The position numbers and the translations under genes were made by a program. Shown piece after piece: positions 1 through 64,000 of a DNA stretch of 64,000 nt (positions are counted from its first letter, which is position 1; the number at the start of each line of letters is the position of its first letter). This stretch comes from an uncultured Acidimicrobiales bacterium (GTDB lineage Bacteria > Actinomycetota > Acidimicrobiia > Acidimicrobiales > Ilumatobacteraceae). The stretch spans positions 14,506 through 78,505 of the forward strand of contig CAWCTH010000005.1 of assembly GCA_963798445.1 (NCBI GenBank). Reading direction: 5' to 3'. The notes below the pieces were generated by a model. The model worked only from the letters and a program-made list of their open reading frames with translations, had not been told where the DNA came from and did not search any database.

Positions 1-1134
1 ATCACATCATCGAACCGCCCGGCGTGTGGCAGGACCGGGTCCCGGCGCGCCATCGCGAGCGCCGCGCCCCATGTCGTCGTCGACGGCGGGCGCGAGTATT
101 GGGAGTACGAGGACGCCCGGGGCGAGACGATGGGCCTCAACGCGGTCGTCGGCAAGTCTCGCGACGAGTACAACCCGGACCCGATCCGGTTCGCCGATAT
201 GCGGCCCGGCTGCTTTGACCCGGTCGAGCGAGCCAGGGACATGCTGGCGGACGGGATCTACGCCAGCATCCTGTTCCCGACGCTGCCGCGTTTTGCCGGA
301 ACCTTGTTCCCCACGTTCAAGGACAAGGACCTGGCCGACGTGTGCGTGCGCGCCTACAACGACTTCGTCATCGAGGAGTGGTGCCCGGCTGGGCCGCCCG
401 GCATGTTCGTTCCCACCGTCATCTCCCAGCTCTGGGACCCGGCGCTGGGGGCGGCGGAGATCCGTCGCTGCGCCGAACTGGGCGCGCGCGCCCTGTCGTT
501 CCCCGAGAACCCGGTGCCGTTGGGCTTGCCGTCGTACTGGACCGACCATTGGGACCCGGTCTGGCGGGCCTGCGAGGACCACGACGTGGTGCTGTGCTTG
601 CACATCGGTACGAGTGGCGAGGTACCGGTCCCCAGCCCCGAGGCGCCCGCCATGCTGACCTTCTCGATGCTGCAGGTCGGCTCCATCATGTCGTCGGTCA
701 ACTTGATGATGAGCCCGGTGTGCCGCAAGTTCCCGCGACTCAAGTTCGTGTTCTCCGAAGGAGGCATCGGCTGGTTGCCCAACGCCCTGGAGCGGGCCGA
801 CCGGATGTGGCTGCGCCACAAGGTCTACAGCGGGCTCGACGACATCCTGCCCTCGGAGATTTACCGCCAGAACATGTACCTGTGCATGATCGAGGAGCCG
901 GTATGCCTGAAATACCGCGACGACATCGGCGTCGATCACATTATGTGGGAGTGCGACTATCCGCACACCGACACGACGTGGCCTGACTCGCAGTCGACCA
1001 CGGCCGAGGTGCTGAAGGCGGCTGGCGTCAACGCCGAGGAAGCCGATCTCATCACCCACGGCAACGCCGAGCGTGTCTTCCGGTGGAAGACGGCTGACCC
1101 GGCGGCACTCGCGGTCGCGTCGAGCACTCCATGA
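1..1134 (+). CDS. amidohydrolase-2 (PF04909-like) metal-dependent hydrolase; 5' end cut by window edge; apparent 1-nt insertion near nt 61-64
   Basis: ORF 130..1134 carries family-like segments (SILFPTLP, LHIGTSGE, FSEGGIGW, MWECDYPHTD). Upstream, 'HIIEPPGVWQDRVPARHRER' reads in the frame of nt 3 and continues as 'APHVVVDGGREYWEYED' in the frame of nt 64. Its stop overlaps the next start (ATGA at 1131). Confidence 0.65.
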   Translation: MTSSNRPACGRTGSRRAIASAAPHVVVDGGREYWEYEDARGETMGLNAVVGKSRDEYNPDPIRFADMRPGCFDPVERARDMLADGIYASILFPTLPRFAGTLFPTFKDKDLADVCVRAYNDFVIEEWCPAGPPGMFVPTVISQLWDPALGAAEIRRCAELGARALSFPENPVPLGLPSYWTDHWDPVWRACEDHDVVLCLHIGTSGEVPVPSPEAPAMLTFSMLQVGSIMSSVNLMMSPVCRKFPRLKFVFSEGGIGWLPNALERADRMWLRHKVYSGLDDILPSEIYRQNMYLCMIEEPVCLKYRDDIGVDHIMWECDYPHTDTTWPDSQSTTAEVLKAAGVNAEEADLITHGNAERVFRWKTADPAALAVASSTP

Positions 1135-1799
1135 GCGAGCCGCACAACGTTCTGACGGGTGAACGCCGATCCGGCTGCCCGGTGATCCACCTCGACACCG
1201 TGCGCGATCGACCGGTCGGTGAGTGGATGGCCGACCTGAACTGGCTTCGGCAGGCCAGCCCGATCTACTGGAACAGCCACGGTGGCTATTGGGTGCTGAC
1301 TCGTGCCTCGCTGGCGCTCGAGGTGTTCCAGAACCCCATCGTCTTCACCAACGACTCGATCACCCCCGGCGATCCCGACCCCGAGTACAAGTGGATCCCC
1401 TCGAACATCAACCCGCCGACGCACGTGCAGTACCGCCAGATCCTGAACCATGCCTTCAGCCCGGCCGCCGTGGCGCGCGTCGAGCCGAACGCCCGGCGGT
1501 ACTGCTCCATGGCCATCGACGAGGTCGTGGACAAGGGTCGATGCGACTACGTCGCCGCTATCGGCGGCGTCTTCCCGACACGCGTGTTCCTCGACCGGGC
1601 CAAGAACAACCACCTGTCGTTCGGGGGTGGACCACACCGCTGCCTTGGATCCCACCTCGCGCGCATGGAGATGGCCGTCGGTCTCGAGGAGTGGCATCGA
1701 AGGATCCCCGCCTACCGGCTGGCCTGTCCCGTCGCTGACGTGATCGAACGAGGCGGCCAGCTGAGCCTGCGCTCGCTCCCGCTCGTCTGGGACACCTGA
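1131..1799 (+). CDS. cytochrome P450 remnant with in-frame internal deletion (222 aa instead of about 400)
   Basis: The N-terminal ~150 aa parallel the N-terminal third of the full-length P450 at 18790 ('PPTHVQYRQILNHAFSP' versus 'EGDAHGRLRRIVAPAFTP'). This runs directly into the Cys-heme loop 'NNHLSFGGGPHRCLGSHLARME'. No I-helix AGxxT or K-helix ExxR is present. Confidence 0.7.
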   Translation: MSEPHNVLTGERRSGCPVIHLDTVRDRPVGEWMADLNWLRQASPIYWNSHGGYWVLTRASLALEVFQNPIVFTNDSITPGDPDPEYKWIPSNINPPTHVQYRQILNHAFSPAAVARVEPNARRYCSMAIDEVVDKGRCDYVAAIGGVFPTRVFLDRAKNNHLSFGGGPHRCLGSHLARMEMAVGLEEWHRRIPAYRLACPVADVIERGGQLSLRSLPLVWDT

Positions 1800-1801
1800 C
1801 C

Positions 1802-2269
1802 GTGCACGAACTCGAGGAGCGCCTTGCGCGCCAAGAGGCCGCCGAGGACGTGAGGACGTTGGTGGCGGCCTATGCCGATGCCTGTGACGCGCAGGACCTG
1901 AACCGGCTCGAGGCCATCTTCGCCCCCGACGTCGTCGTGTCGGTGCCCGGCATGTCGTGGGAGGGCCTCGACGCAGTGCGGGGGTTCTTCCGTGACGCCT
2001 GGTCGGCGAGCCCCTACCCGTCACGACACTTCATCAGCAACGTTGCTATGCGCCGGCTCGAACCCGGCCGGGTCGAAGCCACCGCCTACTTCCTGTACGT
2101 CACGAGCTCCGGCGACGATGGCTCCAAGATCGGCTGGGGTTCCTACCGGGACACGTACGTCCGTCACGACGGCCGGCTCGTGGTGCAAGCCAAACACATC
2201 ACCATGGACCTGCTCGTCGACGCACGCGAGGGGTGGGGCGCGGCCATGCGCAGCGCCGGCCAGCGGTGA
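1802..2269 (+). CDS. SnoaL-like / NTF2-fold protein
   Basis: 155-aa ORF with a GTG start 2 nt after the P450 stop. The N-terminus 'LEERLARQEAAEDVRTLVAAYADACDAQDLNRLEAIFAPD' is typical of the SnoaL_4-type NTF2 fold. Confidence 0.55.
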   Translation: MHELEERLARQEAAEDVRTLVAAYADACDAQDLNRLEAIFAPDVVVSVPGMSWEGLDAVRGFFRDAWSASPYPSRHFISNVAMRRLEPGRVEATAYFLYVTSSGDDGSKIGWGSYRDTYVRHDGRLVVQAKHITMDLLVDAREGWGAAMRSAGQR

Positions 2270-2320
2270 GTGAGACTCGGGTCACCAGTCAGAGGTCGTC
2301 ATCAACCAAGGAGTCATGGT

Positions 2321-3466
2321 ATGACCGTTGCCATCGTCGGCGTCGGCGAAGTCGAGCCGGCATGGAAGCACGATCGGCCCGTTCTCGGACTCGTCGTCGA
2401 CGCCACCCGCCGGGCGCTCGCTGATGCCGGCCTCACCGGAAGCGACGTCGACGGCATCGCCACCGAGGCCGAGACCATGCACGGCGCCCGCGCCGACGAG
2501 GTCGGGGTCGCCATCGGCGCCCACGGGCGGCGGTTCAGCGCCCAGTCCTCCATCGCCGGCGCCGGCGTCATCGCCGCGCTGCAGCTGGCCGAGCTCGCCA
2601 TCGACGCCGGTCTGGCCGACGTCGTCGTCAGCTACTACGGGATCAGCCTCAGCCGCCAGGTTGGGGGGCCGTACAACGTGCACGCCGAGGACCCCGCCAA
2701 GGCCGCCCTCGAAATGCCGTTCGGCTTCTTCGGCCAACCCGTCTATTTCGCCGCGCTGGCGCAACGCTACGCCTACGAGTACGGACTCACAGCCGAGCAA
2801 CTCGGTTCGGTGCCGATCGCCGCGAGGGCATTCGCGCAGCGAACTCCCGGTGCGCTCAAACAAGCGCCGCTCGACCTCGACGGCTACCTCGCCGACCACG
2901 TCGTCGCCGACCCGCTGCGCCGCCTCGACTGCTGCCTCATCAACGATGCCGCGGCGGCCTTCGTCGTCACCAGCGCGGAACGCGCACGCGACCTTCGCCG
3001 GCCCCCCGTCCTCGTCGCCGGCACGGGATTCGGCACCAAGCCCGTCACCGAAGCGGGCTACTTCACCCAGAGCCCGCAGTATCTCGAGATGGCATCCGTG
3101 GAGTCAGGGCGCCGGGCGTTCGCGGCCGCCAAGCTCACGCCCGCGGACGTCGACATCGCCGAGATCTACGACTGCTTCACGATGTCGGTCATCCTCCAGC
3201 TCGAGGACCTGGGGTTCGCCAAGAAGGGCCAAGGGGCGGAGTTCGCGGCCAGCGGCGCCATCGGTCCGAACGGGTCGCTGCCTACGAACACGCACGGCGG
3301 GTTGCTGTCCCAGTCGTACACCGTCGGTGCGGGACACGTCGTCGAGGCGGTCCGTCAGCTGCGGGGCGAACGCGGTGACGGGCAGATCCCCGGCGCCGAG
3401 GTCGCCGTCGTAACCGGGCTCGGGGCGATGGATCACGCCACCGCCATCCTCACGAAGGACACCTGA
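2321..3466 (+). CDS. thiolase-like lipid-transfer protein (SCP-x/Ltp type)
   Basis: ATG at 2321 is preceded by AAGGAG (2308-2313). The sequence is 'MTVAIVGVGE..', has thiolase-fold length, and has a C-terminal 'NTHGGLLSQSYTVGAGHVVEAVRQLRGE' region. It is followed by a DUF35 partner gene. Confidence 0.8.
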   Translation: MTVAIVGVGEVEPAWKHDRPVLGLVVDATRRALADAGLTGSDVDGIATEAETMHGARADEVGVAIGAHGRRFSAQSSIAGAGVIAALQLAELAIDAGLADVVVSYYGISLSRQVGGPYNVHAEDPAKAALEMPFGFFGQPVYFAALAQRYAYEYGLTAEQLGSVPIAARAFAQRTPGALKQAPLDLDGYLADHVVADPLRRLDCCLINDAAAAFVVTSAERARDLRRPPVLVAGTGFGTKPVTEAGYFTQSPQYLEMASVESGRRAFAAAKLTPADVDIAEIYDCFTMSVILQLEDLGFAKKGQGAEFAASGAIGPNGSLPTNTHGGLLSQSYTVGAGHVVEAVRQLRGERGDGQIPGAEVAVVTGLGAMDHATAILTKDT

Positions 3467-3470
3467 ACGG

Positions 3471-3881
3471 ATGCCCGCACCGCTGTTTGTCCCGCCCCGT
3501 CACGGGTTCACCCAGCCGTTTTGGGATGGCGTCGCCGCGGGCGAGCTCCGGCTGCCACGCTGCTCCGCGTGCCAGGCCTGGCAGTGGTACCCGATGCCAG
3601 GCGTCGACCACTGCGCCGGAGCCGCGATCGAGTGGACACGGGTTCGGCCAGACGGACGCATCTTCACGTTCACGACGGTGCGACGACCGTTCCTTCCCAG
3701 CGCCAGCACGGCCGACGTCCCATTCACCACCGTTCTCGTCGAGCTTGACGACGCTCCCGGTCTTCGCCTCGTCGGGCGCCTCGTCGACGGCGTCGAGCCG
3801 ACCATCGGCATGCGGGTGATCGCCGAGTTCGCCAACGACACCGACGGCGCCGACGTACGGGTCAAGCCGTCGGGCGGATGA
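3471..3881 (+). CDS. DUF35 OB-fold / zinc-ribbon protein (thiolase partner)
   Basis: 136 aa. It has 'FWDGVAAGELRLPRCSACQAWQWYP...C' (zinc ribbon) followed by an OB-like region. It sits immediately downstream of the thiolase-like gene, the usual pairing. Confidence 0.8.
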   Translation: MPAPLFVPPRHGFTQPFWDGVAAGELRLPRCSACQAWQWYPMPGVDHCAGAAIEWTRVRPDGRIFTFTTVRRPFLPSASTADVPFTTVLVELDDAPGLRLVGRLVDGVEPTIGMRVIAEFANDTDGADVRVKPSGG

Positions 3882-3917
3882 CCGAACGTCGATCTGAACA
3901 CGAGGGTCAGGATCGAA

Positions 3918-4700
3918 TCAGCGCCACTCGATGAGCTCGTGCAGCCTCGATGGCCAATAGGCGCCGTAGTAGTCGTACTGCGCTTGGAAGTGCGCCGCCA
4001 TGAGCCGTGCCGCCCTGTCGGCGTGCCCTCGGGCGATGGCACGGGCGAGGGCGGCGTGCTCGTCGAGGATGGCCTCGCGAAGCTCGACCGGGTCCATGGT
4101 GGCCACGACGTGGTCGGCCACGATGCTGGTGATGGCGCTCGTCACGAGAGCGAGGACGGGATTGGCGCTGAGGCGGTACACCTCGTTGTGAAACGCCGAC
4201 GTGTGGGTGCGATAGCTCACCTCGGACTCGATGTCGGGCACGTCGAAGAACGGCGTCATCGCGTCGTGGCTCTCGGGGTTGCGGGCCGCCAACTGGGCAC
4301 ACAGCGGCTCGAGCAGGACCTGGGTGGCCATCAGCTGGCCATACGTCGAGGAATCGAGGTGGAAGTAGAGGGTCGCCGTGCGGGCCAGATGGGACGCCTT
4401 GACGCTGCCCACGACCGGGCCGCCTCCGGGACCAGGCTTGAGCCGGATCAACCCCTGCACCTCCAGCAGGCGCAACGCCTCCCGCAAGGACGCTCGGCTC
4501 ACGTCGTACTGCTCGACCATGGCCGCCTCGAGGGGCAGACGATCTCCCGCCTGCAGGCCCTGGGCGACGATGTCGTGCACGATGTCGAGCGCGACCCGCT
4601 CGGACGTCTTGCGGGTCCGCCGCCCGTCGGTCCCATGGTGGGCGCCGGTCGCCAATGTGACCCGCTCGCCGTCGGTCTGGTGGTCGTTGACTCGAGCCAT
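3918..4700 (-). CDS. GntR-family transcriptional regulator, FadR subfamily
   Basis: I trimmed the 391-aa ORF to the ATG at 4700 (MARVNDHQ). The winged-HTH region is 'LPLEAAMVEQYDVSRASLREALRLLEVQGLIRLKPGPGGGPVV', followed by an all-helical FCD-like C-terminal domain ending LIEWR. Confidence 0.85.
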   Translation of the reverse strand: MARVNDHQTDGERVTLATGAHHGTDGRRTRKTSERVALDIVHDIVAQGLQAGDRLPLEAAMVEQYDVSRASLREALRLLEVQGLIRLKPGPGGGPVVGSVKASHLARTATLYFHLDSSTYGQLMATQVLLEPLCAQLAARNPESHDAMTPFFDVPDIESEVSYRTHTSAFHNEVYRLSANPVLALVTSAITSIVADHVVATMDPVELREAILDEHAALARAIARGHADRAARLMAAHFQAQYDYYGAYWPSRLHELIEWR

Positions 4701-4790
4701 CGCTACCACGGTCCGTCGGCGGGCCAGGGCGGGCGGCGGCAGGGCTCGAAAGCCCAGCGTCCAGCATTGAGAGAGCGGCAAAGGAACGAC

Positions 4791-4808
4791 ATGATGATGA
4801 TGATGATG
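4791..4808. repeat. (ATG)6 / (CAT)6 trinucleotide microsatellite in a divergent intergenic region
   Basis: Six perfect ATG units are read directly at 4791-4808, between the regulator start (4700, -) and the SDR start (4887, +). Confidence 0.9.
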
Positions 4809-4886
4809 ACCATACTGCCCGGCCATCCCGACAATGTGATTGCAGGAACACGACGGGCGTGCAGAGCGCACGGTACAGTCCCCAGC

Positions 4887-5654
4887 ATGAGCGGTGACGC
4901 CGAGGGGCCACTCGCCGGCAAAGTCGCACTCGTCACTGGTGGCAGCCGTGGCCTGGGACGGGAGATGGTGCTCGCCTTCGCCAAGGCGGGCGCGGACGTC
5001 GTCATCTCTAGTCGGAAGCAGGACTCCTGTGACGAACTGGCCAAGGAAGTTGTCGCCGGCACGGGGCGGCGGGCGCTGGCCCAGGCGTGTCACGTGGGGC
5101 GCTGGGCCGAGCTGGAGATGCTGGCCGACGCCGCTTACGACGCGTTTGGCCGTGTGGACGTGCTGGTCAACAACGCCGGCATGTCGCCGCTGTACCCCTC
5201 GCTCGTCGACGTCACCGAGGACCTGTTCGACAAGGTCATCGGCGTGAACCTCAAAGGCCCGTTCCGCCTGACGGCGCTCATCGGGGGGCGCATGGCAGCG
5301 GGTGAGGGCGGCTCGGTCATCAACGTGAGCAGCGTGGCCGCTGAGCGCCCGACGCCCACCGACCTGCCGTACGCCGCCGCCAAAGCCGGACTCGACGCGT
5401 TCACCGCCGGCTTCGCTCAGGCCTACGGACCCAAAGTACGCGTCAACACCATCATGGCCGGCCCGTTCCTGACCGACATCTCGAAGGCCTGGGACCTAGC
5501 GGCCTTCGAGCAGCACGCCGCCAAGTACCCACTGGGTAGGGGTGGCCAACCCAACGAGGTGGTGGGTGCGGCCCTCTACTTTGCTACGGCCGCCTCAAGC
5601 TTCACGACCGGTTCGATCCTTCGTGTCGACGGGGGTATGGGCGTCTCGTCCTGA
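4887..5654 (+). CDS. SDR-family oxidoreductase
   Basis: ATG at 4887. Cofactor motif 'VALVTGGSRGLG', 'NNAG', and catalytic 'YAAAKAG'. 255 aa. Confidence 0.85.
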   Translation: MSGDAEGPLAGKVALVTGGSRGLGREMVLAFAKAGADVVISSRKQDSCDELAKEVVAGTGRRALAQACHVGRWAELEMLADAAYDAFGRVDVLVNNAGMSPLYPSLVDVTEDLFDKVIGVNLKGPFRLTALIGGRMAAGEGGSVINVSSVAAERPTPTDLPYAAAKAGLDAFTAGFAQAYGPKVRVNTIMAGPFLTDISKAWDLAAFEQHAAKYPLGRGGQPNEVVGAALYFATAASSFTTGSILRVDGGMGVSS

Positions 5655-5702
5655 GCCAGTCGACGACCCACTCGTGTTCGTACCGGTGGCGACGTTCGGG
5701 CG

Positions 5703-6491
5703 TCATGACGTCGCGCTGCCGCCATCGACGCTCCAGGCGACACCGGTGATGTTCGCCCCGGTTTCGCTCGCCATGAGAACGGCGACAGCGGCGACCTGCT
5801 CGACGCTAGACAGCCGCTTCGTGGCCGAGTGCTTCACGAAGTCCTGGACGACGTCGTGGTACGTCCCGCCTGTCGTGATCGCCAACTTCTCGCCGTTCCG
5901 AACAAAGGTGTCGGTCTCCACGGCACCCGGGCAGATCGCGTTGCACGTGATGCCGAGCTCGCCGTACTCGATGGCGACCGACTTCGTGAACCCGTGGAGC
6001 GCGTGCTTCGAGGTGACGTAGGGCGAAATAGCCGGCAGCGACGCCAGCTTGCCTTCTACGGAGGAAATGTTGATGATCCGCCCCCACCGGCGAGCAACCA
6101 TGGTGGCGAGCGCCTGGCGCGTCGCCCAGAACGCCGAGTACAGGTTGAGCACGACCCCGCTCTCCCAGCCCTCGTCGGACAGCTCGTGAACCAAGTTGAA
6201 CTCACTGGCGGCGCCGCCCACGTTGTTCACGAGCACATCGACCGTGCCGTAACTCTCGACGCACGCACGTATCGCCGCCGCCGCCTGAACCCGATCGGTC
6301 GCGTCGGCCGGCACGAACTGCGCCCGCTCCCCGACCCCGAGGTCGGCGAGCACCCTTGCGCCCCGCTCGGAGGATCGCCCGCTGAGCGACACCGTCGCCC
6401 CAGCGTCGAGGAAGGCCCGTGCGATCCCCTTGCCGATCCCGTCCGTGCCGCCGGTGATCGCCGCGACCCGGCCTGCCATGGCTCCAACCAC
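5703..6491 (-). CDS. SDR-family oxidoreductase
   Basis: 'VAAITGGTDGIGKGIA', 'NNVG', 'YVTSKHA'. 262 aa. A GTG start at 6491 has a G-rich RBS upstream; an ATG at 6479 is the alternative. Confidence 0.85.
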   Translation of the reverse strand: MVGAMAGRVAAITGGTDGIGKGIARAFLDAGATVSLSGRSSERGARVLADLGVGERAQFVPADATDRVQAAAAIRACVESYGTVDVLVNNVGGAASEFNLVHELSDEGWESGVVLNLYSAFWATRQALATMVARRWGRIINISSVEGKLASLPAISPYVTSKHALHGFTKSVAIEYGELGITCNAICPGAVETDTFVRNGEKLAITTGGTYHDVVQDFVKHSATKRLSSVEQVAAVAVLMASETGANITGVAWSVDGGSATS

Positions 6492-6551
6492 GTGGCCCCC
6501 CTTCCGTGATTTCCGGCGACGATAACGCAGCAGGACCGGGCCGTCAATAGT

Positions 6552-6563
6552 TCATCATGATGA
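6552..6563. promoter_or_regulatory. perfect 12-bp palindrome TCATCATGATGA upstream of the SDR gene at 5703..6491
   Basis: Read directly. It lies about 60 nt upstream of the SDR start, in a locally A/T-richer pocket (6540-6640). Confidence 0.3.
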
Positions 6564-6696
6564 TCTCCATGGATGTCGCCGGCCTGGCTCAGCGCCCCGT
6601 CGCCCGGAGGTTGACTCGATTCATAATGAGGAATAGGGTGAGCAGGGACGCGGTGGCTGGCCCTTGTGCCGAGGCCGCGACTGGAGGGTCAGCGCT

Positions 6697-6867
6697 GTGC
6701 GTAGGTGGATCAACGACCTGACTGGGGAGCAACTCGACGAGGACCAGCTCAGTCAGCTTCGCGAGCGTGCCCACCGCCTGTACGAAGCCAACGTCCACAT
6801 CTTCGAGGATGAGGATGAGGCGGTGCTGGCCTTGGGTTTCGTGCTCGCCCACGAGCGCCGTACATAG
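6697..6867 (+). CDS. small hypothetical acidic protein (56 aa)
   Basis: GTG at 6697 sits 8 nt after GGAGGG (6683-6688). The translation 'RRWINDLTGEQLDEDQLSQLRERAHRLYEANVHIFEDEDEAVLALGFVLAHERRT' looks helical and non-random. I recognise no family. Confidence 0.3.
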   Translation: MRRWINDLTGEQLDEDQLSQLRERAHRLYEANVHIFEDEDEAVLALGFVLAHERRT

Positions 6868-7032
6868 CTGGCCGAGGATCGTGTGGACCACCGTGGCCCA
6901 CGCCGACTCGGCGGGGGGACGGCCGGCGCTCCACCGCAGGTATCAGGGTTGACATTGCTCATGATGTTCTTTTCGACGGACTTCCCGCATCCCACCAGCA
7001 TGTCGCCACTTCGACCGAGGCAGCCGGCGCGG

Positions 7033-7918
7033 TCAGGAGTGGTCAATACCTAGTGCTTCGGCGGTGGACTTGAGTGATCGCCGCTTGTGCTCCAGATCGC
7101 CTTCACGGGGCCACAGCTGATCGGCCCACACCAGGACGTGCTCGAAACCCGCGGTCTCGTAGCGGCGCAGTTCGGCGGAGTCGGCTCGGGCGACGCGCAC
7201 GAATATCGGGAAGGGGGTGTCCTGGCCGCCGGCGGCCCGGTGCTCGAGCACGCGATCGCGGAGCCGTACCGCTTCCTCGAACGACGGCGTACCGGAACTG
7301 AACCATCCGTCACCCAGGGCGGCCGCTCGACGTAGAGCGCGGCTCGGTGTTCCCGCCCAAGATCAGCGGAACGTCTACCGGCTGGGCCGTGACTTGGACC
7401 CGGTCGAAGGAGAACAGGGGGCCATCGTGGGAGAACTGCCTGGCGCTCCACGCGTCCCGCAGGATCGCGATCGTTTCGTCCATGCGGCCCGCTCGGTCGT
7501 CGAAAGGCACGTCGAGCGCGTCGAACTCTTCACGCAACCAGCCGGATCCGACCCCGAGCAGGAACCGTCCGTCGGCCGCGTTCTGGAGGGTGATGGTCAT
7601 GCGTGCGGTGATCAGCGGGTGGCGGAGGGGAAGGATGAAGATCCCGGTGGCCAGCCGTAGCCGGCTGGTCGCCGCCGCGCAGGCGGCCAACGCGACGAGC
7701 GGATCGATCAGTGTCGTGGATGGGTCGACGATGGGCCCGGTGTGATGCTGGTGTGCGGTGTCACCGGTGGTGGGATGATCGCTCTCGTAGTCGAGCGGCA
7801 GGACGATGTGCTCGCCGAGCCAGAGGGAGTCGAAACCGAACTCATCAGCGGCGACCGCCAACCGCACCAGTTCCGCGGCCGAGATGTCGTAGGCCGACAA
7901 GCCGATGCGCAGACTCAT
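7033..7918 (-). pseudogene. LLM-class (luciferase-like) F420/flavin-dependent oxidoreductase, split by a 1-nt insertion near 7339
   Basis: 'MSLRIGLSAYD...FDSLWLGEHIV...LGVGSGWLREEF...PLILGGNTEP' (ORF 7310..8137, true start ATG 7918) continues in another frame. The continuation is 'ALRRAAALGDGWFSSGTPSFEEAVRLRDRVLEH...' (ORF 7033..7251 and its upstream extension). Confidence 0.8.
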
Positions 7919-8012
7919 CGCCCGACCTTGTCCAGCGGCTCGCCGCGAGTCGTCGCGCCGGCAACGCCGTTGACAACGGCGGCCTTGGTGTCGTCGGAGC
8001 GGCGACGCGGCG

Positions 8013-8870
8013 TCACTGCCACTCGATGAGGTCGTCAAACCGCGGCCCGAGGTGCTCTCCGGCGGAGCGGGCGACGGCGCTGATGTGCTCCTCCATGATC
8101 GACGATGCCTGGTCGGCGAGACCGGCCACGATGGCAACGGCGATGCGCCGATGGTCGTCGCCGAGGTCGCGTCCCAAACTGCGCGGGTCGTCGGTGACGA
8201 CGACGTGGTGGCTCACGATCTGCCCCATCGTCTGGAGCGTGATCTCGAGGACCCGGTTCTGGACGAGTGAGGCCACCCGAGCGTGGAAGGACATGTGCGT
8301 CTGCATGTACGCCGTGACATCGGCGTCGGCGTCGCTGGAGCCATTTCGATCCTGAAGGTAGGGCAGCATTGCCGCCAAGCGGGTTTCGGCGTGCGGGTTG
8401 CGGGCGGCCCGACCGGCCAGCAGGGACTCGGCGAGGACCCAGGCCTCTGACAGCTCCCGGTAGGTCGCGCCAGCCATGTGGTAGTACAACGTCGAGATCC
8501 GCCCGAGGTTGGCGGGGTCGACCGTGCAAACGCTTGGTCCACCGCCGGGTCCGCGGCGGATGGCGATGAGGCCCTGGACTTCGAGGAGCCGGAGGGCTTC
8601 GCGGAGCGATTCGCGACTGACAGCGTATTCCTCGACCATCGCCGCCTCCGAGGACAGGGCATCACCCGGCTGGCGTCCTTGCCGAACGATGTCCCGAACA
8701 AGATCCCGGGCGACCGTCTCGGCCCGCTTGGGCGGCCGGGTGAGCCCGGTGCCAGGCGCGATGGGAATCGCAACGTGAGCGGGAGGGTCGGCCCTGCCGG
8801 AGGACGACTGGTCACCAGCCGACACCCAATCGACAAGATCAACGATTCCCTGCGTCCGTCGCTTCGCCAT
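8013..8870 (-). CDS. GntR-family transcriptional regulator, FadR subfamily (paralogue of 3918..4700)
   Basis: 'ALSSEAAMVEEYAVSRESLREALRLLEVQGLIAIRRGPGGGPSV' is followed by a helical C-terminal domain ending LIEWQ. Confidence 0.85.
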   Translation of the reverse strand: MAKRRTQGIVDLVDWVSAGDQSSSGRADPPAHVAIPIAPGTGLTRPPKRAETVARDLVRDIVRQGRQPGDALSSEAAMVEEYAVSRESLREALRLLEVQGLIAIRRGPGGGPSVCTVDPANLGRISTLYYHMAGATYRELSEAWVLAESLLAGRAARNPHAETRLAAMLPYLQDRNGSSDADADVTAYMQTHMSFHARVASLVQNRVLEITLQTMGQIVSHHVVVTDDPRSLGRDLGDDHRRIAVAIVAGLADQASSIMEEHISAVARSAGEHLGPRFDDLIEWQ

Positions 8871-8934
8871 GAATCAAATACTACCGATCGACTCTGTCCC
8901 GATTGAGACAATCGTACCCACGAATCTTGCCACC

Positions 8935-10564
8935 TCACAGGCTGCTCAGCGCCTTGCTGCCGCCGATGATGACGGCGACGATGACGCCGATGGCCGTCAC
9001 GAAGGACATGATGAGGGCGATGGCGGCGACGAGGGGATAGCTGCCGTTCGTCCAGTAGTCGAACAAAACGGTGCCCATCACCTGCGTTGTCGACGATCGT
9101 ACGAGCACGGAGGCCGCGAATTCGTGGGTGAGCAGCACGAACATGAGCGCGGCGGCGCCACCGAGCGCCGAGCGCAGCAGCGGCACGACGACCTTGACGT
9201 TGGCTCCGACCACCCCCGACCCGCTGACGCGCGCCGCCTCCACGTAGCCGTCGCCGAGCGACACCAGGGCGGCGAGCTGCATGCGAGTCGCGAACGGAAG
9301 CATCAGCGTCACATAGACGAGCACGATCACCCAGCGGGTGCCGTACAGCACGAGCGGGCCCTCCGTGTACGTGAGGAGGAATCCGGCGCCGAACAGGACG
9401 GCGGGAACACCGAGGGGGATGGAGACCAGGAAGTCGGCGGCGGTGCGCAGCAGCCGGTAACGCGTCCCGCGCAGGACAATCGAGGCGGCGACGAAGCCGA
9501 TGGGCAGGCAGATCAGCACGGCGAGCAGCGAGATCGTGACGCTGTTGTAGACGGCCTGGGTGACGTTGGACTGATCGAAGATCTCGCGATAGTTATCGAG
9601 GGTGAAGCTGCCGACGTCGATCTTGGCGCTCCAGAACCGGGTGAGCGACACGATGACCAACGCCCCGACCGGCAGGATGGTCGCCACGGTCGTGTAGGCC
9701 ACGAGCGCGACGGCCGCCCACCGTGACGGGCGTCCCGGGGCGCGAAAGGATTTGCCGCCGTGGGTGACGAACCGGCGCTGGTCGCCCAGCAGCATCTTCT
9801 GCAACATGACCACCACCACGCCGAACACGAGCAGGGTGGAACCGAGGGCGGCGGCGGTGCCGTAGGCCACCGGCGTCTGCGACATCTCGCGGTAGATCTC
9901 GGTGGTGACGACGTTGATGCCGGCGGTGCTGCCCAGGAGGAGCGGGGCGGTGAACTGGCCCAGACCGAGCAGGAGAGCGATACCGCCGCCGTAGATGAGC
10001 GTGGGCCGCAGTAGCGGCAGCGTCACCCGGAAGAACACACCCCACGGTGAGGACCCGGCCACCTGCGCCGCCTCGAGGTGTTCCGCGCTCGATGCTCTCG
10101 AAGCCGGCGCTGACGAAGAGATAGACGAACGCAGTCAGGCCCAGACCAGTGATGATCACGATCCACGGCACGGTGTAGATGTCGATCGGGCCTTCTTCGA
10201 GTCCTGACCACCACGGCAGGGTGCGCAGGGCGGCGTTCAGGTAGCCCGGGCGCGGCGACAGCAGGAACGCCCATCCGACGACGCTGGCTATCGCGGGCAC
10301 CACGATTGGGAGGACGGGGATGATGCGCAGGATTCGCAAGCGCGGCGGGAGCCGGCTGGCGCACCATGCCAGGAAGGTGCCGAGCACGAGGGCGATCGCC
10401 AGCGAACCAAGGGCCAACTCGACAGTGGTGAGGATGGTGTCCCCGATGCCAGGCTTCGTGAACGCGGCGCGGTAGCCCTCGGCGCCATCGGCAAACGCCT
10501 TCGATTGGAGCCGGACGAGCGGTTCCAACACGAAGTAGCCGAGGGCACCGATGAAGACGATCAA
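8935..10564 (-). pseudogene. ABC transporter permease, fused double-TMD type (FbpB/PotBC-like), split by a 1-nt insertion near 10084
   Basis: ORF 9593..10564 ('...VSAGFESIER') continues in the frame of ORF 8935..10062 as 'EHLEAAQVAGSSPWGVFFRVTLPLLRP...'. This is the conserved EAA-loop context. Two permease halves lie in one polypeptide. Confidence 0.8.
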
Positions 10565-10648
10565 GCCGACCGGTTTCGCGATGGACCGGGCGACGGATCG
10601 GGCGTCGATGCCGCCCGTGCGCGCCGGCGACGGTGCCGGTGACCACGC

Positions 10649-11833
10649 TCAGACCTCGACTTTCTCGGCGACGACGACGCTGCTCAGATCCGGGACGGCT
10701 TCCCCGACCGCTTCGGCGTCGGCGGTGCGGTCCGCGCCGGCGGGGTAGATCATGGCGTCAGTGGGCCGGAACGACATGACGACCGGATCGCCCGGGCCGA
10801 GGCGACGGGCCCAGCTCCCGGAGTCGCCGCTCGAGATGCGCGCCTGCAGTCGCTTGTCCCCGAGCAGGACGACGACGTCCATGTGCCGACCGGCGTACTC
10901 CGAGTCGACGACCGTCGCGTTCGCTGTGGCGTGCCCGCCCGGCGGCTCCGCTTCTGTGGGGTGCAGGCAGACGTCCTCGCTGCGGAGCCGAACAGCCATC
11001 GCCGTTGCGGTGGGAACCGACTGGACGGGCGCACCGGCGAGCAGCCGGCCGTCGGCCACCCATGCACCATCGACGTACTCGCACACGAGCCGGTTCGACA
11101 TCCCGAGGAATGCGGCGACGTACTCGGTCGCCGGACGCTCGTAGACGCGCTCGGGGGTGTCGTACTGCTCGATGCGGCCCTGACGCATCACCGCCAGACG
11201 GTCGCCCAGGGCGAGCGCCTCGGACTGGTCATGGGTGACGAACACCGCCGTGAACCCGAGCCGAGTGTGCAACTCGTGGATCTCGGCCCGGACCTGGTCA
11301 CGCAGGCGGGCATCGAGATTGCTCAACGGCTCGTCGAACAGCACCAGCTCCGGCCGGGCGACGAGACCCCGAGCGAGCGCCACGCGCTGCTGCTGTCCAC
11401 CGCTGAGCTGTGCTGGATACCGGTCGAGCAGGGGGCCGCAATCGACGAGATCGGCTGTCTCCTCGACCCATCCGGCCTTCAGACCCTGCTTGAGCTTGCG
11501 CGCCCGCAGCGGGTAGGCGATGTTCTTGCGCACCGTCATGTGCGGCCACAAGGCATACGACTGGAACACCATCCCGACGTTGCGCTTGTCCGGGGAGAGA
11601 TTCACCCTTCCCGCCGCGTCGAACACCGTGGTATCCCCAAAGGCGATCCGTCCAGCGCTCGGTGTCTCGAGCCCGGCGAGGCAACGCAGCGCCGTCGTCT
11701 TCCCGCAGCCGCTGGGACCGAGGAGGATGAGGAACTCACCCTCCTCGATCCTCAGGCCGAGGTCATCGACCGCCTTCGTCGGCGGGTTGCCGTGAAAATG
11801 CTTCACCAAACCCTCGATGGTCACACGGGACAC
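10649..11833 (-). CDS. ABC transporter ATP-binding protein (PotA/FbpC/MalK-like with C-terminal regulatory domain)
   Basis: GTG at 11833 follows GAGGT. Walker A 'GPSGCGKTT', signature 'LSGGQQQRVALAR', Walker B 'LVLFDEPLS'. Confidence 0.9.
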   Translation of the reverse strand: MSRVTIEGLVKHFHGNPPTKAVDDLGLRIEEGEFLILLGPSGCGKTTALRCLAGLETPSAGRIAFGDTTVFDAAGRVNLSPDKRNVGMVFQSYALWPHMTVRKNIAYPLRARKLKQGLKAGWVEETADLVDCGPLLDRYPAQLSGGQQQRVALARGLVARPELVLFDEPLSNLDARLRDQVRAEIHELHTRLGFTAVFVTHDQSEALALGDRLAVMRQGRIEQYDTPERVYERPATEYVAAFLGMSNRLVCEYVDGAWVADGRLLAGAPVQSVPTATAMAVRLRSEDVCLHPTEAEPPGGHATANATVVDSEYAGRHMDVVVLLGDKRLQARISSGDSGSWARRLGPGDPVVMSFRPTDAMIYPAGADRTADAEAVGEAVPDLSSVVVAEKVEV

Positions 11834-11882
11834 AGCGTTACCTCGGTTTCGTGGAAAGGGATCACCCAGCCGCTGCCGCCGA

Positions 11883-13029
11883 CTACTTGAACATCGCGTC
11901 CCACTTCGCCTGGTAGGCGGCCACCACATCGGGCGTCAGCTTCGTCAGATCCTGCTTGGCCACCTTGTCCACCGTGGTGACCGCCCCAGTGATGTCCGGC
12001 AGCACCGACGCCGACTTGCGGGCCAACGCCTCCTGACCCTCCTTGGTGATCATGAAGTCGGCCAGGACCTGGGCGGCATTGGGATGAGGTGCCGCCTTCA
12101 GGATGACCGTGTTGAAGCGCGCTCCCCACACCTTGTCGGGCAGTCCGTAGTCAACCGGCGCGCCTTTCGCTTTCTCGTCCACCAGCGGCCCCGCGTAGAC
12201 CGTCGCCGCTATCTCACCTGATGTCAGCGCTTGCGCCATCGGGAGCCCACTCGGATAGATCTTCGGCTTCTGGGCGGCCAGCTTGGTCAGGTAATCGGGA
12301 CCCATCTGCGCCTCGAGGAATTGATAGAAGTCGACGAGGACGGTCGACGTGTGGACATCGATCACCCCGACCTTGCCCCCTGCCAGCTCGGGATCGAGCG
12401 CGTCGGCGTAGCCCTTCATGCCCGTTCGAGTACCGGTCGGTGTTCCAGGCGTACCCGAAGACAGCGGCGGTCGAGACGAACTGCGTACCATCAGCCGACA
12501 CGTTGGACGCCTTGTCGTATGCCGGGTCATCGAACGCCGGGCCCGTCGGTGCCACGAACATCCCCTTGGCCGCGTTATCCACGCCCCACTGGGAACTGGC
12601 GAAGGCAAAGACGTCCGCCACGTTCTTGCCCGTCTGATTCTCCGCGTCAACCTTGGGAATGAGCTCGGAGTCGATGCCGCGCACGACCTCCAAGGTGATC
12701 CCGTACTTGTCCTTGAACTTGGCGGCGAGATCGTTCAGTACGTCCAAACCCTGGCTGGAGTAGATCGTGACCGCGCCCTCTTGCTTGGCCTTGGCCACGA
12801 TGGCGTCCCACGCCGCGGTATCGGCCGCTGCTCCGGTTGTCGCCGCGGACCCACCAGCCGACGACGCTGCCGTGGTTGCCGAAGCGGCGGTCGTCGCCGG
12901 AGCCGCGGCCGTCGTCGCTGCTCCGCTCGTGGTCTTGTTGTCGCCGCCGCAGGCGGCGGCGATGAACGCCAGTACGGCCAATACTGCCAACCAGCCGATG
13001 GGACGTGGAGATTTCATACGTCGATGCAT
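11883..13029 (-). pseudogene. ABC transporter substrate-binding lipoprotein (family-1, Fe3+/polyamine-type), split by a 1-nt insertion near 12421-12423
   Basis: Lipobox 'LAFIAAACGG' followed by a Thr/Ala-rich linker. '...FGYAWNTDRYSN' (ORF 12214..13029) continues as 'GMKGYADALDPELAGGKVGVID...' in the frame of ORF 11883..12650. Confidence 0.8.
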
Positions 13030-13068
13030 CGTTCCCCCGGTCCGAGCGGCGATCTGGCGCCGCGCTAT

Positions 13069-13107
13069 TTGTCATGACAATAAGATCGACGGGACGCCGT
13101 ATGTCAA
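13069..13107 (-). promoter_or_regulatory. putative promoter (-35 TTGACA, -10-like TATTGT) overlapped by the perfect palindrome TTGTCATGACAA; candidate GntR/FadR-type operator for the ABC operon
   Basis: On the minus strand: TTGACA (13107-13102), a 19-nt spacer, then TATTGT (13082-13077). The palindrome spans 13069-13080, 40 nt upstream of the SBP start. It fits the generic GntR operator form T.GT-N-AC.A. Confidence 0.4.
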
Positions 13108-13595
13108 GGGTCACAGCGACGCGATTCCTCATCATGTACTCGTTCAGACCGGGAAGGGCGGGCGCGACCGTCGATGGACCGGCATGCCGGTGGTGGCCGC
13201 GGTGTGGCGCCGCCGGCGAGGACGCACCACGCCAAGCCCGGCGCGATGCACGGTTCGAAGACGATGTGGCCGAGTAGGCCCTGGAGCCGGGCGACGGCGC
13301 TTGGGCGATTCTCGGCCTTCGCCATGCTGGCGTCGAGAAGACTCGGCCCGAACACGCGTGAGACACCGGCGGGCACGCGGCCGAGGCCTGGAACCAGTGG
13401 CCGTGGGTGGCCGCTTGTGGGGCGTCGATGGTGCTCCTGCTGCGGCGGGCTAGGTCTGCAAGCAGCCTCCTCTCCCACACCTCTCCCACAGTGTCCCGGC
13501 AAATGCCGGTCAAAGATGTCAAACGGTCAACGACCGTAAGAAGCCATGATGCCTCGACCAGGACATTCACCCAGCTCAGTGGCTGGATCCAGCAG

Positions 13596-13667
13596 CGCCC
13601 TCGGCAGGATTCGAACCTGCGCACACGGCTCCGGAGGCCGATGCTCTATCCCCTGAGCTACGAGGGC
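13596..13667 (-). tRNA. tRNA-Arg (anticodon CCG)
   Basis: The reverse complement folds as a cloverleaf. Elements: acceptor GCCCTCG/CGAGGGC, D arm GCTC-AGGGGATA-GAGC, anticodon loop CTCCGGA, T arm GCAGG-TTCGAAT-CCTGC. There is one T-T mismatch at the top of the anticodon stem, and no CCA is encoded. Confidence 0.85.
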
Positions 13668-13722
13668 GGGGCCGGAAGATGGTAGCCGCCGTTCGCCGCC
13701 CGGCATGGTCTGGTCGGCGTCG

Positions 13723-15660
13723 TTACGTCCAGAAGGGGCTGGCGGCGATGTCCGGGCAGTCGCTGCGACCGTGGGCGTAGTAGTCGTCGTGGCCGGGGTC
13801 GAGCGTGATGTGGTCCCAGTCACGCGGGTCGGGGCCGGCGTAGACCACGTCGCGGGTGTCGTCGTTCACGTGGCCGGTGCCGTCGGCGTGCGGGGCGCAC
13901 GCCGGCACCGCCCCGAAGGCGTGGGTCATCTCATGGGCGGTCAGGTACGTGGCGCCGTAGGGCCACGACTCGGTGTCCACGCTGGGGTAGATGTCGCACG
14001 ATGGCATCCAGATCCCTACCGTCGTAGGCGCCCCGTGCAGCGTGAGGGTGCTGCCGCAGGCGTCGCCGACGGCGGGGACGAAGGCGACGACCGTCTCACC
14101 GGATGTGCCGTAGCCGAGCCCGTGCAACGTGGCGGCGAGGATGTCGAGTGGCGCCCCGGCCTCGAGCTGGGCCGTCGTGATCCCGAGGTTCACCGTGTCG
14201 ACGGCCAGCACGCCGTCAGGGGCGTAGAGCCGAGGGCGGTGCCCGCCCGTCTGGGACGCGAACCAGCCCGTCACGAGGTCCATCTCGTGGCGGATGCCGG
14301 GCACGATCGTCGGGTCGGCCACGACGTCGCTCGGCAGGGCGTAGACCGCACGGAAGGAGTTGGCGAGTGACGGGTTCACCGGGAGGGCCGGACCGGGCCC
14401 CGGCGGGGCCGCGACGACCGGCGGACCACTGAACCAGCCGGCGATGTCGGCCACGAGGTCGGCGCCGGACTGGCTGTAGAGGCCGATGTTCCCCGTCGTG
14501 CCCAGTTGGCCCAGCGCCAGGTTGGCGATGGTCTGGCCCGGCGCCGAGACGTTCAGGTTCGACGCCAGCGGGAGGGCGCCGGTGTCCGGGAACACCGTCA
14601 CGAAGCCGGGAGCATCCGCGTTGGTGGCGGCCACGTTCATGAGCACGGCGGCGACGCCGGTGGCCGGCAGGCCGGCGGGGCCCGCCAGTGGCAGCGACGC
14701 CGCCCGGCCGGCGCCGAGATGGGGCAGGGGAGTGGCCGTGCGGGTGTCCAGGGCCCGGGTAGGCACCAGTGAGGTGAAGAGCCCGTCACCGGACATTGGC
14801 GCCGCGCTGCCGGTGACGTAACCCTCCGCGTCGGCCACCAGATCGAGCGTCGACTGGCTGTAGAGGTTGACGTGACCGTCGGCGCCGACCGGCACGATCA
14901 CCAGGTTGGCAATCGTCTGGCCGGCGCGCTCGATGTTGAGGTTCGACGCCAGTGGCAGCGGGAGGCCCGACGGCCATGCCGTGACGAATCCTGGGGCGGT
15001 CGTGTTGGTGGCGGTGACGTTCAGGACGGCGGCTTCGGTGCCGGCCGGCGCGCTGGCGCTGAGATCGAGCGACAGGGTGCTGCCCCCGGTGACCGCCGCG
15101 ACGGGCGCACCGACGCCGGCGCGCGTGTCGAGCACACGCGCCGGCGCGACCGGTTGCAGCCGGCCGGGGCCGGTCGGTCCCGACGGGGTGAAGTAGCCGG
15201 ATACGTCGGCCACGAGGTCGGTCGCGGCGATGGCGAACAGGTTCACGGCGCCGTCGGTGCCGAGTTGCACGGTGACGAGGTTGGAGATGGTCTGGCCCGC
15301 CCGTTCGACGTTGACGTTCGACGCCGTCGGGCGGCTCTCGGTCGACGGCCAGACCGTGACGAAGCCAGGCCCGGATGCGTCGGTGGCGGTGACGTTCATC
15401 ACCACGGCGACCACGTCGTCGGCGGGGACGCCGCCGCGGCCGGCGACCTGGAGGCGGATGGTGGCGCCGGAGCCAACCGCGCCCGCACCGGCCTGACCGG
15501 TGCCGTCGCGCGTGTCGAGGAGGCGGGTGGGGGTGAGCGGCACGAACCGAGCCGGTGCGCCGACAGCACCGGCGGCGGTCGATGACACGGGGATCGAGGC
15601 GAGCCCGACGGCGACGAGCGCCACCGCCAGAGTCCAGTTCGTCCACCGACGGGCGCGCAT
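13723..15660 (-). CDS. secreted protein: signal peptide, three tandem ~118-aa repeats, C-terminal HExxH (zinc-metalloprotease-like) domain
   Basis: I trimmed the ORF to the ATG at 15660 (MRARRWTNWTLAVALVAVGLASIPVSSTAAGA). It has three repeats of 'P.R.LDTR.G....VAAV.NVTAT...APGFVT.WPsG...P.ASNLN...GQTIANL....G..G.V.LYSQS..DLVADv.Gyf'. The C-terminus has 'YLTAHEMTHAFG'. Confidence 0.7.
   Translation of the reverse strand: MRARRWTNWTLAVALVAVGLASIPVSSTAAGAVGAPARFVPLTPTRLLDTRDGTGQAGAGAVGSGATIRLQVAGRGGVPADDVVAVVMNVTATDASGPGFVTVWPSTESRPTASNVNVERAGQTISNLVTVQLGTDGAVNLFAIAATDLVADVSGYFTPSGPTGPGRLQPVAPARVLDTRAGVGAPVAAVTGGSTLSLDLSASAPAGTEAAVLNVTATNTTAPGFVTAWPSGLPLPLASNLNIERAGQTIANLVIVPVGADGHVNLYSQSTLDLVADAEGYVTGSAAPMSGDGLFTSLVPTRALDTRTATPLPHLGAGRAASLPLAGPAGLPATGVAAVLMNVAATNADAPGFVTVFPDTGALPLASNLNVSAPGQTIANLALGQLGTTGNIGLYSQSGADLVADIAGWFSGPPVVAAPPGPGPALPVNPSLANSFRAVYALPSDVVADPTIVPGIRHEMDLVTGWFASQTGGHRPRLYAPDGVLAVDTVNLGITTAQLEAGAPLDILAATLHGLGYGTSGETVVAFVPAVGDACGSTLTLHGAPTTVGIWMPSCDIYPSVDTESWPYGATYLTAHEMTHAFGAVPACAPHADGTGHVNDDTRDVVYAGPDPRDWDHITLDPGHDDYYAHGRSDCPDIAASPFWT
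14425..15546 (-). repeat. three tandem intragenic coding repeats (about 350 nt each) inside 13723..15660
   Basis: Repeat boundaries counted from the protein are aa 39-159, 168-284 and 295-412. Confidence 0.7.
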
Positions 15661-15884
15661 GCTCGATGTCCTCCGAAAGGGTGCAGGCCGGTCCCGCCCG
15701 ACGCAGACGTCGAACCTACGACGACGCCTCAGGAGCCGGAATGATCCGTTCGGATCAGCGTCCGCACGCTCATCGTTGGTGCGCCCCGTGGCCCGCGCCG
15801 CTGCCGCGATGATGACGTCGTGGGGGCCGCGGGGGCGACCGTTGCGCACGGGGCGATGCGACCGCGGCCCGGTAGCCTGGCCGG

Positions 15885-17486
15885 ATGGCCGCTCCCCTCG
15901 CGCTGCGCGACGCGATCGTCGCCCGCTTGGGCCGGCTCGGCCTGCACGCGCCGGGCGACCTCAAGCTGGAGCAGCCCCGCAACCCCGACCACGGCGACTG
16001 GGCCGTCAACTGCTTCCCGCTGGCCAAGGGATCTTCGTACGCCGGCCCGGCGCTTGCCGCGGCCTTGGCCGACACGCTGAACGCCGACCCGCCCCACCAC
16101 CTCGCCAAGGCCGAGGCGGTCGGCGGCTTCCTCAACCTGCGGCTCCACGACACGTGGCTCCACGACGTCCTGCACACGGTGGTGGCCGAGGGCACCGACG
16201 GGTTCGGGCGGGACGACAGCGGGGCCGGCCGCAGCGTGAACATCGAGTTCGTCTCGGCCAACCCCACCGGTCCCCTGCACGCCGCCCATGGCCGCTGGGC
16301 CGCCTACGGCGACTCGCTCGGGCGCATCATGAGCCGGACCGGCTGGGTCGTGCAGCGTGAGTTCTACGTGAACGACCGGGGCGCTCAGCTCCAGCGCTTC
16401 GCCGACTCGCTGGTGGCGGCGAAGCGGGGCGAGCCCATTCCCGAAGACGGCTACCGGGGCGCGTACGTCGAGGAGTGGGCGGCCGAGATGCCCGCCGACG
16501 CCGACCCGCTGGCGTGGGGTCTCGACCGGGCACTGGCCGACCAGCGCGAGACGCTCGCCGGCATGGGGGTCTTCTTCGACCGGTGGTCCAGCGAGCGCGC
16601 CCTCGTCGACGCCGGCGCCATGGACGCCACGCTCACCGAGCTGCGCCAGCTCGGTCACGTGTACGACGCCGACGGCGCGGTCTGGCTGCGCACCACCGAG
16701 TTCGGCGACGACCGCGACCGCGTGCTCGTGCGCGCCAACGGGGAGCCCACCTACTTCCTCCCCGACATCGCCTACCACCGCGACAAGCTGAGCCGCGCCG
16801 ACCATCTCATCGACGTGTGGGGCTCCGACCACCACGGTTACGTGGCGCGGGTGAAGATCGCCGTCCAGGCGCTCAACCACCGGCCCGACGACCTCGAGAT
16901 CATCGTCGGGCAGAACGTCGTGCTGCTGCGTGACGGCAACGAGGTCAAGCTCTCGAAGCGCCAGGGCGAGATCATCCTGCTGCGCGAGGACGTGATCGAC
17001 GAGGTCGGAGCGGACGCCACGCGCTTCACCTTCCTCTTGCAATCCATCGACACGAAGCTGGTGTTCGACCTCGACGTCGTCGTGCAACGGTCGATGGACA
17101 ACCCGGTCTTCTACGTGCAGATGGCCCACGCCCGGCTGGCCGGCATCGTGCGGAACGCCGCCGCCAAGGGCATCACCCGCGACCCGCTCGACACCGTCGA
17201 CCTCGGGATGCTCACTCATCAGCGCGAGCGCGAGCTCCTCACCATCCTCAACGATCTGCCCGGTGTCGTGCTCGACGCCGCGGCACGCCGGGCCCCCAAC
17301 AAGATCACGACGTGGACGCGCGAGATGGCCTCGGCGGTGCACGGCTTCCACCACGACTGCTGGGTCGTGGCCGACGACGTCTCGCCCGAGCTCAGCCAAG
17401 CGCGCCTCTGGCTCGTCGAGGCGGCTCGGATCGGTCTGGTGGTCGCCCTCGATCTGGTGGGTGTGGCTGCTCCCGAGCAGATGTAG
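15885..17486 (+). CDS. argS: arginine--tRNA ligase
   Basis: 533 aa. 'SANPTGPLHAAHGR' is the HIGH region. It has a class-I architecture, an 'LSKRQGE' KMSK-like region, and a C-terminal anticodon-binding domain ending in M. Confidence 0.95.
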   Translation: MAAPLALRDAIVARLGRLGLHAPGDLKLEQPRNPDHGDWAVNCFPLAKGSSYAGPALAAALADTLNADPPHHLAKAEAVGGFLNLRLHDTWLHDVLHTVVAEGTDGFGRDDSGAGRSVNIEFVSANPTGPLHAAHGRWAAYGDSLGRIMSRTGWVVQREFYVNDRGAQLQRFADSLVAAKRGEPIPEDGYRGAYVEEWAAEMPADADPLAWGLDRALADQRETLAGMGVFFDRWSSERALVDAGAMDATLTELRQLGHVYDADGAVWLRTTEFGDDRDRVLVRANGEPTYFLPDIAYHRDKLSRADHLIDVWGSDHHGYVARVKIAVQALNHRPDDLEIIVGQNVVLLRDGNEVKLSKRQGEIILLREDVIDEVGADATRFTFLLQSIDTKLVFDLDVVVQRSMDNPVFYVQMAHARLAGIVRNAAAKGITRDPLDTVDLGMLTHQRERELLTILNDLPGVVLDAAARRAPNKITTWTREMASAVHGFHHDCWVVADDVSPELSQARLWLVEAARIGLVVALDLVGVAAPEQM

Positions 17487-17497
17487 CGACGGCCCTC

Positions 17498-18772
17498 GTG
17501 AGCCCCGTCCCGCCCAGCCTGCTACCCGACGGCGCCGGCATCTCGCCCGACGGCCGCCTGTCGATCGGCGGGTGCGACGTGGTCGAGCTGGCGGAGACGT
17601 TCGGCACGCCGCTGTTCGTCTACGACGAGGCCCACATCCGCACCCGATGCCGCGACGCGGTGGCCGCCTTCGGCCCCGGCAACGTCATCTATGCCACCAA
17701 GGCCTTCCTGTGCCTGGCCATGGCGCGCCTCGTGTACGAGGAGGAGCTGCTCCTCGACGTGGCCACCGGCGGCGAGATGCACGTGGCCCTGGCCGCCGGG
17801 GTGCCCGGCGACCGGCTCGTGCTCCACGGCAACAACAAGTCGATGGCCGAGTTGGCGACGGCGCTGCAGGTAGGGGTGCACCACGTCGTCGTGGACAGCT
17901 TCGACGAGCTCGACCGGCTGGAGCAGCTCCACGCCGATGGGCTCCCGGCGCCGCGGGTGCAGCTGCGCATCACGCCCGGCATCGAGGCCCACACCCACGA
18001 GTACGTACGTACCGGTCAGGCCGATTCCAAGTTCGGCTTCGGCCTCCTGGGAGGCGTGGCTGAGCGCGCCATCGAGCGGGCGCGGCGATCTGTTGCCGTC
18101 GAGCTGGTCGGCTTGCACACCCACATCGGCAGCCAGATCTTCGCCGCGGAGTCCTTCGCCCTGGCGGCCGAGGTCATGGCCCAACTGGTCGCCGCCCACG
18201 AACTGCCCACGCTCACGATGGGCGGGGGGCTGGGCGTGGCCTACGTGGAAGGCGAGTCGGCGCCCGACATCGCCGAGTGGGGGAAGGTGGTGCGCGAGGC
18301 GCTCGACGCCACCGGTGTACCGGTGCAGCTCATGGTGGAGCCCGGTCGGGCGCTCGTCGCCAGTGCCGCCGTCACGCTTTACACGGTGGGAACGGTGAAG
18401 GACATCCCGGGCATCCGGACCTACGTCGCCGTCGACGGCGGCATGAGCGACAACCCGCGCCCGGTCCTCTACGGCAGCGGCTACGAGGCCTTCCTGCCTC
18501 GTGAGACGGGGGCCGACCGGCCCCGGCCGGTGCGCGTCGTCGGCAAGCACTGCGAGTCCGGCGACGTGCTCGTGCACGCCGCCTTCGTTCCCGACGATCT
18601 GGCCGTCGGCGATGTCCTGTGCACCCCGGTGACCGGCGCCTACGGCCACACCATGGCGTCGAACTACAACAAGGTGCCGCGGCCGGCGGTGCTGTTCGTC
18701 GCGAACGGGGAGCCGCGGTTGGTGGTGCGCCGGGAGACGTACGACGATCTCACTCGTCTCGACGTCGGCTGA
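17498..18772 (+). CDS. lysA: diaminopimelate decarboxylase
   Basis: GTG at 17498. 'FGTPLFVYDE', 'YATKAF', 'HTHIGSQI', 'EPGRALVA', 'CESGD'. It holds the conserved position after argS. Confidence 0.9.
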   Translation: MSPVPPSLLPDGAGISPDGRLSIGGCDVVELAETFGTPLFVYDEAHIRTRCRDAVAAFGPGNVIYATKAFLCLAMARLVYEEELLLDVATGGEMHVALAAGVPGDRLVLHGNNKSMAELATALQVGVHHVVVDSFDELDRLEQLHADGLPAPRVQLRITPGIEAHTHEYVRTGQADSKFGFGLLGGVAERAIERARRSVAVELVGLHTHIGSQIFAAESFALAAEVMAQLVAAHELPTLTMGGGLGVAYVEGESAPDIAEWGKVVREALDATGVPVQLMVEPGRALVASAAVTLYTVGTVKDIPGIRTYVAVDGGMSDNPRPVLYGSGYEAFLPRETGADRPRPVRVVGKHCESGDVLVHAAFVPDDLAVGDVLCTPVTGAYGHTMASNYNKVPRPAVLFVANGEPRLVVRRETYDDLTRLDVG

Positions 18773-18789
18773 ACGCCTACATTCCGCTC

Positions 18790-20014
18790 ATGGGGACCGA
18801 TGTCAACGAGCTCGATCTTCCCTTCCTGGACCTGCCGAGTGTGCCGACCCGGGCCGAGGGACGCATGCTCATCGACGCCGCCCGCCGCGGTGACCACTGG
18901 TTGGTGCGAACTCCCGGCGGCTACCTCATCACCACCTACGAGGACTCGGTCGCGCTGCTGCGCGACCGGCGCTTCCACCAGTTCGCGGCCAAGCTGCCCG
19001 AGCTGGCCGGGCCCGACTACGCCGACTACTTCGCCAACAGCCAGCCGTCGATCCTCACCACCGAAGGCGACGCCCACGGCCGGCTGCGGCGCATCGTGGC
19101 GCCGGCGTTCACCCCGAAGGCGGCCGACCGTTACCGCCCGTTCATGCGCGAGGTGATGGACCGGCTGCTCGACCCCTTCGTGCCCACCGGACGCATCGAG
19201 CTGGTGCGCGACGTGTGCGAGCCCTATCCCATCCCCATCATCTGCCGGCTCCTGGGCGCGCCCGAGGACGACTGGAAGCTGTTCTCGCGGTGGGCGGCCG
19301 ACCTCCTGCGCATCTTCAACTTCAACTTCGCCGAGGACCTGCCGTTCATCAGGGCGGCCCGCGATGAGGTGAGCGCGTACGTCCGCGAGCTCATCGAGCG
19401 CCGGCGCCGCTCGCCCGGCGACGACCTTCTCACCGATCTCATCGCCGCCGAGGAAGCGGGCGACCGGCTGTCGACCGATGAGTTGCTGAGCATGGCGGTG
19501 GCGGTGCTGATCGCCGGCACCGACACCACGCGCAACCAGTTGGGGTGCACCGTGGCGCTGTTCACCGATCACCCGGACCAGTGGGCCTTGCTGGCCGACC
19601 ATCCCGAGCTGGCACCCCGGGCGGTGGAGGAGGCGATGCGCTACCTCGGCGCCATCGGCGGCACCGCCCGGTTCGCCAGCGAGGACGTCGAGTTCAAGGG
19701 CGTCCTGTTCCCCAAGGACACGACCATCTCCACCAGCTTCGCCGCCGCCAACAGGGACGAGCACGTTTTCGCCGCACCGGAGACCTTCGACATCACGCGC
19801 GAGTCGTCGTCGCCCCACCTGACCTTCGGCAGTGGCATCCACTACTGCCTGGGCGCGTGGCTGGCGCCGCGCCGAGCTGCAGGAGGCGCTGCCCATCCTG
19901 GCCCGGCGCCTGCCCGACCTGGCCGCCGGCGGCGCCATCGAATGGAAGCCCAACTCCGTCGGCATCTGGGGCCCGGCCCGTTTGCCGCTCACGTTCGGCG
20001 GAGGGCGCGCCTAG
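18790..20014 (+). pseudogene. cytochrome P450, split by a 1-nt insertion near 19867
   Basis: I-helix 'LIAGTDTTRN', 'EEAMRY' (ExxR), Cys loop 'FGSGIHYCLGAWLA'. It then continues in the next frame as 'RAELQEALPILARRLPDL...GIWGPARLPLTFG' (ORF 19832..20014). Confidence 0.8.
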
Positions 20015-20025
20015 CCTCAACCGGC

Positions 20026-21328
20026 GTGACGGACGTCGTGCGGGTCGGGGTGCTGGGTTGCGGCAACGTCGGCGGCGCGCTCGTGGCGCTGGTAGCGGAG
20101 CAGGCCGACGCCATCGAAGCCCGCACCGGCCTCCGCCTGGAGATCGCCGCCGTGGCCGTCCGGAACCTGTCCCGCGAGCGTGACGTCGAGCTCTCCGAGG
20201 GCGTGCTCACCCGCGACAGCGCGGCGGTGGTGGCCGACCCCGACATCGACATCGTGGTGGAGGTCATCGGCGGCATCGAGCCCGCCCGAGAGCTCATCCT
20301 GGCGGCGCTGGCGGCGGGCAAGCCGGTCGTCACGGCCAACAAGGAGCTGCTCGCCAACGTGGGCACCGAGGTGTTCGCCGCCGCCGCCACCGCCAACCGC
20401 GACCTCTTGTTCGAAGCCGCCGTCGCCGGCGGCATCCCCATCGTTCGGGTGCTGCGCGAGAGCCTGCGGGGCGAGCCCATCCGCCGGGTGATGGGCATCG
20501 TCAACGGCACCACCAACTACATCCTCACCAAGATGTCGCGAGGAGGGCGCCGACTACGGCGCCGCCCTCGGCGAGGCGCAGCGCCTCGGCTACGCCGAGC
20601 GCGACCCGACTGCAGACGTCGAGGGCTTCGACGCCGCCGCCAAGGCCGCCATCATCGCCGCCATCGCCTTCGGGGCGAGGGTGGTGGCCGGCGACGTCTA
20701 CCACGAGGGCATCAGCCGCATCACCCCCGACGACATCGCCGTCGCCCGCCGCCTCGGCTACGTCGTGAAGCTGCTCGCCATCTGCGAGCGCATCGACGGC
20801 CCGGCCGGCAGCACCGAGTTCTCGGTGGCCGTGCGGGTCCATCCCACGATGGTGCCCAACGACCATCCGCTGGCCAACGTGCGCGACAGCTACAACGCCG
20901 TGTTCGTCGAGGGCGGTGCGGTGGGCAACCTCATGTTCTACGGCCGGGGCGCCGGCGGCCGGCCCACCGCCAGCGCCGTGCTTGGTGATCTCATCGACGC
21001 TGCCGTGAACCTGCGCCAGGGCACTCACGGCCCGATGGGCTCGTTCACGCGGGTGCGCATGCGACCCATCGACGAGACGACGGCCGAGTACTACCTGCCG
21101 CTCGAGGTCGTCGATCGGCCCGGTGTCCTGCACGCCGTCACCGGTGCTTTCGCCAAGCACGACGTGAGCATCCGCAGCATGGAGCAGGAGGGCCACGCCG
21201 ACGACGCCCAACTGGTGTTCATCACCCACGAAGCGCGGGAGGCCGACGTGCAGGCGACGCTGCGCGACCTGCGTGACCTCGAAGTGGTGAAGCGAGTCGG
21301 GGGGCTGCTGCGAGTCGTCGGGACGTGA
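20026..21328 (+). pseudogene. hom: homoserine dehydrogenase, split by a 1-nt insertion near 20539
   Basis: 'VRVGVLGCGNVGG...GIVNGTTNYILTKMS' continues in the next frame as 'EEGADYGAALGEAQRLGYAERDPTADVEGFDAAAKAAIIA...'. A C-terminal ACT domain is present (ORF 20681..21328). Confidence 0.85.
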
Positions 21329-22695
21329 GGTACGTCTCCACCCGGGGGTCGGCGCCGGAGCTGGGATTCGCCGATGTGCTGCTGGCCGGGCTGGCCGTCG
21401 ACGGCGGCCTGTACGTCCCGACGTCGTGGCCGGCAATGCCGCCGCTGCGCCGTGACGTCAGCTATGCCACGACCGCGGCGGCGGTGGTGGCGCCGTTCAT
21501 CGACGGCGAGATCGACATCGGCACGTTGCGGCGCATGTGCGACGAGGCCTATGCCACGTTCCGGCATCCGGCGGTGTGCCCGCTCGTGCAGATCGGTCCC
21601 GACGACTGGCTGCTCGAGTTGTTCCACGGCCCCACGCTCGCCTTCAAGGACGTCGCCCTCCAACTGGTGGGCCGCCTCTTCGATCACGTGCTCGACCAGC
21701 GCGGCGAGCGCGTCACCATCATCGGCGCCACGTCGGGCGACACCGGTTCGGCCGCCATCAACGCCGTCGCCGGCCGCCGCAACATCGAGATCGTGGTGCT
21801 CTATCCGGACGGTCGGGTCAGCGAGGTCCAGCGCCGGCAGATGACCACCGTCGACGCCCCGAACGTGCGCACCGTCGCCGTGGAGGGGACCTTCGACGAT
21901 TGCCAGGACCTCGTGAAGGCCATGTTCGCCGACGAGGCGTTCCGCTCGCAGCACCAACTGGCTGCCGTGAACTCCATCAACTGGGTGCGGATCATGGCCC
22001 AGGTCGTCTACTACGCCACCGCGGTCAGCCACCTCGGCGGCGGGCCGGCGTCGTTCGCGGTGCCGACGGGCAACTTCGGCAACGTGCTGTCGGGCTGGGT
22101 GGCCCGCCGGATGGGCCTGCCGATCGACCGGTTGGTGATCGGCTCGAACCGCAACGACATCCTGTCGCGCTTCCTCCACTCGGGCATCATGGCGACCAGC
22201 GTCGTCGTCCCGACGCTCAGCCCCAGCATGGACATCCAGGTCAGCTCGAACTTCGAGCGCCTCCTGTTCGAGCTGAACCATCGCGACGGCGGCATGACGG
22301 CCGAGCAGCTGAACCGGTTCCGGGCCACGGGCTCGCTGACCGTGGAGCCCGATCAGCTCGAGATGGTGACGTCGGTGTTCGACGCCGCCCGCTTCGACGA
22401 CGAGGCCACGCTGGAGATCATCGCCACCACGTACGACGAAACCGGCATCCTGATCGACCCCCACACCGCCGTCGGCCTCGGCGCGGCGCGCGGTCCGGCC
22501 GGGCCCGGCGGCGGTGCCGATGGTCACACTGGCCACCGCCCATCCGGCCAAGTTCCCCGACGCGGTGGAGCGGGCTACGGGCATCCGACCCGCCGCTACC
22601 AGCGCACCTTGCCGACCTGCTCGACCGGCCCGAGCGCACCGTCACCCTGCCGAACGACCTGGCCAAGATCGAGGCGTTCGTCGCGCAGGCCGTAG
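21325..22695 (+). pseudogene. thrC: threonine synthase (long type), C-terminal 200 nt disturbed by about three 1-nt insertions (near 22492, 22593 and 22690)
   Basis: 'RYVSTRG...GGLYVP', 'LELFHGPTLAFKD' (PLP Lys). The C-terminus is read across three frames: 'GLGAAR | VRPGPAAVPMVTLATAHPAKFPDAVERATGIRP | ALPAHLADLLDRPERTVTLPNDLAKIEAFVAQA'. The TAG at 22693 is back in the starting frame. The GTG start overlaps the hom stop (GTGA). Confidence 0.85.
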
Positions 22696-22913
22696 TTCGG
22701 CGTTGCACGGCGGCATCCGCGGTCGATATCGTTGTGCCCGCTCGGCCCGGCCGAGCGCACCACTGGCGGATGGCGAACCCGGAGGGAGGGGTTCGTGCCG
22801 TCAGTTCCACCCGTTCCGCTTCGGTCACGTTCGCCATGGGCTCTGCCTGGTGGCGCGGTGACGAGGCAACGGGTACTCCCCGAAATCCCGGACCCACCGG
22901 AAAGAAGGTGCTC

Positions 22914-24862
22914 ATGAGCGTGGAGTCCACCGAGGCTCTGGAACGCTCGGTTCTCGAGGGCAAAGACCGCGAGCAGCTGCTGGCCATTGCCGCCGCGCTC
23001 GGCGTGAAGGCGACCTCGCGAGCCAAGAAGGCCGACATCATCGGCAAGATCCTGGAGCAGACCGGAAGCACCGTCACCGCTGACACCCCGGCGGCCACGA
23101 CGCCCGCGCCCCGAGCGCCGCGTGCCCGCAACGGCAGCAACGGCAATGGCCGGGCCAGGGCCGGTGCGACCGAAGCTCTGCCCGACACGGACACCAGCGA
23201 CGCGCTGGTCGCCGACGCGCAGGAAGCGGGCGCGCCCGCCGGCTACGGAGTCGACCCTCACCCGTCCCCTGGCCGACGCGACGGCCGACCCCGTGGCCGA
23301 CGTGACGCCGGCGGCGGCGCCGCCCGTCGACACCGATGGCGTCTCGGCGACCGAGCCCATGGCCGAGTGGGAGTTGGCCGTCGGGGCCGAGATCGAGCCG
23401 GCGAACCCCGGCAGTCACGGCGACGCCCACCACGATGGCGGCGGGGACAGCCGCGCCGCGACCCGCACCGACGAGCAGCCGCCGTCGTACCGACCCGGTC
23501 CGGGTCCTGGGTCGCCCGCCGGCGCGCCCGGTGACGGCGACGGCACCGGCCAGAGCAACCGCCGGCGCCGGCGCCGCAACCGCGACCGCAACCGGGCCGA
23601 CGGTCCCCAGGGCTCCGACCGCATCAACGACGCGGCCGTCGGGTCAGGGTCAGCCGTATCAAAGCCAGCAAGGTCAGGGTCAGCCGGCGCAACAGGGTCA
23701 GGGCCAACCCGCCCAGGAGACGTTCCAGGGCGAGCCGGTGGCCGTCGCGGGCTTCCTGGACCTTCGCGACGAGGGCTACGGCTTCCTCCGCGTGAACGGG
23801 TACCTGCCCAGCCGCGACGACGTGTACGTGTCGGTGAAGCAGACCCGCCAGTACGGCCTGCGCAAGGGCGATCACGTGACCGGCATGGCCCGTCCGGCCG
23901 GCCGGAACGAGAAGAACCCGGCGCTGCTGCGGATCGACACCGTCAACGATCAAGATCCCGAACTGGCCCGCACCCGGCCGAAGTTCGAGGACCTGACGCC
24001 GCTGTTCCCTGACGAGAAGTTGAAGCTCGAGGGGGGTGACCCCAACAACATGACGGCCCGCATCGTCGATCTCATCTCGCCGATCGGCAAGGGTCAGCGC
24101 GGCCTCATCGTGTCGCCGCCCAAGGCGGGCAAGACCACGATCATGAAGACGATCGCCATGGCCATCGAGCGCAACAACCCCGAGGTCAAGCTCATGGTGC
24201 TGCTCGTCGACGAGCGGCCCGAAGAGGTCACCGACATGCGCCGCACGGTGAAGGGCGAGGTCGTGGCGTCCACGTTCGACCGGCCGTCGGACGAGCACAC
24301 CCACGTGGCCGAGATGGCCATCGAGCGGGCCAAGCGCCTCGTGGAGATGGGCGAGGACGTCGTCGTGATCCTCGACGGCATCACCCGCCTGTCCCGCGCC
24401 TACAACCTCGCCGCGCCGGCCACGGGCCGCATCATGTCCGGCGGCATCGACGCCGGCGCCCTGTACCCGCCCAAGAAGTTCTTCGGCGCCGCCCGCAACA
24501 TCGAAGAGGGCGGATCGCTGACGGTGCTGGCGACGGCCTTGGTGGAGACCAACTCCCGCATGGACGACGCCATCTTCGAGGAGTTCAAGGGCACGGGGAA
24601 CATGGAGCTGCGTCTCGACCGCAAGCTGGCCGAGCGCCGGGTCTATCCGGCCATCGACGTGGATGCGTCGTCGACGCGCCACGAGGAGCTGCTGTTCGAT
24701 CGCAAGCAGCTGCAGATGGTGTGGAAGCTGCGCCGGGTGCTGTCGGGCCTGGCCGAAGGTGGGTCCGCCGAAGCCGGGTTGAACCTCCTCGTCGACCGGT
24801 TGAAGACGTTCCGCAACAACGACGAGTTCCTGGCCGAGATCGCCAAGCAACCGTCGATGTAG
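22914..24862 (+). pseudogene. rho: transcription termination factor Rho with a long disordered N-terminal insertion, read across three frames (shifts near 23247 and 23641)
   Basis: The Rho_N part is 'MSVESTEALERSVLEGKDREQLLAIAAALGVKATSRAKKADIIGKILEQTG', followed by a low-complexity insertion. The RNA-binding part starts at 'GFLDLRDEGYGFLRVNGY'. Walker A is 'PPKAGKTT', and the C-terminal region is 'RVYPAIDV'. Confidence 0.85.
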
Positions 24863-24901
24863 CCGGCGGCCGGCCGTCGAGCGAATTGCGGCGGCCGCCG
24901 G
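24863..24901 (+). terminator. GC-rich hairpin after rho (10-bp stem CCGGCGGCCG/CGGCCGCCGG, 19-nt loop), no U-tract
   Basis: Read directly. It starts immediately after the rho stop. Confidence 0.35.
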
Positions 24902-24937
24902 TAAACTCCCGCGTCCCTTTCGATCTGGAGAACTGCC

Positions 24938-25164
24938 ATGCAGGCTGACATCCACCCCGCCTACGACCTCACCACGGTGGTGTGCTCGTGTGGCAACACC
25001 TTCACGACCCGGTCCACCAAGACCGGCGACATCCGCGTCGAGCTGTGCAACGAGTGTCATCCCGTTCTTCACCGGCAAGCAGAAGCTGGTCGACAGCGGC
25101 GGGCGTGTCGAGCGCTTCCAGCGTCGGTACGGCCAGCGCAAGGGCGCCGAGCGCGAAGTCGTGA
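24938..25164 (+). pseudogene. rpmE: 50S ribosomal protein L31, split by a 1-nt insertion at 25061-25064 (a second shift before the TGA at 25162 is likely)
   Basis: '[42 protein letters not shown]' continues in the next frame as '[27 protein letters not shown]'. Confidence 0.8.
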
Positions 25165-26151
25165 CCCCCGACCCGCAGCGCCGCGCCGCGCTGCTCGGCC
25201 TCAAGCTCGGAGCCCTCGTCCGCGATCATGCGGATGGGGGTCCCGCCGTTTTGGGCCCGTTCGGCGCCGGCGCCGCGTTCGACTCGCGATGGTGAGGCGT
25301 GGGTGCTGGCCGACGAACGGCCCGAGCGGATCCTGGGGCCGGCACTGGCCTGGGCCCGCCAGCAAGGCGTCGACGACGTCGTGAACGTGGTCGTCGATGA
25401 CCCGGCGGCGGCCGGCCTGGTAGCCCGGCGCGCCGCCTACTTCACCAGTCCGCCGGCGGTGTGGCGGGTCGACGGTCGTGCCCTCGTGGCGGCCGAGCCC
25501 ACCCCGGTGGAACCGCCGGTGGCGGTCGTCGATGACCGTCTCTCGTTGGTGACCCTGATCGAGGAAGCCGGCGCCGAGCCGGTCGTGGAGCACGGGGTCG
25601 TCGCCGGCGAGGTCGCCGGCCTGGAGGTGTGCCGGGCGGTGCTCGATCCGTACCTCGACGTCACCCGGCTCGAGGTCGGCGTCGGCGCCCATGACCGGGA
25701 GGCCTTCCAGCTGGTGCACGGCGACGTGCCCCCGGCCGAGGCCCTGGCCGATGTCGTCGCCACGGTCGCGGAGCACCGCCGGCCCGGCGCCGACCCGCAT
25801 CCTCTGAACCGGCTGAACGCCGAGCGGCTGCTGCGGTGGCGCCTGATCGAGGAGCCGCATCTCGTGGGCGCCCTCGTGCTGGAGGCGGCCCCGCCGCCGG
25901 TGCCCCGAGCCAACCTGAAGGACCCGGTGCCGTGCGTCGCCGTCGGGGTCGATGCCGGCGGCGAGCCCGTGGTCGTGGTGGCGTCGGTGGGCATCGACCT
26001 CGACCTCGTCCCCTTCGCCGCCGACGCCCGCCATGCCATCGGGCTGGACGGGGCCAGACTGCTGCTGGCGGTGCCCGAACGCGACGATCACCCGGTCACC
26101 CGGGCCCTCGCCGCCAAGCTCCGGAATCCGGCCGAGGTCGTGACGGTCTGA
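25161..26151 (+). CDS. conserved-looking hypothetical protein (start uncertain; possible 1-nt insertion near 25287)
   Basis: ORF 25228..26151 has protein-like sequence from '[27 protein letters not shown]' onward. The stretch upstream reads as protein only in the preceding frame ('[36 protein letters not shown]') from GTG 25161, which overlaps the presumed rpmE stop (GTGA). I recognise no family. Confidence 0.5.
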
Positions 26152-26172
26152 GGGACGCGGTGATCGCTCGCG

Positions 26173-26667
26173 CTACAAGCGATAGGGCAGGCGCTGCACG
26201 CCGTCGGGCAGCCAGCCGTCGCTGCTGGCGATGGGGGCCGGCGGCACCGTTCGAGCGGCGACGCCGGCCACCACCGATGGATGCCACGGCGAAGGTAACG
26301 ATGCCGTCGGGGGCGGCAGGGTGACGACGCGGGCCACGGCGCGGCGGGGCCGGCCATGGTTGCGCACCACGATGCGGGGCCAGACGTAGGCCGCCTCGGC
26401 CGCGGCCAGTTCGGCGTCCTCCAACTCGGCGGCGGCGAGCTCCGCCGCCTCCAAGGCAACGTCGATTCGTCGCTGCCGGTACGTGGCGATCAGTCCGCCG
26501 ATGAGGAGCACCGCGCCACCGGCGATGGCACCGAGGGCGACCGGCTGGAGCGGGATGCCGGCGAGCGGGACGTCGGTCACGACGTCTCGATTCACCATCC
26601 CGCACCCGACGGCGCCGGCCCCGGCGATGGCGGTGCCGACGACGGCAACGACGGCGCTGCGCCTCAT
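26173..26667 (-). CDS. hypothetical membrane-anchored protein
   Basis: I trimmed the ORF to 'MRRSAVVAVVGTAIAGAGAVGCG'. There is a second hydrophobic helix 'ALGAIAGGAVLLIGGLIATY' followed by an Ala/Glu-rich helix. Confidence 0.45.
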   Translation of the reverse strand: MRRSAVVAVVGTAIAGAGAVGCGMVNRDVVTDVPLAGIPLQPVALGAIAGGAVLLIGGLIATYRQRRIDVALEAAELAAAELEDAELAAAEAAYVWPRIVVRNHGRPRRAVARVVTLPPPTASLPSPWHPSVVAGVAARTVPPAPIASSDGWLPDGVQRLPYRL

Positions 26668-26740
26668 GACCGTGCCTCCGGGCGCGCTCGAGGCGCAGTC
26701 GTGTAGATGAACATGGGTATCCGCCTTTCCCAGGGGTCGC

Positions 26741-26811
26741 CACGGACAGGTCGTGCCCCTGTCCGTGTCGCCCGCCGCCGCCTTGGTCAGCAACACCGCC
26801 GCTGACCAAGG
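26741..26811. other. two tandem perfect inverted repeats in the divergent region upstream of prfA
   Basis: First repeat: CACGGACAGG-7 nt-CCTGTCCGTG (26741-26767). Second repeat: CCTTGGTCAGC-9 nt-GCTGACCAAGG (26781-26811). Both are read directly. Confidence 0.6.
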
Positions 26812-26924
26812 CCCATGTCAGCAGGTCGGTCACGCTCCGTACATGGGCCTAGCGGATCAGTCACTTAGCGCGGTTGGACGGTAGCCGGCGGCGCGGGCCG
26901 CTCGGGCCTCTAACCTGGTGTGAT

Positions 26925-27988
<1,064 letters not shown>

Positions 27989-27992
<4 letters not shown>

Positions 27993-28876
27993 CGGTGACC
28001 TGGCGCCAGCTCTGGATCGAGACGGCTGAGGCCCTGCGCGACGCGGTCGGAGGCCGGCCCGATGCCGCCAACGAAGCGCGGTGGCTGTGCGAGGAGGTGT
28101 CCGGGGCCGGCGGGGCAGAGTGGATGGCCCAGCTCGACACGGCGGCCACCGCCGGATCCGTTGCCCGCCTCGACGCCATGGTGGCGCGACGCCTCGCGGG
28201 CGAGCCGCTGCAGTACGTCATCGGGTCGTGGGCGTTCCGCCACCTGGACCTGATGGTGGACCGCCGGGTGCTCATCCCCCGGCCCGAGACCGAGCTCGTG
28301 GTCGACGTCGCCCTGGCCCGCGCCGCCGCCATGCCCCGCCCCATCGTGGTGGCCGACTTGGGAACAGGCTCGGGCGCCATCGCCCTGGCGTTGGCCTACG
28401 AGCTGCCGTTGAGCGGCGTCGAGGTGTGGGCGACCGACAAGTCCGGCGGGGCCCTCGACGTGGCCCGGGCCAACCTCGCCGGTCTCGGCCGCTCGGCCGC
28501 CAACGTCAGGATGGCCCAAGGAGATTGGTTCGGGGCGCTGCCCGCCGACCTGGAGGGGCGCCTCGACCTGGTGGTCTCCAACCCCCCGTACGTGGGCACC
28601 GGCGAGCCGTTGGACGACGCCGTACGCCGCTTCGAGCCGGTCGAGGCCCTCTTCGCCGGCCGGGACGGACTCGACGCCATTCGCATCCTGGTAGCTGGGG
28701 CGGCGCGGTGGCTGCGGCCCGGCGGCGCCCTGGTCGTGGAGATCGGTGCAGGTCAGGGGCGGCCCGCCTCCGATCTGGCGCGGGCGGCCGGGCTGGTCGA
28801 GGTCGAGGTGGCGGCCGACCTCGCGGGACGTGACCGGGTCCTCACCGCCGTCCGGGCCGGCGCATCGGTTTGCTGA
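27989..28876 (+). CDS. prmC: release-factor glutamine N5-methyltransferase
   Basis: The start overlaps the prfA stop (GTGA). It has the SAM motif 'VADLGTGSGAIA' and the catalytic 'SNPPYV'. Confidence 0.85.
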
Positions 28877-28906
28877 GCAGTCGCTGTTTGGCTAGCTTTA
28901 CACCCG

Positions 28907-29092
28907 ATGGCGCTCATCTGTCACTGCCGCCTCATCTCGGACCGCCAGGTCATCGCCGAGATCAGCAGTGGCGCGTGCACGGTCGAGGACGTCCAGGCCC
29001 GGTGTGGGGCGGCCACCCGCTGCGGCGGCTGCTTGCCGGCCATCGAGATGCTCGTAGCTGCCGTGGGCGAGCCCGTAGCGGCGATGGCCTAG
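28907..29092 (+). CDS. bfd: bacterioferritin-associated ferredoxin, (2Fe-2S)-binding
   Basis: 61 aa. 'MALICHCRLISDRQV...ARCGAATRCGGCLP' shows the four-Cys pattern typical of Bfd. It lies directly upstream of bfr. Confidence 0.8.
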   Translation: MALICHCRLISDRQVIAEISSGACTVEDVQARCGAATRCGGCLPAIEMLVAAVGEPVAAMA

Positions 29093-29119
29093 TCCGCACC
29101 ACGGTTACCATCGCTGGTC

Positions 29120-29588
29120 ATGCAGGGTGACCCGGCCGTTCTCGAGCTGCTCAATGATGTGCTGACGGCGGAGCTCACGGCGGTGAACCAGTACTTCCTC
29201 CACGCCAAGCTGTGCCACCACTGGGGCTACGAGCGGCTGGCGGAGACGATCCGCTCCGAGTCGATCGACGAGATGCGTCACGTGGAGCGCCTCACCGACC
29301 GGATCCTGTACCTCGACGGCATGCCGAACTACCAGCGACTCTTTTCGGTCGCGCGTCGGTGAATCGGTGCGGGAGCAGTTTGAGCTGGACCTGCAGACCG
29401 AGCGGGAGGCCATCAAGCGGCTGAACGACGGCATCGCCGCCTGCGTGGCGGTGGGCGACAACGGCAGCCGGGAGCTGCTGGCGCACATCCTGGTCGACGA
29501 GGAGGAGCACGCCGACTGGCTGGAGACGCAGCTCGAGGCCATCGGCCAGATCGGTATCGAGAACTACCTCGGCGAACAGCTCCACTGA
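29120..29588 (+). pseudogene. bfr: bacterioferritin, split by a 1-nt insertion near 29351
   Basis: '[30 protein letters not shown]...[12 protein letters not shown]...NYQRLFSV' continues in the next frame. The continuation is '[25 protein letters not shown]...[13 protein letters not shown]'. Confidence 0.85.
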
Positions 29589-29635
29589 CGCTACGGGCCG
29601 ACCGGCGCTCGCAGTCGGTCCGCCGCCGCCCTGGG

Positions 29636-29901
29636 GCGCGCAGCCCGCGCGCTCGGACGCGCTGGGGCGCAGTCAAGCGCGCAGCCCGCGCGCTCGGAGG
29701 CGCGGGGCGCAGAGTGGCGGGGGCGCAGTCGAGCGCGCAGCCCGCGCGCTCGGACGCGCTCGGGGCGCGGTCCAGCGCGCAGCCCGCGCGCTCGGAGGCG
29801 CAGGGGCGCAGGGGCGCAGGGTCACGGGGGCGCAGTCAAGCGCGCAGCCCGCGCGCTCGGAGGCGCTGGGGCGCGGTCGAGCGCGCAGCCCGCGCGCTCG
29901 G
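29636..29901. repeat. array of six copies of a 21-bp GC-rich palindromic element GCGCGCAGCCCGCGCGCTCGG (REP-like)
   Basis: Copies start at 29636, 29677, 29733, 29775, 29840 and 29881, giving spacings of 41, 56, 42, 65 and 41 nt. Each contains AGCGCGC-agccc-GCGCGCT (stem 7-9 bp). The flanks alternate between two related versions. The array lies between the convergent bfr and peptidase genes. Confidence 0.85.
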
Positions 29902-29996
29902 GCGCCCTGGAGGGGGACGAAGTGTTCAGGCTGCGCGAAAACTGGGTGGTCAGGCGCGGCGGCCCGGGCTCGTCGGCGGCTAGCGCTCGTGGGCGG

Positions 29997-32081
29997 CTAG
30001 GGCTCGTCGAGGTCGAGGGCGGCGCGGAGGAACGCGAGCTGGAGCAGCAGCACGTTCTCGGCCACGACCTCTTGCGGGGTCATGTGGGTGACGCCCGACA
30101 GCGGTAGCACCTGGTGCGGCCGCCCCGCCGCCAGCAGCGCTGACGACAGCTGCAACGTGTGGGCCGCCACCACGTTGTCGTCGGCCAGCCCGTGCACCAG
30201 CAGCAGCGGTCGCTCCAGCCGGTGGGCGTCGGTGAGCAGCGACGAGCGGTCGTAAGGACCCGGGTCGTCGTAGGGGTCGCCCAGGTAGCGCTCGGTGTAG
30301 TGGGTGTCGTAGAGGCGCCACTCGCTGACGGGCGCGCCGGCGACGGCGGCGCGGAAGACGTCGGGGCGCCGCAGGACGGCGAGGGCGGCGAGGTAGCCCC
30401 CGAAGCTCCAGCCCCGGATGGCCACCCTCGACAGATCGAGGCGGGGATCGGCGGCGGCGGCGGCCAGCAACCCGTCGACCTGATCCTCCAGCACCGGCGT
30501 TGCCAGGTCGAGGTGCACCGCCCGCTCCCAGTCCGAGCCCCGGCCCGGCGTGCCTCGCCCGTCGATCACCACGACGGCGAAACCCTGGTCGGCGAACCAC
30601 TGCGACGTCAGGTACTGCGCCCGCGCCGACTGCACCCGTTGCGCGTGCGGGCCGCCGTAGGGGTCGAGCAAGACCGGCAGCCGGGCGTCGTCGGCGACGT
30701 CGTGGGGGACCACGACGGCGGCGGCCAGGCGGCGCTCACCCAAGCGGTGCAGCGTCACGTTCGGTCGCACCAGAGGCGTCTCCGCGAACGAGGCGATCTC
30801 GGCCCCGTTCAGGATGGCGGTGCGGTTGCCGTCGTGGTCGAGGGTGGCCCAGCGGATCACGACCGTGTCGCCGCCGACGGCCGCGCCGTGCACGCCGGAG
30901 CCGAAGGTGAGCGACTCGGTGCCGCGCCCCTCGGTCCAGCGCCACACGTGCACGTCGGCCGGCTCGTCGCGCCAGTTCGCCGTGAAGGTCACCTGGTCGC
31001 CACCGGCCGAAGCCACGCCGCGGACCTGGAGCTCGGGGTCGGTCACGGGACTGCCGTCGACGAGCAGGCGCCGCGCGCCGTCGCGCTCGGCCGCCATCAC
31101 CAGGCGCCCGTCGGCGAGGCAGCCGGGGGTGCCGGGGACCAGCTCCACCCACACTTCGTCGGCGTCCAGGTAGACGCCGTCGGTCGCCCCGCTCGACGGG
31201 TCGACGGCGAGCACCTCCACCCGGCGCTGGTCCCGCGACTGGACGGTGATGTAGAGCGTGTCGGGCCGAACCCAGAGCACGTCGACGAGGTACGGGAACG
31301 CCCGCCGATCCCACGCGACGTTGACGCGCGAGCCGTCCAGCCCGAGGAGGTGCAACGTGACGATGGCGTTGTCCGTGCCGGCGGCGGGATAGGCGATCTC
31401 CGTGGGCGGCGTGGCCGGGACCGCCGGATCGCCGATCCACCACCGCTGGATCGGCGACGTGTCCACCCGCGCCACCGCCAACCGCTCCCCGTCGGGCGAC
31501 CACCAGTAGCCCCGGGACCGGTCCATCTCCTCGGCGGCGACGAACTCGGCCGAGCCCCACGACACGTCGGCATCGTCGGGCTCGCCGGCGAGCTGGCGCG
31601 AGGAGCCGTTCAGTTCGGCGATCCGAAGCGACGAGCCGCTGACATAGGCGACCCGGCGGGCGGTGGGGTCAGGACGGGGGTCGAACACCGGGCCGGTCAC
31701 CGGCAGCTCCCGGGCCGCCGCCGAGATCAGGCCGGCCACGAACAGGCGGCCGTCGAGGGCGAAGGCGGCCACGACCGCGTCGGCATCGGTGGCGTAGGCC
31801 ACGACGCCCCCCGCGCTCTCGCGCGCCCTTTCCCGGCGCGCCCGCTCGGCCGGCGGGAGGTGGGCCTCGTCGGCGCCGGCCAGCAACGTCTTCGGGTCGG
31901 CGACGAGGCGCTCGGTCTCCGTGCCCACGTCGTGCACCCAGAGGCAGTTGACCGGATCGCTGCCGCCACTCGACCTGGCAAAGATGACGCGCCGGCCGTC
32001 CGGCGACACCGTGACATCGCGCGGCTCGCCGAGGGTGAAGCGGCGCGTGCGCGCGTACTGGCGGGGGAACGAATCAGTCAA
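29997..32081 (-). CDS. S9-family serine peptidase (dipeptidyl-peptidase IV / prolyl oligopeptidase-like)
   Basis: 694 aa. It has an N-terminal beta-propeller-like region. The catalytic elements are 'GWSFGGY' (Ser), 'HGLADDNV' (Asp) and 'GVTHM' (His). Confidence 0.85.
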   Translation of the reverse strand: MTDSFPRQYARTRRFTLGEPRDVTVSPDGRRVIFARSSGGSDPVNCLWVHDVGTETERLVADPKTLLAGADEAHLPPAERARRERARESAGGVVAYATDADAVVAAFALDGRLFVAGLISAAARELPVTGPVFDPRPDPTARRVAYVSGSSLRIAELNGSSRQLAGEPDDADVSWGSAEFVAAEEMDRSRGYWWSPDGERLAVARVDTSPIQRWWIGDPAVPATPPTEIAYPAAGTDNAIVTLHLLGLDGSRVNVAWDRRAFPYLVDVLWVRPDTLYITVQSRDQRRVEVLAVDPSSGATDGVYLDADEVWVELVPGTPGCLADGRLVMAAERDGARRLLVDGSPVTDPELQVRGVASAGGDQVTFTANWRDEPADVHVWRWTEGRGTESLTFGSGVHGAAVGGDTVVIRWATLDHDGNRTAILNGAEIASFAETPLVRPNVTLHRLGERRLAAAVVVPHDVADDARLPVLLDPYGGPHAQRVQSARAQYLTSQWFADQGFAVVVIDGRGTPGRGSDWERAVHLDLATPVLEDQVDGLLAAAAADPRLDLSRVAIRGWSFGGYLAALAVLRRPDVFRAAVAGAPVSEWRLYDTHYTERYLGDPYDDPGPYDRSSLLTDAHRLERPLLLVHGLADDNVVAAHTLQLSSALLAAGRPHQVLPLSGVTHMTPQEVVAENVLLLQLAFLRAALDLDEP

Positions 32082-32093
32082 CGCTGCGGGAGA

Positions 32094-33587
32094 TTACTCA
32101 GCGTGCACCAGACCCTCGACGTCCAAGGTGACCGCCCGCCCCACCCACTCGCCCTCGCGCATGGCCGCCAGGAGATCGGCGTCGGTGGACGTGCCCCAGG
32201 CGCGCCGGCCGTCGGGCGTGAGGCAGGTGGTGATGGCCTGCTCGGGGGTGCCCTCGCGGTCGTGCATGACGGTGTAGGCCTCGACGGTGGCGGCGCCGGC
32301 AGCGTCGGCCGCCTCGGCCAGCTCCACCGTCGGCAGCGCGTCGATCTCGGCCTGGATGGCGCCGGCGTCGAGACGGGTCCCACTCGCCGGCGGGGTCGTC
32401 GAGTACACGCCGAAGGAGTGCTTCGTGACGTAGCCACCGTTGGCCCACACGAGGCCGTAGGAGCCTGGTCGATGGCGAAGGTCGGACACGACCGTGGCGA
32501 TGGCGTGCATCACGTAGTTGTTCCAGGGGCCGCCGGCGAAGGCGAGGCCGCCCGTGCGGGTCAGCTGGCTCGCCGGGTCCAGGCCCAGCGCGGCGGCCCC
32601 GATCTGCACCGCCGACGGGAAGCAGGAGTAGAGGTCGACCACCTCGACGTCGTCGATGCCGATGCCGGCCAGCTCCAGCGCCCGCCCCCCGCCGAGTCGA
32701 ACCGCAGGCGAGGAGTGGAGATCAGCCCGGTTGGAGACGTACTTGGTGTCGTTGCAGTCGGCGCCGGCCTGGAGGAAGACCCAGCGGTCCTCGCTCACGC
32801 CGAGCTGGCGGGCCCGCTCCACCGAGCACATGATGACGGCGGCGGCCATGTCGACGTCGTTGTTCGAGTTCATGTACTTCGGATACGGCAACCCGATCAT
32901 GCGGTTGTTCGCGCCCGGCGTTCGGATCTCCTCGGCCGACAGCGCTCGCCGCACCCAGGCGTAAGGGTTCTCAGCCGCCACCGACGAGAAGCGCGCCCAC
33001 AGCTCGGAGACGCGGCGCTGGTGCTCGTCGGGAGCTTCGTCCGCCGCCGCCCGCACGGCCGTCTCGAGCATGGGGTACACCTGTACGGGCATGTAGATCT
33101 TGCGGGCGATCTCCGCCGGATGGCTCATGACGAACTCGGCACCGATGACACGTGACGGCGCTGCGTCCTCGGGCTCGGTGCGCCACGGCAGCGAGAACCC
33201 CGCCTTGCGGGCCTTCGTCCGCGTGCGCCAGCACTCCGATCCCGACAGGACGGCGATGTCCAGCTCGCCGCGCTGGATCTCGCCGGCGGTGGTGTTCACC
33301 AGCATCTGCGGGGTGTTGCCGCCCGGCGTCGTGTAGACGGTCTCCTTCGGCGAGAGCCCGAGGGCGTCGGCCACCAGTCGTGCCGGGTCGCGGTAGCGCC
33401 ACGACAGGAGCTGCACCACGCGCACCGAATCGACGGCCGGCACCGCGCCCACGCCGGCATCGGTGGCGGCGGCGCGGACGGCCTCGGCCATGAGGTCCAC
33501 CGGCTCGAGGGCGTCGTCGAATCCGGCGGCATGCTGCACCGTCTGGCCCACACCGATGATGACCGGGAGTCGGGGATCGATCGCCAT
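32094..33587 (-). CDS. thiolase-superfamily protein (acetyl-CoA acetyltransferase-like) with a ~100-aa C-terminal extension
   Basis: 497 aa. 'PVIIGVGQTV', 'DLYSCFPSAV', 'GGLAFAGGPWNNYVMHAIA'. Confidence 0.75.
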   Translation of the reverse strand: MAIDPRLPVIIGVGQTVQHAAGFDDALEPVDLMAEAVRAAATDAGVGAVPAVDSVRVVQLLSWRYRDPARLVADALGLSPKETVYTTPGGNTPQMLVNTTAGEIQRGELDIAVLSGSECWRTRTKARKAGFSLPWRTEPEDAAPSRVIGAEFVMSHPAEIARKIYMPVQVYPMLETAVRAAADEAPDEHQRRVSELWARFSSVAAENPYAWVRRALSAEEIRTPGANNRMIGLPYPKYMNSNNDVDMAAAVIMCSVERARQLGVSEDRWVFLQAGADCNDTKYVSNRADLHSSPAVRLGGGRALELAGIGIDDVEVVDLYSCFPSAVQIGAAALGLDPASQLTRTGGLAFAGGPWNNYVMHAIATVVSDLRHRPGSYGLVWANGGYVTKHSFGVYSTTPPASGTRLDAGAIQAEIDALPTVELAEAADAAGAATVEAYTVMHDREGTPEQAITTCLTPDGRRAWGTSTDADLLAAMREGEWVGRAVTLDVEGLVHAE

Positions 33588-33664
33588 CGCGCCAACCTAA
33601 GGGGCCGCTGGGGCTCGACGCACGTTCCCCGGACCGAGCGGCGAACGCCTCGTAGACTGGCCCG

Positions 33665-34912
33665 ATGCCTTGGCCGTCCGACGTCGACCCCGATCGCCAG
33701 CTGTTCGCCCTCCTCGACGACGAGCTGCGGCGCCAGAACACCACGATCCAGCTCATCGCGTCGGAGAACTTCACGTCGCCGGCGGTGCTGCGGGCCACGG
33801 GCTCGGTGCTCACCAACAAGTACTCCGAGGGCTACCCGTCGAAGCGCTACTACGGCGGCAACCAGGTGATCGACGAGGTCGAGGACCTGGCTCGGGAGCG
33901 GGCCAAGTCGCTGTTCGGGGCCGAGCACGTCAACGTGCAGCCGCACTCCGGTGCCAACGCCAACATGGCCGCCTACATGGCCATGCTGGAGCCGGGCGAC
34001 ACGGTGATGGGCCTCAGCCTCGACCACGGCGGCCACCTCACCCATGGGTCGCCCGTCAACGCCAGCGGCAAGCTCTACAACTTCGTGTCCTACAAGCTGT
34101 CACCCAGCGACGAGCGCATCGACATGGATGCCGTTCGCGACGTTGCCCTGCAGCACCGCCCGCGCATGATCGTGGCCGGAGCCACGGCGTATCCCCGCCG
34201 CATCGACGCCGAGCCGTTCCGGGCGATCTGTGACGAGGTCGGCGCCTACTTCCTGTTCGACGCCGCCCACATCGCCGGGCTCATCGCCGGTGGCGCCCAC
34301 CCGTCGCCCGTACCGCTGGCCGACATCGTGACGCTCACCACCCACAAGACGCTGCGCGGGCCGCGGGGCGGGGCCATCCTGTGCAAGGCCGAGCACGCCC
34401 AGGCCATCGACAAGGCGGTTTTCCCGGGCAGCCAGGGCGGTCCGCTCGAGCACGTCATCGCAGCCAAGGCGGTGGCGTTCCGCGAGGCCTTGGATCCAAG
34501 CTTCCGGGACTACGCCGCCCAGGTCGTCACCAACGCCGCCGCGCTGGCCGCGGGGCTCGGGGCCGAAGGCTTCCGCCTGGTGTCGGGCGGCACCGACAAC
34601 CACCTCGCACTGGTCGACCTGCGCACGTTCGACGCCGAGCTCACCGGCAAGCAGGCCCAGGAAGTGCTCGACCGGGCCGGCATCACCCTCAACCGCAACA
34701 CCATCCCCGACGATCCCCGGAGCCCCTTCGTGACCAGCGGCGTGCGGATCGGCAGCGCCAGCACCACCACCCAGGGGATGCGCGAGCCGGAGATGGCGTT
34801 GATCGCCCAGCTCATCGCCCGGGCCCTGCGGCACCGGACCGACGACGCCGAGCTGGCAGCCGTGCGCGACGACGTCGCCACGCTGTGCTCCAAGTTCACG
34901 CCGTATCAATAG
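33665..34912 (+). CDS. glyA: serine hydroxymethyltransferase
   Basis: '[35 protein letters not shown]' and '[15 protein letters not shown]' (PLP Lys). Confidence 0.95.
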
Positions 34913-34929
34913 CGACGGCTTCGCCGTCG
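34913..34929 (+). terminator. short hairpin immediately after glyA (CGACGGC-ttc-GCCGTCG), no U-tract
   Basis: Read directly. Confidence 0.3.
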
Positions 34930-35036
34930 GAGTCGAACTGATGTACGCAGGCGGTCATAGATGCCCGATATTCGCGTCAGTACGCGGGAGCGTGGCGTCG
35001 CCGTGCTGAGCCGTCGGCGCACCTAGCCTGGGCCGA

Positions 35037-36176
35037 ATGCCGGATTTCGCCGCCTACGTGATCGTGGGGGGCGTCGCCGCCGGTGTCACGTTGATCGCGA
35101 CGCCGCTGGTCCGGCTGCTCGCCATTCGCGCCGGCTGGGTCGTGCAGCCCGACGAGCGCAGGGTCCACACCCAGCCCACGGCCGCCGTCGGTGGCGTCGC
35201 CATGTTCCTGGGGTTCCTGGCGGCCATGGTCCTGGCCTGGAACATGGACCGGTTCAACCCCATCTTCGTCAACAACTCCGAGCCCCTCGGGGTGGTGCTC
35301 GGCGCCATCGTGATGTTCGCCGTCGGGCTGGCCGACGACCTCAAGAAATCGACGACCCACGACGGCTTGGCCGAGGGCATCTCGGCGCCGGCCAAGGTGA
35401 CGGGGATGGTGGTGGCCGGCGCCGTGCTCGCCTACTTCGGCGTCACGATGTTCTACTTCCGCATCCCGTTCTTCGACGTGGTGACCATCGGCCAGGACCT
35501 GGCTCCGCTGGTGACCGTGCTCTGGCTCATCGGGCTGGCCAACGCCATCAACCTGATCGACGGGCTCGACGGTCTGGCCGCCGGCATCGTCGCCATCGCG
35601 TCGGGCACGTTCTTCCTCTACGGCCAGCGACTGGACAAGCTGGGGCTGCTCGCGCAGCCCAACATCGGCCCCCTCGTCGCCATCATCGTGCTCGGCATCT
35701 GCCTGGGGTTCCTGCCCCACAACTTCAATCCGGCGCGGATCTTCATGGGCGACTCGGGCGCGCTGCTGCTGGGGCTGTTGATGGCGGCGTCGACGACGGT
35801 GGTGGGCGGCCGGGCCGATCCCAACCAGCCGTTCTCCGGTCAGACGTACTTCTTCTTCGCCCCGCTGTTCATCCCACTGGTCATCCTCGGCGTGCCCATC
35901 GTGGACACGGTGTTCGCCATCATCCGCCGGGCGACCCGGCGCTCGGGTGTCACCACCGCCGATAAGGGCCACCTCCACCACCGTCTGATGGCGCTCGGTC
36001 ATGGCCAGCGGCGCAGCGTGCTCATCCTGTGGTCGTGGACGGCGATCCTGTCCGGTTTCGTGCTGTATCCCGCTTACACCGGCGAAGGCAATGGTGTGGT
36101 GCCGCTCGGCATCGCCGCGCTGGGTCTGGCGCTGTTCACCGTGCTGCACCCGCAGCTACGGAGGGCGCGACGCTGA
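35037..36176 (+). CDS. wecA: polyprenyl-phosphate HexNAc-1-phosphate transferase (MraY/WecA glycosyltransferase family 4)
   Basis: 379 aa and polytopic. 'NAINLIDGLDGLAAG' and 'FMGDSGALLLG' are the family hallmarks. Its position after prfA-prmC...glyA matches rfe/wecA in other actinobacteria. Confidence 0.85.
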   Translation: MPDFAAYVIVGGVAAGVTLIATPLVRLLAIRAGWVVQPDERRVHTQPTAAVGGVAMFLGFLAAMVLAWNMDRFNPIFVNNSEPLGVVLGAIVMFAVGLADDLKKSTTHDGLAEGISAPAKVTGMVVAGAVLAYFGVTMFYFRIPFFDVVTIGQDLAPLVTVLWLIGLANAINLIDGLDGLAAGIVAIASGTFFLYGQRLDKLGLLAQPNIGPLVAIIVLGICLGFLPHNFNPARIFMGDSGALLLGLLMAASTTVVGGRADPNQPFSGQTYFFFAPLFIPLVILGVPIVDTVFAIIRRATRRSGVTTADKGHLHHRLMALGHGQRRSVLILWSWTAILSGFVLYPAYTGEGNGVVPLGIAALGLALFTVLHPQLRRARR

Positions 36177-37653
36177 CGTCGTGATCATCGCCGCTGCGAT
36201 GTTCCCGAACGGTGGCGGCGGTGATGCCCAGTAACAGCCAGAAGTACGCGTCCATCGGGAACAGCTCGAGGTAGGTGGCGAAGAACATCGAGAAGATGGT
36301 GGCCGCGAGGTACGCGGTGATGCCGATGCCGAGCGCCGAGTCCCGCTTGTCCTTGACCCGCTCGAGTCGCCGGCTCTCTCGCACGGCACCGAACAGGATG
36401 CGGATCAGGAACCACAGCCCGATAACACCGAGCTCGACCACCGTCTTGAAGTAGTAGTTGTCGGGCTGGTACACGCCGTTGGCGCCGAGGATGGGCGTGT
36501 ACACGTCCGAGTCGGGTTGGCTCAGGTCGATGCCGAACGCCGCGGCCTGCTCTTGCACGCTCTGGCCGTACGAGCGCGCCTTGGCGGCGCCCGTCTCGCC
36601 CACGCCGATGCCGAGCGGGTGATCGAGCACGCCGTCGATGTTCTCGGTCCAGTTGGCCGAGCGGGCTTTCGTGGAGTCCGACGACAGTGCCGACGTCGCG
36701 CTGGAACCCGGGATGAAGAAGATGGCCACCAGGCCCAGCGGCACCAATACGGCGATGACGGAGTGGAACCGGCGGATGCCGATGTACAGCAGACCGACGA
36801 TCAGACCGAGCATGGCGGTGCGCACGATGCTGGTGACGAGTCCGGCTACGAGCAGCGGTGTCGCCAGGAGGAACAGACGATTGCGGAGGCGAGTCAGATC
36901 GGCCAATGCGACCGGCACACATATGACGATCACCATCATCAGGAAGAAGCCGAACGAGAAGGGCAGAGCGAACGTGCTGATCGAGCGAAGGAAGCCGCCA
37001 TTGAAGCGCAGGACGGAGTTGTAGGCGTAGCCGAGCTGGTTGAGGCGCTCGTGGCCGATGAGCTGTTGAGCGACGCCGTAGGCCGCCGTCAGCACGCCGA
37101 GCCCCATGAGGATGCTCACGAACCGGTCGCGGTCGCGCTTGTCGAGGGGACAGCGCCAGGCGGCGTAGGCGAGCGCGAGGTACACGAAGTTGAGCTTCAG
37201 CCCCCAGAACGCCGCCTTCGACTGATGGATGCCGAACCAGGTCACGGACAGCACGACGAAGGCGACGAGCCACCAGAACCAGTCGGGCTTGGCCCGCCGG
37301 GCCACGCGCTGGATGCTGAAGAACGCGCAGATCGCCGTGAAGACGGCCAGCCCTTCCTTCCACGACGCCACCTGGCCGTCGATGCCGAGCGGCAGCCGCA
37401 AGCCGTCGAGCGGCAGGAGGGCGACCGCTAGGAGCACGCCTCGTTGCGGCCGTCTGGCGATCCACACCGCGGCGGCGATGCCGACCAACGCGACCAGCAT
37501 CAGGGGCAACCGTCCGGCCAGCGTGGCGCCAATGACGGCCAGCGTGATGAGGGCACATAGGCCGAATGGCCCATGCTTCGCAAACAGGCCGCGCGACCCT
37601 GGGAGGGTCCCATGATGTGCAGTAGTCTTTTCCCACACGGGCGGCTCCACCAC
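36136..37653 (-). CDS. O-antigen ligase / Wzy-type polymerase-like membrane protein
   Basis: 505 aa with about 10-12 TM helices. A large loop with 'HPLGIGVGETG' lies late in the protein, as in Wzy_C-domain proteins. Confidence 0.65.
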   Translation of the reverse strand: MVEPPVWEKTTAHHGTLPGSRGLFAKHGPFGLCALITLAVIGATLAGRLPLMLVALVGIAAAVWIARRPQRGVLLAVALLPLDGLRLPLGIDGQVASWKEGLAVFTAICAFFSIQRVARRAKPDWFWWLVAFVVLSVTWFGIHQSKAAFWGLKLNFVYLALAYAAWRCPLDKRDRDRFVSILMGLGVLTAAYGVAQQLIGHERLNQLGYAYNSVLRFNGGFLRSISTFALPFSFGFFLMMVIVICVPVALADLTRLRNRLFLLATPLLVAGLVTSIVRTAMLGLIVGLLYIGIRRFHSVIAVLVPLGLVAIFFIPGSSATSALSSDSTKARSANWTENIDGVLDHPLGIGVGETGAAKARSYGQSVQEQAAAFGIDLSQPDSDVYTPILGANGVYQPDNYYFKTVVELGVIGLWFLIRILFGAVRESRRLERVKDKRDSALGIGITAYLAATIFSMFFATYLELFPMDAYFWLLLGITAATVREHRSGDDHDVSVAPSVAAGAAR

Positions 37654-37705
37654 CGCAGTGTACTAGCCCCTCATTTCGGCGGCATTCTCACGAACAAGGA
37701 GCGGC

Positions 37706-40075
37706 GTGACGTTCAACGAACATGTCCGCAGCATCAAAGACCACGGTTACGCACTCGTTGGGTTGAGTCTGCTGGCGGCGATCCTCGTGTTCCTCGCCGC
37801 GTCGCTGCGCGATAGCACCTACACCACCTCCGCCGTCATCGGCGTGACCCCCGGACCGGTCATCGCCGGCGATGCCGTTGCCGTCGACACCGTGTCGTTC
37901 ACGGCGAGCCGCTATCAGCGCCTCGTGAACAGCGATGCGGTGCTCACCAGCGGCGCCGCCGTTGCTGACCAAGGCACCACCCTGCAGGACATGCGAGAGC
38001 GAGTGAGCGCGTCAACGACGCCGGGATCGGGCACGTTGACCGTCACCGTGAAGGGCTCCAGCGCCGACGAGACCGCTCGTGTCGCAGCGGCCGTGGCCAA
38101 CGCCACCATCGCGCAGGGAAAGACCGACCAGGAGGCACAGCGCACCGACAGCCTCGCCGCACTTCGCGCCGACCGCGACGCGTTGCGGGCGCAGCTCGAC
38201 CAGACCGCCGTCGATGCCCCCGAACGGGCGCAGATCGACGCGCAGTACCAGGCCGCACTCTCCGACATCGCCACCCAGCAGGCGGCTCCCTACGACGCCG
38301 CGCAGCTGCTCCAGACACCGGAGATACCGAAGGGGCCAGTAGGCCCGGGCTCGAAGAGCCTCGCCATCTTCGCCTTCCTCGCCGCCCTCGTCCTGGGTGG
38401 CGAGGGCCTGGTGATCTGGGACCGCAACTACGCCAAGAAGACCAGGAAGCGCGAAGGGCGGGTGATCTGGGACCGCAACTCCGGCAAGAAGGCCGACCAG
38501 GCGACGGTCCAGGTGCCGTTCGAGGAGATCACGCTGGTGTCCGACGAGGAAGCCGAACGCAAAGCTCGGCGCCGTGCCGTCACCATCGTGGCGGCCAAGC
38601 CACCGTCGGTACGGGGTGACCCGCTGCTGGCGGCGGCGTACGACGACGACGAGGCTGACGACGATGACGTACCGATCACGTCGGCGGTCGACGGGGGCAC
38701 GGATGGCAGCGACCGCGACCGAGACGGTGACTTCGTCGAAGTGCCGCTGGTGCCCCTGGTTGATCTGGCTGACACCATCTTGGCCGAGGCGCTGGATGGT
38801 CATCGGCTGATCGGCATCGTCGGTTCAGGCGATCTGGCCGCCACGAACGACGTTGCTCTGGCGCTCGGGCAGAAGCTCGCCGCCGAGGGTTTGAGCACGC
38901 TGGTGGTCGAAGGCGACATGTCGCATCCGGCCATCGCGTCCAGGTTGTCCACCCGCGCCCAGTCCGGCCTCAGCAACGTGTTGGCCGGTGGGGCACCGCT
39001 CGAGCGCACCCGCCGCCAGACAACGGTGGAGGGTCTCTACGTCCTGCCGGCTGGCCGTTCCGTCGAGCGCCCCCGGGTCCTGATCGGGTCCGACGAGTTG
39101 CAGCGGGCGTTGTCGAACAGCTCCAGCGACGTCGTGCTGGTCACCATGCCGCCGTCGATGCCACCGGCCGATCGCGATGCCATCGCCAGCCAACTCGACC
39201 GGGTGGTGCTCTTGGTTCGCGACGGCCGCCGCCGTGACGAGCAGGTGCGCACTGCGACCGACGAGGTCGGTGCGCTGAACAACATCCTGCTGGCCGTGGG
39301 GTTGGTCGATGTCGTGCCCGCCATCGAGCTGGAGATCATCGGCCGCAAGAGCGAGCGTCCCCCGGAGCCTCGCGGCCCGAGCCCGGTGATGACGTCGGGC
39401 GCCGCTCGGACATCTGCGGTGCACGACGAGGCACGGGTCGCCGAGCCGGTGGTGGAGGAGCCGATGGTCGAGTCGGCACCGGTGGACGAGCCGTCGTCGG
39501 AACCGACGTGGTTGCACCGGTCGTCGGATCTGCACTCGCCCTGGTCGGACGGGTCCTGGTCGAACGGGTCGTCCCACGACGAGCCGCTGGACGAGGCGCT
39601 CGCCGAAGCGGCGTGGTCCAAAGAGGCAGCGGCTGACGAGACGCCGGCCGACGAGACCGCGGTTGACGAGACCGCGGTCGACGAGACGCTGGCCGATGAG
39701 GCCGCGGCTGACGAGACGATCGCCGAAGAGACGCCGGTCGAGGAAGCCTCCGTGGAGGACGACTTCATCGAGGACGCGACGCCTGTCGAGGAGCCATGGT
39801 CGCCGAACGGATCGGCGCACGAGGAGACGGCACGGGATCACGAGTCGCCCTCCGAGGACGAGACGGCTCGTGAGGACGAGACGCCGACCGACTACGAGAC
39901 GCCTCGCGATGACGAGACGCCGACCGACTACGAGACGCCGAGCGACGACCAGACGTCTAGCGACGACCAGACGTCCTGGGACGCCGAGTCGGCACCGGAC
40001 GACTCGCACTCGACGAACGGCCATCACCACCCGGCCGAGCAGTCGCCGTACGACGAATCCATGCCGCAGTCGTAG
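37706..40075 (+). CDS. Wzz-like chain-length-determinant domain fused to a BY-kinase-like domain with degenerate Walker motifs and an acidic repeat tail
   Basis: GTG start after AAGGAG. TM1 is 'LVGLSLLAAILVFLAA', followed by a coiled periplasmic-type segment and TM2 'LAIFAFLAALVLGG'. The domain 'LIGIVGSGDLAATNDVALALGQKLAAEGLSTLVVEGDMSHP...VLPAG...VVLVTMPP...LLVRDG' is colinear with CpsD/Wzc-type kinases but lacks GK[ST]. The tail from about aa 620 is D/E/T-rich. Confidence 0.75.
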   Translation: MTFNEHVRSIKDHGYALVGLSLLAAILVFLAASLRDSTYTTSAVIGVTPGPVIAGDAVAVDTVSFTASRYQRLVNSDAVLTSGAAVADQGTTLQDMRERVSASTTPGSGTLTVTVKGSSADETARVAAAVANATIAQGKTDQEAQRTDSLAALRADRDALRAQLDQTAVDAPERAQIDAQYQAALSDIATQQAAPYDAAQLLQTPEIPKGPVGPGSKSLAIFAFLAALVLGGEGLVIWDRNYAKKTRKREGRVIWDRNSGKKADQATVQVPFEEITLVSDEEAERKARRRAVTIVAAKPPSVRGDPLLAAAYDDDEADDDDVPITSAVDGGTDGSDRDRDGDFVEVPLVPLVDLADTILAEALDGHRLIGIVGSGDLAATNDVALALGQKLAAEGLSTLVVEGDMSHPAIASRLSTRAQSGLSNVLAGGAPLERTRRQTTVEGLYVLPAGRSVERPRVLIGSDELQRALSNSSSDVVLVTMPPSMPPADRDAIASQLDRVVLLVRDGRRRDEQVRTATDEVGALNNILLAVGLVDVVPAIELEIIGRKSERPPEPRGPSPVMTSGAARTSAVHDEARVAEPVVEEPMVESAPVDEPSSEPTWLHRSSDLHSPWSDGSWSNGSSHDEPLDEALAEAAWSKEAAADETPADETAVDETAVDETLADEAAADETIAEETPVEEASVEDDFIEDATPVEEPWSPNGSAHEETARDHESPSEDETAREDETPTDYETPRDDETPTDYETPSDDQTSSDDQTSWDAESAPDDSHSTNGHHHPAEQSPYDESMPQS
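38410..38480 (+). repeat. 51-nt in-frame tandem duplication (20-nt perfect cores GGTGATCTGGGACCGCAACT at 38410 and 38461)
   Basis: Read directly. It encodes 'VIWDRNYAKKTRKREGR' followed by 'VIWDRNSGKK', just after TM2. Confidence 0.85.
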
Positions 40076-40089
40076 CAGGACCGTTCATC

Positions 40090-41295
40090 GTGCGCGTCCT
40101 CATGCTGTCGAGCCTGTGGCCGCCCGCGGTGCTCGGCGGCGCCGAGGTCTACGCCGAGGAGCTCAGCCGCCACTTGCAGGCCCGCGGCCATGAGGTCGGC
40201 GTTGTCACCCTCGGCGTCGAAGGCGACGACGTCGTTGCGTCGGTACCGGCGTGGCCGTACCGGCTTGACCAGTTCGCCGCCCAACCCCCGTGGAAGCGCG
40301 CCGCGTTCCATGCCATCGACATCGCCAACGTGCGGGCGCTGCGAACCGTGCTCGACGCCGTCGATCGCTTCCGGCCCGACGTCGTGCACTCGCACTCCAT
40401 CCAGGGGATGTCGGCACTGCCGTTGGGCATCTCGGCTCGTCGTGATGTCGCCCACGTGCACACCATCCACGACTACTGGCTTGTGTGCCAGCGGGCCTCG
40501 ATGACGAACCGCGAGGGGCAGTCGTGCGAGCAGCAGTGCACGCCGTGTCACGCGGTCACCGCGATCCACCGGCGTGAACTCCACGGTCGCGGCCCGCAGG
40601 TCGTGCTGTGCGTGTCCGAGGCCACCGCGCGAGAGCACGTCAGGGTGCCGGAGATCCACGAGCGCATACGTGTCCTGCGGCTGCCCGACGGCGGTCGAGC
40701 CAGGCAGCAGCGGCGCGCCGTCGGGGCGACGCCGGTGTTCGGCTACCTCGGTCAGCTGGCGCCGCACAAGGGCGTGTTGACGCTCATCGACGCCTTCCAG
40801 CAGTTGCCTCCCGGCAGGGCGCGCCTGCGCATCGCCGGTCGAGGCTCGGTGGAGGCGGCGGTGGCCGCCCGGGCCGGCGGCGACATCGACTACGTCGGCT
40901 TCGTCGACGCGGCGGCCAAGGCGGACTTCCTGGAGTCGTTGGACTGCCTCGTGGTGCCGTCGGAGTGGCGCGAGCCGGGAGCCTTGGTGGTCAGCGAGGC
41001 GAAGGCCGAGCTGCTACCCGTCATCGGCGCTCGCATCGGCGGCATTCCTGAAGTCGTCCCAGCGTCGTGCGCCGACCTGCTGTTCACCCCGGGCGATGCC
41101 GGCGACCTGGTCCGGTCGCTCGCCCTGTTCGGCGCCGACCCGACCCGCTTTGCCGTGACGCCCGGTATCGGCGGCGGATGGGACGGGCACGTCGACGGCG
41201 TGGAGCACGCCTACAGGGACGCTCTGGACCTCGCCGGCGCCTCCGCGTGGGCCACGGCACCCATGCCGGTCTCGTCGACCGGCTCCAAGCCGTAG
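40090..41295 (+). CDS. GT4-family (GT-B) glycosyltransferase
   Basis: 'MRVLMLSSLWPPAVLGGAEVYAEEL', 'HSHS', and a C-terminal 'PSEWREPGALVVSEAKAELLPVIGARIGGIPEVV' (E-x7-E-like region). Confidence 0.8.
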   Translation: MRVLMLSSLWPPAVLGGAEVYAEELSRHLQARGHEVGVVTLGVEGDDVVASVPAWPYRLDQFAAQPPWKRAAFHAIDIANVRALRTVLDAVDRFRPDVVHSHSIQGMSALPLGISARRDVAHVHTIHDYWLVCQRASMTNREGQSCEQQCTPCHAVTAIHRRELHGRGPQVVLCVSEATAREHVRVPEIHERIRVLRLPDGGRARQQRRAVGATPVFGYLGQLAPHKGVLTLIDAFQQLPPGRARLRIAGRGSVEAAVAARAGGDIDYVGFVDAAAKADFLESLDCLVVPSEWREPGALVVSEAKAELLPVIGARIGGIPEVVPASCADLLFTPGDAGDLVRSLALFGADPTRFAVTPGIGGGWDGHVDGVEHAYRDALDLAGASAWATAPMPVSSTGSKP

Positions 41296-42341
41296 AGCTG
41301 CCGTAGGGCCGAGTCCTGCGACGTGGCCGCCGTCCGGGACACGAACTCGGCCGATTCCTTCATGGCGCTGCGCCAGCGCTCGAGGTCGTCGAGCGCCAGC
41401 ACCTGTTGCGCCATGTCGATCGGGGTGGCGGCGAGGCGTTCCACGCCGGCGTGGCGTACGGGCGCGATGTCGCGCGCCACGATCGGCAGACCCACGGTGG
41501 CCGCTTCGAGCACGGTCACCGGGTTGCCCTCCCATGCCGCGGTGTGGACGTACGCGTGGGCGCCGGCCAGCTCCCTGAGCACCGTCTCCCGAGGCTGCCA
41601 TCCGGTCACCGTCACGCCGCTGTCGCGCAGTAGCTGCTCGAGGGGCTCGTCGCCGCCACCGACCCACCGCCACTCGCGGTTGCCGCCGAGCAGCCGCGCA
41701 TCGCGCGCCGCGGCAGCGAAGAACGCCGGATCCTTCTGCGGCCGGATGCGACCCACGGCAACGACCGGTCCACCGTCGGCTTCGGCACTCGTGATGAGGT
41801 CGAGCGGCAGCTGGACGTGGTGAGGAACGAGGACCACGGTGGCCGGACGAGGCAGCTTGTGGGCCAGCACCTGCTCCCAGGCACCGACGGCGGCTACGGC
41901 GTCGGTGCGGAAGGAGAGTCCGGCTTCCATGAGCCAGTAGCCGGCGCGCACGATGCCAGGGACGTCGCGACGCTGGAAGGCGTAGCAGTGCGGTGAGTAC
42001 ACGATGCGCGCGCCATAGGTGCGGCACGCGGCGCGGACGTAGCCGCCGGCATAGGACGAGTGGGCGTGAATGACGTCGGGCCGGAGTCGCTTGACCGTGC
42101 GCTGCACGGCGAGGAGCTGGGCCAACTTGCCCGACGGGAGGTCGATCAGCTCGGCCCGGCCGTGGAGCCCGTTGCCGATCTGCGAACCCGGGCGGCGGTA
42201 CGCCAGCACCACGTGCTCGACGTCAGGGAGGCTGGCGACGTAGTCGGTGAGCACCGCCGCGACACCGCCGCCGTACGCCTCCACGACGTGAAGAACGAGG
42301 GGCTTGGTGCGACCGATCTTGGGGGGACGAGATGTGCTCAT
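41211..42341 (-). CDS. GT4-family (GT-B) glycosyltransferase
   Basis: 'LVLHVVEAYGGGVAAV', 'IHAHSSYAGG', and C-terminal 'HTAAWEGNPVTVLEAATVGLPIVARDI'. Confidence 0.8.
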   Translation of the reverse strand: MSTSRPPKIGRTKPLVLHVVEAYGGGVAAVLTDYVASLPDVEHVVLAYRRPGSQIGNGLHGRAELIDLPSGKLAQLLAVQRTVKRLRPDVIHAHSSYAGGYVRAACRTYGARIVYSPHCYAFQRRDVPGIVRAGYWLMEAGLSFRTDAVAAVGAWEQVLAHKLPRPATVVLVPHHVQLPLDLITSAEADGGPVVAVGRIRPQKDPAFFAAAARDARLLGGNREWRWVGGGDEPLEQLLRDSGVTVTGWQPRETVLRELAGAHAYVHTAAWEGNPVTVLEAATVGLPIVARDIAPVRHAGVERLAATPIDMAQQVLALDDLERWRSAMKESAEFVSRTAATSQDSALRQLYGLEPVDETGMGAVAHAEAPARSRASL

Positions 42342-42557
42342 GAGTTAGGCCTGCTCCAAGAGACACGCCACGTGCCGCCCGCACTCGTGGTTGTTGCGTG
42401 AGGACAATACCGGACTGATTCCTTGGGTGAGGAGTTGTGCGCGAAGGTCACATGCGGGTGTCGGGGGAACCCGTTCCCGCCGACATGCGCCGACGAGGCT
42501 CCGCTACGGTACGGGTTGCGGGCGCACCAGCGAGTGTCATGCCAGGTGGAGGAAATC

Positions 42558-43751
42558 ATGTCAAAGCCGACCTCTCGACGCGCCCAGCGGCCGCTCAGGC
42601 TGGGACTGGGTGCGTTCGGCCTGGTCGCCATCATCTTGGCCGTGGTGTTCGCCGGCGGACCAGCGCTGCACCGCTTGGTGACAGGCGCCAAGGCGGTGTC
42701 CTCGATCGATGCGTCCGACGCGAAACGAGCAGTGCGCTTCGGGCCGCGGCGGGCGGGCGGTGGCGCCACGGTGGGCCAGACCATCGGCGGTATCGCCAAC
42801 GCCGCTCAGTTCGTGTTCTACGACGATGCCACCTTGAACCGTGAGCTCGACGGCATTCAGAACACCGGTGCCGGTTGGGTGCGCTTCGACTTCCTGTGGA
42901 CGGCCATCGAGCCCGACAACAACCAGTGGAGCTTCGAGCAGTACGACAAGGTCGTGGCGGCGGTCCGCAGCCGTGGTCTGCAGATCCTGGGCGAGCTGGA
43001 CTTCACGCCGCCGTGGGCCCGGGCGGCGAGTTGCACCTCGAGCGACAAGTGCCCGCCCGGCAACATGGCCGAGTGGCAGGAGTTCCTCCGCACCACGGTG
43101 ACGCGCTACAAGGCCAGCGTCTCGCACTGGGAGATCTGGAACGAGCCCAACCTCCGCGGCTTCTGGGCGTCGGGACCCGACCCGGCCGCGTATACCGAAC
43201 TGCTCAAGGCGTCGTACCCGGCCGTGAAAGAGGCCGACCCGAACGCCGTGGTGATCACCGGGGGTCTCGCACCAGCAGGTGTTCGGGACGCCGATCGTTA
43301 CCCGCCGCTCGACTTCTTGAAGGGCATGTACGCCGCTGGTGCGCAGGGATCCTTCGATGCCTTCGGCATGCATCCGTACACCTACCCCTTCACGCCCGAT
43401 GAGCCGGCGGTCTACAACAACTTCGCCAACCTCGGCCTGTACTACGACGTCATGGTGGCCAACGGTGATCAGGCCAAGCAGGTCTGGTCCACCGAAGCCG
43501 GCGCGCCGACCGGTACGTACGTGAGCAGCGACCGGCGGGCCGTCTCCGAGGCCCAGCAGGCGCTCACGGCCAAGCGCATCTACGAGATCGCCGCACAGCG
43601 GCCGTGGATGGGTCCGGTGTTCTGGTTCTGCTTCCGCGACTACGGCCCGAACCTGGGCGACATCGAGCAGAACTTCGGCATCCTGCGCAACGACTGGTCG
43701 CCGAAGCCGGCCTACGACGCTTTCGTGACGTCCATGGAGCTTCCGATCTGA
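42558..43751 (+). CDS. membrane-anchored clan GH-A (GH5/GH39-like) glycoside hydrolase
   Basis: ATG at 42558 follows GGAGGA. N-terminal TM helix 'LGLGAFGLVAIILAVVFAGG'. 'HWEIWNEPN' is the acid/base NEP motif and 'WSTEAG' is the nucleophile context. Confidence 0.75.
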   Translation: MSKPTSRRAQRPLRLGLGAFGLVAIILAVVFAGGPALHRLVTGAKAVSSIDASDAKRAVRFGPRRAGGGATVGQTIGGIANAAQFVFYDDATLNRELDGIQNTGAGWVRFDFLWTAIEPDNNQWSFEQYDKVVAAVRSRGLQILGELDFTPPWARAASCTSSDKCPPGNMAEWQEFLRTTVTRYKASVSHWEIWNEPNLRGFWASGPDPAAYTELLKASYPAVKEADPNAVVITGGLAPAGVRDADRYPPLDFLKGMYAAGAQGSFDAFGMHPYTYPFTPDEPAVYNNFANLGLYYDVMVANGDQAKQVWSTEAGAPTGTYVSSDRRAVSEAQQALTAKRIYEIAAQRPWMGPVFWFCFRDYGPNLGDIEQNFGILRNDWSPKPAYDAFVTSMELPI

Positions 43752-43759
43752 GCGTGGGC

Positions 43760-44866
43760 TCACGGGGTGTCCTTGCGGCTGGTCATCTGGTCGAACAATT
43801 TGACGAACTGGTCGGCGACGTCCACCCACGACATCTCTAGTGCCCACGTTCGGGCCTGCTGAACCACGGCGTCGTCGATGGTGTCGACGGCGGCAAGGGC
43901 GTCGCGCCACGAGCCTGGCTCGAGCGGATGGTGGACAAGGCGGGCGTGGCCACCGGCTACTTCGCGGAAGGCCGGGATATCGCTGGCCACGACCGGCACG
44001 CCGAGCTGCATGGACTCGATGACGGGTAGGCCGAAGCCTTCGTGCAGGCTGGGAATGACCACGACGGCAGCGCCGCCATAGCGCCGGCCCAGCTCGTCGT
44101 CGTCGATCCAGCCGAGGTGGCGGACGCGATCGCGGCAGCCCGATTGGTCGATCAATTGGTCGAGGTGCTGCTGTTCGGCGGCGCTGATCGGACCGGCGAG
44201 CACGAGGTCGAGATCGAGGCCCCCCAGCGCGAACGCCCGAACGAGGGTGTCCACGTTCTTGTGCGGCATGAGCGACCCGACGTACAGCGCGTAGGGGCGC
44301 TCGCCGGCAGCCGGCGTCGTGCGTTCCACGGTGGTGATGTGCGCCGATGCCGCTTCACCGATCACCGAGACCCGAGATGGATCGATCGCCACGAACGCGT
44401 CCAGGCTCATGTGGGTGAATTCACTGACGCACACGACGTGGGTCGCGGTCCGGCAGGCGCGGGGGAGCGCCGCAACGAAGCGGAGATGGCGGCCCAAGGT
44501 GTCGTAGCGGGGCGCCACGACGGCGCGCACGTCGTGCACCACCATCACCGATGGCACCGCGAGGTGGCGCAGCGTCATCTCGGGGTAGGGGATGAGTACG
44601 ACATCGGCGCCGGATCGGCTGGCGATGCGCCCGAGGTTGGCCTCCCGCCACGCCGTACGGGCGGCGAACCCCTGCGTCGCCGCGGGAGCGGCGATGATGG
44701 TGGCCGCCGGTGTGTGCGCGAACTCGGCCGGCCGGCTGGTGATGATGTCCAGGGCCACGTCGTCGCGGTCGTAGAGGGCGCCGGCCAGGCTGCGGATGTA
44801 GGTGCGGAGGCCGCCGAGGTTCGGCTTCACAACGGCGGCGTCGACGAGGATGCGCCGGCGATTCAC
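43760..44866 (-). CDS. GT4-family (GT-B) glycosyltransferase
   Basis: 'RPYALYVGSLMPHKN' and 'PSLHEGFGLPVIESMQLGVPVVASDIPAFREV'. Confidence 0.8.
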   Translation of the reverse strand: MNRRRILVDAAVVKPNLGGLRTYIRSLAGALYDRDDVALDIITSRPAEFAHTPAATIIAAPAATQGFAARTAWREANLGRIASRSGADVVLIPYPEMTLRHLAVPSVMVVHDVRAVVAPRYDTLGRHLRFVAALPRACRTATHVVCVSEFTHMSLDAFVAIDPSRVSVIGEAASAHITTVERTTPAAGERPYALYVGSLMPHKNVDTLVRAFALGGLDLDLVLAGPISAAEQQHLDQLIDQSGCRDRVRHLGWIDDDELGRRYGGAAVVVIPSLHEGFGLPVIESMQLGVPVVASDIPAFREVAGGHARLVHHPLEPGSWRDALAAVDTIDDAVVQQARTWALEMSWVDVADQFVKLFDQMTSRKDTP

Positions 44867-46386
44867 GTGGCTGCCTTCGTGCGGCCTTCGCGGCGGCTCA
44901 TGTCGCGCAGCGCGGACGTGAGCAGCGTCCGGTCCAGGATCAGCACGCCGGCGAGGTAGACGGCGACGCCGGTCACCACGCCGGCCAGGAGGACGGCACT
45001 ACGGGGGGCGACCGGGTCGAGGGCCTGCTGGACGCCGATCACCGCCGCGACCATGACGCCGCTGGCGATCAGGATGCCGCGGAGAGCCACGACTTGGCGC
45101 ATGAAGCCGAGGCCGGTGATCCGACGGACGAAGAAGAAGCTCAACGGCACCACGATCCACCCGGTCACGGTGAATGCGATCGCCACCCACACGATGCTGA
45201 AGCGCGCCGCGATGATGGACGCCGGGGCGCCGAGCGCCACCTGGGCGCCGATGACGATGAGCCCGGCGCGGGGATGCCCGCGCGACTCGCAGGCATACGC
45301 ATGCAGGCGCACGAGTGCCAGGCGCAGACCGTTCAGCGAGAGGATCTGGAGGGCGGGCACCGCGGGCAGCCATTGGGGCCCGAACACGACCAAGACGAGA
45401 TCGTGGGCGACGACGGCGGTGCCCAAGGTGAGGGGCACGTAGAGCGCGCACACGTAGCGCTCGACGCGCATCAGCGTGTCCTGGAACCGGGCGCGCTCGT
45501 CTTGCAGCGTGGCCAGCACGGGTTCGAGCACGCCGCCGATGGCGTCGAGCAGCCGATCGAGCGGGAGGAACAGGAACCGGTAGCCCAGGCTGTACTGGCC
45601 GAGGGCGTCGGCGCCGAGCTGGCGGCCCACGACGATGCTGTCGATGCTGCCCTGGGCCACGATCAGCAGCCGAGTGCCGCTGGCGGCGATGCTGAAGCCG
45701 AGCAGATCCTTCAACGTGGCGAGGTGCATCGACAGCTGTGGTCGCCACACGCCCGCACGGGTGGCGAACATCCAGGCCAGACTGGTCGCCACGAAGGACT
45801 CGGTGACGGCCATGCCGGCCAGGGACCACAGGCCGGCGTTGGCGATGGCCATCACCACACCGACGGCGGCACCGGCGGCCGTGGCGATCGTGGACGAGAG
45901 CACGAAGTCGCGAATGAAGAGGCGGCGCACCAGCATGGAGTTGGGCACGCCCTCGAAGCCCCGCAGCAGGAACATGACGCTGAGCACGCGCAGCAGCGGC
46001 CCCAGCTCGGGTTCGCTGAACCACGTGGCGATCGTGCCGGCCGTGGCGAACACGACGACCATGAGCACGAGCCCGCAGAGTCCGCTGGTCGTGAAGGCCA
46101 CGGCCACGTGGCGGCGCGTGATCTGCTGGCGCTGGACGAGGGCCTGGGCGAAGCCGAGGGCGCCGAGCAGCGTGCCGACGTTGATGACCACGAGGGCCAG
46201 CGCCATGGCGCCGAAGTCGCTCGGCGCCAGCAGCTTCGTGAGCACGATCTGCACGGCGAGGCGCACGACTTGCTGGGTGCCCTGGTTGAAGGCGCCCCAG
46301 CGCAGCCCTACCGACGCCCGCACGGCGAGCTGATCGGAGGCCGGGCGAGCGCTGAGCTCGCTGTCAGAGTCGGCGAAGGTGTGCAT
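44863..46386 (-). CDS. Wzx-type oligosaccharide flippase (MOP superfamily)
   Basis: 507 aa with about 12-14 TM helices. The N-terminus 'GLRWGAFNQGTQQVVRLAVQIVLTKLLAPSDFGAMAL' is typical of polysaccharide-biosynthesis flippases. Its stop overlaps the start of the next gene. Confidence 0.8.
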   Translation of the reverse strand: MHTFADSDSELSARPASDQLAVRASVGLRWGAFNQGTQQVVRLAVQIVLTKLLAPSDFGAMALALVVINVGTLLGALGFAQALVQRQQITRRHVAVAFTTSGLCGLVLMVVVFATAGTIATWFSEPELGPLLRVLSVMFLLRGFEGVPNSMLVRRLFIRDFVLSSTIATAAGAAVGVVMAIANAGLWSLAGMAVTESFVATSLAWMFATRAGVWRPQLSMHLATLKDLLGFSIAASGTRLLIVAQGSIDSIVVGRQLGADALGQYSLGYRFLFLPLDRLLDAIGGVLEPVLATLQDERARFQDTLMRVERYVCALYVPLTLGTAVVAHDLVLVVFGPQWLPAVPALQILSLNGLRLALVRLHAYACESRGHPRAGLIVIGAQVALGAPASIIAARFSIVWVAIAFTVTGWIVVPLSFFFVRRITGLGFMRQVVALRGILIASGVMVAAVIGVQQALDPVAPRSAVLLAGVVTGVAVYLAGVLILDRTLLTSALRDMSRREGRTKAAT

Positions 46387-46393
46387 CAGCGCC

Positions 46394-48277
46394 TCAGCGC
46401 CCGGCGAGCGGCGGACACGACGCCAACCCGTCTGCGGAGCTTCCGTAGAGGTAGGCCGTGGTGGTGCGCAAACCGAACAAGCGGTGATGCTGGACGCGGT
46501 CGAGCAGCACGTAGCCCGGCGGCGCCGTGGATTCGCCCGAAACGATGGCGCAGCGGACGAAGTCGGGGAAGTACGCGTCGTAGGTGGCGGGCGGGTACAC
46601 GGTCAGCTCGTCCACGATGATGTCCGGACGAGCTACCCCGCGGTAGTGGTAGCCGACCCAGTCGAAGCCGGCATCCACGTTGGCCGGCGCGTAGCCCAGC
46701 TCCACCAGCCGGTCCCCGCCGTGCCAGCGCAGCTCCAGCAGGTCCTGGCTGTCGACGGCGGAGATGACCCCTAGCAGGGCGATGGGCACGAACACGATGG
46801 CGGTCAACGTCAACCGGCGGCGGTTCGGCGCCCGCTCGACGCGGTTGTCGAGGGCGAGGATCGTGAGGCCGATCACCACAGGGATCAAGTAACGATCGTA
46901 GATCGCGCGGTAAGCGAGATTGACCGCAAGAACGCCGAGGGTGCCGACGATGGTCCAGATGAGGGTGATGCGGGTGAGCGCGGTGGTCCTGGAGACCAGG
47001 TCAACAAGCTCGTGGCGGTCACGCCGGCGAGCCGCGGCCCACAGCCGCTGGAGGGCGTCGACGACACCCACCGTGGCGACGAACAGGGTGACGGCGGCCA
47101 GCACCTGCACCACGCCCCACGAAAAGTGGTCGAACAGGTGAGGGAAGGCGACGTCGGTGCCCTGGTATCCGCCGGCCTCCTGGAGCGAGTTGCCGACGAG
47201 GAGGGAGCCGTCTCGCCGGTCGAGCAGCATCCCGCCGGCGGTCACGGTGAGCGCGATCAACGCGAGACCGACGCGGCCGCGGCCCGACCGGCTCCAGCGG
47301 CGCATGACACCGATGGTGCGCCCGAACCAACCCGTCAGGATGCCGACCGGCGTGAGGAACACGGCGAGGGTGGTGGCCGCTTGGTAGAGGCGCGCCACCT
47401 GGCCGGTGATGGAGCCGCGGACGATGGCCATCGTGGGTCCCTCGAGCGGCGTCGTCAGCATGAGCACGGCCACCGCCAGCAGCACGGCAAGGCCGACGGC
47501 GACGATGACCCGGCGCTCGCGCGCTTTGGCGTTCGGGTGGGTGAACAGCGCCGCCAGCACGGCCAGCGGCGCAGCGATGGCGGCCTGTCGGATGGAGCCG
47601 CCCCACGTCCCGATCAGCGCGACCGCGACGAGGGTGGCGAGCGGCAGGCGGCCGTTGGTGGCCCACCGCTGCCAGGCCACGACGCCGAGCACCACGCACG
47701 CCAGCTGTGCCAGCAAGGCCGGCTGCTCGGTCATGTAGGTGGAGACGGTGGAGCCGAAGCCCAGCATGACCACGAGCGTCAACGGCGCGATCGGCCAGAG
47801 GGCACGGGCACGGCTGCGCCTGGCGAGGACGGCCGTGAGTACGAGCGAGCCGGCCGCCGCCAGGATGCTCAGCACCCGGAGGCCGGCCACCGAGCTGCCG
47901 GTGATCGGCGAGAGCAGCTTCGATGCCAGCAGCTGCCCGAGAAGACTGGTGTCGTTCCAACCGACGCCTTCGAGGTGGCCGTCGTCCAGGAAGCGCTGAG
48001 CGATGCGCAGGTAACCCCAATCGTCGCTGTAGGCGCGATGGATGGCACCACTGAGCACGGACCACAGGACGGCGCCGACGAAGAAGACGACGGTGGCGGC
48101 TACGGCGGCGATGCCCCAGGTGGCGTGCGCCGTCTCGTGGCGTGCGGGCCGGGTGGCGGTTGTCACCACGCCGGCATCGTCTTCGTCCGGGTCGAGCCGC
48201 GACGGGTCAGCTCGCTGCGCACGGGCGCCTGAACCTCCTCCGGTCGCCGCGGTCGGGAGCGTCGCGCGCGAGGTCAC
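46394..48277 (-). CDS. large polytopic membrane protein, putative GT-C-fold (ArnT/PMT_2-like) glycosyltransferase
   Basis: 627 aa. The first loop after TM1 carries 'YSDDWGYLRIAQRF' (an acidic DD motif, as in GT-C enzymes). It has about 11-13 TM helices and a ~150-aa C-terminal soluble domain. Confidence 0.5.
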   Translation of the reverse strand: MTSRATLPTAATGGGSGARAQRADPSRLDPDEDDAGVVTTATRPARHETAHATWGIAAVAATVVFFVGAVLWSVLSGAIHRAYSDDWGYLRIAQRFLDDGHLEGVGWNDTSLLGQLLASKLLSPITGSSVAGLRVLSILAAAGSLVLTAVLARRSRARALWPIAPLTLVVMLGFGSTVSTYMTEQPALLAQLACVVLGVVAWQRWATNGRLPLATLVAVALIGTWGGSIRQAAIAAPLAVLAALFTHPNAKARERRVIVAVGLAVLLAVAVLMLTTPLEGPTMAIVRGSITGQVARLYQAATTLAVFLTPVGILTGWFGRTIGVMRRWSRSGRGRVGLALIALTVTAGGMLLDRRDGSLLVGNSLQEAGGYQGTDVAFPHLFDHFSWGVVQVLAAVTLFVATVGVVDALQRLWAAARRRDRHELVDLVSRTTALTRITLIWTIVGTLGVLAVNLAYRAIYDRYLIPVVIGLTILALDNRVERAPNRRRLTLTAIVFVPIALLGVISAVDSQDLLELRWHGGDRLVELGYAPANVDAGFDWVGYHYRGVARPDIIVDELTVYPPATYDAYFPDFVRCAIVSGESTAPPGYVLLDRVQHHRLFGLRTTTAYLYGSSADGLASCPPLAGR

Positions 48278-48334
48278 GCGTGGGGCTCTCTCTGAGACAT
48301 GCTACCGACAGGAAACCGCACGGTACGGGCTCTG

Positions 48335-49474
48335 TCAGAGTCGCTGCCCGGGCCGACGTGTCGTCGACGGGCGGGACAGCAGGATGGAGATGGCCGCCGC
48401 CGAGCGCGGTGCCGAGGTGCCGTCGCCGTACGGCGAGGGCATCATGGCCAACCGAGCGTGCAGCCCGGGGACGTCAGCCAGCAGCTGATCGATCCACGCG
48501 GTGATGAGCGGGCCGGGCGGGACGAGCTGTGCGAACGTGCCGAGGATCTCGGGCCGCTCGGTGGAGTTGCGCACCACCAGCACCGGCCGCTTGATGATGC
48601 TGGCCTCTTCTTGCACACCACCCGAGTCCGACACCAACAGCGCGGACTCGGCGGACAGGGCGAGGAACTCGCGGTAGCCCATCGGCTCGGCCACACGAAG
48701 GGGCTTCAGCAGACCCTCGAGGCCGAACGAGGCGATCTTGGCGCGGGTGCGGGGATGGAGCGGCAGGACCACCGGCATGGGCACCGCACCGAGCTCGGTG
48801 AGGATGACCGCCAGTGTGTCGGGATCGTCGACGTTCTCGGGACGATGGAAGGTGGTGAGCACGAAGTTGGCCGCCTCGAGCTCGTGACGAGCCAGCACGG
48901 CCAGGCGCTCGTCGGGACCGGGCAGCAGGGACGCCACCGCGTCGACGACGGTGTTGCCGGTGAGGATCACCTTGTCGCCCCCGATGCCCTCCGCCGCCAG
49001 GTTGGCGCGGTTGGTCTCGGTCGGCGCGAGGCAGAGGTCGGCGAGGTGGTCGGCCACGACCCGGTTGTGCTCTTCGGGCATGGCTCGGTCGAAGCTGCGC
49101 AACCCGGCTTCAAGGTGCACCAGGGGGATGTTGGTGGCATTGGCGGCGAGGGCACCGGCGACGGTGGCGTTCGTGTCGCCGTGGACCACCACGACCGCCG
49201 GCGGGGCGGCGTGGAACGCGGCCTCGAGGCGGGACGTGGCGTCACCGATCTGCGTGCCGCGTGAGCGACCGCCGATCTCGAGCAGGAGATCGGGCCGGCC
49301 GATGCCCAGCTCGGCCAGGAACTGGCCCGACAGCTGCTCGTCGTAGTGCTGGCCGGTGTGGACCACGCGGGCCTGCTCACCGAACAACTTCACGAGCGGC
49401 GCGACCTTGATCAGCTCCGGTCGGGTGCCCAAAACGAAAGCGATACTCTTTGGGCCCAAGCCGACAGTCACCAT
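48335..49474 (-). CDS. wecB: UDP-N-acetylglucosamine 2-epimerase (non-hydrolysing)
   Basis: 'IAFVLGTRPELIKVAPL', 'HTGQHYD', 'VVVHGDTNAT', 'HLEAGLRSFDRAMPEEHNR'. Confidence 0.9.
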   Translation of the reverse strand: MVTVGLGPKSIAFVLGTRPELIKVAPLVKLFGEQARVVHTGQHYDEQLSGQFLAELGIGRPDLLLEIGGRSRGTQIGDATSRLEAAFHAAPPAVVVVHGDTNATVAGALAANATNIPLVHLEAGLRSFDRAMPEEHNRVVADHLADLCLAPTETNRANLAAEGIGGDKVILTGNTVVDAVASLLPGPDERLAVLARHELEAANFVLTTFHRPENVDDPDTLAVILTELGAVPMPVVLPLHPRTRAKIASFGLEGLLKPLRVAEPMGYREFLALSAESALLVSDSGGVQEEASIIKRPVLVVRNSTERPEILGTFAQLVPPGPLITAWIDQLLADVPGLHARLAMMPSPYGDGTSAPRSAAAISILLSRPSTTRRPGQRL

Positions 49475-49687
49475 GCCTCTTCTCTTGACGCTTTCGAACG
49501 AGCCGCCACGAGGCCAACGTACGGCAGGAGCTGGGCGCCCGGAATGGGCCAGACGGCCCGTAGACCCCCTGGTACGTGCTCGGTACCGTCCTGTTGCGGG
49601 CCGATCCCGTCGAGCTCGGCGAAACGGCTCCCCGATCGGCCCGTCTAAGCGCGTGAAACCCTTCCCGCCCCTTCGAGAGGAGATCCA

Positions 49688-50899
49688 GTGTCGGCCATTC
49701 GGCTGCCTTCTGACCAGGATGCCAGCGGTCGTTCATTCGGCCCCGAGGAGCTCGATGCTCTTCGCGAGGTGCTCGACAGCGGCACCCTCACCGCTACGAA
49801 GGGTGAGTTCACCAAGCGATTCGAAGCCGCCATCTCCGACCAGCTCGGCATCGAGCACGTCATCTCCTGCGCGTCCGGTAGCGCGGCGGTGCACGTCGCC
49901 ATTGCCGGTCTCGACCTGGAGCCCGGCGACGAGGTGATCACCACCTCCATCACCGACATGGGTGCACTCACCCCCATCCTCTATCAGGGCGCCATTCCGG
50001 TCTTCACCGACGTCGACCCCGACACCATGAACGTGACGGCGGCCACCATCGAGGCCAGCCTGTCGGACCGCACCCGGGCCATCATCGTCACCCATCTCTT
50101 CGGCAACCCCTGCCAGATGGACGAGATCCTCGCCCTGGCCGCCACCCGTGGGATTCCCGTGATCGAGGACGCCGCCCAGGCGTACCACGCCCAGAGCAAG
50201 GGCCGGCCGGTCGGCACCATGGGCGCCGTCGGGTGCTTCAGCTCCCAGCAGGGCAAGCACATCACCTCCGGCGAAGGAGGCTTCGTCGTGACCGGCGACG
50301 CCGCGCTGGCCCGCCGCATGCGGGTCTTCGTGAACAAGGCCTGGCCCTACGGCGAGGCCAACCCCGACCACGAGTTCCTGGCCCTCAACTACCGCATCAC
50401 CGAATTGCAGAGCGCGGTGCTGTTCGCGGCGCTGGCCAAGCTCGACGCCAACGTCAAGGTGCGCGTCGCCAACGCCCAGCGGCTGAGCGAGCAGCTCGAA
50501 GGCCAGCCCGGCCTCGGAGCGCCCGTCGTGGCCCCCGACGACCTCCACTCCTACTGGCGCTACTGCCTGCGGGTGGACCCGGCCGTCGTCGCGGGCGGAC
50601 CGTCGGCGCTGGCGCAAGCGCTGCGCTTCTACGACATCGCGGCGGCGCCGCGCTACATCCAGAAGCCGGCGTTCCACTGCAAGGTCATCGCCGACCAGGT
50701 GACGTTCGGGACCAGCCGCTGGCCGTTCACCCTGGCCCGCCCCGAGGCGGTCGACTACGCCGCCGAGAAGTTCCCGGGCACCTACGCCGGCCTCGAGCAG
50801 GCGCTGGTACTCCCGTGGAACGAGCGGATGACCGACGAGCACATCGACTTCCTGGGCACCAGCATCATCGAGGCGTTGGCGTCGCTGGAGGCCAAGTGA
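49688..50899 (+). CDS. DegT/DnrJ/EryC1/StrS-family PLP-dependent sugar aminotransferase
   Basis: GTG start after GAGAGGAG. 'SCASGSAAVHVA', 'IEDAAQA', 'FSSQQGKHITSGEGG' (PLP Lys). Confidence 0.9.
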   Translation: MSAIRLPSDQDASGRSFGPEELDALREVLDSGTLTATKGEFTKRFEAAISDQLGIEHVISCASGSAAVHVAIAGLDLEPGDEVITTSITDMGALTPILYQGAIPVFTDVDPDTMNVTAATIEASLSDRTRAIIVTHLFGNPCQMDEILALAATRGIPVIEDAAQAYHAQSKGRPVGTMGAVGCFSSQQGKHITSGEGGFVVTGDAALARRMRVFVNKAWPYGEANPDHEFLALNYRITELQSAVLFAALAKLDANVKVRVANAQRLSEQLEGQPGLGAPVVAPDDLHSYWRYCLRVDPAVVAGGPSALAQALRFYDIAAAPRYIQKPAFHCKVIADQVTFGTSRWPFTLARPEAVDYAAEKFPGTYAGLEQALVLPWNERMTDEHIDFLGTSIIEALASLEAK

Positions 50900-51927
50900 G
50901 CACGGCCGCCCCGACCAAGAAGGTCAAGATCGGCATCGTCGGCGCCGGCGGCATCGCCAAGGCGTACGCCGATCTGCTGCCCACCTCCGCCACGGCGACG
51001 TGTGTCGGGGTGGCCGACGTGAACGTCGAGGCGGCGGCGGCCATGGCCCGCGGCCTCGACTGCCCATCGTTCGCTTCGGCGCACGAGCTGGCCGCCGTGG
51101 ACGGTCTGGAAGCGGTCGTGCTGTGCACGCCGCCCGCCACCCACGTCGCGCTGGCCGAGCAGTTCGCCGACATCGGCGTGCACGTGCTGTCCGAGAAGCC
51201 CCTCGCCGTCAACCGGCACGCGGCCGCCGAGATGGCCTCCATTGCCGAGCGCCGCGGCATCTTGCTCACGATGGCCACCAAGTTCCGTTTCTGCAACGAC
51301 GTGAACCGGGCGGCTCTCATCCTGTCGTCGGGTCGCATCGGCGAGGCCCGCCTGGTCGAGAACGCGTTCACGTCGCGCGTCGACATGGGCGGGCGGTGGA
51401 ACTCCGATCCCGCCGTCTCCGGTGGCGGTGTCCTGGTTGACAACGGCACCCACTCGGTCGATCTGGTCCGCTACCTCCTCGGCCCCATCTCCGAGGTCTT
51501 GGCCGTCGAGACCAGCCGGCCGAACGGCTTCGTCGTCGATGACACGTGCCGTCTCCACCTCCGCACCGAAGCCGGCCACGATGCCCACGTCGACCTGTCG
51601 TGGAGCATCGACAAGTCGCTGAGCGACTTCCTGCGCATCTACGGCACGCTCGGCGAGATCCGGGTGGGTTGGCGCGAGTCGGCGTGGCGGCTGCACGGCG
51701 GCGACTGGGAAGTGATCGGTTCGGGCTATGCGAAGGTCCCGGCCATGGGTGGCGCCCTCGATGCCTTCTGTCTGGCCGTGCGGCGTGAGGCCCCCCTGGC
51801 GGTCAGCGTCGACGACGGCGTTGCGGCGGCGACGTGCATCGACGGCGCCTACGAGTCGTTGCGACGCGGTGGCTGGGTGAAGCTGGCCGAACTGGCGTTG
51901 GACGATCTGGAGGTCAGCGCTCGATGA
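50896..51927 (+). CDS. Gfo/Idh/MocA-family NAD-dependent sugar oxidoreductase (WbpB/GnnA-like)
   Basis: The GTG start overlaps the previous stop (GTGA). Rossmann motif 'VKIGIVGAGGIAKAY' and 'SEKPLA'. Confidence 0.85.
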   Translation: MSTAAPTKKVKIGIVGAGGIAKAYADLLPTSATATCVGVADVNVEAAAAMARGLDCPSFASAHELAAVDGLEAVVLCTPPATHVALAEQFADIGVHVLSEKPLAVNRHAAAEMASIAERRGILLTMATKFRFCNDVNRAALILSSGRIGEARLVENAFTSRVDMGGRWNSDPAVSGGGVLVDNGTHSVDLVRYLLGPISEVLAVETSRPNGFVVDDTCRLHLRTEAGHDAHVDLSWSIDKSLSDFLRIYGTLGEIRVGWRESAWRLHGGDWEVIGSGYAKVPAMGGALDAFCLAVRREAPLAVSVDDGVAAATCIDGAYESLRRGGWVKLAELALDDLEVSAR

Positions 51928-52550
51928 TCGCCGCCGGCGTGCGCATCCACGAGACAGCGATGATCGAGGGAGGCGTCGCCATCGGCGAAGGCACGTCGGT
52001 GTGGGACTCGGTGCACATTCGTGGCCCGGGCACGACGATCGGCGAGGACTGCATCATCGGGGAGAAGTCCTACGTTGCCTACGGTGTGGCCATCGGCGAC
52101 CGCGTCAAGATCAATGCCTTCGTGTACATCTGCACCGGTGTCACCATCGAAGACGGCGTCATGATCTCGGCCGGTACCACCTTCACCAACGACCGCTACC
52201 CCCGCGCCACCACCAACGACCTGTCCAAGCTTCGTCCATCCGATCCGGACGAGCACACGCTGCCCACCATCGTGCGGGCCGGCACCACCATCGGCGCCCG
52301 GGCCACCATCGGACCCGGTGTCGAGCTCGGACGCTTCTCCATGGTGGGCATGGCCGCCGCCGTCACGCGATCGGTCGACGCGTTCCATCTCGTCGTGGGC
52401 CAGCCCGCTCGCGTCGTCGCCGCGGTGTGCCGCTGCGGCGAGCCGTTCCTGCGCGCCGTCGACGGCCTTCTTCCCGACACCAACGACGTCGAGTGCACCC
52501 TGTGCGGGCTGCGGTACGGCGTCTCCGACAACATCGTCCAGGAGTTGTGA
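51924..52550 (+). CDS. left-handed beta-helix (hexapeptide) N-acetyltransferase (WbpD/WlbB-like) with a C-terminal Cys4 ribbon
   Basis: The start overlaps the previous stop (ATGA). Hexapeptide repeats 'IGEGTSVWDSVHIRGPGTTIGEDCIIGEKSYV...'. The C-terminus has 'CRCG...CTLCG'. Confidence 0.85.
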   Translation: MIAAGVRIHETAMIEGGVAIGEGTSVWDSVHIRGPGTTIGEDCIIGEKSYVAYGVAIGDRVKINAFVYICTGVTIEDGVMISAGTTFTNDRYPRATTNDLSKLRPSDPDEHTLPTIVRAGTTIGARATIGPGVELGRFSMVGMAAAVTRSVDAFHLVVGQPARVVAAVCRCGEPFLRAVDGLLPDTNDVECTLCGLRYGVSDNIVQEL

Positions 52551-53866
52551 TGGCGCGCTGGGGGGTGATCGGGGGCGGTGTGCTGGGGCTGATGCTGGCC
52601 CACCGCCTGTCGCAGGAGGGCCACGACGTCACGCTGATCGAGGGCACACCCGAGCTCGGCGGCCTCGCCTCCGCATGGCAGATCACCATCCCCGGCGACG
52701 GCGAACGCCCGGACGAGACCATCACCTGGGACCGCCACTACCACGTCACCCTGCTGTCGGATCAGCGCACCCAGGAGATGGTCCGGGTGGCGGGTCTGGC
52801 CGACCAGCTCCAGTGGGTCGAGACCAAGACCGGCTACTACGGCACCGACAGCACGTTGCGATCGGTCTCGAACACGCTCGAGTTCCTGCAGTTGCCTGGC
52901 CTCAACCCGATCGACAAGCTGCGCCTGGGCGGCACCATCGTGTACGGCTCGAAGGTCCGCGACGGCAAGCGCATGGAACGGATCCCGGTCGACGCGTGGC
53001 TGCGGCGCTGGTCGGGCCCGCGCACGTTCGAGCGCTTCTGGAAGCCCTTGCTGCGGGCCAAGCTGGGCGACGCCTACCAGGCCGCCTCGGCGGCGTTCAT
53101 CTGGGCCACGATCCAGCGGCTCTACGCCGCTCGCCGCAGCGGCCTCAAGAAGGAGATGTTCGGCTACGTCACCGGCGGCTACGCCCGGGTGTTCGAGCGT
53201 CTCGGCGCCGCGTTGACCGCCGAAGGCGTGAAGCTCATGCTCGGCGCGCCCGTTCGGCGCATCCGCCGCGACGGCGCCTTCCTCGCGGTCGACACCGACA
53301 TCGGCACCGAGCGCTTCGACAGTGTCGTCATGACCACGAACTCCCACCTGGCCGCCGACCTCTGCCCCGAGCTGAGAGCGGAGGAGGCGGAGCGGATGCG
53401 GTCCGTGCGCTACATGGGGATCGTGTGCGCGTCGCTGGTGCTCCGGCGGCGTCTGGCGCCGTACTACCTCACCTACATCACCGACCCCGATACGCCCTTC
53501 ACCGCCGTGGTGGAGATGACCTCGTTCGTCGATCCGGCCGAAGTGGGTGGTCACCATCTCGTCTACCTGCCGAAGTACGTCGCCCCCGACGACCCGCTGT
53601 TCGAGGCCGGCGACGACGTCATCAGGGCCAGCTTCCTGCCCTACCTCCAGCGGATGTACCCGTCGTTGCGCGACGACGACGTTCTCGCGTTCCGGGTCTC
53701 GCGGGTGCGGCGGGTGTTCGCCGTGCCGACATTGGGCTACTCGGGGCTGATGCCGTCGATGGCCACGTCGGTGCCCGGGTTGCACCTGGCCGGTTCGGCG
53801 CAGCTTCCCTTCGCCACCCTCAACGTGAACGATACGCTCGGATTGGTGGAGGAGTTCCTCCGATGA
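52550..53866 (+). CDS. NAD(P)/FAD-dependent oxidoreductase (amine-oxidase / phytoene-desaturase-like fold)
   Basis: The start overlaps the previous stop (TGATG). It has the dinucleotide motif 'WGVIGGGVLGLMLAHRLSQEGHDVTLIEG...GGLA'. 438 aa. Confidence 0.75.
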   Translation: MARWGVIGGGVLGLMLAHRLSQEGHDVTLIEGTPELGGLASAWQITIPGDGERPDETITWDRHYHVTLLSDQRTQEMVRVAGLADQLQWVETKTGYYGTDSTLRSVSNTLEFLQLPGLNPIDKLRLGGTIVYGSKVRDGKRMERIPVDAWLRRWSGPRTFERFWKPLLRAKLGDAYQAASAAFIWATIQRLYAARRSGLKKEMFGYVTGGYARVFERLGAALTAEGVKLMLGAPVRRIRRDGAFLAVDTDIGTERFDSVVMTTNSHLAADLCPELRAEEAERMRSVRYMGIVCASLVLRRRLAPYYLTYITDPDTPFTAVVEMTSFVDPAEVGGHHLVYLPKYVAPDDPLFEAGDDVIRASFLPYLQRMYPSLRDDDVLAFRVSRVRRVFAVPTLGYSGLMPSMATSVPGLHLAGSAQLPFATLNVNDTLGLVEEFLR

Positions 53867-54846
53867 AGCCTTGGGCCTCACTCTCCCTCGACCTGGACAA
53901 CCTCTGGGCGTACCAGATGACCCACGGTGACGAGGGCTGGGACGACTACGGCTCGTACCTGAGCACGCTGGTGCCGATCGTGCTGGACCAGCTGGCCGCC
54001 GAGCGCCTGCGGATCACGTTCTTCGTGGTGGGCCGAGACGCTGCTCTGGCCCGCAACGAGAAGCCGATCCGGGCGCTGGCCGAGGCCGGGCACGAGATCG
54101 GCAACCACTCCTTCCGTCATCAACCCTGGCTCCATCGCTACACCCCCGACGAGATCCACGACGAGTTGCGCCGCGCCGAGGACGCCATCGAAGCCGTCAC
54201 CGGCCGGCGCACCGTCGGGTTCCGCGGGCCGGGCTACAGCCTCTCGGCGGACGTGCTGCGGGTGCTCGTCGACCGCGGCTACCGGTACGACTGCTCCACG
54301 TTGCCCACGGTGATCGGCCCGCTGGCGCGCAAGTACTACTTCCGGTCGGCCAAGCTCTCGGCCGAGCAGCGAGCCGAGCGGGCGTACCTGTTCGGCGGCT
54401 TCCGCGAGGGCCTCCGGCCGGTGAAGCCCTACGAGTGGCAAGTCGGCCCCGACCGGCTGCTGGAGATCCCCGTCACCACCATGCCGTGGGTCCGCATCCC
54501 GGTGCACGTGAGCTACGTCCTGTACCTGGCCGGTCCGTCGCCGGCGCTGGCGCGGCAGTACTTCGCCAACGCCATGCGCCTCTGCCGGCTGGCCGGTGTC
54601 GAGCCGTCCATCCTGCTGCACCCGCTCGACTTCCTCGGCGCCGACGACGTCGATGCCCTCGGGTTCTTCCCGGGCATGGGCATGACCGGCGAGCGGAAGC
54701 GGGCCGTCGTGACGGACTGCCTGCGCGAGCTGAACCGGCAATTCCGCGTGGTGCCCATGAGCGAGCACGCCGAAGCCATCGTGGCGCGGGGAGACCTCGC
54801 CGTGAAGCCGTCGGCCGACGCCACGCCCGTCCTGGAGCGCACATGA
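53863..54846 (+). CDS. polysaccharide deacetylase family (CE4/NodB-like) protein
   Basis: The start overlaps the previous stop (ATGA). 'ITFFVVGRDA', 'GHEIGNHSFRH', 'GFRGPGYS'. No signal peptide is evident. Confidence 0.8.
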   Translation: MKPWASLSLDLDNLWAYQMTHGDEGWDDYGSYLSTLVPIVLDQLAAERLRITFFVVGRDAALARNEKPIRALAEAGHEIGNHSFRHQPWLHRYTPDEIHDELRRAEDAIEAVTGRRTVGFRGPGYSLSADVLRVLVDRGYRYDCSTLPTVIGPLARKYYFRSAKLSAEQRAERAYLFGGFREGLRPVKPYEWQVGPDRLLEIPVTTMPWVRIPVHVSYVLYLAGPSPALARQYFANAMRLCRLAGVEPSILLHPLDFLGADDVDALGFFPGMGMTGERKRAVVTDCLRELNRQFRVVPMSEHAEAIVARGDLAVKPSADATPVLERT

Positions 54847-56012
54847 TGGACGAGCTGGCCATCGATCCGCGCCCGCTGGTGTCGGTCGTCGTGCCGGCCT
54901 ACAACGAGGCGCTGAAGCTGATGGGGTCGCTCACCGCCATCTACAACTACCTCGGCACCCTCCACGACCGCTACCGGTTCGAGCTGCTCGTCGTCGACGA
55001 CGGCTCCACCGACGAGACCGGCGACATCGCCGACGCCTTCGCCAAGACGCACACCGGCGTCATCGTGCTGCATCACCGGGTCAACTTCCGGCTGGGACAG
55101 GCACTCCAGTACGCCATCGGGCGGTCGAAGGGCGCATACGTCGTCACGTTCGACTCCGACCTCAGCTACTCGGTCGACCACATCGGCCGCCTGCTCGACG
55201 CCCTTTCGGAGCAGCACGCCCGCGTTGCGGTCGCGTCGCCCTACATGAAGGGTGGCCGCACCAGTGCCATCCCGTGGCGCCGCGGCGCCATGAGCAAGGG
55301 CGCCAACAAGCTGCTGTCGAAGGTGACGCACTCTCGTATCGCCACCGTCACCGGCATGGTGCGGGCCTACGACGGGCCGTTCATCCGCAGCCTCGACCTC
55401 AAGGCGATGGGCCCGGAGATCAACACCGAGATCCTCTACAAGGCGCAGATCATGCGCGCCCGCGTGGTGGAGATCCCCGCCCACCTCGACTGGAGCGAGC
55501 AGACCGAGCGCATGCAGGCCCGCAAGGTGAGCCTGCGCGTCAGCAACACGTCGAAGCTGATCGTGTTCGCCAGCTTCCTGTTCCGCCCGCTCGTCTTCTT
55601 CGTCTTCCCCGGGCTGGTCCTGCTGGTCATCTCGGCGTGGACCCTTGGCGCCGTTGCCTTCGACGTCGTTCGCCAGTTCTTCGACTCGAACGGCAGCATC
55701 GACAACCGCCTCTACGACGCCTTCGCCATCACCTGGGAGCAGCGACCGCAGTCGTTCATCGTGGGCGGCTTCAGCTTCGTCGTGGCCGTGCAGCTCATCA
55801 GCCTCGGCTTGCTGGCGACGCAGACGAAGCGTTACTTCGAGGAGCTCTACCACCTCGGCACGTCGGTGCGGCGACGGGTCGATCGCATCGAGACCAGCCT
55901 CACGGTGGCCGGTGTGGAGCCGGTCGAGCGGGAGATGGTGGCCGCACCTGGCATGGACGAGCCGGTCACTCTCGAGGCCTCCGAGCCACCGACACCGGTC
56001 ACCTCGAGCTGA
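54843..56012 (+). CDS. GT2 glycosyltransferase with two C-terminal TM helices (polyprenyl-phosphate sugar synthase architecture: GtrB/ArnC/DPM1/PpgS-like)
   Basis: The start overlaps the previous stop (ATGA). 'VSVVVPAYNE', 'LLVVDDGSTDET', 'FDSDLS'. The TM helices are 'LIVFASFLFRPLVFFVFPGLVLLVI' and 'FIVGGFSFVVAVQLISLGLLA'. Confidence 0.85.
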   Translation: MMDELAIDPRPLVSVVVPAYNEALKLMGSLTAIYNYLGTLHDRYRFELLVVDDGSTDETGDIADAFAKTHTGVIVLHHRVNFRLGQALQYAIGRSKGAYVVTFDSDLSYSVDHIGRLLDALSEQHARVAVASPYMKGGRTSAIPWRRGAMSKGANKLLSKVTHSRIATVTGMVRAYDGPFIRSLDLKAMGPEINTEILYKAQIMRARVVEIPAHLDWSEQTERMQARKVSLRVSNTSKLIVFASFLFRPLVFFVFPGLVLLVISAWTLGAVAFDVVRQFFDSNGSIDNRLYDAFAITWEQRPQSFIVGGFSFVVAVQLISLGLLATQTKRYFEELYHLGTSVRRRVDRIETSLTVAGVEPVEREMVAAPGMDEPVTLEASEPPTPVTSS

Positions 56013-56024
56013 CGCGGAGGTCCG

Positions 56025-56444
56025 ATGCAAACGGAACCCTCTCAACGCGCCAGATGGGCGCCTCCACCTCACGTCGCGCCGCCAGCAGCGCTGGCGGTGG
56101 CAGACGAACGCGGCGGCGCGCCCTCGGTGTGGGTACGGGTGCTGGAGGTCCTCTTCCTCGCCGGCCTGGCCGGCGTGTTCCTGGTCAACGCCCTGATCGC
56201 CGTCCTGCAACCAGCGGACTTCACCGAACTGGTGGACAAGAGCGTGCTGGCGCAGTCGTCGGGCGTGGCGGGCGGCGATTGGATCGCCCCGCTGATCTGC
56301 GTCAACGACGTTCTCCTCGGTGTTGGCATCCTGTGTGCCATCTGGGCCCGGCATGCTGTACGGGTCGTGATCCTGGCTTGGGCCGGGTTGTGGTTCTTCG
56401 CCATCACCGCGGTCAAGGTGACGGCACTCAACAGTTTTCCCTAG
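56025..56444 (+). CDS. small (139 aa) three-TM membrane protein
   Basis: Three hydrophobic segments: 'VLEVLFLAGLAGVFLVNALIAVL', 'LICVNDVLLGVGILCAIW' and 'VVILAWAGLWFFAITAV'. It is packed between the GT2 gene and galE. Confidence 0.5.
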   Translation: MQTEPSQRARWAPPPHVAPPAALAVADERGGAPSVWVRVLEVLFLAGLAGVFLVNALIAVLQPADFTELVDKSVLAQSSGVAGGDWIAPLICVNDVLLGVGILCAIWARHAVRVVILAWAGLWFFAITAVKVTALNSFP

Positions 56445-56457
56445 AGGAGGTCGACCG

Positions 56458-57450
56458 ATGGCGGTGCTCGTCACGGGTGGAGCGGGCTACATCGGGTGTC
56501 ACACGGTCCGGGCCCTGCGCGAGCTGGGTCGCGAGGTCGTGGTCCTGGACACGCTGGAGACGGGCTACGAGGCGGCGGTCCTCGGCGCGCCCCTGGTCGT
56601 CGGCGACATCGCCGACACCGACCTGGTGCGCCAGATCGTGAAGGACCACCACGTCGACAGCGTCATCCACTTCGCCGGCTACAAGAACGCCGGCGAGTCG
56701 ATGGAGCGCCCCGGTAAGTACTTCGCCAACAACGTGGAGGGCACCGCGCGCCTGCTGCGCGCCATCGAGGGAACCGACGTGGCGTCGTTCGTGTTCTCCG
56801 GGTCGTGCTCGGTCTACGGCACGCCCGAGCAGCTACCCGTGAGCGAGGCGGCGCCGTTGCAGCCCGAGAGTCCCTACGGGCAGAGCAAGCTCATGGCCGA
56901 GCAGATGCTGCGCTGGTACGGCGAGCGCCTGGGCCTGCGCTGGGCCAGCCTCCGTTACTTCAACGCCTCGGGTGCGTCCGCCGACGCCGCCATCGGCGAG
57001 GACATCAACATCACGTTGAACCTCGTGCCGTTGGTCATGAAGGCCACGCTCGGCCTGCGTCCCCCGGTGCAGGTCTTCGGCACCGACTTCCCGACCCACG
57101 ACGGCACCGCCATCCGCGACTACATCCACGTCGAGGATCTGGCTTCCGGTCACCTCCTCGCACTGCAGCACCTCGAGGGTGGTGGACCCTCGCTGGCCGT
57201 CAACCTCGGCACCGGCACCGGCTCATCGGTGCGAGAGGTGATCGACACGACCGAGCGCATCAGCGGACGGCCCGTGCCGCACGAGTACGTGGGGCGCCGT
57301 CCCGGCGACCCGAGTGCGGTGTGGGCCGACAACCGCCTTGCCGCCGAGGTGCTGGGTTGGACGCCGTCGTTCGGGCTCGACGAGATCATCGAGTCAGCGT
57401 GGCGCTGGCACTCCACTCATCCGGAGGGCTACATGTCGGTGGGGGTGTAG
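56458..57450 (+). CDS. galE: UDP-hexose (or UDP-HexNAc) 4-epimerase
   Basis: 'VLVTGGAGYIGCH', 'SGSCSVYG', 'YGQSKLMAE' (YxxxK), 'PGDPSAVWAD'. Confidence 0.9.
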   Translation: MAVLVTGGAGYIGCHTVRALRELGREVVVLDTLETGYEAAVLGAPLVVGDIADTDLVRQIVKDHHVDSVIHFAGYKNAGESMERPGKYFANNVEGTARLLRAIEGTDVASFVFSGSCSVYGTPEQLPVSEAAPLQPESPYGQSKLMAEQMLRWYGERLGLRWASLRYFNASGASADAAIGEDINITLNLVPLVMKATLGLRPPVQVFGTDFPTHDGTAIRDYIHVEDLASGHLLALQHLEGGGPSLAVNLGTGTGSSVREVIDTTERISGRPVPHEYVGRRPGDPSAVWADNRLAAEVLGWTPSFGLDEIIESAWRWHSTHPEGYMSVGV

Positions 57451-57516
57451 AAGCCGGGCTGTTGTCAGGGTCGCGGCCCCGACCAACGCCCGTAGCCGCG
57501 CTGCTATACTGATGCT

Positions 57517-58437
57517 ATGAGCGGCGGCGGCCACGAGCTCGACCCGGTAGCACTGGGCTTGGTACCTCCTTCGGTGAACCGGAGCATGCCCGTTCGCTTG
57601 GCGCGCAAGGTGGGAAACAGCGCGATACAAGCGGCGTGGACACCAGTCGTGCGCCTTGGTGCGCATTCCGGACCCAAGTCCGTTTCGGCAATGGTGCGGG
57701 TGAAGAACGAAGAGGAGTACTTGCTCGCCGCGGTGCTGTCGATCATCGACGTGGTCGATGAGGTCGTCATCGTGGACAATGACAGCAGCGACTCGACGCC
57801 CGAGATCATCGCCGGCTTGGTTCGCTCGCACCCGGGCAAGGTTCGCCCGCTCCAGTACCGCCATGACGTGGCCCGGTATGGGGAGGAGAACCGTCAGCTC
57901 GGCTCCACGTTCCGGGGCCGCCGCTCGCCGCGCTTGCTGGCCAACTTCTACAACTGGTCGATGGCGCAGTGCTCACACGATTTCGTCTTGAAGTGGGACG
58001 GCGACACCATCGCCACCGATGTGTTCCGGGCGGAAATGCCCGAGTTCAAGCAGTCGTCGAAACAAGCGCTCTGGGTTACAGGCATCAATCTGCACCCGAA
58101 CGGTACACACCTCGTTCGAGGGATCCCGCGTGAACCCATCGAGCCGCGGTTGGTGTACCGGCGCTTTGCCAAGTACACCAACTACATGGGTTACTGCGAG
58201 GGTCTCGAGTCCCCCTACATCCAGCGTTTCACCGAGTACTCAGAATTTGTCGAGGCGCCGTCGTACATCCACATGAAATACTGCAAGCGCAATCGCTACC
58301 AGCACATGTCGCCCGACCTCCAGCAGATGGTGGTCGACTATCAGGCTGATGAGGTCGGCGAGCCACTCGATCCGGCGCTCCTGCGAGAGGTGCGCGCCTT
58401 GAACCTGGTCGAGCTGGGTTCCGACCCGGGACGCTGA
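57517..58437 (+). CDS. GT2-like glycosyltransferase (start uncertain)
   Basis: 'VSAMVRVKNEEEYLLAAVLSIIDVVDEVVIVDNDSSDSTPEII' and 'KWDGDTIA' (DxD-like). More A/T-ending codons are visible than in neighbouring genes. Confidence 0.6.
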   Translation: MSGGGHELDPVALGLVPPSVNRSMPVRLARKVGNSAIQAAWTPVVRLGAHSGPKSVSAMVRVKNEEEYLLAAVLSIIDVVDEVVIVDNDSSDSTPEIIAGLVRSHPGKVRPLQYRHDVARYGEENRQLGSTFRGRRSPRLLANFYNWSMAQCSHDFVLKWDGDTIATDVFRAEMPEFKQSSKQALWVTGINLHPNGTHLVRGIPREPIEPRLVYRRFAKYTNYMGYCEGLESPYIQRFTEYSEFVEAPSYIHMKYCKRNRYQHMSPDLQQMVVDYQADEVGEPLDPALLREVRALNLVELGSDPGR

Positions 58438-58470
58438 AGGGAAGCGACTCGGCGTCGGGCGCCGGCGCCG

Positions 58471-59490
58471 TCAGGGACGAGGAGGTGATGATGCCGGCTC
58501 GAGCGGCCGAGCCGGCTCGGCATCGGCGATCGCCGCGCTCTTGAAGCGGAGGCTTCTCCGGTCGATGGGCAGCCTCAAACCGACCCGCGCCCCTTTGATC
58601 AGATATTGAACCCGGCCGAGGATGGGGGACACGCTCCTCTCGCGGATGCTCTTGACGATCGGCGGAATGAGCGAGCCGTACACGCCCCGCGCCAACGACG
58701 CGAGAACCACAGGATGGCCGGCGCGCGCGAGTTTGGTGTGCGCCGCCGCCGTGCCGAGCATGTAACCGCGGATCAACCCCCGCCCCTCGGCGTGCGTTCG
58801 GAACCCGAAGTGGATGACCGTCACCGCCTTGCAGTGCCGGACGTGATGCCTCATCAAGAGCATGCGAAGAGCGAGGTCGTGCTCCTCTGCGCTCTTCAAC
58901 GGCGCTCCCGCGCCGAGCTCTTCATCGAAGCCACCGAGGTCCAGGGCGACGGAGCGCCGCACCCCGATCGACGCGCCGATCCCGTACCGCGGGTCGTAGG
59001 CAAAGCACCGGGTGACCGTTCGCTCCCTCGGCAGGACGCTCTCGGGGATGAAGCCCCCGCAGGGTTCACGGTCGGCGGCGGCGACGTCACCGAACACGTA
59101 GCCGATGTCGTTGCTGGCCGCCAGCTCCTCCGACATGGCGGTGACCCACTTGGCGGGGACCTGGCAGTCATCGTCGGTCATCAGAACGAACTCGCCGTGA
59201 GCCAGCTGCAGCCCGATGTTCCGAGCCCGACTGAGGCCTTTCGTCCTACTACGCACGTAGCGGATGCGAGTGTCGTCGATCGACGCAACAAAATCCTTGG
59301 ACGCGTCCTCGGCGCTCTGGTCGATCACGATCAGCTCGAAGTCGGCATCGTTTTGCAGGATCGAGGTGAGTGCGACCGGTAGATCCTCAGGTCGGTCCCG
59401 CGTGCACACCACCACGCTGACCTCAGATGTGTGCGCACCCGCCGCCGCTCCCGACTGCATTTGCAGCATTATAGGAGAAAAATGGCCCAT
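58471..59490 (-). CDS. GT2-family glycosyltransferase
   Basis: 'VSVVVCTRDRPEDL', 'LIVIDQSAEDAS', 'GLSRARNIG', 'VLMTDDDC'. The start could be any of three in-frame ATGs at 59490, 59469 and 59460. Confidence 0.8.
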   Translation of the reverse strand: MGHFSPIMLQMQSGAAAGAHTSEVSVVVCTRDRPEDLPVALTSILQNDADFELIVIDQSAEDASKDFVASIDDTRIRYVRSRTKGLSRARNIGLQLAHGEFVLMTDDDCQVPAKWVTAMSEELAASNDIGYVFGDVAAADREPCGGFIPESVLPRERTVTRCFAYDPRYGIGASIGVRRSVALDLGGFDEELGAGAPLKSAEEHDLALRMLLMRHHVRHCKAVTVIHFGFRTHAEGRGLIRGYMLGTAAAHTKLARAGHPVVLASLARGVYGSLIPPIVKSIRERSVSPILGRVQYLIKGARVGLRLPIDRRSLRFKSAAIADAEPARPLEPASSPPRP

Positions 59491-59521
59491 GAAGCCGTGC
59501 CGATGACGGCGATACACTTTT

Positions 59522-60343
59522 TTGGTGCGGTTGCTGGACGGAATGAGGCGGGTGGCTCGGCGAGCGGGTGTGAGACGGGCCCAGGTGGTCACCGCCCGCA
59601 CCTACGCCGAGCGGAGCGTTCTGTCCTGGTCAGGCCGTCGGCACGGGGCGCGAGCCAGCGGGATGCGAGGACGCATCCTTTGCTACCACTCGATCGGCCA
59701 GTCGGGCTACGGCATAAATGACGTCCGGCCCCATCGCTTCCGACATCACCTGGAGGTCGCCCTGACGGCGGGCTACCGCTTCGTACCAGCGGTGGTGATC
59801 GCACGAGGCGAGGGCTTCTCCATGGACCTCGCCGTGACGTTCGACGACGGGTTGACCAGCGTCCTGGACACCGCGGTCCCCATCCTGCAGGACCTGAAGA
59901 TTCCAGCCGAATGCTTCGTCGTGACGTCGTGGGCCGATCACGACTCCGACTGGTCCCGCAGCAACGCGCTGGACTGGGGTGGTGTGGTAGCGCTCCGCGA
60001 TGCCGGCGTCGAAATAGGGAGCCATTCGCTCACCCATCCCGACTTCGGAGTCCTGGCGATGGCCGACGCTCGCGAGCAGCTCGCCACGTCGAAGGACATC
60101 CTCGAGCAACGGCTCGGCGCTCCGATCACGGACTTTGCGATCCCGTTCGGCCAGTCAGGCAACTGGGGCACGACGCTGACCGCCCTCGCACGAGAGGTGG
60201 GCTACGACGCCGTCTACGCGCAGTCCGAGCACCGGCGGCCCCCCGAGACCACCGCTCGGACGTTCATCACGTCCGTGGACAACGAGCGGCGTTTCCTCGC
60301 CGCTGTCCGGGGCGCGTTCGACGGCTGGGAGGAATGGGTTTGA
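59522..60343 (+). CDS. polysaccharide deacetylase family (CE4/NodB) protein
   Basis: 'ILCYHSI', 'AVTFDDGLTS' (TFDDG motif), 'EIGSHSLTHPD' (H-x4-H). The exact start is uncertain. Confidence 0.75.
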   Translation: MVRLLDGMRRVARRAGVRRAQVVTARTYAERSVLSWSGRRHGARASGMRGRILCYHSIGQSGYGINDVRPHRFRHHLEVALTAGYRFVPAVVIARGEGFSMDLAVTFDDGLTSVLDTAVPILQDLKIPAECFVVTSWADHDSDWSRSNALDWGGVVALRDAGVEIGSHSLTHPDFGVLAMADAREQLATSKDILEQRLGAPITDFAIPFGQSGNWGTTLTALAREVGYDAVYAQSEHRRPPETTARTFITSVDNERRFLAAVRGAFDGWEEWV

Positions 60344-61461
60344 CCCGCGGGGGCGAAGTGCGCCGAGTGGCCTTCCTCTGTGCGTCCGGCGGCATCGGGG
60401 GCGTCGAGCGTGTCGTGTGCAACCTGGCTCGGACGCTCGCCGAGCACGGCGATCAGGTGACCGTCACCTTCGCGGCCGCTGAGGCCGACCAGCGGCTGCT
60501 CGCATGGTGCCGGGACCACGGTGTGGAGGCCCACCTCGACGATGCCGTGCTGCCCGGTCATGCCGCGCACTCATGGGAGGCGGTCGCAGCGCTGGCGCGG
60601 TACGTACGCCGGCTCGATCCCGACGTGGTGAACATCCACTACGGCGACAACTACATCTCGGTGAAGGACGTGATCGGTCTGCGTCTGTCTGGGCGCCGCC
60701 GGATCGTCGCCTCGGTGCACCATCCAACACCATGGACGCCTGCGGCGCGCCGGCGGCGTCAGATGACACGAGCGTCCGCCATGCTGGTTGACGACGTCAC
60801 GACGTTCTCGAATGCAACCAAACGGGTCATGCTTGACGCGGGGATCTCGGCCGACCACGTGACGGCGTTGCCCTGCGGCGTGCGGCCACCGGCCGGTGTC
60901 GACCGCGATACGGCGCGGAAGCGGCTCGAGATCGAAGCCGACACCTTCGTCATCGCCACCCTTGGTCGGCTCGCCCCCCACAAGGGCACCATGGAGCTGA
61001 TCCGGGCCGTTTCCCAGGTTCCCTTGCCGTGCGTGCTGCTGGTCGGGGGAGACGGCCCCGGCCGGGCGCCGCTGGAGCAACTCGCCGCAGAGCTGGCGCC
61101 ATCGAAGATCCGCTTCCTCGGACACGTCGACGACGCCGATGAGCTTCTTGCCGCCTGTGACGTGTTCGCGTTGCCGAGCCATCTGGAAGGCTTCGGTCTC
61201 GTCTTCATCGAGGCGGCGATGCACGGCGTGCCGAGCATCGGCGCTGACGTCGGCGGGGTGAGTGAGGCCATCCATCACGGCGAGACCGGGCTCCTGGTTC
61301 CGGCGCGCGATGTACACGCACTCGTCGAGGCGCTCACCACGATGAGCGACCCCTCGACGCGGCGCATGATGGGCGACGCCGCTCGGGCGCGGGCTTTGGA
61401 ACACTTCACCGACCAGGTGATGGGTGAGAAGTTCATCGACCTGATCGAGGAGACGTCATGA
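60334..61461 (+). CDS. GT4-family (GT-B) glycosyltransferase
   Basis: 'VAFLCASGGIGGVERVV' and 'PSHLEGFGLVFIEAAMHGVPSIGADVGGVSEAI'. The start is either ATG 60334 or a GTG about 24 nt downstream. Confidence 0.8.
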   Translation: MGLTRGGEVRRVAFLCASGGIGGVERVVCNLARTLAEHGDQVTVTFAAAEADQRLLAWCRDHGVEAHLDDAVLPGHAAHSWEAVAALARYVRRLDPDVVNIHYGDNYISVKDVIGLRLSGRRRIVASVHHPTPWTPAARRRRQMTRASAMLVDDVTTFSNATKRVMLDAGISADHVTALPCGVRPPAGVDRDTARKRLEIEADTFVIATLGRLAPHKGTMELIRAVSQVPLPCVLLVGGDGPGRAPLEQLAAELAPSKIRFLGHVDDADELLAACDVFALPSHLEGFGLVFIEAAMHGVPSIGADVGGVSEAIHHGETGLLVPARDVHALVEALTTMSDPSTRRMMGDAARARALEHFTDQVMGEKFIDLIEETS

Positions 61462-62471
61462 CGGAGGCGGCCCCGCAGGAGGCGGCGGCGCCGATCTTGT
61501 CGGTCACGATCCTCAACTACAACTACGCGCGCTTCATCGAGACGGCGCTTGACTCCGTGTTGAAGCAGACGCTCCGAGACATGGAGGTCATCGTCGTCAA
61601 CGACGGCTCGACGGACAACTCGCTGGACGTCATCAAGCCCTATCTCGAGGACGCTCGCGTTCGACTCATCGATCACGATCCGAACCGGGGTGCGATCGAG
61701 TCTCTCATCCACGGGGCCGAGAAGTCGAGGGGGAAGTATCTCACCGTCGTCTCCGCTGACGACTGGGTGGTGGCCGACGATGCCTTCGAGCGGCAGGTCT
61801 CCATGCTGGAAGCGCGGCCGGACGCCGCCTTCGCCTTCGGGTCCTTCGGGATCTACTTCGACGAGGAGCACCTCGACGGCATCGTGCGCCCGACGCCGTC
61901 GACGGGCTATATGGACGGCCTCCACGCGCTGGAGCGCATCTTGCTCGGCGACGCCCTTCATCACAGTGGGACGGTCATCCGCAGCACCTCCTACCGCGCC
62001 GTGGGCGGGTATCGACGCGACATCCGGTTCGCGTTCGACACGCGCATGTGGATCGACCTGTGCTCGGTGGGAGGCGCCATCTCCATCGACGACGAATTGA
62101 ACGCCTACCGGCAGCACGGATCGAACATGACGGCCAGTGCCGTCACCGCGCAACAGAGCATCTTGGAGAAGTTCCGGATGGTGGATGACGCCGTCGTCAC
62201 GCTTCACCGTGGCGGTCATCCCGACGCCGACCGCATTGCGGCTCGTGCCCTCCGCAAAACGGGCTCGGAATGGATGATCCAATACCTGTTCCAGCGCGAC
62301 GACCTCCGGACGGCATGGCGCTACTTCATCGCCGCCGTACGTGTCCGGCCGTTGGTGACGATCGTGCAGGTGCCCACGGCCAAGCTGCTGGCTCGGACGT
62401 TGCTCGGCCGCTTGCTGTACGAATGCATGCGAACGCTGCCACGACCTCGTTCCCTCCTGACCCGACGATGA
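61458..62471 (+). CDS. GT2-family glycosyltransferase
   Basis: The start overlaps the previous stop (ATGA). 'LSVTILNYNYARFIETALDSVLKQT', 'VIVVNDGSTDNS', 'VVSADDW'. Confidence 0.85.
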   Translation: MTEAAPQEAAAPILSVTILNYNYARFIETALDSVLKQTLRDMEVIVVNDGSTDNSLDVIKPYLEDARVRLIDHDPNRGAIESLIHGAEKSRGKYLTVVSADDWVVADDAFERQVSMLEARPDAAFAFGSFGIYFDEEHLDGIVRPTPSTGYMDGLHALERILLGDALHHSGTVIRSTSYRAVGGYRRDIRFAFDTRMWIDLCSVGGAISIDDELNAYRQHGSNMTASAVTAQQSILEKFRMVDDAVVTLHRGGHPDADRIAARALRKTGSEWMIQYLFQRDDLRTAWRYFIAAVRVRPLVTIVQVPTAKLLARTLLGRLLYECMRTLPRPRSLLTRR

Positions 62472-62510
62472 TCCCGAGAGTCGGGCTGTGATCGCGCTGG
62501 TACGGTTCCG

Positions 62511-63998
62511 TTGACGGCGGTGGATGAAGCTCCGGGTCCGCCGCGCCGGTCGGTGGGCAAGAACGTTGTCGCCCTCTTCTTCTCGCAGACGGTCACATGG
62601 ATCCTGTCGACGATCCTGGTCTCCACCCTCCCCCGCTTTCTCGGTCCGACGAGCATCGGTCAACTGAGAATCGGAGGATCGGTCTGGACGATGGTGACGG
62701 TGCTCGCCGGCTTCGGTACCGCCAGCCTCGTACCCATCGAGGTCGCCCGTCGCCCGCGGACGGCCGCCGCGCTGAAGCGACAGGTCATTCGCCTTCGGCT
62801 CGTCGTCGTGGCGCTCCTCATTCCGTTCGTCGTCGCCTACGTGGTGGCGATCGGGTTCGACCGGCAACTGGCGGAGCTGAGTGCACTCCTCGGTGTCTCG
62901 GCGATCATCGGGATCGTGGCCGGAGCATCGGGCGTGGTCCTGCACGGCCTGCAGGAGATGGGGGTGATCTCGCGGACGGACATCATCTGCGAGTTGGTGC
63001 TTGTCTCACTGACGATCATCGTCGTGGTCCTCGGCGGCGGCGCCTATGGCGTGGTGTACGTCTCGATCGTCGTCTCCCTGCTCGGTCTGTTGATGCTCCG
63101 CAGAGCTCTCGGTAATCGTCTCACCGGTGAGCAGGCACCAGCGCACTACACCGGTCGCGGCCTCCTCCGCGCCAGCGTCGTCTTCCTGTGGGCCGAAGCG
63201 TCGCTCGTGATCTATCAGCAGATCGACACCGTCGTGATGTCGGCCCTCGTGGACTCCGAGACCATTGGTTGGTACGGAACCGCCGACGTCCTGTTCGGCT
63301 CTCTGCTGTTTGTACCGGTGATCGTGACGACGTCGCTCTTCCCGGCGATCGCCCACCTCCACCATCGCGCCCCGGAAGAAGTTGCCGGGCTCTTGCAGCG
63401 GACGTTCCGGCTCTTGCTCCTCATTTCCGTGCCGGTCGGTCTCGGCACGATCATCGTCAGCAAGGACTTCGTGCTTTTGCTCTATGGACAGGACTTCGCC
63501 GGAGCGATCCCAGTGTTGCGCGTGTTCGGTGTCGTGACGATCCTGTCCTCCATCACCATTCTGCTCGGACGATTTGCCCTCGCCACGGAACGGGCGCGCT
63601 ACTGGTCTCTGCTCGTGGTCGTTGCGATCCTTGCGTCCATCGCCCTCGACCTCGTGCTGGTTCCGTGGACGGACCAGCAGTACGGCAATGGTGCCATCGG
63701 TGGCGGTCTGTCGTACGTCGTCACGGAGAGCATGATGGTGATCGCAGGTGTCATCGGCATAGCGCCGAGACTGCTCGACCGGGTCACGAGGACGCGGATC
63801 GTAAAGTGTGTGCTTGCCGGCGCCGCGATGCTCGCCGTCGGGTGGCCGCTGCGGAACATGTTCTTCGTGGTCTCGGGTGCCGCTTCGGTCATGGCGTACG
63901 TCGTTGTCCTCGTCGTGCTCTCGACTCTGGATCCATGGGAGCGCGAGCAGGTCGGCTCCGTGGTGCGGCGGGTGACCGCACGCATCCGTCGATCCTGA
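62511..63998 (+). CDS. second Wzx-type oligosaccharide flippase (MOP superfamily)
   Basis: 495 aa, polytopic. 'GKNVVALFFSQTVTWILSTILVSTLPRFLGPTSIGQL'. TTG 62511 or GTG 62520 could be the start. Confidence 0.8.
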   Translation: MTAVDEAPGPPRRSVGKNVVALFFSQTVTWILSTILVSTLPRFLGPTSIGQLRIGGSVWTMVTVLAGFGTASLVPIEVARRPRTAAALKRQVIRLRLVVVALLIPFVVAYVVAIGFDRQLAELSALLGVSAIIGIVAGASGVVLHGLQEMGVISRTDIICELVLVSLTIIVVVLGGGAYGVVYVSIVVSLLGLLMLRRALGNRLTGEQAPAHYTGRGLLRASVVFLWAEASLVIYQQIDTVVMSALVDSETIGWYGTADVLFGSLLFVPVIVTTSLFPAIAHLHHRAPEEVAGLLQRTFRLLLLISVPVGLGTIIVSKDFVLLLYGQDFAGAIPVLRVFGVVTILSSITILLGRFALATERARYWSLLVVVAILASIALDLVLVPWTDQQYGNGAIGGGLSYVVTESMMVIAGVIGIAPRLLDRVTRTRIVKCVLAGAAMLAVGWPLRNMFFVVSGAASVMAYVVVLVVLSTLDPWEREQVGSVVRRVTARIRRS

Positions 63999-64000
63999 GA

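Follow-up and report, generated by a model that had tools for sequence, protein, structure and literature searches.

The gene at positions 37706-40075 of the window (the whole stretch of DNA analysed, 64 kb in length, from an uncultured lineage of the Acidimicrobiales, Actinomycetota) probably encodes a PCP-2a (Wzc-like) co-polymerase of a Wzx/Wzy-dependent envelope glycan, in which a BY pseudokinase would act as a nucleotide-independent scaffold. BY-kinase cycling is the textbook control step in Wzy-dependent capsule and EPS assembly. The protein has the PCP-2a layout, in which a first transmembrane segment, a Wzz-like ectodomain and a second transmembrane segment precede a fused cytoplasmic domain of BY-kinase fold, and the features of the gene are the following:

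37706-40075, forward strand: focal gene, encoding a 789-aa PCP-2a-like co-polymerase with a pseudokinase domain (open reading frame, GC3 0.86; colinear with orthologues from Acidimicrobiales MAGs)
37696-37701, forward strand: Shine-Dalgarno sequence AAGGAG, 4 nt 5' of the GTG start (direct sequence reading)
37748-37804, forward strand: first transmembrane segment, aa ~15-33, a hydrophobic helix inside the AF2 helix 3-33
37805-38350, forward strand: Wzz/PCP-like extracytoplasmic domain, aa 34-215, with an alpha/beta base and a long helical hairpin (AF2)
38351-38419, forward strand: second transmembrane segment, aa ~216-238; the juxtamembrane stretch after it is basic (positive-inside; AF2 and sequence)
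38400-38494, forward strand: in-frame 51-nt tandem duplication, two copies, 86% identical (sequence)
38420-38746, forward strand: cytoplasmic linker, aa 239-347, variable and disordered (pLDDT <50)
38747-39325, forward strand: pseudokinase domain of BY-kinase fold, aa 348-540 (homology, AF2 and Foldseek)
38822-38848, forward strand: Walker A remnant G373-S-G-D-L-A-A-T380-N381 (MAFFT, profile alignment and AF2)
38897-38923, forward strand: Walker A' remnant T-L-V-V-E402-G-D404-M-S406 (alignments)
39134-39154, forward strand: Walker B remnant V-L-V-T480-M-P-P (alignments)
39326-40072, forward strand: disordered tail of 245 aa, acidic and rich in Pro, Ser and Thr (sequence and orthologue comparison)

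The PCP assignment is based on the AF2 fold, on Foldseek matches to full-length Wzc chains and on one Pfam match to an orthologue. The ectodomain is modelled with pLDDT >90 and includes helices 120-166 and 174-193 (AF2 full-length model); the best Foldseek matches of this model are full-length Wzc chains (3.5e-18, ~650-750 alignment columns), and the Wzz family PF02706 is matched by orthologue P0026. When the family profile was compared with PDB sequences, the ectodomain gave no Wzz match. The 51-nt duplication doubles the peptide VIWDRN and is confined to the source genome. The tail has a net charge of -59 (residues 545-789), is encoded in part by tandem DNA repeats (39630-39748 and 39824-39973), and terminates in a semi-conserved peptide, NGH...DES(L/M)PQS.

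The initial annotation had described the cytoplasmic domain (38800-39310, aa 366-535, a range inside the kinase-like domain) as colinear with BY-kinases, and the homology found is far past chance. Since a Pfam scan of the focal protein returned neither a P-loop nor a Wzz family, but only noise (HalX, PA2201_N), it took searches of NCBIfam and PDB to establish this homology. The focal protein matches TIGR03018 (6.5e-16) and TIGR01007 (2e-15), the two alignments beginning at profile positions 53 and 37, past the ExxRxxR oligomerisation motif (O-motif) and the P-loop. Among PDB sequences it matches CapB1 (5e-9), BceF, VpsO, Etk and Wzc, and a library search with it gave 15,488 matches at E<=1e-3. 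The AF2 model of the kinase-like domain has a pLDDT of 91 and a pTM of 0.88, and ranks 1 to 49 of its Foldseek PDB matches are all kinase domains of Wzc, CapB, BceF, VpsO or Etk (E down to 4e-14, TM ~0.73). The proposed strand-loop-helix start is present in the model as strand 368-373, loop 374-379 and a helix from T380. The strand-helix element ahead of the P-loop strand (strand 348-350, helix 351-363) is also kept, as are the structural motifs GL(S/T)xVL, LPAG and xPP shared with canonical BY-kinases. Thus, the profile alignment and structure prediction suggested as checks both place the domain in the BY-kinase fold. The JGI label 'Mrp family chromosome partitioning ATPase' comes from a generic COG assignment: MinD and Soj rank beneath every BY-kinase match, and the deviant Walker A motif KGGxGK[ST] of MinD/ParA/Mrp ATPases is missing.

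The catalytic motifs of this fold are degenerate. The peptides on which the initial annotation relied are all in the reading frame: GIVGSGDL (aa 370-377, nt 38813-38836), LVVEGDMSHP (aa 399-408), YVLPAG (aa 445-450), VVLVTMPP (aa 476-483) and LLVRDG (aa 502-507). In the Walker A motif (GxxxxGK[ST]) the second glycine is replaced by A379, the lysine by T380 and the serine/threonine by N381. All 27 orthologues have T380 and N381, and 26/27 have Asp or Glu at position 376. This register is given by a gapless MAFFT alignment, by alignment of the family profile to BceF and by the start of the helix in the AF2 model; it rules out the placement of D376-L377 at the K-[ST] positions found in one pairwise HMMER alignment to CapB1, which has a 4-aa gap. 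The P-loop therefore has no Lys-Ser/Thr, as first read. In the Walker A' motif (hhhhDxDxR), E402 is invariant, D404 is kept and the arginine is replaced by S406 (Ser, Thr or Ala across the family). The E-G-D sequence had been read correctly, but its glutamate, which had been counted as a sign of degeneracy, is a common natural variant: it occupies the first A' position in ~30 of the 176 nearest outgroup proteins, and ExDxR is frequent in BY-kinases with an intact Walker A. As judged from the alignments, the true loss at A' is that of the arginine only. The Walker B aspartate (hhhhDxxP) is T480, the threonine noted initially, and is Ser, Thr or Ala in all orthologues; the PP that follows is kept.

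Other hallmarks of BY-kinases are also missing. The helix before the P-loop strand, where the O-motif is expected, reads LADTILAEALDGH, and the Glu/Arg/Arg pattern occurs in no family member; it is present in most canonical sequences of the alignment that held the family. The C-terminal Tyr cluster is absent, with no conserved Tyr in the family tails, which are acidic, 76-276 aa long and have 0-2 Tyr in most members; the focal tail has three (730, 742 and 782). The domain contains no GK[ST] and no conserved lysine, its sole lysine, K390, being Glu in 21/27 orthologues. An intact P-loop displaced elsewhere, the case that would have overturned the initial reading, was not found: a whole-protein pattern search recovered only A133-TIAQ-G138-K139 (GKT at aa 138-140), which is extracellular, lies mid-helix and is K, R or Q in orthologues. 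Finally, the Pfam P-loop NTPase matches PF13614, PF01656 and PF10609 are missing from 28/28 family members, whereas nearly all canonical relatives listed carry them.

The family is narrow. Among 185,579 species genomes it was found in three Acidimicrobiales MAGs, each time in the same WecA-Wzy-PCP-GT-Wzx cluster, and about 28 orthologues carry the same degenerate motifs, some of the replacements being invariant. Mean family identity is 64% in the domain against 12% in the linker. The ratio dN/dS is 0.15-0.47 for the ectodomain and 0.14-0.37 for the kinase-like domain, versus ~0.7-1.3 in most linker and tail comparisons; for the linker, two of the three comparisons that include the window give ~0.7-1.0, and the remaining two comparisons give 0.22-0.36. 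The replacement loop D376-x-P-A-T380-N381-D382 and the segment E402-G-D404-M-x-H-P scarcely vary, if at all, across 27 orthologues, and eight arginines of the domain are nearly invariant. These substitution patterns indicate that purifying selection keeps the whole domain, including the replacement residues, and the low domain ratio relative to linker and tail argues for a maintained pseudoenzyme and not for decay. By sequence relationship, the domain descends from BY-kinases, and its closest intact relatives have a like fused layout, in which the kinase domain comes after ~270 N-terminal residues; the only one of them carrying a name is a Wzc-like autokinase of Rhodococcus wratislaviensis (WP_124389315.1, P0074). 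Because these nearest relatives are intact and identically laid out, the pseudokinase probably arose independently, out of Wzc-like kinases of actinobacteria.

The genes adjoining the focal gene, among them a WecA-like phosphoglycosyltransferase, a Wzy_C protein, three glycosyltransferases and Wzx, form a Wzx/Wzy-dependent cluster:

35037-36176, forward strand: WecA/MraY-family initiating phosphoglycosyltransferase (Pfam Glycos_transf_4)
36136-37653, reverse strand: Wzy-like polymerase (Pfam Wzy_C; synteny), divergent from the focal gene
40090-41295, forward strand: first of three GT4/GT1 glycosyltransferases (Pfam)
41211-42341, reverse strand: second GT4/GT1 glycosyltransferase (Pfam)
42423-43751, forward strand: GH39/GH10-like hydrolase (Pfam)
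43760-44866, reverse strand: third GT4/GT1 glycosyltransferase (Pfam)
44863-46386, reverse strand: Wzx-type flippase (Pfam Polysacc_synt_3)
46394-48277, reverse strand: conserved 627-aa multi-TM protein within the syntenic cluster, with no Pfam match
48335-49474, reverse strand: UDP-GlcNAc 2-epimerase (Pfam)

The synteny of the cluster is identical in five related contigs; the cluster is highly conserved and set in a housekeeping neighbourhood (prfA-prmC...glyA-wecA). There is no OPX gene nearby. The sequence quality of the window is imperfect, with probable frameshifts in bfr (29120-29588) and hom (around 20.6 kb); the focal reading frame is still colinear with its orthologues. The initial annotation had seen no separate kinase or phosphatase gene in the window, and this holds. 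A tblastn search of the 64 kb with 180 BY-kinases matched only 38852-39319. No Tyr phosphatase (LMW-PTP or PHP) was found in the window by Pfam on all GC3-supported ORFs and by inspection of the inter-gene gaps, and the LMW-PTP motif CxxNxxR[ST] occurs there twice, both times in non-coding frames. In many Gram-positives an LMW-PTP gene lies between prmC and glyA; here that gap is occupied by bfd/bfr and a peptidase. Likewise, neither a kinase nor a phosphatase lies in the ±10 kb flanks of the two relatives with Pfam-labelled gene calls.

It seems probable, then, that the domain would no longer bind or turn over ATP-Mg, that it would not autophosphorylate, and that the envelope-glycan pathway would run without a phosphorylation/dephosphorylation cycle. 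As a nucleotide-independent structural module, the domain may stabilise or organise the membrane and ectodomain portion acting together with the neighbouring Wzy polymerase; alternatively, it may dock cytoplasmic partners. The scaffold role is proposed by analogy with EcpK and HfsB of Gram-negative systems. The housekeeping neighbourhood and the high conservation fit a wall polymer that is made constitutively and could do without on/off switching. The suggestion of a scaffold co-polymerase that has lost ATP-dependent switching is supported by every computational test proposed with it; in addition, the replacements are under purifying selection, and ExxRxxR and the Tyr cluster have been lost as well. 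As a counterpoint, D404 and the conservative E402 remain.

A more specific version of this idea would see in the protein a convergent BY pseudokinase of monoderm actinobacteria, in which the polyacidic tail acts as a constitutive 'phosphomimic' in place of the Tyr cluster. The D-x-P-A-T-N-D loop would then be a new docking site, and electrostatic effects (of Mg2+, pH or a basic partner, for instance), not a kinase/phosphatase cycle, would govern oligomerisation. The tail is acidic in all orthologues; as a whole, the proposal is unlikely.

Eukaryotic pseudokinases act as allosteric partners or substrates. By the same token, the present domain could have a partner or a regulator encoded at another place in the genome, be it an active BY-kinase, a kinase of another kind or a phosphatase, and could serve it as an allosteric partner or as a substrate, as suggested for CapB1/CapB2. 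The visible portion of the genome is 64 kb, the focal tail does contain three tyrosines, and pairs of an inactive and an active BY-kinase have been discussed as precedents (PMC3795738). However, neither the window nor the flanks of the two relatives hold such a partner, the tail tyrosines are not conserved, and the ExxRxxR interface for ring formation and Wzb docking is missing. Moreover, EcpK has been argued to be independent of active BY-kinases (PMC12004946). A partner in trans is improbable.

The very strong conservation of the D-x-P-A-T-N-D loop could, on the other hand, mean a new role in ligand or partner binding that is not purely structural. The ligand of the remodelled pocket could be a nucleotide-sugar or a second messenger, or else the C-terminal peptide of the protein itself, and the domain would be a sensor and not a passive scaffold. 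Indeed, near-invariance of this loop and of the E402 segment goes beyond the need of a vestigial pocket, and the NGH...DESLPQS peptide is semi-conserved in about two thirds of the members. This peptide is, however, missing from one subclade, whose tails end in FTWPRR. P-loop and switch regions matter structurally to the fold, so that conservation alone is not specific, and a ligand is suggested by none of the analyses. The sensor is as improbable as the partner in trans.

It is very improbable that the domain is an active, non-canonical kinase or ATPase in which other residues, such as an arginine from elsewhere, stand in for those of the Walker motifs. The eight near-invariant arginines and the retained D404 would suit such an enzyme, and in some Wzc proteins mutation of K540 or of Walker B leaves partial activity or function (PMC9800525, Table 3), which means that motif loss is not always complete inactivity. 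Against this stands the joint loss of the lysine, the Mg-binding Ser/Thr, the second P-loop glycine, the Walker B aspartate and the A' arginine, together with an acidic residue (D376) and usually a proline within the P-loop, no displaced GK[ST] other than the extracellular, non-conserved GKT, and neither a substrate Tyr cluster nor an O-motif. A decaying remnant, pseudogene or assembly artefact, which the frameshifted look of bfr and hom might have suggested, is refuted by the motifs shared among ~28 independent sequences and by the dN/dS of the domain, in an intact 789-codon reading frame that has a Shine-Dalgarno sequence and a GC3 of 0.86.

The reading of the gene as a co-polymerase with a pseudokinase scaffold does not introduce a new concept: BY pseudokinases, including fusions to PCP-2, have been published (PMC12004946, PMC9800525), and the focal protein is a new actinobacterial example among BY pseudokinase co-polymerases. 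The locus extends the idea to a fused and strongly conserved protein of the Actinomycetota, whose nearest relatives are intact fused BY-kinases, the sole named one being actinobacterial, and which is placed in a core-genome envelope-glycan cluster. Taken together, these three extensions support a structural role of the kinase fold that is separable from catalysis. With its short ectodomain and no OPX partner, the protein is a natural compact construct for probing the function of the fold without ATP. Given an uncultured organism and a concept already in the literature, the locus brings an incremental advance, in practical and in conceptual terms alike.

Among known systems, the canonical PCP-2a BY-kinases (E. 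coli Wzc and Etk, V. cholerae VpsO, B. cepacia BceF) share the architecture and fold of the focal protein, and actinobacterial Wzc-like autokinases such as WP_124389315.1 share its ~270 N-terminal residues followed by a kinase domain. In contrast to both, it lacks the K-[ST] pair, the A' arginine, the Walker B aspartate, ExxRxxR, the Y-cluster and a nearby cognate phosphatase gene. The PCP-2b systems S. aureus CapA/CapB and S. pneumoniae CpsC/CpsD have the short extracytoplasmic PCP domain typical of monoderms, and CapB chains rank near the top of the structural matches of the focal domain; however, each of these systems is split over two proteins and has an active kinase, a Tyr cluster and a PHP or LMW phosphatase. 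The activity of CapB1 is poor, yet its motifs are canonical (PMC3795738).

The published pseudokinases are closer. EcpK (M. xanthus MXAN_7447) and HfsB (C. crescentus) are stand-alone BY pseudokinases needed for polysaccharide synthesis, for which a phosphorylation-independent scaffold role has been proposed (PMC12004946). They are PCP-2-associated and have a BY-kinase fold without Walker A, A' and B motifs or a Tyr-rich tail; the focal protein shares this combination with the subfamily described there, its coupling to PCP-2 being by fusion. Whereas the focal domain is fused, EcpK and HfsB each exist as a separate protein, bound to the C-terminus of the PCP partner. EcpK, moreover, is missing several secondary-structure elements and has a basic helix at its end; the focal domain keeps strand 348-350 and helix 351-363 and ends in a long acidic disordered tail. 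Fused PCP-2 BY-pseudokinases have been listed in S. meliloti (SMc01795), M. japonicum (Mlr8439), V. vulnificus (VV1_2305) and B. ceti (BCETI_6000729) (Cuthbertson et al. 2009, as cited in PMC12004946). As described there, these Wzx/Wzy-dependent proteins also combine, in one polypeptide, a co-polymerase with transmembrane segments and ectodomain and a cytoplasmic BY-kinase-like domain free of catalytic residues. They belong to Gram-negative Proteobacteria and have large periplasmic domains and OPX partners, in contrast to the focal protein of the Actinomycetota, with its short (~180 aa) CapA/Wzz-like ectodomain, its neighbourhood without an OPX gene and its long polyacidic tail. Finally, the co-polymerase GumC of X. 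campestris, which is described as lacking a Y-cluster, is said to be phosphorylation-independent and possibly a 'pseudo-BY-kinase' (PMC9800525), and it is in this reported independence from phosphorylation that the focal protein may be likened to it, by published description.

The degenerate kinase-like domain placed at 38800-39310 by the initial annotation lies within an ORF at 37706-40075 (+) of 789 codons (GC3 0.86; G+C of the window ~69%), with a GTG start codon and AAGGAG upstream. All peptides quoted there are found in this ORF: GIVGSGDL (aa 370-377), LVVEGDMSHP (399-408), YVLPAG (445-450), VVLVTMPP (476-483) and LLVRDG (502-507). An AF2 model of aa 1-560 gives the following order of elements:

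TM1, inside a helix at aa 3-33
extracytoplasmic part (pLDDT >90) made up of an alpha/beta base and a long hairpin of two helices, aa 120-166 and 174-193
TM2, beginning at residue 216; the juxtamembrane stretch after it is basic
disordered linker between this stretch and the kinase-like domain

The top Foldseek matches to this model are full-length Wzc chains (~650-750 aligned columns, 3.5e-18), which outscore matches confined to the kinase domain, and one orthologue has a Pfam match to Wzz. According to the model, the protein is laid out as a PCP-2a, its ectodomain being of the short, monoderm type. Its nearest canonical relatives likewise consist of ~270 N-terminal residues and then the kinase domain; among the eight looked up, only one carries a species name, a tyrosine autokinase of Rhodococcus wratislaviensis.

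The BY-kinase affinity proposed for the domain is borne out by several methods. A Pfam scan of the protein gave no credible match. The NCBIfam BY-kinase models TIGR03018 (6.5e-16) and TIGR01007 (2e-15) match aa ~368-531, as do the EpsG, Wzc and Etk models, every score being far under the curated cut-off; the first two alignments start at profile positions 53 and 37, past the oligomerisation motif and P-loop. Against PDB sequences, phmmer retrieves CapB1 (5e-9), BceF, VpsO, CapB2, Etk and Wzc, all above Soj and MinD, and 15,488 relatives score E<=1e-3 when the domain is searched exhaustively with HMMER. The profile alignment and structure prediction proposed as checks agree: a family profile improves the match to BceF (9e-13), and the confident AF2 model of aa 340-560 (pLDDT 91.1, pTM 0.88) returns BY-kinase catalytic domains at Foldseek ranks 1-49 (E to 4e-14, TM ~0.73), with Soj next. 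The protein is a PCP-2a-type member of a Wzx/Wzy pathway whose cytoplasmic domain derives from a BY-kinase.

The register of the motifs is gapless from R367 to E402 by three independent lines: a MAFFT alignment with ~180 canonical BY-kinases, the family-profile/BceF alignment and the start of an AF2 helix at T380. The motifs compare as follows, Wzc numbering being that of PMC9800525, placed by motif spacing rather than by direct alignment to Wzc:

Walker A: Wzc 533-GVSPSIGKT-541, here G373-S-G-D-L-A-A379-T380-N381 (Lys to Thr, Ser/Thr to Asn, second Gly to Ala)
Walker A': Wzc 558-VLLIDCDMR-566, here T-L-V-V-E402-G-D404-M-S406
Walker B: Wzc 639-VLIDTPP-645, here V-L-V-T480-M-P-P

The P-loop is therefore devoid of Lys-Ser/Thr, as had been noted, T380-N381 occupying these positions, and T480 does replace the Walker B aspartate. 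The reading of Walker A' must be revised in part. The E-G-D sequence is present, but its glutamate is not a loss, since relatives whose Walker A is intact commonly have it too (~30 among the 176 nearest outgroup proteins); the real change is Arg to Ser only. A pairwise HMMER alignment puts D376-L377 at the K-S positions; this requires a 4-aa gap and is considered wrong, and the lysine is absent in either register. Nor is a P-loop displaced elsewhere: the only GKT of the protein (aa 138-140) is extracellular, mid-helix and not conserved. The sole lysine of the domain, K390, corresponds to Glu in most orthologues (21 of 27). The ExxRxxR motif carried by most canonical sequences in the alignment is missing (LADTILAEALDGH), and the tail (residues 545-789) has no tyrosine cluster.

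The family is sharply delimited. A word-indexed search finds 28 close homologues (52-67% identity) and then jumps to canonical BY-kinases at E ~1e-10; an exhaustive search finds only ~6 cluster representatives before a gap from 6e-26 to 7e-17. All full-length members have identical motif replacements, with T380, N381, E402, G403, M405 and P408 invariant and S, T or A at position 480. Of 27 sequences, 26 have D or E at position 376 and 24 have Pro at position 378; a former P-loop with such an acidic residue, mostly accompanied by proline, speaks against phosphate binding. Mean identity to the window protein is 64% for the domain, 67% for the ectodomain and 12% for the linker. By the Nei-Gojobori method, the domain has a dN/dS of 0.14-0.37 and the ectodomain one of 0.15-0.47; for linker and tail the ratio is ~0.7-1.3 in most comparisons, two linker values being lower (0.22 and 0.36). 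True ratios would be lower still because dS is probably underestimated at such GC3. The kinase-like domain is maintained, not decaying. As judged from the alignments, it has lost every class of residue for ATP-Mg binding, phosphotransfer and ring contacts as well as the substrate tyrosines, while being conserved as strongly as the ectodomain.

The polyacidic tail is unusual: residues 545-789 have a net charge of -59 and three scattered tyrosines. Orthologue tails are also acidic (76-276 aa, with 0-2 tyrosines in most). The greater length here (~245 aa vs 76-160 aa in most orthologues) is due to tandem DNA repeats at 39630-39748 and 39824-39973 (+), with periods of 15/45 and 18/36 nt, which encode acidic ADET/DETP repeats. 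In about two thirds of the family, the C-terminus is formed by a semi-conserved peptide, (S)ANGH(Y/H)xxxED...(F/Y)DESLPQS (family alignment A1), which could be a docking peptide; one subclade ends in F(T/Q)WPRR instead. Just past TM2, a 51-nt in-frame tandem duplication (38400-38494, +; two copies, 86% identical) doubles the peptide VIWDRN and was found in none of the 28 homologues.

Sequence quality was considered. A bacterioferritin gene (29120-29588, +) is interrupted by a change of reading frame and reads as two ORFs (29120-29362 and 29367-29588); its counterpart in the related contig L007 is intact (155 aa, Ferritin family, preceded by a Fer2_BFD gene), and a frameshift, by sequencing error or as a pseudogene, is probable. 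ORF 18619-20988 (+) joins a cytochrome P450 C-terminal match in frame to the N-terminal part of homoserine dehydrogenase, whose remaining Homoserine_dh and ACT domains lie in another frame (20681-21328, +), and ORF 1131-1799 is a P450 C-terminal fragment only; these fragments suggest assembly indel errors or gene decay. Such probable frameshifts mean that small sequence errors are possible in the window. Despite them, the focal ORF is colinear with its orthologues.

Among 185,579 species, each represented by one genome, only three carry the family: two MAGs labelled Acidimicrobiales and one labelled only 'bacterium'. Gene order, with window genes assigned from Pfam, is the same in every related contig examined: prfA, prmC, (bfd, bfr), S9 peptidase, thiolase-like, glyA, WecA-like PGT, Wzy-like (divergent), focal gene, GT4, GT4, GH39/10-like, GT1, Wzx, a 627-aa multi-TM protein and UDP-GlcNAc 2-epimerase. 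A counterpart of the 627-aa protein (46394-48277, -), 57-68% identical, occupies this position in every related cluster. The protein has no Pfam match and, on visual inspection, resembles a GT-C-type membrane glycosyltransferase or polymerase. Adjoining it, 48335-52550 encodes UDP-GlcNAc 2-epimerase, a DegT aminotransferase, a GFO/IDH/MocA oxidoreductase (within 50233-51927) and a hexapeptide acyltransferase (51834-52550), a set whose domain content would be typical of 2,3-diacetamido-sugar synthesis (WbpB/E/D/I-like). A second polysaccharide block (54435-63998) comprises four GT2s, an NAD-epimerase/dehydratase, a polysaccharide deacetylase and a second Wzx-type flippase (62511-63998) that runs past the window end.

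A partner kinase or phosphatase had been reported absent from the window, and this holds: tblastn with 180 BY-kinases matches 38852-39319 only, and no LMW-PTP or PHP phosphatase was found in the called ORFs or inter-ORF gaps. The domain is very probably a pseudokinase. It would not cycle ATP or phosphorylation and may instead act as a structural or docking module of a co-polymerase cooperating with the adjacent Wzy. Computation supports this scaffold mechanism, which the initial annotation had favoured, to the extent that it can, and the mechanism is somewhat more likely than not. The housekeeping neighbourhood and high conservation of the cluster suggest that the envelope polymer is made constitutively, in which case it could do without a phosphorylation timer that switches it on and off.

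BY pseudokinases are an established, though young, category. EcpK of M. xanthus and HfsB of C. crescentus have the BYK fold as separate proteins and lack both the Walker motifs and a tyrosine tail; they are needed for polysaccharide synthesis and bind a PCP-2 partner (PMC12004946). GumC has been named as a possible pseudo-BY-kinase (PMC9800525). These three are all Gram-negative, whereas the present protein comes from Acidimicrobiales, and no BY pseudokinase from actinobacteria or monoderms turned up under that description in a literature search. Motif losses nevertheless recur in sequence space: K-[ST] is missing in 20 of the 176 nearest outgroup representatives, and all three Walker motifs are gone from four of these 20 (P0116, P0126, P0135 and P0175). 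Judging from their motifs, these four may represent further, unrelated BY-pseudokinase lineages in metagenomes. The present family is a new, lineage-restricted BY pseudokinase within a category already known, and its origin was probably independent.

Follow-up and report, generated by a model that had tools for sequence, protein, structure and literature searches.

A widely conserved gene string joined to a polyprenyl-phosphate-type glycosyltransferase, with a candidate role in lipid-linked amino-sugar synthesis, in an Ilumatobacteraceae genome

In the genome of an uncultured Ilumatobacteraceae bacterium we identified an operon of eight plus-strand genes (49688-57450 of the window, the 64,000-nt stretch of contig CAWCTH010000005.1 that was analysed) whose six-gene core, DegT-GFO-acetyltransferase-FAD-CE4-GT2, is found in more than 570 species-representative genomes spanning six or more bacterial phyla. 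The explanation that we favour, and for which we consider the case evenly balanced, is that this core may make a doubly N-acetylated amino sugar, load it onto a lipid carrier, remove an acetyl group, and hand the product to an outward-facing transferase. A literature search for this gene string found no publication.

The original prediction had drawn a module of five genes, beginning with an FAD oxidoreductase and ending with a GalE-type epimerase. All five ORFs are present as described, with coding-type GC3 values of 0.80-0.94 and domain calls that match their labels, and the 4-nt ATGA stop/start overlaps said to join the FAD, CE4 and GT2 genes are seen in the sequence at 53863 and 54843. The boundary of the module did not hold: these genes are the downstream part of the operon, which begins at 49688 with a DegT aminotransferase gene, and the FAD gene is preceded by three genes coupled to it. 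The DegT stop and the GFO dehydrogenase start share a GTGA overlap, the GFO and acetyltransferase genes an ATGA overlap, and the acetyltransferase and FAD genes a TGATG overlap. At the other end, the genes for a small membrane protein and GalE each follow a spacer of 12-13 nt that carries GGAGG, and both are missing from all 53 of the 53 reference loci with full flanks. For this comparison we used 80 reference loci, MAGs throughout, from Actinomycetota, Chloroflexota, Cyanobacteria, Acidobacteriota, Planctomycetota and others. The string conserved among them is DegT-GFO-acetyltransferase-FAD-CE4, with a polyprenyl-phosphate-type GT2 either adjoining it or joined to a CE4 in one fusion protein.

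The three upstream genes suggest which sugar is made. The first (49688..50899) encodes a DegT/DnrJ/EryC1-family PLP sugar aminotransferase (PF01041, 1.5e-82), with ArnB (1e-44) and WbpE (3e-37) among its PDB matches. The second (50896..51927) encodes a GFO/IDH/MocA NAD-dependent sugar dehydrogenase of the WlbA/WbpB-like type (PF01408, PF22725), predicted to be a 3-dehydrogenase; its best PDB matches are 3q2k and 3q2i (6e-21), which we take to be WlbA. The third (51924..52550) encodes a left-handed beta-helix N-acetyltransferase, WlbB/WbpD-like and predicted to act on 3-amino sugars, whose top PDB match over its full length is 3mqg, "Lipopolysaccharides biosynthesis acetyltransferase" (WlbB, 1.6e-27), followed by the FdtD- and QdtC-type 3-amino-sugar N-acetyltransferases. 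Orthologues of the three are present in 52, 55 and 57, respectively, of the 66 loci whose upstream flank spans at least 4 kb. The WlbA and WlbB likeness of the dehydrogenase and the acetyltransferase, together with the DegT enzyme, points to a 2,3-diacetamido hexose as the most likely sugar rather than GalNAc. The GalNAc/GalN sugar of a PpgS-like pathway, as first proposed, thus gives way to one suggested by the conserved partners. A five-enzyme Wbp scheme has been described (PMC10622841). Weighing against our explanation, a UDP-GlcNAc 6-dehydrogenase, which would point to a uronic acid, was not found among the window ORFs. A non-hydrolysing UDP-GlcNAc 2-epimerase of the WecB family lies divergent from the operon (48335..49474, minus strand; TIGR00236, 277 bits against a cutoff of 210), and a gene of this family adjoins the module in 34 loci. 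Its best PDB match is the Thermus UDP-GlcNAc3NAcA 2-epimerase (4.4e-70); its discriminator residues R306, H97 and V23 are of the UDP-GlcNAc type, which also weighs against our explanation.

The FAD-dependent oxidoreductase (52550..53866) has a PPOX/phytoene-desaturase/amine-oxidase fold. It passes the membership cutoff of NCBIfam NF005560 (PRK07233; 422 bits against 252) and also matches HpnE (1.4e-29), and its AF2 model (pLDDT 85.5) retrieves PPOX, 3ka7 and PDS in Foldseek at TM-scores of 0.74-0.81. Found at more than 572 loci among species-representative genomes, it is no local oddity but the best-conserved marker of the system as a whole.

The CE4 (NodB-fold) de-N-acetylase (53863..54846; PF01522, Polysacc_deac_1, 5.4e-21) was said to lack a signal peptide, and we agree: the catalytic motif starts at residue 6, so there is no room for one, and hydropathy shows no hydrophobic segment in this protein, nor in the FAD or GalE proteins. 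Across 62 orthologues, residues D10, D12, H82, H86, R121 and H253 show conservation of 95% or more, and the enzyme is predicted to be cytoplasmic with its catalytic motif intact. Among NCBIfam models it lies nearest to the XrtA-system deacetylase TIGR03006 (5.7e-20), and its closest solved relatives are HpPgdA and 3rxz, soluble intracellular-type CE4s. The CE4 is present in 57 of 72 loci, and its proposed coupling to the FAD protein and the GT2, seen here as overlaps, takes the form of fusions in other genomes. FAD::CE4 fusions with linkers of 32-38 residues occur in four MAGs (L015, L020, L024 and L063), the CE4 is fused ahead of the GT2 in L013, and L035, the Acidobacteriota locus examined, has a TIGR03006-like CE4 joined in one protein with a PpgS/ArnC-like GT2. 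At that position, most loci from Acidobacteriota and Planctomycetota have similarly long ORFs, with weak GT2/CE4 matches.

The GT2 (54843..56012; Glycos_transf_2) was assigned to the polyprenyl-phosphate class, and this assignment stands. Its whole GT-A domain aligns with its best PDB matches, PfDPMS 5mlz (7.5e-14), ArnC and GtrB; two C-terminal TM helices are predicted by hydropathy at about 236-277 and 303-328; and among its conserved motifs (PAYNE, DGSxDxT, DSDLSY and EIPAH), DSDLSY corresponds to the DADLQx of GtrB, ArnC and DPMS. The top NCBIfam models are PpgS (3.1e-15; 56 bits, cutoff 370) and then ArnC (54 bits, cutoff 529); as profile scores, these fall far below both equivalog cutoffs and weigh against our explanation. 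A GT2 of the window type comes after the CE4 in 12 of the 13 loci from Actinomycetota and Chloroflexota and is present in 4 of 6 cyanobacterial loci.

The last two genes appear from their distribution to be lineage-specific accessories of the operon. The first encodes a 139-aa protein (56025..56444) with three TM segments, as predicted and as hydropathy confirms, that is distantly MauE/DoxX-like. Pfam and NCBIfam scans gave no match for it; of 45 members scanned from its family of 117 representative clusters, 15 graze MauE and 4 graze DoxX. It had been compared with GtrA, ArnE/F and Rv3632, and neither it nor its relatives produced such matches. A flippase or activator role for this protein is not supported, and the scans gave no GtrA, EamA or other relevant family match. 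The second encodes a GalE-type UDP-hexose 4-epimerase (56458..57450; TIGR01179, 392 bits, cutoff 262). The small protein is present only in L001 and L085, GalE is likewise present in L085, and the pair is restricted to relatives with at least 82% GT2 identity.

On the minus strand upstream of the operon, a Wzx-type (MOP) flippase (44863..46386; PF13440, 1.1e-65; PF01943, 2e-26) adjoins a membrane protein with about 12-13 TM segments and a C-terminal beta domain (46394..48277), an arrangement that was correctly anticipated, the latter having a GT-C-like predicted fold. Pfam and NCBIfam scans of this candidate glycosyltransferase gave no match, including none to a Pfam GT-C. In a Foldseek search with its AF2 model (pLDDT 73), the top non-CLC matches are all GT-C proteins (AglB, 2.4e-4; STT3, ArnT, ALG3, AftA/B and PglB), at low TM-scores of 0.26-0.36, which weigh against our explanation. 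An SDDW motif that follows TM1 contains a nearly invariant aspartate, D84, and the most distant homologue carries PMT_2. PMT_2-type GT-C genes are found in 29 of 83 loci, mostly downstream on the same strand. The predicted fold and these PMT_2 genes make a GT-C partner for the module plausible; that such a gene adjoins in only about a third of loci weighs against our explanation.

In the pathway that we favour, the GFO dehydrogenase would oxidise C3 of a UDP-GlcNAc-type sugar, the DegT enzyme would add an amine, and the WlbB-like acetyltransferase would cap it to give a UDP-2,3-diacetamido-2,3-dideoxyhexose. The GT2 would then move this sugar to polyprenyl phosphate at the cytoplasmic membrane face, the CE4 would take off one N-acetyl group to leave a free amine, and the NF005560 flavoenzyme, probably at the membrane surface like its PPOX and phytoene-desaturase relatives, would carry out a putative redox step on the same intermediate. 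After flipping, a GT-C enzyme, for which the 46394-48277 protein is the candidate here, would pass the sugar to an envelope acceptor, which is probably the Wzx/Wzy polysaccharide whose genes surround the operon.

Three other readings of these genes deserve weighing. It is very improbable, in our judgement, that GalE supplies UDP-GalNAc to the GT2 as a PpgS-like polyprenyl-P-GalNAc synthase aided by the small protein, with the CE4 as the deacetylase step unassigned in mycobacteria and the GT-C enzyme attaching GalN to a polymer of the wall. In its favour, PpgS is in name the best NCBIfam match of the GT2, and both here and in L085 GalE is co-transcribed with the small protein; against this stand the low PpgS score, the absence of that pair from the full-flank loci, the lack of a relevant family for the small protein, and the near-constant presence of the WlbA/WlbB-like enzymes and DegT, translationally coupled to the FAD-CE4-GT2 trio. 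We also regard as improbable a GT2 that glycosylates a membrane lipid such as diacylglycerol, to yield a membrane amino-glycolipid tailored by the CE4 and the flavoenzyme, with the nearby GT-C genes belonging elsewhere. Some homologues do show weak Glyco_transf_21 (ceramide-glucosyltransferase-like) matches, cyanobacterial loci carry lipid-flippase-like LPG_synthase_TM genes, GT-C genes are lacking from about two thirds of loci, and in six loci the GT-C gene adjoins a UbiA/DPPR-synthase-like gene with which it could really be paired. Yet every one of the best characterised relatives, aligned across the whole GT-A domain, is a polyprenyl-phosphate enzyme, UbiA is missing from 23 of the 29 loci that carry a GT-C gene, and in a contig with a 71%-identical P0016 a PMT_2 gene directly follows the GT2.

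The remaining alternative, which we consider rather unlikely, is a Wbp/Vim-like route in which the CE4, and perhaps the flavoenzyme, act in the cytoplasm on the UDP-2,3-diacetamido sugar, and the GT2 then moves only the tailored sugar, with either polyprenyl phosphate or a lipid-linked glycan as its direct acceptor. A partly de-N-acetylated diamino sugar would still be the outcome, reached by an order of steps unlike that of Arn. The gene order acetyltransferase-FAD-CE4-GT2 fits such a sequence, as do the CE4's likeness to TIGR03006 and to soluble enzymes and the placement of P. gingivalis VimE after WbpD (PMC7468200). A membrane-bound substrate, however, would suit the CE4::GT2 fusions and the flavoenzyme's membrane-type relatives at least equally well, the Arn transferase requires an N-acylated donor, and none of the window ORFs that were scanned proved to be a VimA/FemAB-like acyltransferase.

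Among known systems, VimE is a CE4 proposed to de-N-acetylate the Wbp product (PMC7468200), a precedent also compatible with deacetylation at the nucleotide level, which weighs against the lipid-carrier pathway that we favour. Three-component systems have been reviewed (PMC11127046). In the Arn system, the N-formylated sugar is the sole donor that ArnC accepts, and ArnD removes the acyl group once the sugar is on the lipid (PMC12690121). Kinship of the CE4 with ArnD was not borne out (21.9 bits against a cutoff of 382, with ArnD not found in the PDB profile search), the likeness being confined to the NodB core. The Arn-like logic of the original prediction (aminate, N-acylate, load on lipid, de-acylate, flip, transfer by GT-C) fits better than first proposed, because an aminotransferase and an N-acyltransferase are encoded immediately upstream.

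The five open reading frames that the original prediction had drawn as one module are real and lie on the plus strand, encoding an FAD protein of the amine-oxidase fold (52550-53866), a Polysacc_deac_1 protein of family CE4 (53863-54846), a Glycos_transf_2 protein (GT2; 54843-56012), a protein of 139 amino acids without a family match (56025-56444), and GalE (56458-57450), which scores above the TIGR01179 cutoff. Their GC3 of 0.80-0.94 is typical for genes in this ~68-70% GC genome, and the labels proposed for the FAD, CE4, GT2 and GalE proteins were borne out by Pfam and NCBIfam. The ATGA overlaps claimed between the FAD, CE4 and GT2 genes are present in the sequence at 53863 and 54843. Hydropathy analysis agreed with a C-terminal pair of transmembrane (TM) segments for the GT2 and with three such segments for the small protein, and it gave zero hydrophobic segments for the FAD, CE4 and GalE proteins. 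The FAD gene had been taken as the first of the module, a placement that we revise: three genes upstream on the plus strand, encoding a DegT aminotransferase (49688-50899, first in the operon), a GFO/MocA dehydrogenase (50896-51927) and a hexapeptide acetyltransferase (51924-52550, directly upstream of the FAD gene), are chained to each other and to the FAD gene by overlapping stop and start codons (GTGA, ATGA and TGATG). The small protein and GalE genes are preceded by 12-13 nt spacers bearing GGAGG. On the basis of the overlaps from DegT onward and of these spacers, we call the transcription unit as 49688-57450. A WecB-family 2-epimerase gene (48335-49474) is divergent from the operon.

Housekeeping genes fill the first 35 kb of the window, and the stretch from ~35 to 64 kb is a Wzx/Wzy-type surface-polysaccharide cluster containing a WecA-like primer, Wzy, several GT4 and GT2 genes, a GH39-like gene, Wzx and a second CE4. 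The nearest named relatives are Acidimicrobiales and Ilumatobacteraceae MAGs. On the contig of one 71%-identical relative (P0016), SHMT and a WecA-like gene directly adjoin the 2-epimerase and the module (compare 33665-36176 of the window); in the window, an insertion of ~12 kb, made up of Wzy, GT4, GH39-like, Wzx and GT-C-like genes, separates the SHMT/WecA-like genes from the 2-epimerase and the module. The region around the conserved core is a variable polysaccharide island. The second CE4 (59522-60343, plus strand) lies inside the polysaccharide cluster, matches Polysacc_deac_1 at 2.7e-21 and carries the canonical TFDD motif; hydropathy gives it no hydrophobic N-terminus, its start codon being uncertain, and it could de-acetylate some other substrate in the cluster. 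Three long ORFs without a Pfam match, all with GC3 of coding type, are found at 37706-40075 (plus strand; 789 aa, between Wzy and a GT4 in the cluster), 13723-15849 (minus strand) and 25228-26151 (plus strand). At 25.2-26.1 kb GC3 is high in ORFs of both strands, and the coding strand is ambiguous.

Conserved peptides of the FAD protein were scanned against one genome per species and yielded at least 600 matching stretches, of which 572 were confirmed as relatives. The system extends over more than 570 species-representative genomes, among which it is conserved at 50-70% identity, and over at least six phyla, monoderms among them, and its carriers include soil and freshwater Actinomycetota, Acidobacteriota, Planctomycetota, Cyanobacteria and Chloroflexota. 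We kept 80 loci for comparison, with FAD identity to the window protein of 49-72%, from Actinomycetota, Chloroflexota, Cyanobacteria, Acidobacteriota, Planctomycetota, Myxococcota and Ignavibacteria and from two contigs labelled Burkholderiales/Alcaligenaceae, and searched the window proteins against the six-frame ORFs of all loci. A colinear string, DegT-GFO-acetyltransferase-FAD-CE4, runs across them: where there was enough flank, DegT was present in 52 of 66 loci, GFO in 55 of 66, the acetyltransferase in 57 of 66 and the CE4 in 57 of 72. In 12 of the 13 loci from Actinomycetota and Chloroflexota a window-type GT2 comes after the CE4, and in four of six cyanobacterial loci it stands ahead of DegT. 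The five-gene module as originally drawn did not survive this comparison, because GalE and the small protein, together with the window's GT-C candidate, are missing from all full-flank loci (53/53). They recur in close relatives only: both GalE and the small protein are present in locus L085 (83% GT2 identity), where the eight-gene order is identical to that of the window; in L001 (82% GT2 identity) the small protein alone is kept. L001 also gave many fragmented, frame-shifted matches across DegT, GFO, FAD and CE4, which suggests a low-accuracy assembly and not pseudogenes.

For the small protein, a comparison with GtrA, ArnE/F and Rv3632 had been suggested. It had no GtrA, ArnE/F (EamA/SMR) or Rv3632-type Pfam match at E <=10, and the 45 relatives scanned from its family of 117 representative clusters only graze other families, with weak matches to MauE in 15, to DoxX in four and to GtrA/EamA in none; on these grounds we rejected a GtrA, ArnE/F or Rv3632 identity.

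Several observations on individual loci deserve mention. Two module carriers at 55-59% FAD identity (L014 and L067) lie on contigs labelled as Burkholderiales and Alcaligenaceae MAGs, an occurrence that could reflect misbinning or horizontal transfer. In a wastewater member of the Acidimicrobiia (L003:11032-21020), the FAD-CE4-GT2 trio adjoins a phosphopantetheinyl transferase and a giant PKS/NRPS-like pair with formyltransferase, AMP-binding, luciferase-like and KS-AT-KR domains. Two other genes recur beside the module: one for a SAM methyltransferase (Methyltransf_23), in 30 loci (e.g. L068:11269-12258, L073:11361-12269), and one for a second flavoprotein that is PRK07208-like and faintly resembles GLF, in 10 (e.g. 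L049:12358-13860). The two are often neighbours of each other, and their presence points to additional tailoring in some phyla, for instance N- or O-methylation. An LPG_synthase_TM protein is present in six loci, all cyanobacterial. We rejected an extra "CE4" of the cyanobacterial locus L073 as a module part, as it is the allantoinase PuuE.

The conserved genes upstream of the FAD gene bear on the identity of the sugar. The acetyltransferase has its best PDB match in 3mqg (WlbB; 1.6e-27, full length), with FdtD- and QdtC-type enzymes next, and all of these relatives N-acetylate 3-amino sugars. The GFO enzyme best matches 3q2k and 3q2i (6e-21), which we take to be the Bordetella and Chromobacterium WlbA UDP-GlcNAcA 3-dehydrogenases, and the DegT protein is a generic sugar aminotransferase (ArnB 1e-44 and WbpE 3e-37 in the PDB). 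The members of this Wbp-type trio, namely a 3-dehydrogenase, an aminotransferase and a 3-N-acetyltransferase, are all adjacent and translationally coupled in the window, and by sequence they resemble the WbpB, WbpE and WbpD steps of the 2,3-diacetamido route, a five-enzyme version of which has been described (PMC10622841). As the similarities to WlbA, WlbB and WbpE are moderate, the identity of the trio's substrate is something that we infer. No UDP-GlcNAc 6-dehydrogenase (WbpA; UDPG_MGDP_dh domain) was found among the window ORFs scanned, and the gene could be elsewhere in the genome. The GalNAc or GalN sugar of the original prediction fares poorly here: it is the WlbA/WlbB-like genes and DegT that are the conserved, translationally coupled partners, and for this reason we prefer a 3-amino sugar.

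The window 2-epimerase has as its best PDB match the Thermus UDP-GlcNAc3NAcA 2-epimerase (4.4e-70). The signature of enzymes specific for UDP-GlcNAc3NAcA is a Trp at the C3' contact (Thermus Trp307) with Ala18 and Tyr96 (PMC10622841); the window protein has Arg306, Val23 and His97 at these respective positions, which is the UDP-GlcNAc-type signature and not the WbpI/WlbD-type one. Because the residues at these published discriminator positions are of the UDP-GlcNAc type, we no longer count the neighbouring WecB-type epimerase in favor of a diacetamido sugar of manno configuration; the sugar may be gluco- or manno-configured, and may or may not be a uronic acid.

For the GT2 (PF00535, 1.1e-29), the best solved relatives are PfDPMS (7.5e-14, residues 13-215), ArnC and GtrB, the three structurally known polyprenyl-phosphate (Pren-P) glycosyltransferases. 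The top NCBIfam models, PpgS and ArnC, align over residues 13-219, the whole GT-A domain, and the models of processive GT2 enzymes over residues 7-130 only. Among 27 orthologues the block D104-S-D106-L-S-Y is conserved in at least 95%, and PAYNE, DGSxDxT and EIPAH are also kept. This DSDLSY block corresponds to the DADLQx of the reference enzymes, which reads DADLQD in GtrB, DADLQN in ArnC and DADLQH in DPMS (PMC12690121). By hydropathy the TM segments fall at ~236-277 and ~303-328. The DXD motif, the closest relatives and the C-terminal TM hairpin all favor the predicted assignment to the Pren-P type, with the architecture of DPM1, GtrB, ArnC and PpgS. Orthology to either namesake is another matter, for the GT2 falls far below the curated cutoffs of the PpgS equivalog NF058614 (56.2 bits, cutoff 370) and of the ArnC equivalog NF007986 (54 bits, cutoff 529).

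The CE4 protein (PF01522, 5.4e-21) carries the NodB set D10/D12, H82-S-x-x-H86, R121-G-P and L-L-H253; across 62 orthologues each of these motifs is invariant or at least 95% conserved. Among solved structures the protein stands closest to HpPgdA (3qbu) and to 3rxz of M. smegmatis. The parallel drawn with ArnD does not amount to orthology: the protein scores 21.9 bits against a cutoff of 382 for NF011923, and ArnD was not among the 38 PDB matches recovered by the CE4 family profile at E <=0.01. Against TIGR03006, which we assumed to be a proxy for the VimE-like family, the window CE4 scores 71.6 bits (cutoff 276). Because the catalytic motif begins at residue 6, and because in other genomes the protein is fused between two cytoplasmic domains, the CE4 is a predicted cytoplasmic enzyme.

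These fusions join the three proteins in different pairs. In four independent MAGs (L015, L020, L024 and L063) the FAD and CE4 proteins are encoded in one ORF, with Pro/Ala/Arg-rich linkers of 32-38 residues. A window-type CE4 and GT2 share one ORF at L013:11008-13464; as the linker is just 14 residues long, this joined frame may stem from a single-base error of assembly at the ATGA overlap. In the Acidobacteriota locus L035, the place of the window-type GT2 is held by a single CE4::GT2 polypeptide in which a TIGR03006-like CE4 (Polysacc_deac_1 and DUF3473) is joined to a TM-less GT2 that best matches PgfS, ArnC and PpgS. The CE4 half of the Acidobacteriota fusion almost passes TIGR03006 (262.9 bits against 276.2), and most Acidobacteriota and Planctomycetota loci have long ORFs with the same weak GT2 and CE4 matches in the same position. 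Taken together, the FAD::CE4 and CE4::GT2 fusions indicate that FAD, CE4 and GT2 work as one unit.

The FAD protein is a full-length member of NCBIfam family NF005560 (PRK07233, "hypothetical protein"), at 422.4 bits against a cutoff of 252. The fold of its predicted model (pLDDT 85.5) matches protoporphyrinogen oxidases, the M. mazei oxidoreductase 3ka7, rice phytoene desaturase (TM-score 0.81) and amine oxidases, so that on the model it appears assignable to a superfamily only. Many relatives in this PPOX/phytoene-desaturase/amine-oxidase group act on hydrophobic substrates at the membrane surface. We considered a UDP-galactopyranose mutase and rejected it, since no GLF domain (PF03275) was detected in the protein at E <=0.01 and UGM structures ranked 47th in the fold search. 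The original prediction that the FAD enzyme has no counterpart in Arn was upheld, the remaining parts mapping one-to-one onto the Arn logic. A tentative proposal, which we regard as somewhat improbable, is that NF005560 is a new lipid-linked-sugar tailoring enzyme of the PPOX/phytoene-desaturase fold that acts at the membrane surface, oxidising the Pren-P-linked diamino sugar or its freed amine, and that with the CE4 and GT2 it forms an unrecognised envelope-modification pathway of at least six phyla, in which a GT-C enzyme installs a cationic or oxidised 2,3-diamino sugar. Such a role would be like that of DprE1, which acts on decaprenyl-P-ribose, in its logic, although the folds are unrelated. 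Our literature searches found no published description of the NF005560 family or of this gene string.

A GT-C partner is frequent. Of 83 loci, 29 carry genes for GT-C proteins of the PMT_2 type, which mostly share the FAD gene's strand and lie 1-6 kb downstream of it, and on the P0016 contig a 511-aa PMT_2 protein directly follows the GT2, in the slot of the window's small protein. These adjacent GT-C genes lend indirect support to the predicted transfer of sugar to polyprenyl phosphate by the GT2. In 23 of the 29 loci having a GT-C gene there is no UbiA gene; in six loci (L035, L028, L046, L054, L083 and L084) a UbiA resembling DPPR synthase adjoins the PMT_2 GT-C downstream of the module, and the UbiA of L035:12569-15311 scores 283 bits on the model for decaprenyl-phosphate phosphoribosyltransferase, above its cutoff of 234. 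A UbiA and GT-C pair of this kind could constitute an independent pentofuranose three-component system, a type described in PMC11127046, and for this reason we tempered the pairing of the L035 PMT_2 gene with the GT2.

In the window itself, the protein encoded at 46394-48277 is one of a family of just 20 without a Pfam match, the weakest member of which carries PMT_2. The protein had no Pfam or NCBIfam GT-C match, has 12-13 hydrophobic segments, and in Foldseek its AF2 model (pLDDT 73) matched AglB, STT3, ArnT, ALG3, AftA/B, PglB and Pmt1/2 with probability ~1.0, TM-scores of 0.26-0.36 and a best E-value of 2.4e-4. The catalytic Asp of GT-C enzymes sits at a position after TM1, and here the nearly invariant D84 is part of an SDDW motif that comes after TM1. 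It is probable that this protein is a GT-C enzyme. The flippase said to lie next to it is indeed there, as Wzx adjoins the gene.

The best-supported reading of the module, built on sequence comparisons, is an Arn-like carrier-lipid pathway. C3 of a sugar would be oxidised and then aminated, and the new amine acetylated; the diacetamido sugar would be moved onto polyprenyl phosphate, where the CE4 would take off one acetyl group; some flavin-dependent reaction would follow; and the lipid-linked sugar would be flipped and transferred by a GT-C enzyme to an envelope acceptor. In Arn, ArnC takes the N-formylated donor only and ArnD de-acylates the lipid product (PMC12690121). Of the original scheme, this reading retains lipid loading, deacetylation, flipping and GT-C transfer, and abandons the GalNAc route via GalE. 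As GalE is not among the conserved partners, the PpgS-like GalN model as a whole is unlikely. The main rival to the Arn-like reading is that the CE4, and possibly the FAD protein too, act at the nucleotide level, an order that others have put forward for VimE of the Wbp/Vim pathway (PMC7468200) and that would leave the product unchanged. The fusions among FAD, CE4 and GT2 would fit the lipid-level and nucleotide-level orders alike. Less probably, the end-product may be a glycolipid.

Every kind of enzyme in the carrier-lipid pathway that we favor is familiar, and its logic has precedents in Arn, Wbp/Vim and the three-component systems. We found no description in the literature of the combination of a Wbp-type branch with a carrier-lipid synthase, a deacetylase, a flavoenzyme and a frequent GT-C. 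What sets the system apart is its breadth and a flavoenzyme without explanation that is sometimes fused to the deacetylase. If the reading is true, the Arn-style logic of protecting an amine, loading the sugar on a lipid and deprotecting it reaches a new class of sugar and bacteria that lack lipid A, and a whole NCBIfam family of "hypothetical proteins" gains functional context. It would further provide concrete candidates for free-amine surface sugars in poorly studied environmental phyla, and a ready model for de-N-acetylation coupled to, and sometimes fused with, a synthase of Pren-P sugars.

Among known systems, those that add hexosamine to lipid A, Francisella FlmF2/NaxD/FlmK and Bordetella LgmA-C, use an ArnC-like GT2 to make Und-P-HexNAc, which is deacetylated on the carrier and finally transferred by an ArnT-like GT-C to lipid A as the acceptor. 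NaxD is a YdjC-family deacetylase and not a CE4, and these systems are not known to have an aminotransferase/acetyltransferase branch or a flavoenzyme. The mycobacterial GalN system (PpgS/Rv3631, Rv3632 and Rv3779), reportedly described by Skovierova et al. in 2010, employs a Pren-P HexNAc synthase, an implied de-N-acetylation and then GT-C transfer; to our knowledge, its de-N-acetylation step is still without an assigned gene. PpgS is the nominal top NCBIfam match of our GT2. However, the GT2 is no PpgS orthologue (56 against 370 bits) and has two TM helices, which PpgS is not known to have. The small protein has no relation to any family of the Rv3632 type, and GalE is not among the module's conserved partners, which indicate a 3-amino sugar.

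The three-component systems (GtrA/GtrB/Gtr*, GacI/J/K/L and CsbB/GtcA/YfhO), which carry out periplasmic glycosylation and have been reviewed (PMC11127046), share with the module a GT2-family Pren-P sugar synthase, a flippase, and a GT-C that decorates a glycan outside the cytoplasm. What they load is a common sugar without modification (Glc, GlcNAc, Gal or pentofuranose), whereas the module has its own three-enzyme sugar-nucleotide branch, a deacetylase and a flavoenzyme, and lacks a GtrA-family protein. The Wbp/Vim pathway to the linking sugar of Porphyromonas gingivalis and Tannerella forsythia likewise uses WbpB/E/D-type enzymes to arrive at a 2,3-diacetamido sugar, and its CE4 esterase VimE is proposed to strip an N-acetyl group, baring the amine (PMC7468200). 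It differs in that VimA (a FemAB-like aminoacyl transferase), WbpA and WbpS were not found in the window ORFs scanned, and in that the module has in addition a GT2 of the Pren-P type, a flavoenzyme and, often, a GT-C.

The module agrees in logic and part types with the Arn system of Enterobacteria and Pseudomonas (ArnB, ArnA, ArnC, ArnD, ArnE/F and ArnT). Both have an aminotransferase of the DegT family, a step that N-acylates the new amine, a Pren-P GT2 carrying two TM helices, a de-acylase of the CE4 fold, and a GT-C transferase alongside a flippase. The keto group, however, would come from the GFO 3-dehydrogenase instead of ArnA decarboxylation, the cap would be an acetyl placed by a beta-helix acetyltransferase instead of a formyl, and the sugar is predicted to be a 2,3-diamino hexose instead of the pentose Ara4N. 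The CE4 and GT2 of the module are not ArnD and ArnC orthologues (21.9 against 382 and 54 against 529 bits), and the module has no ArnE/F and an additional flavoenzyme. Unlike Arn, the module is found in monoderm phyla too, which lack lipid A.
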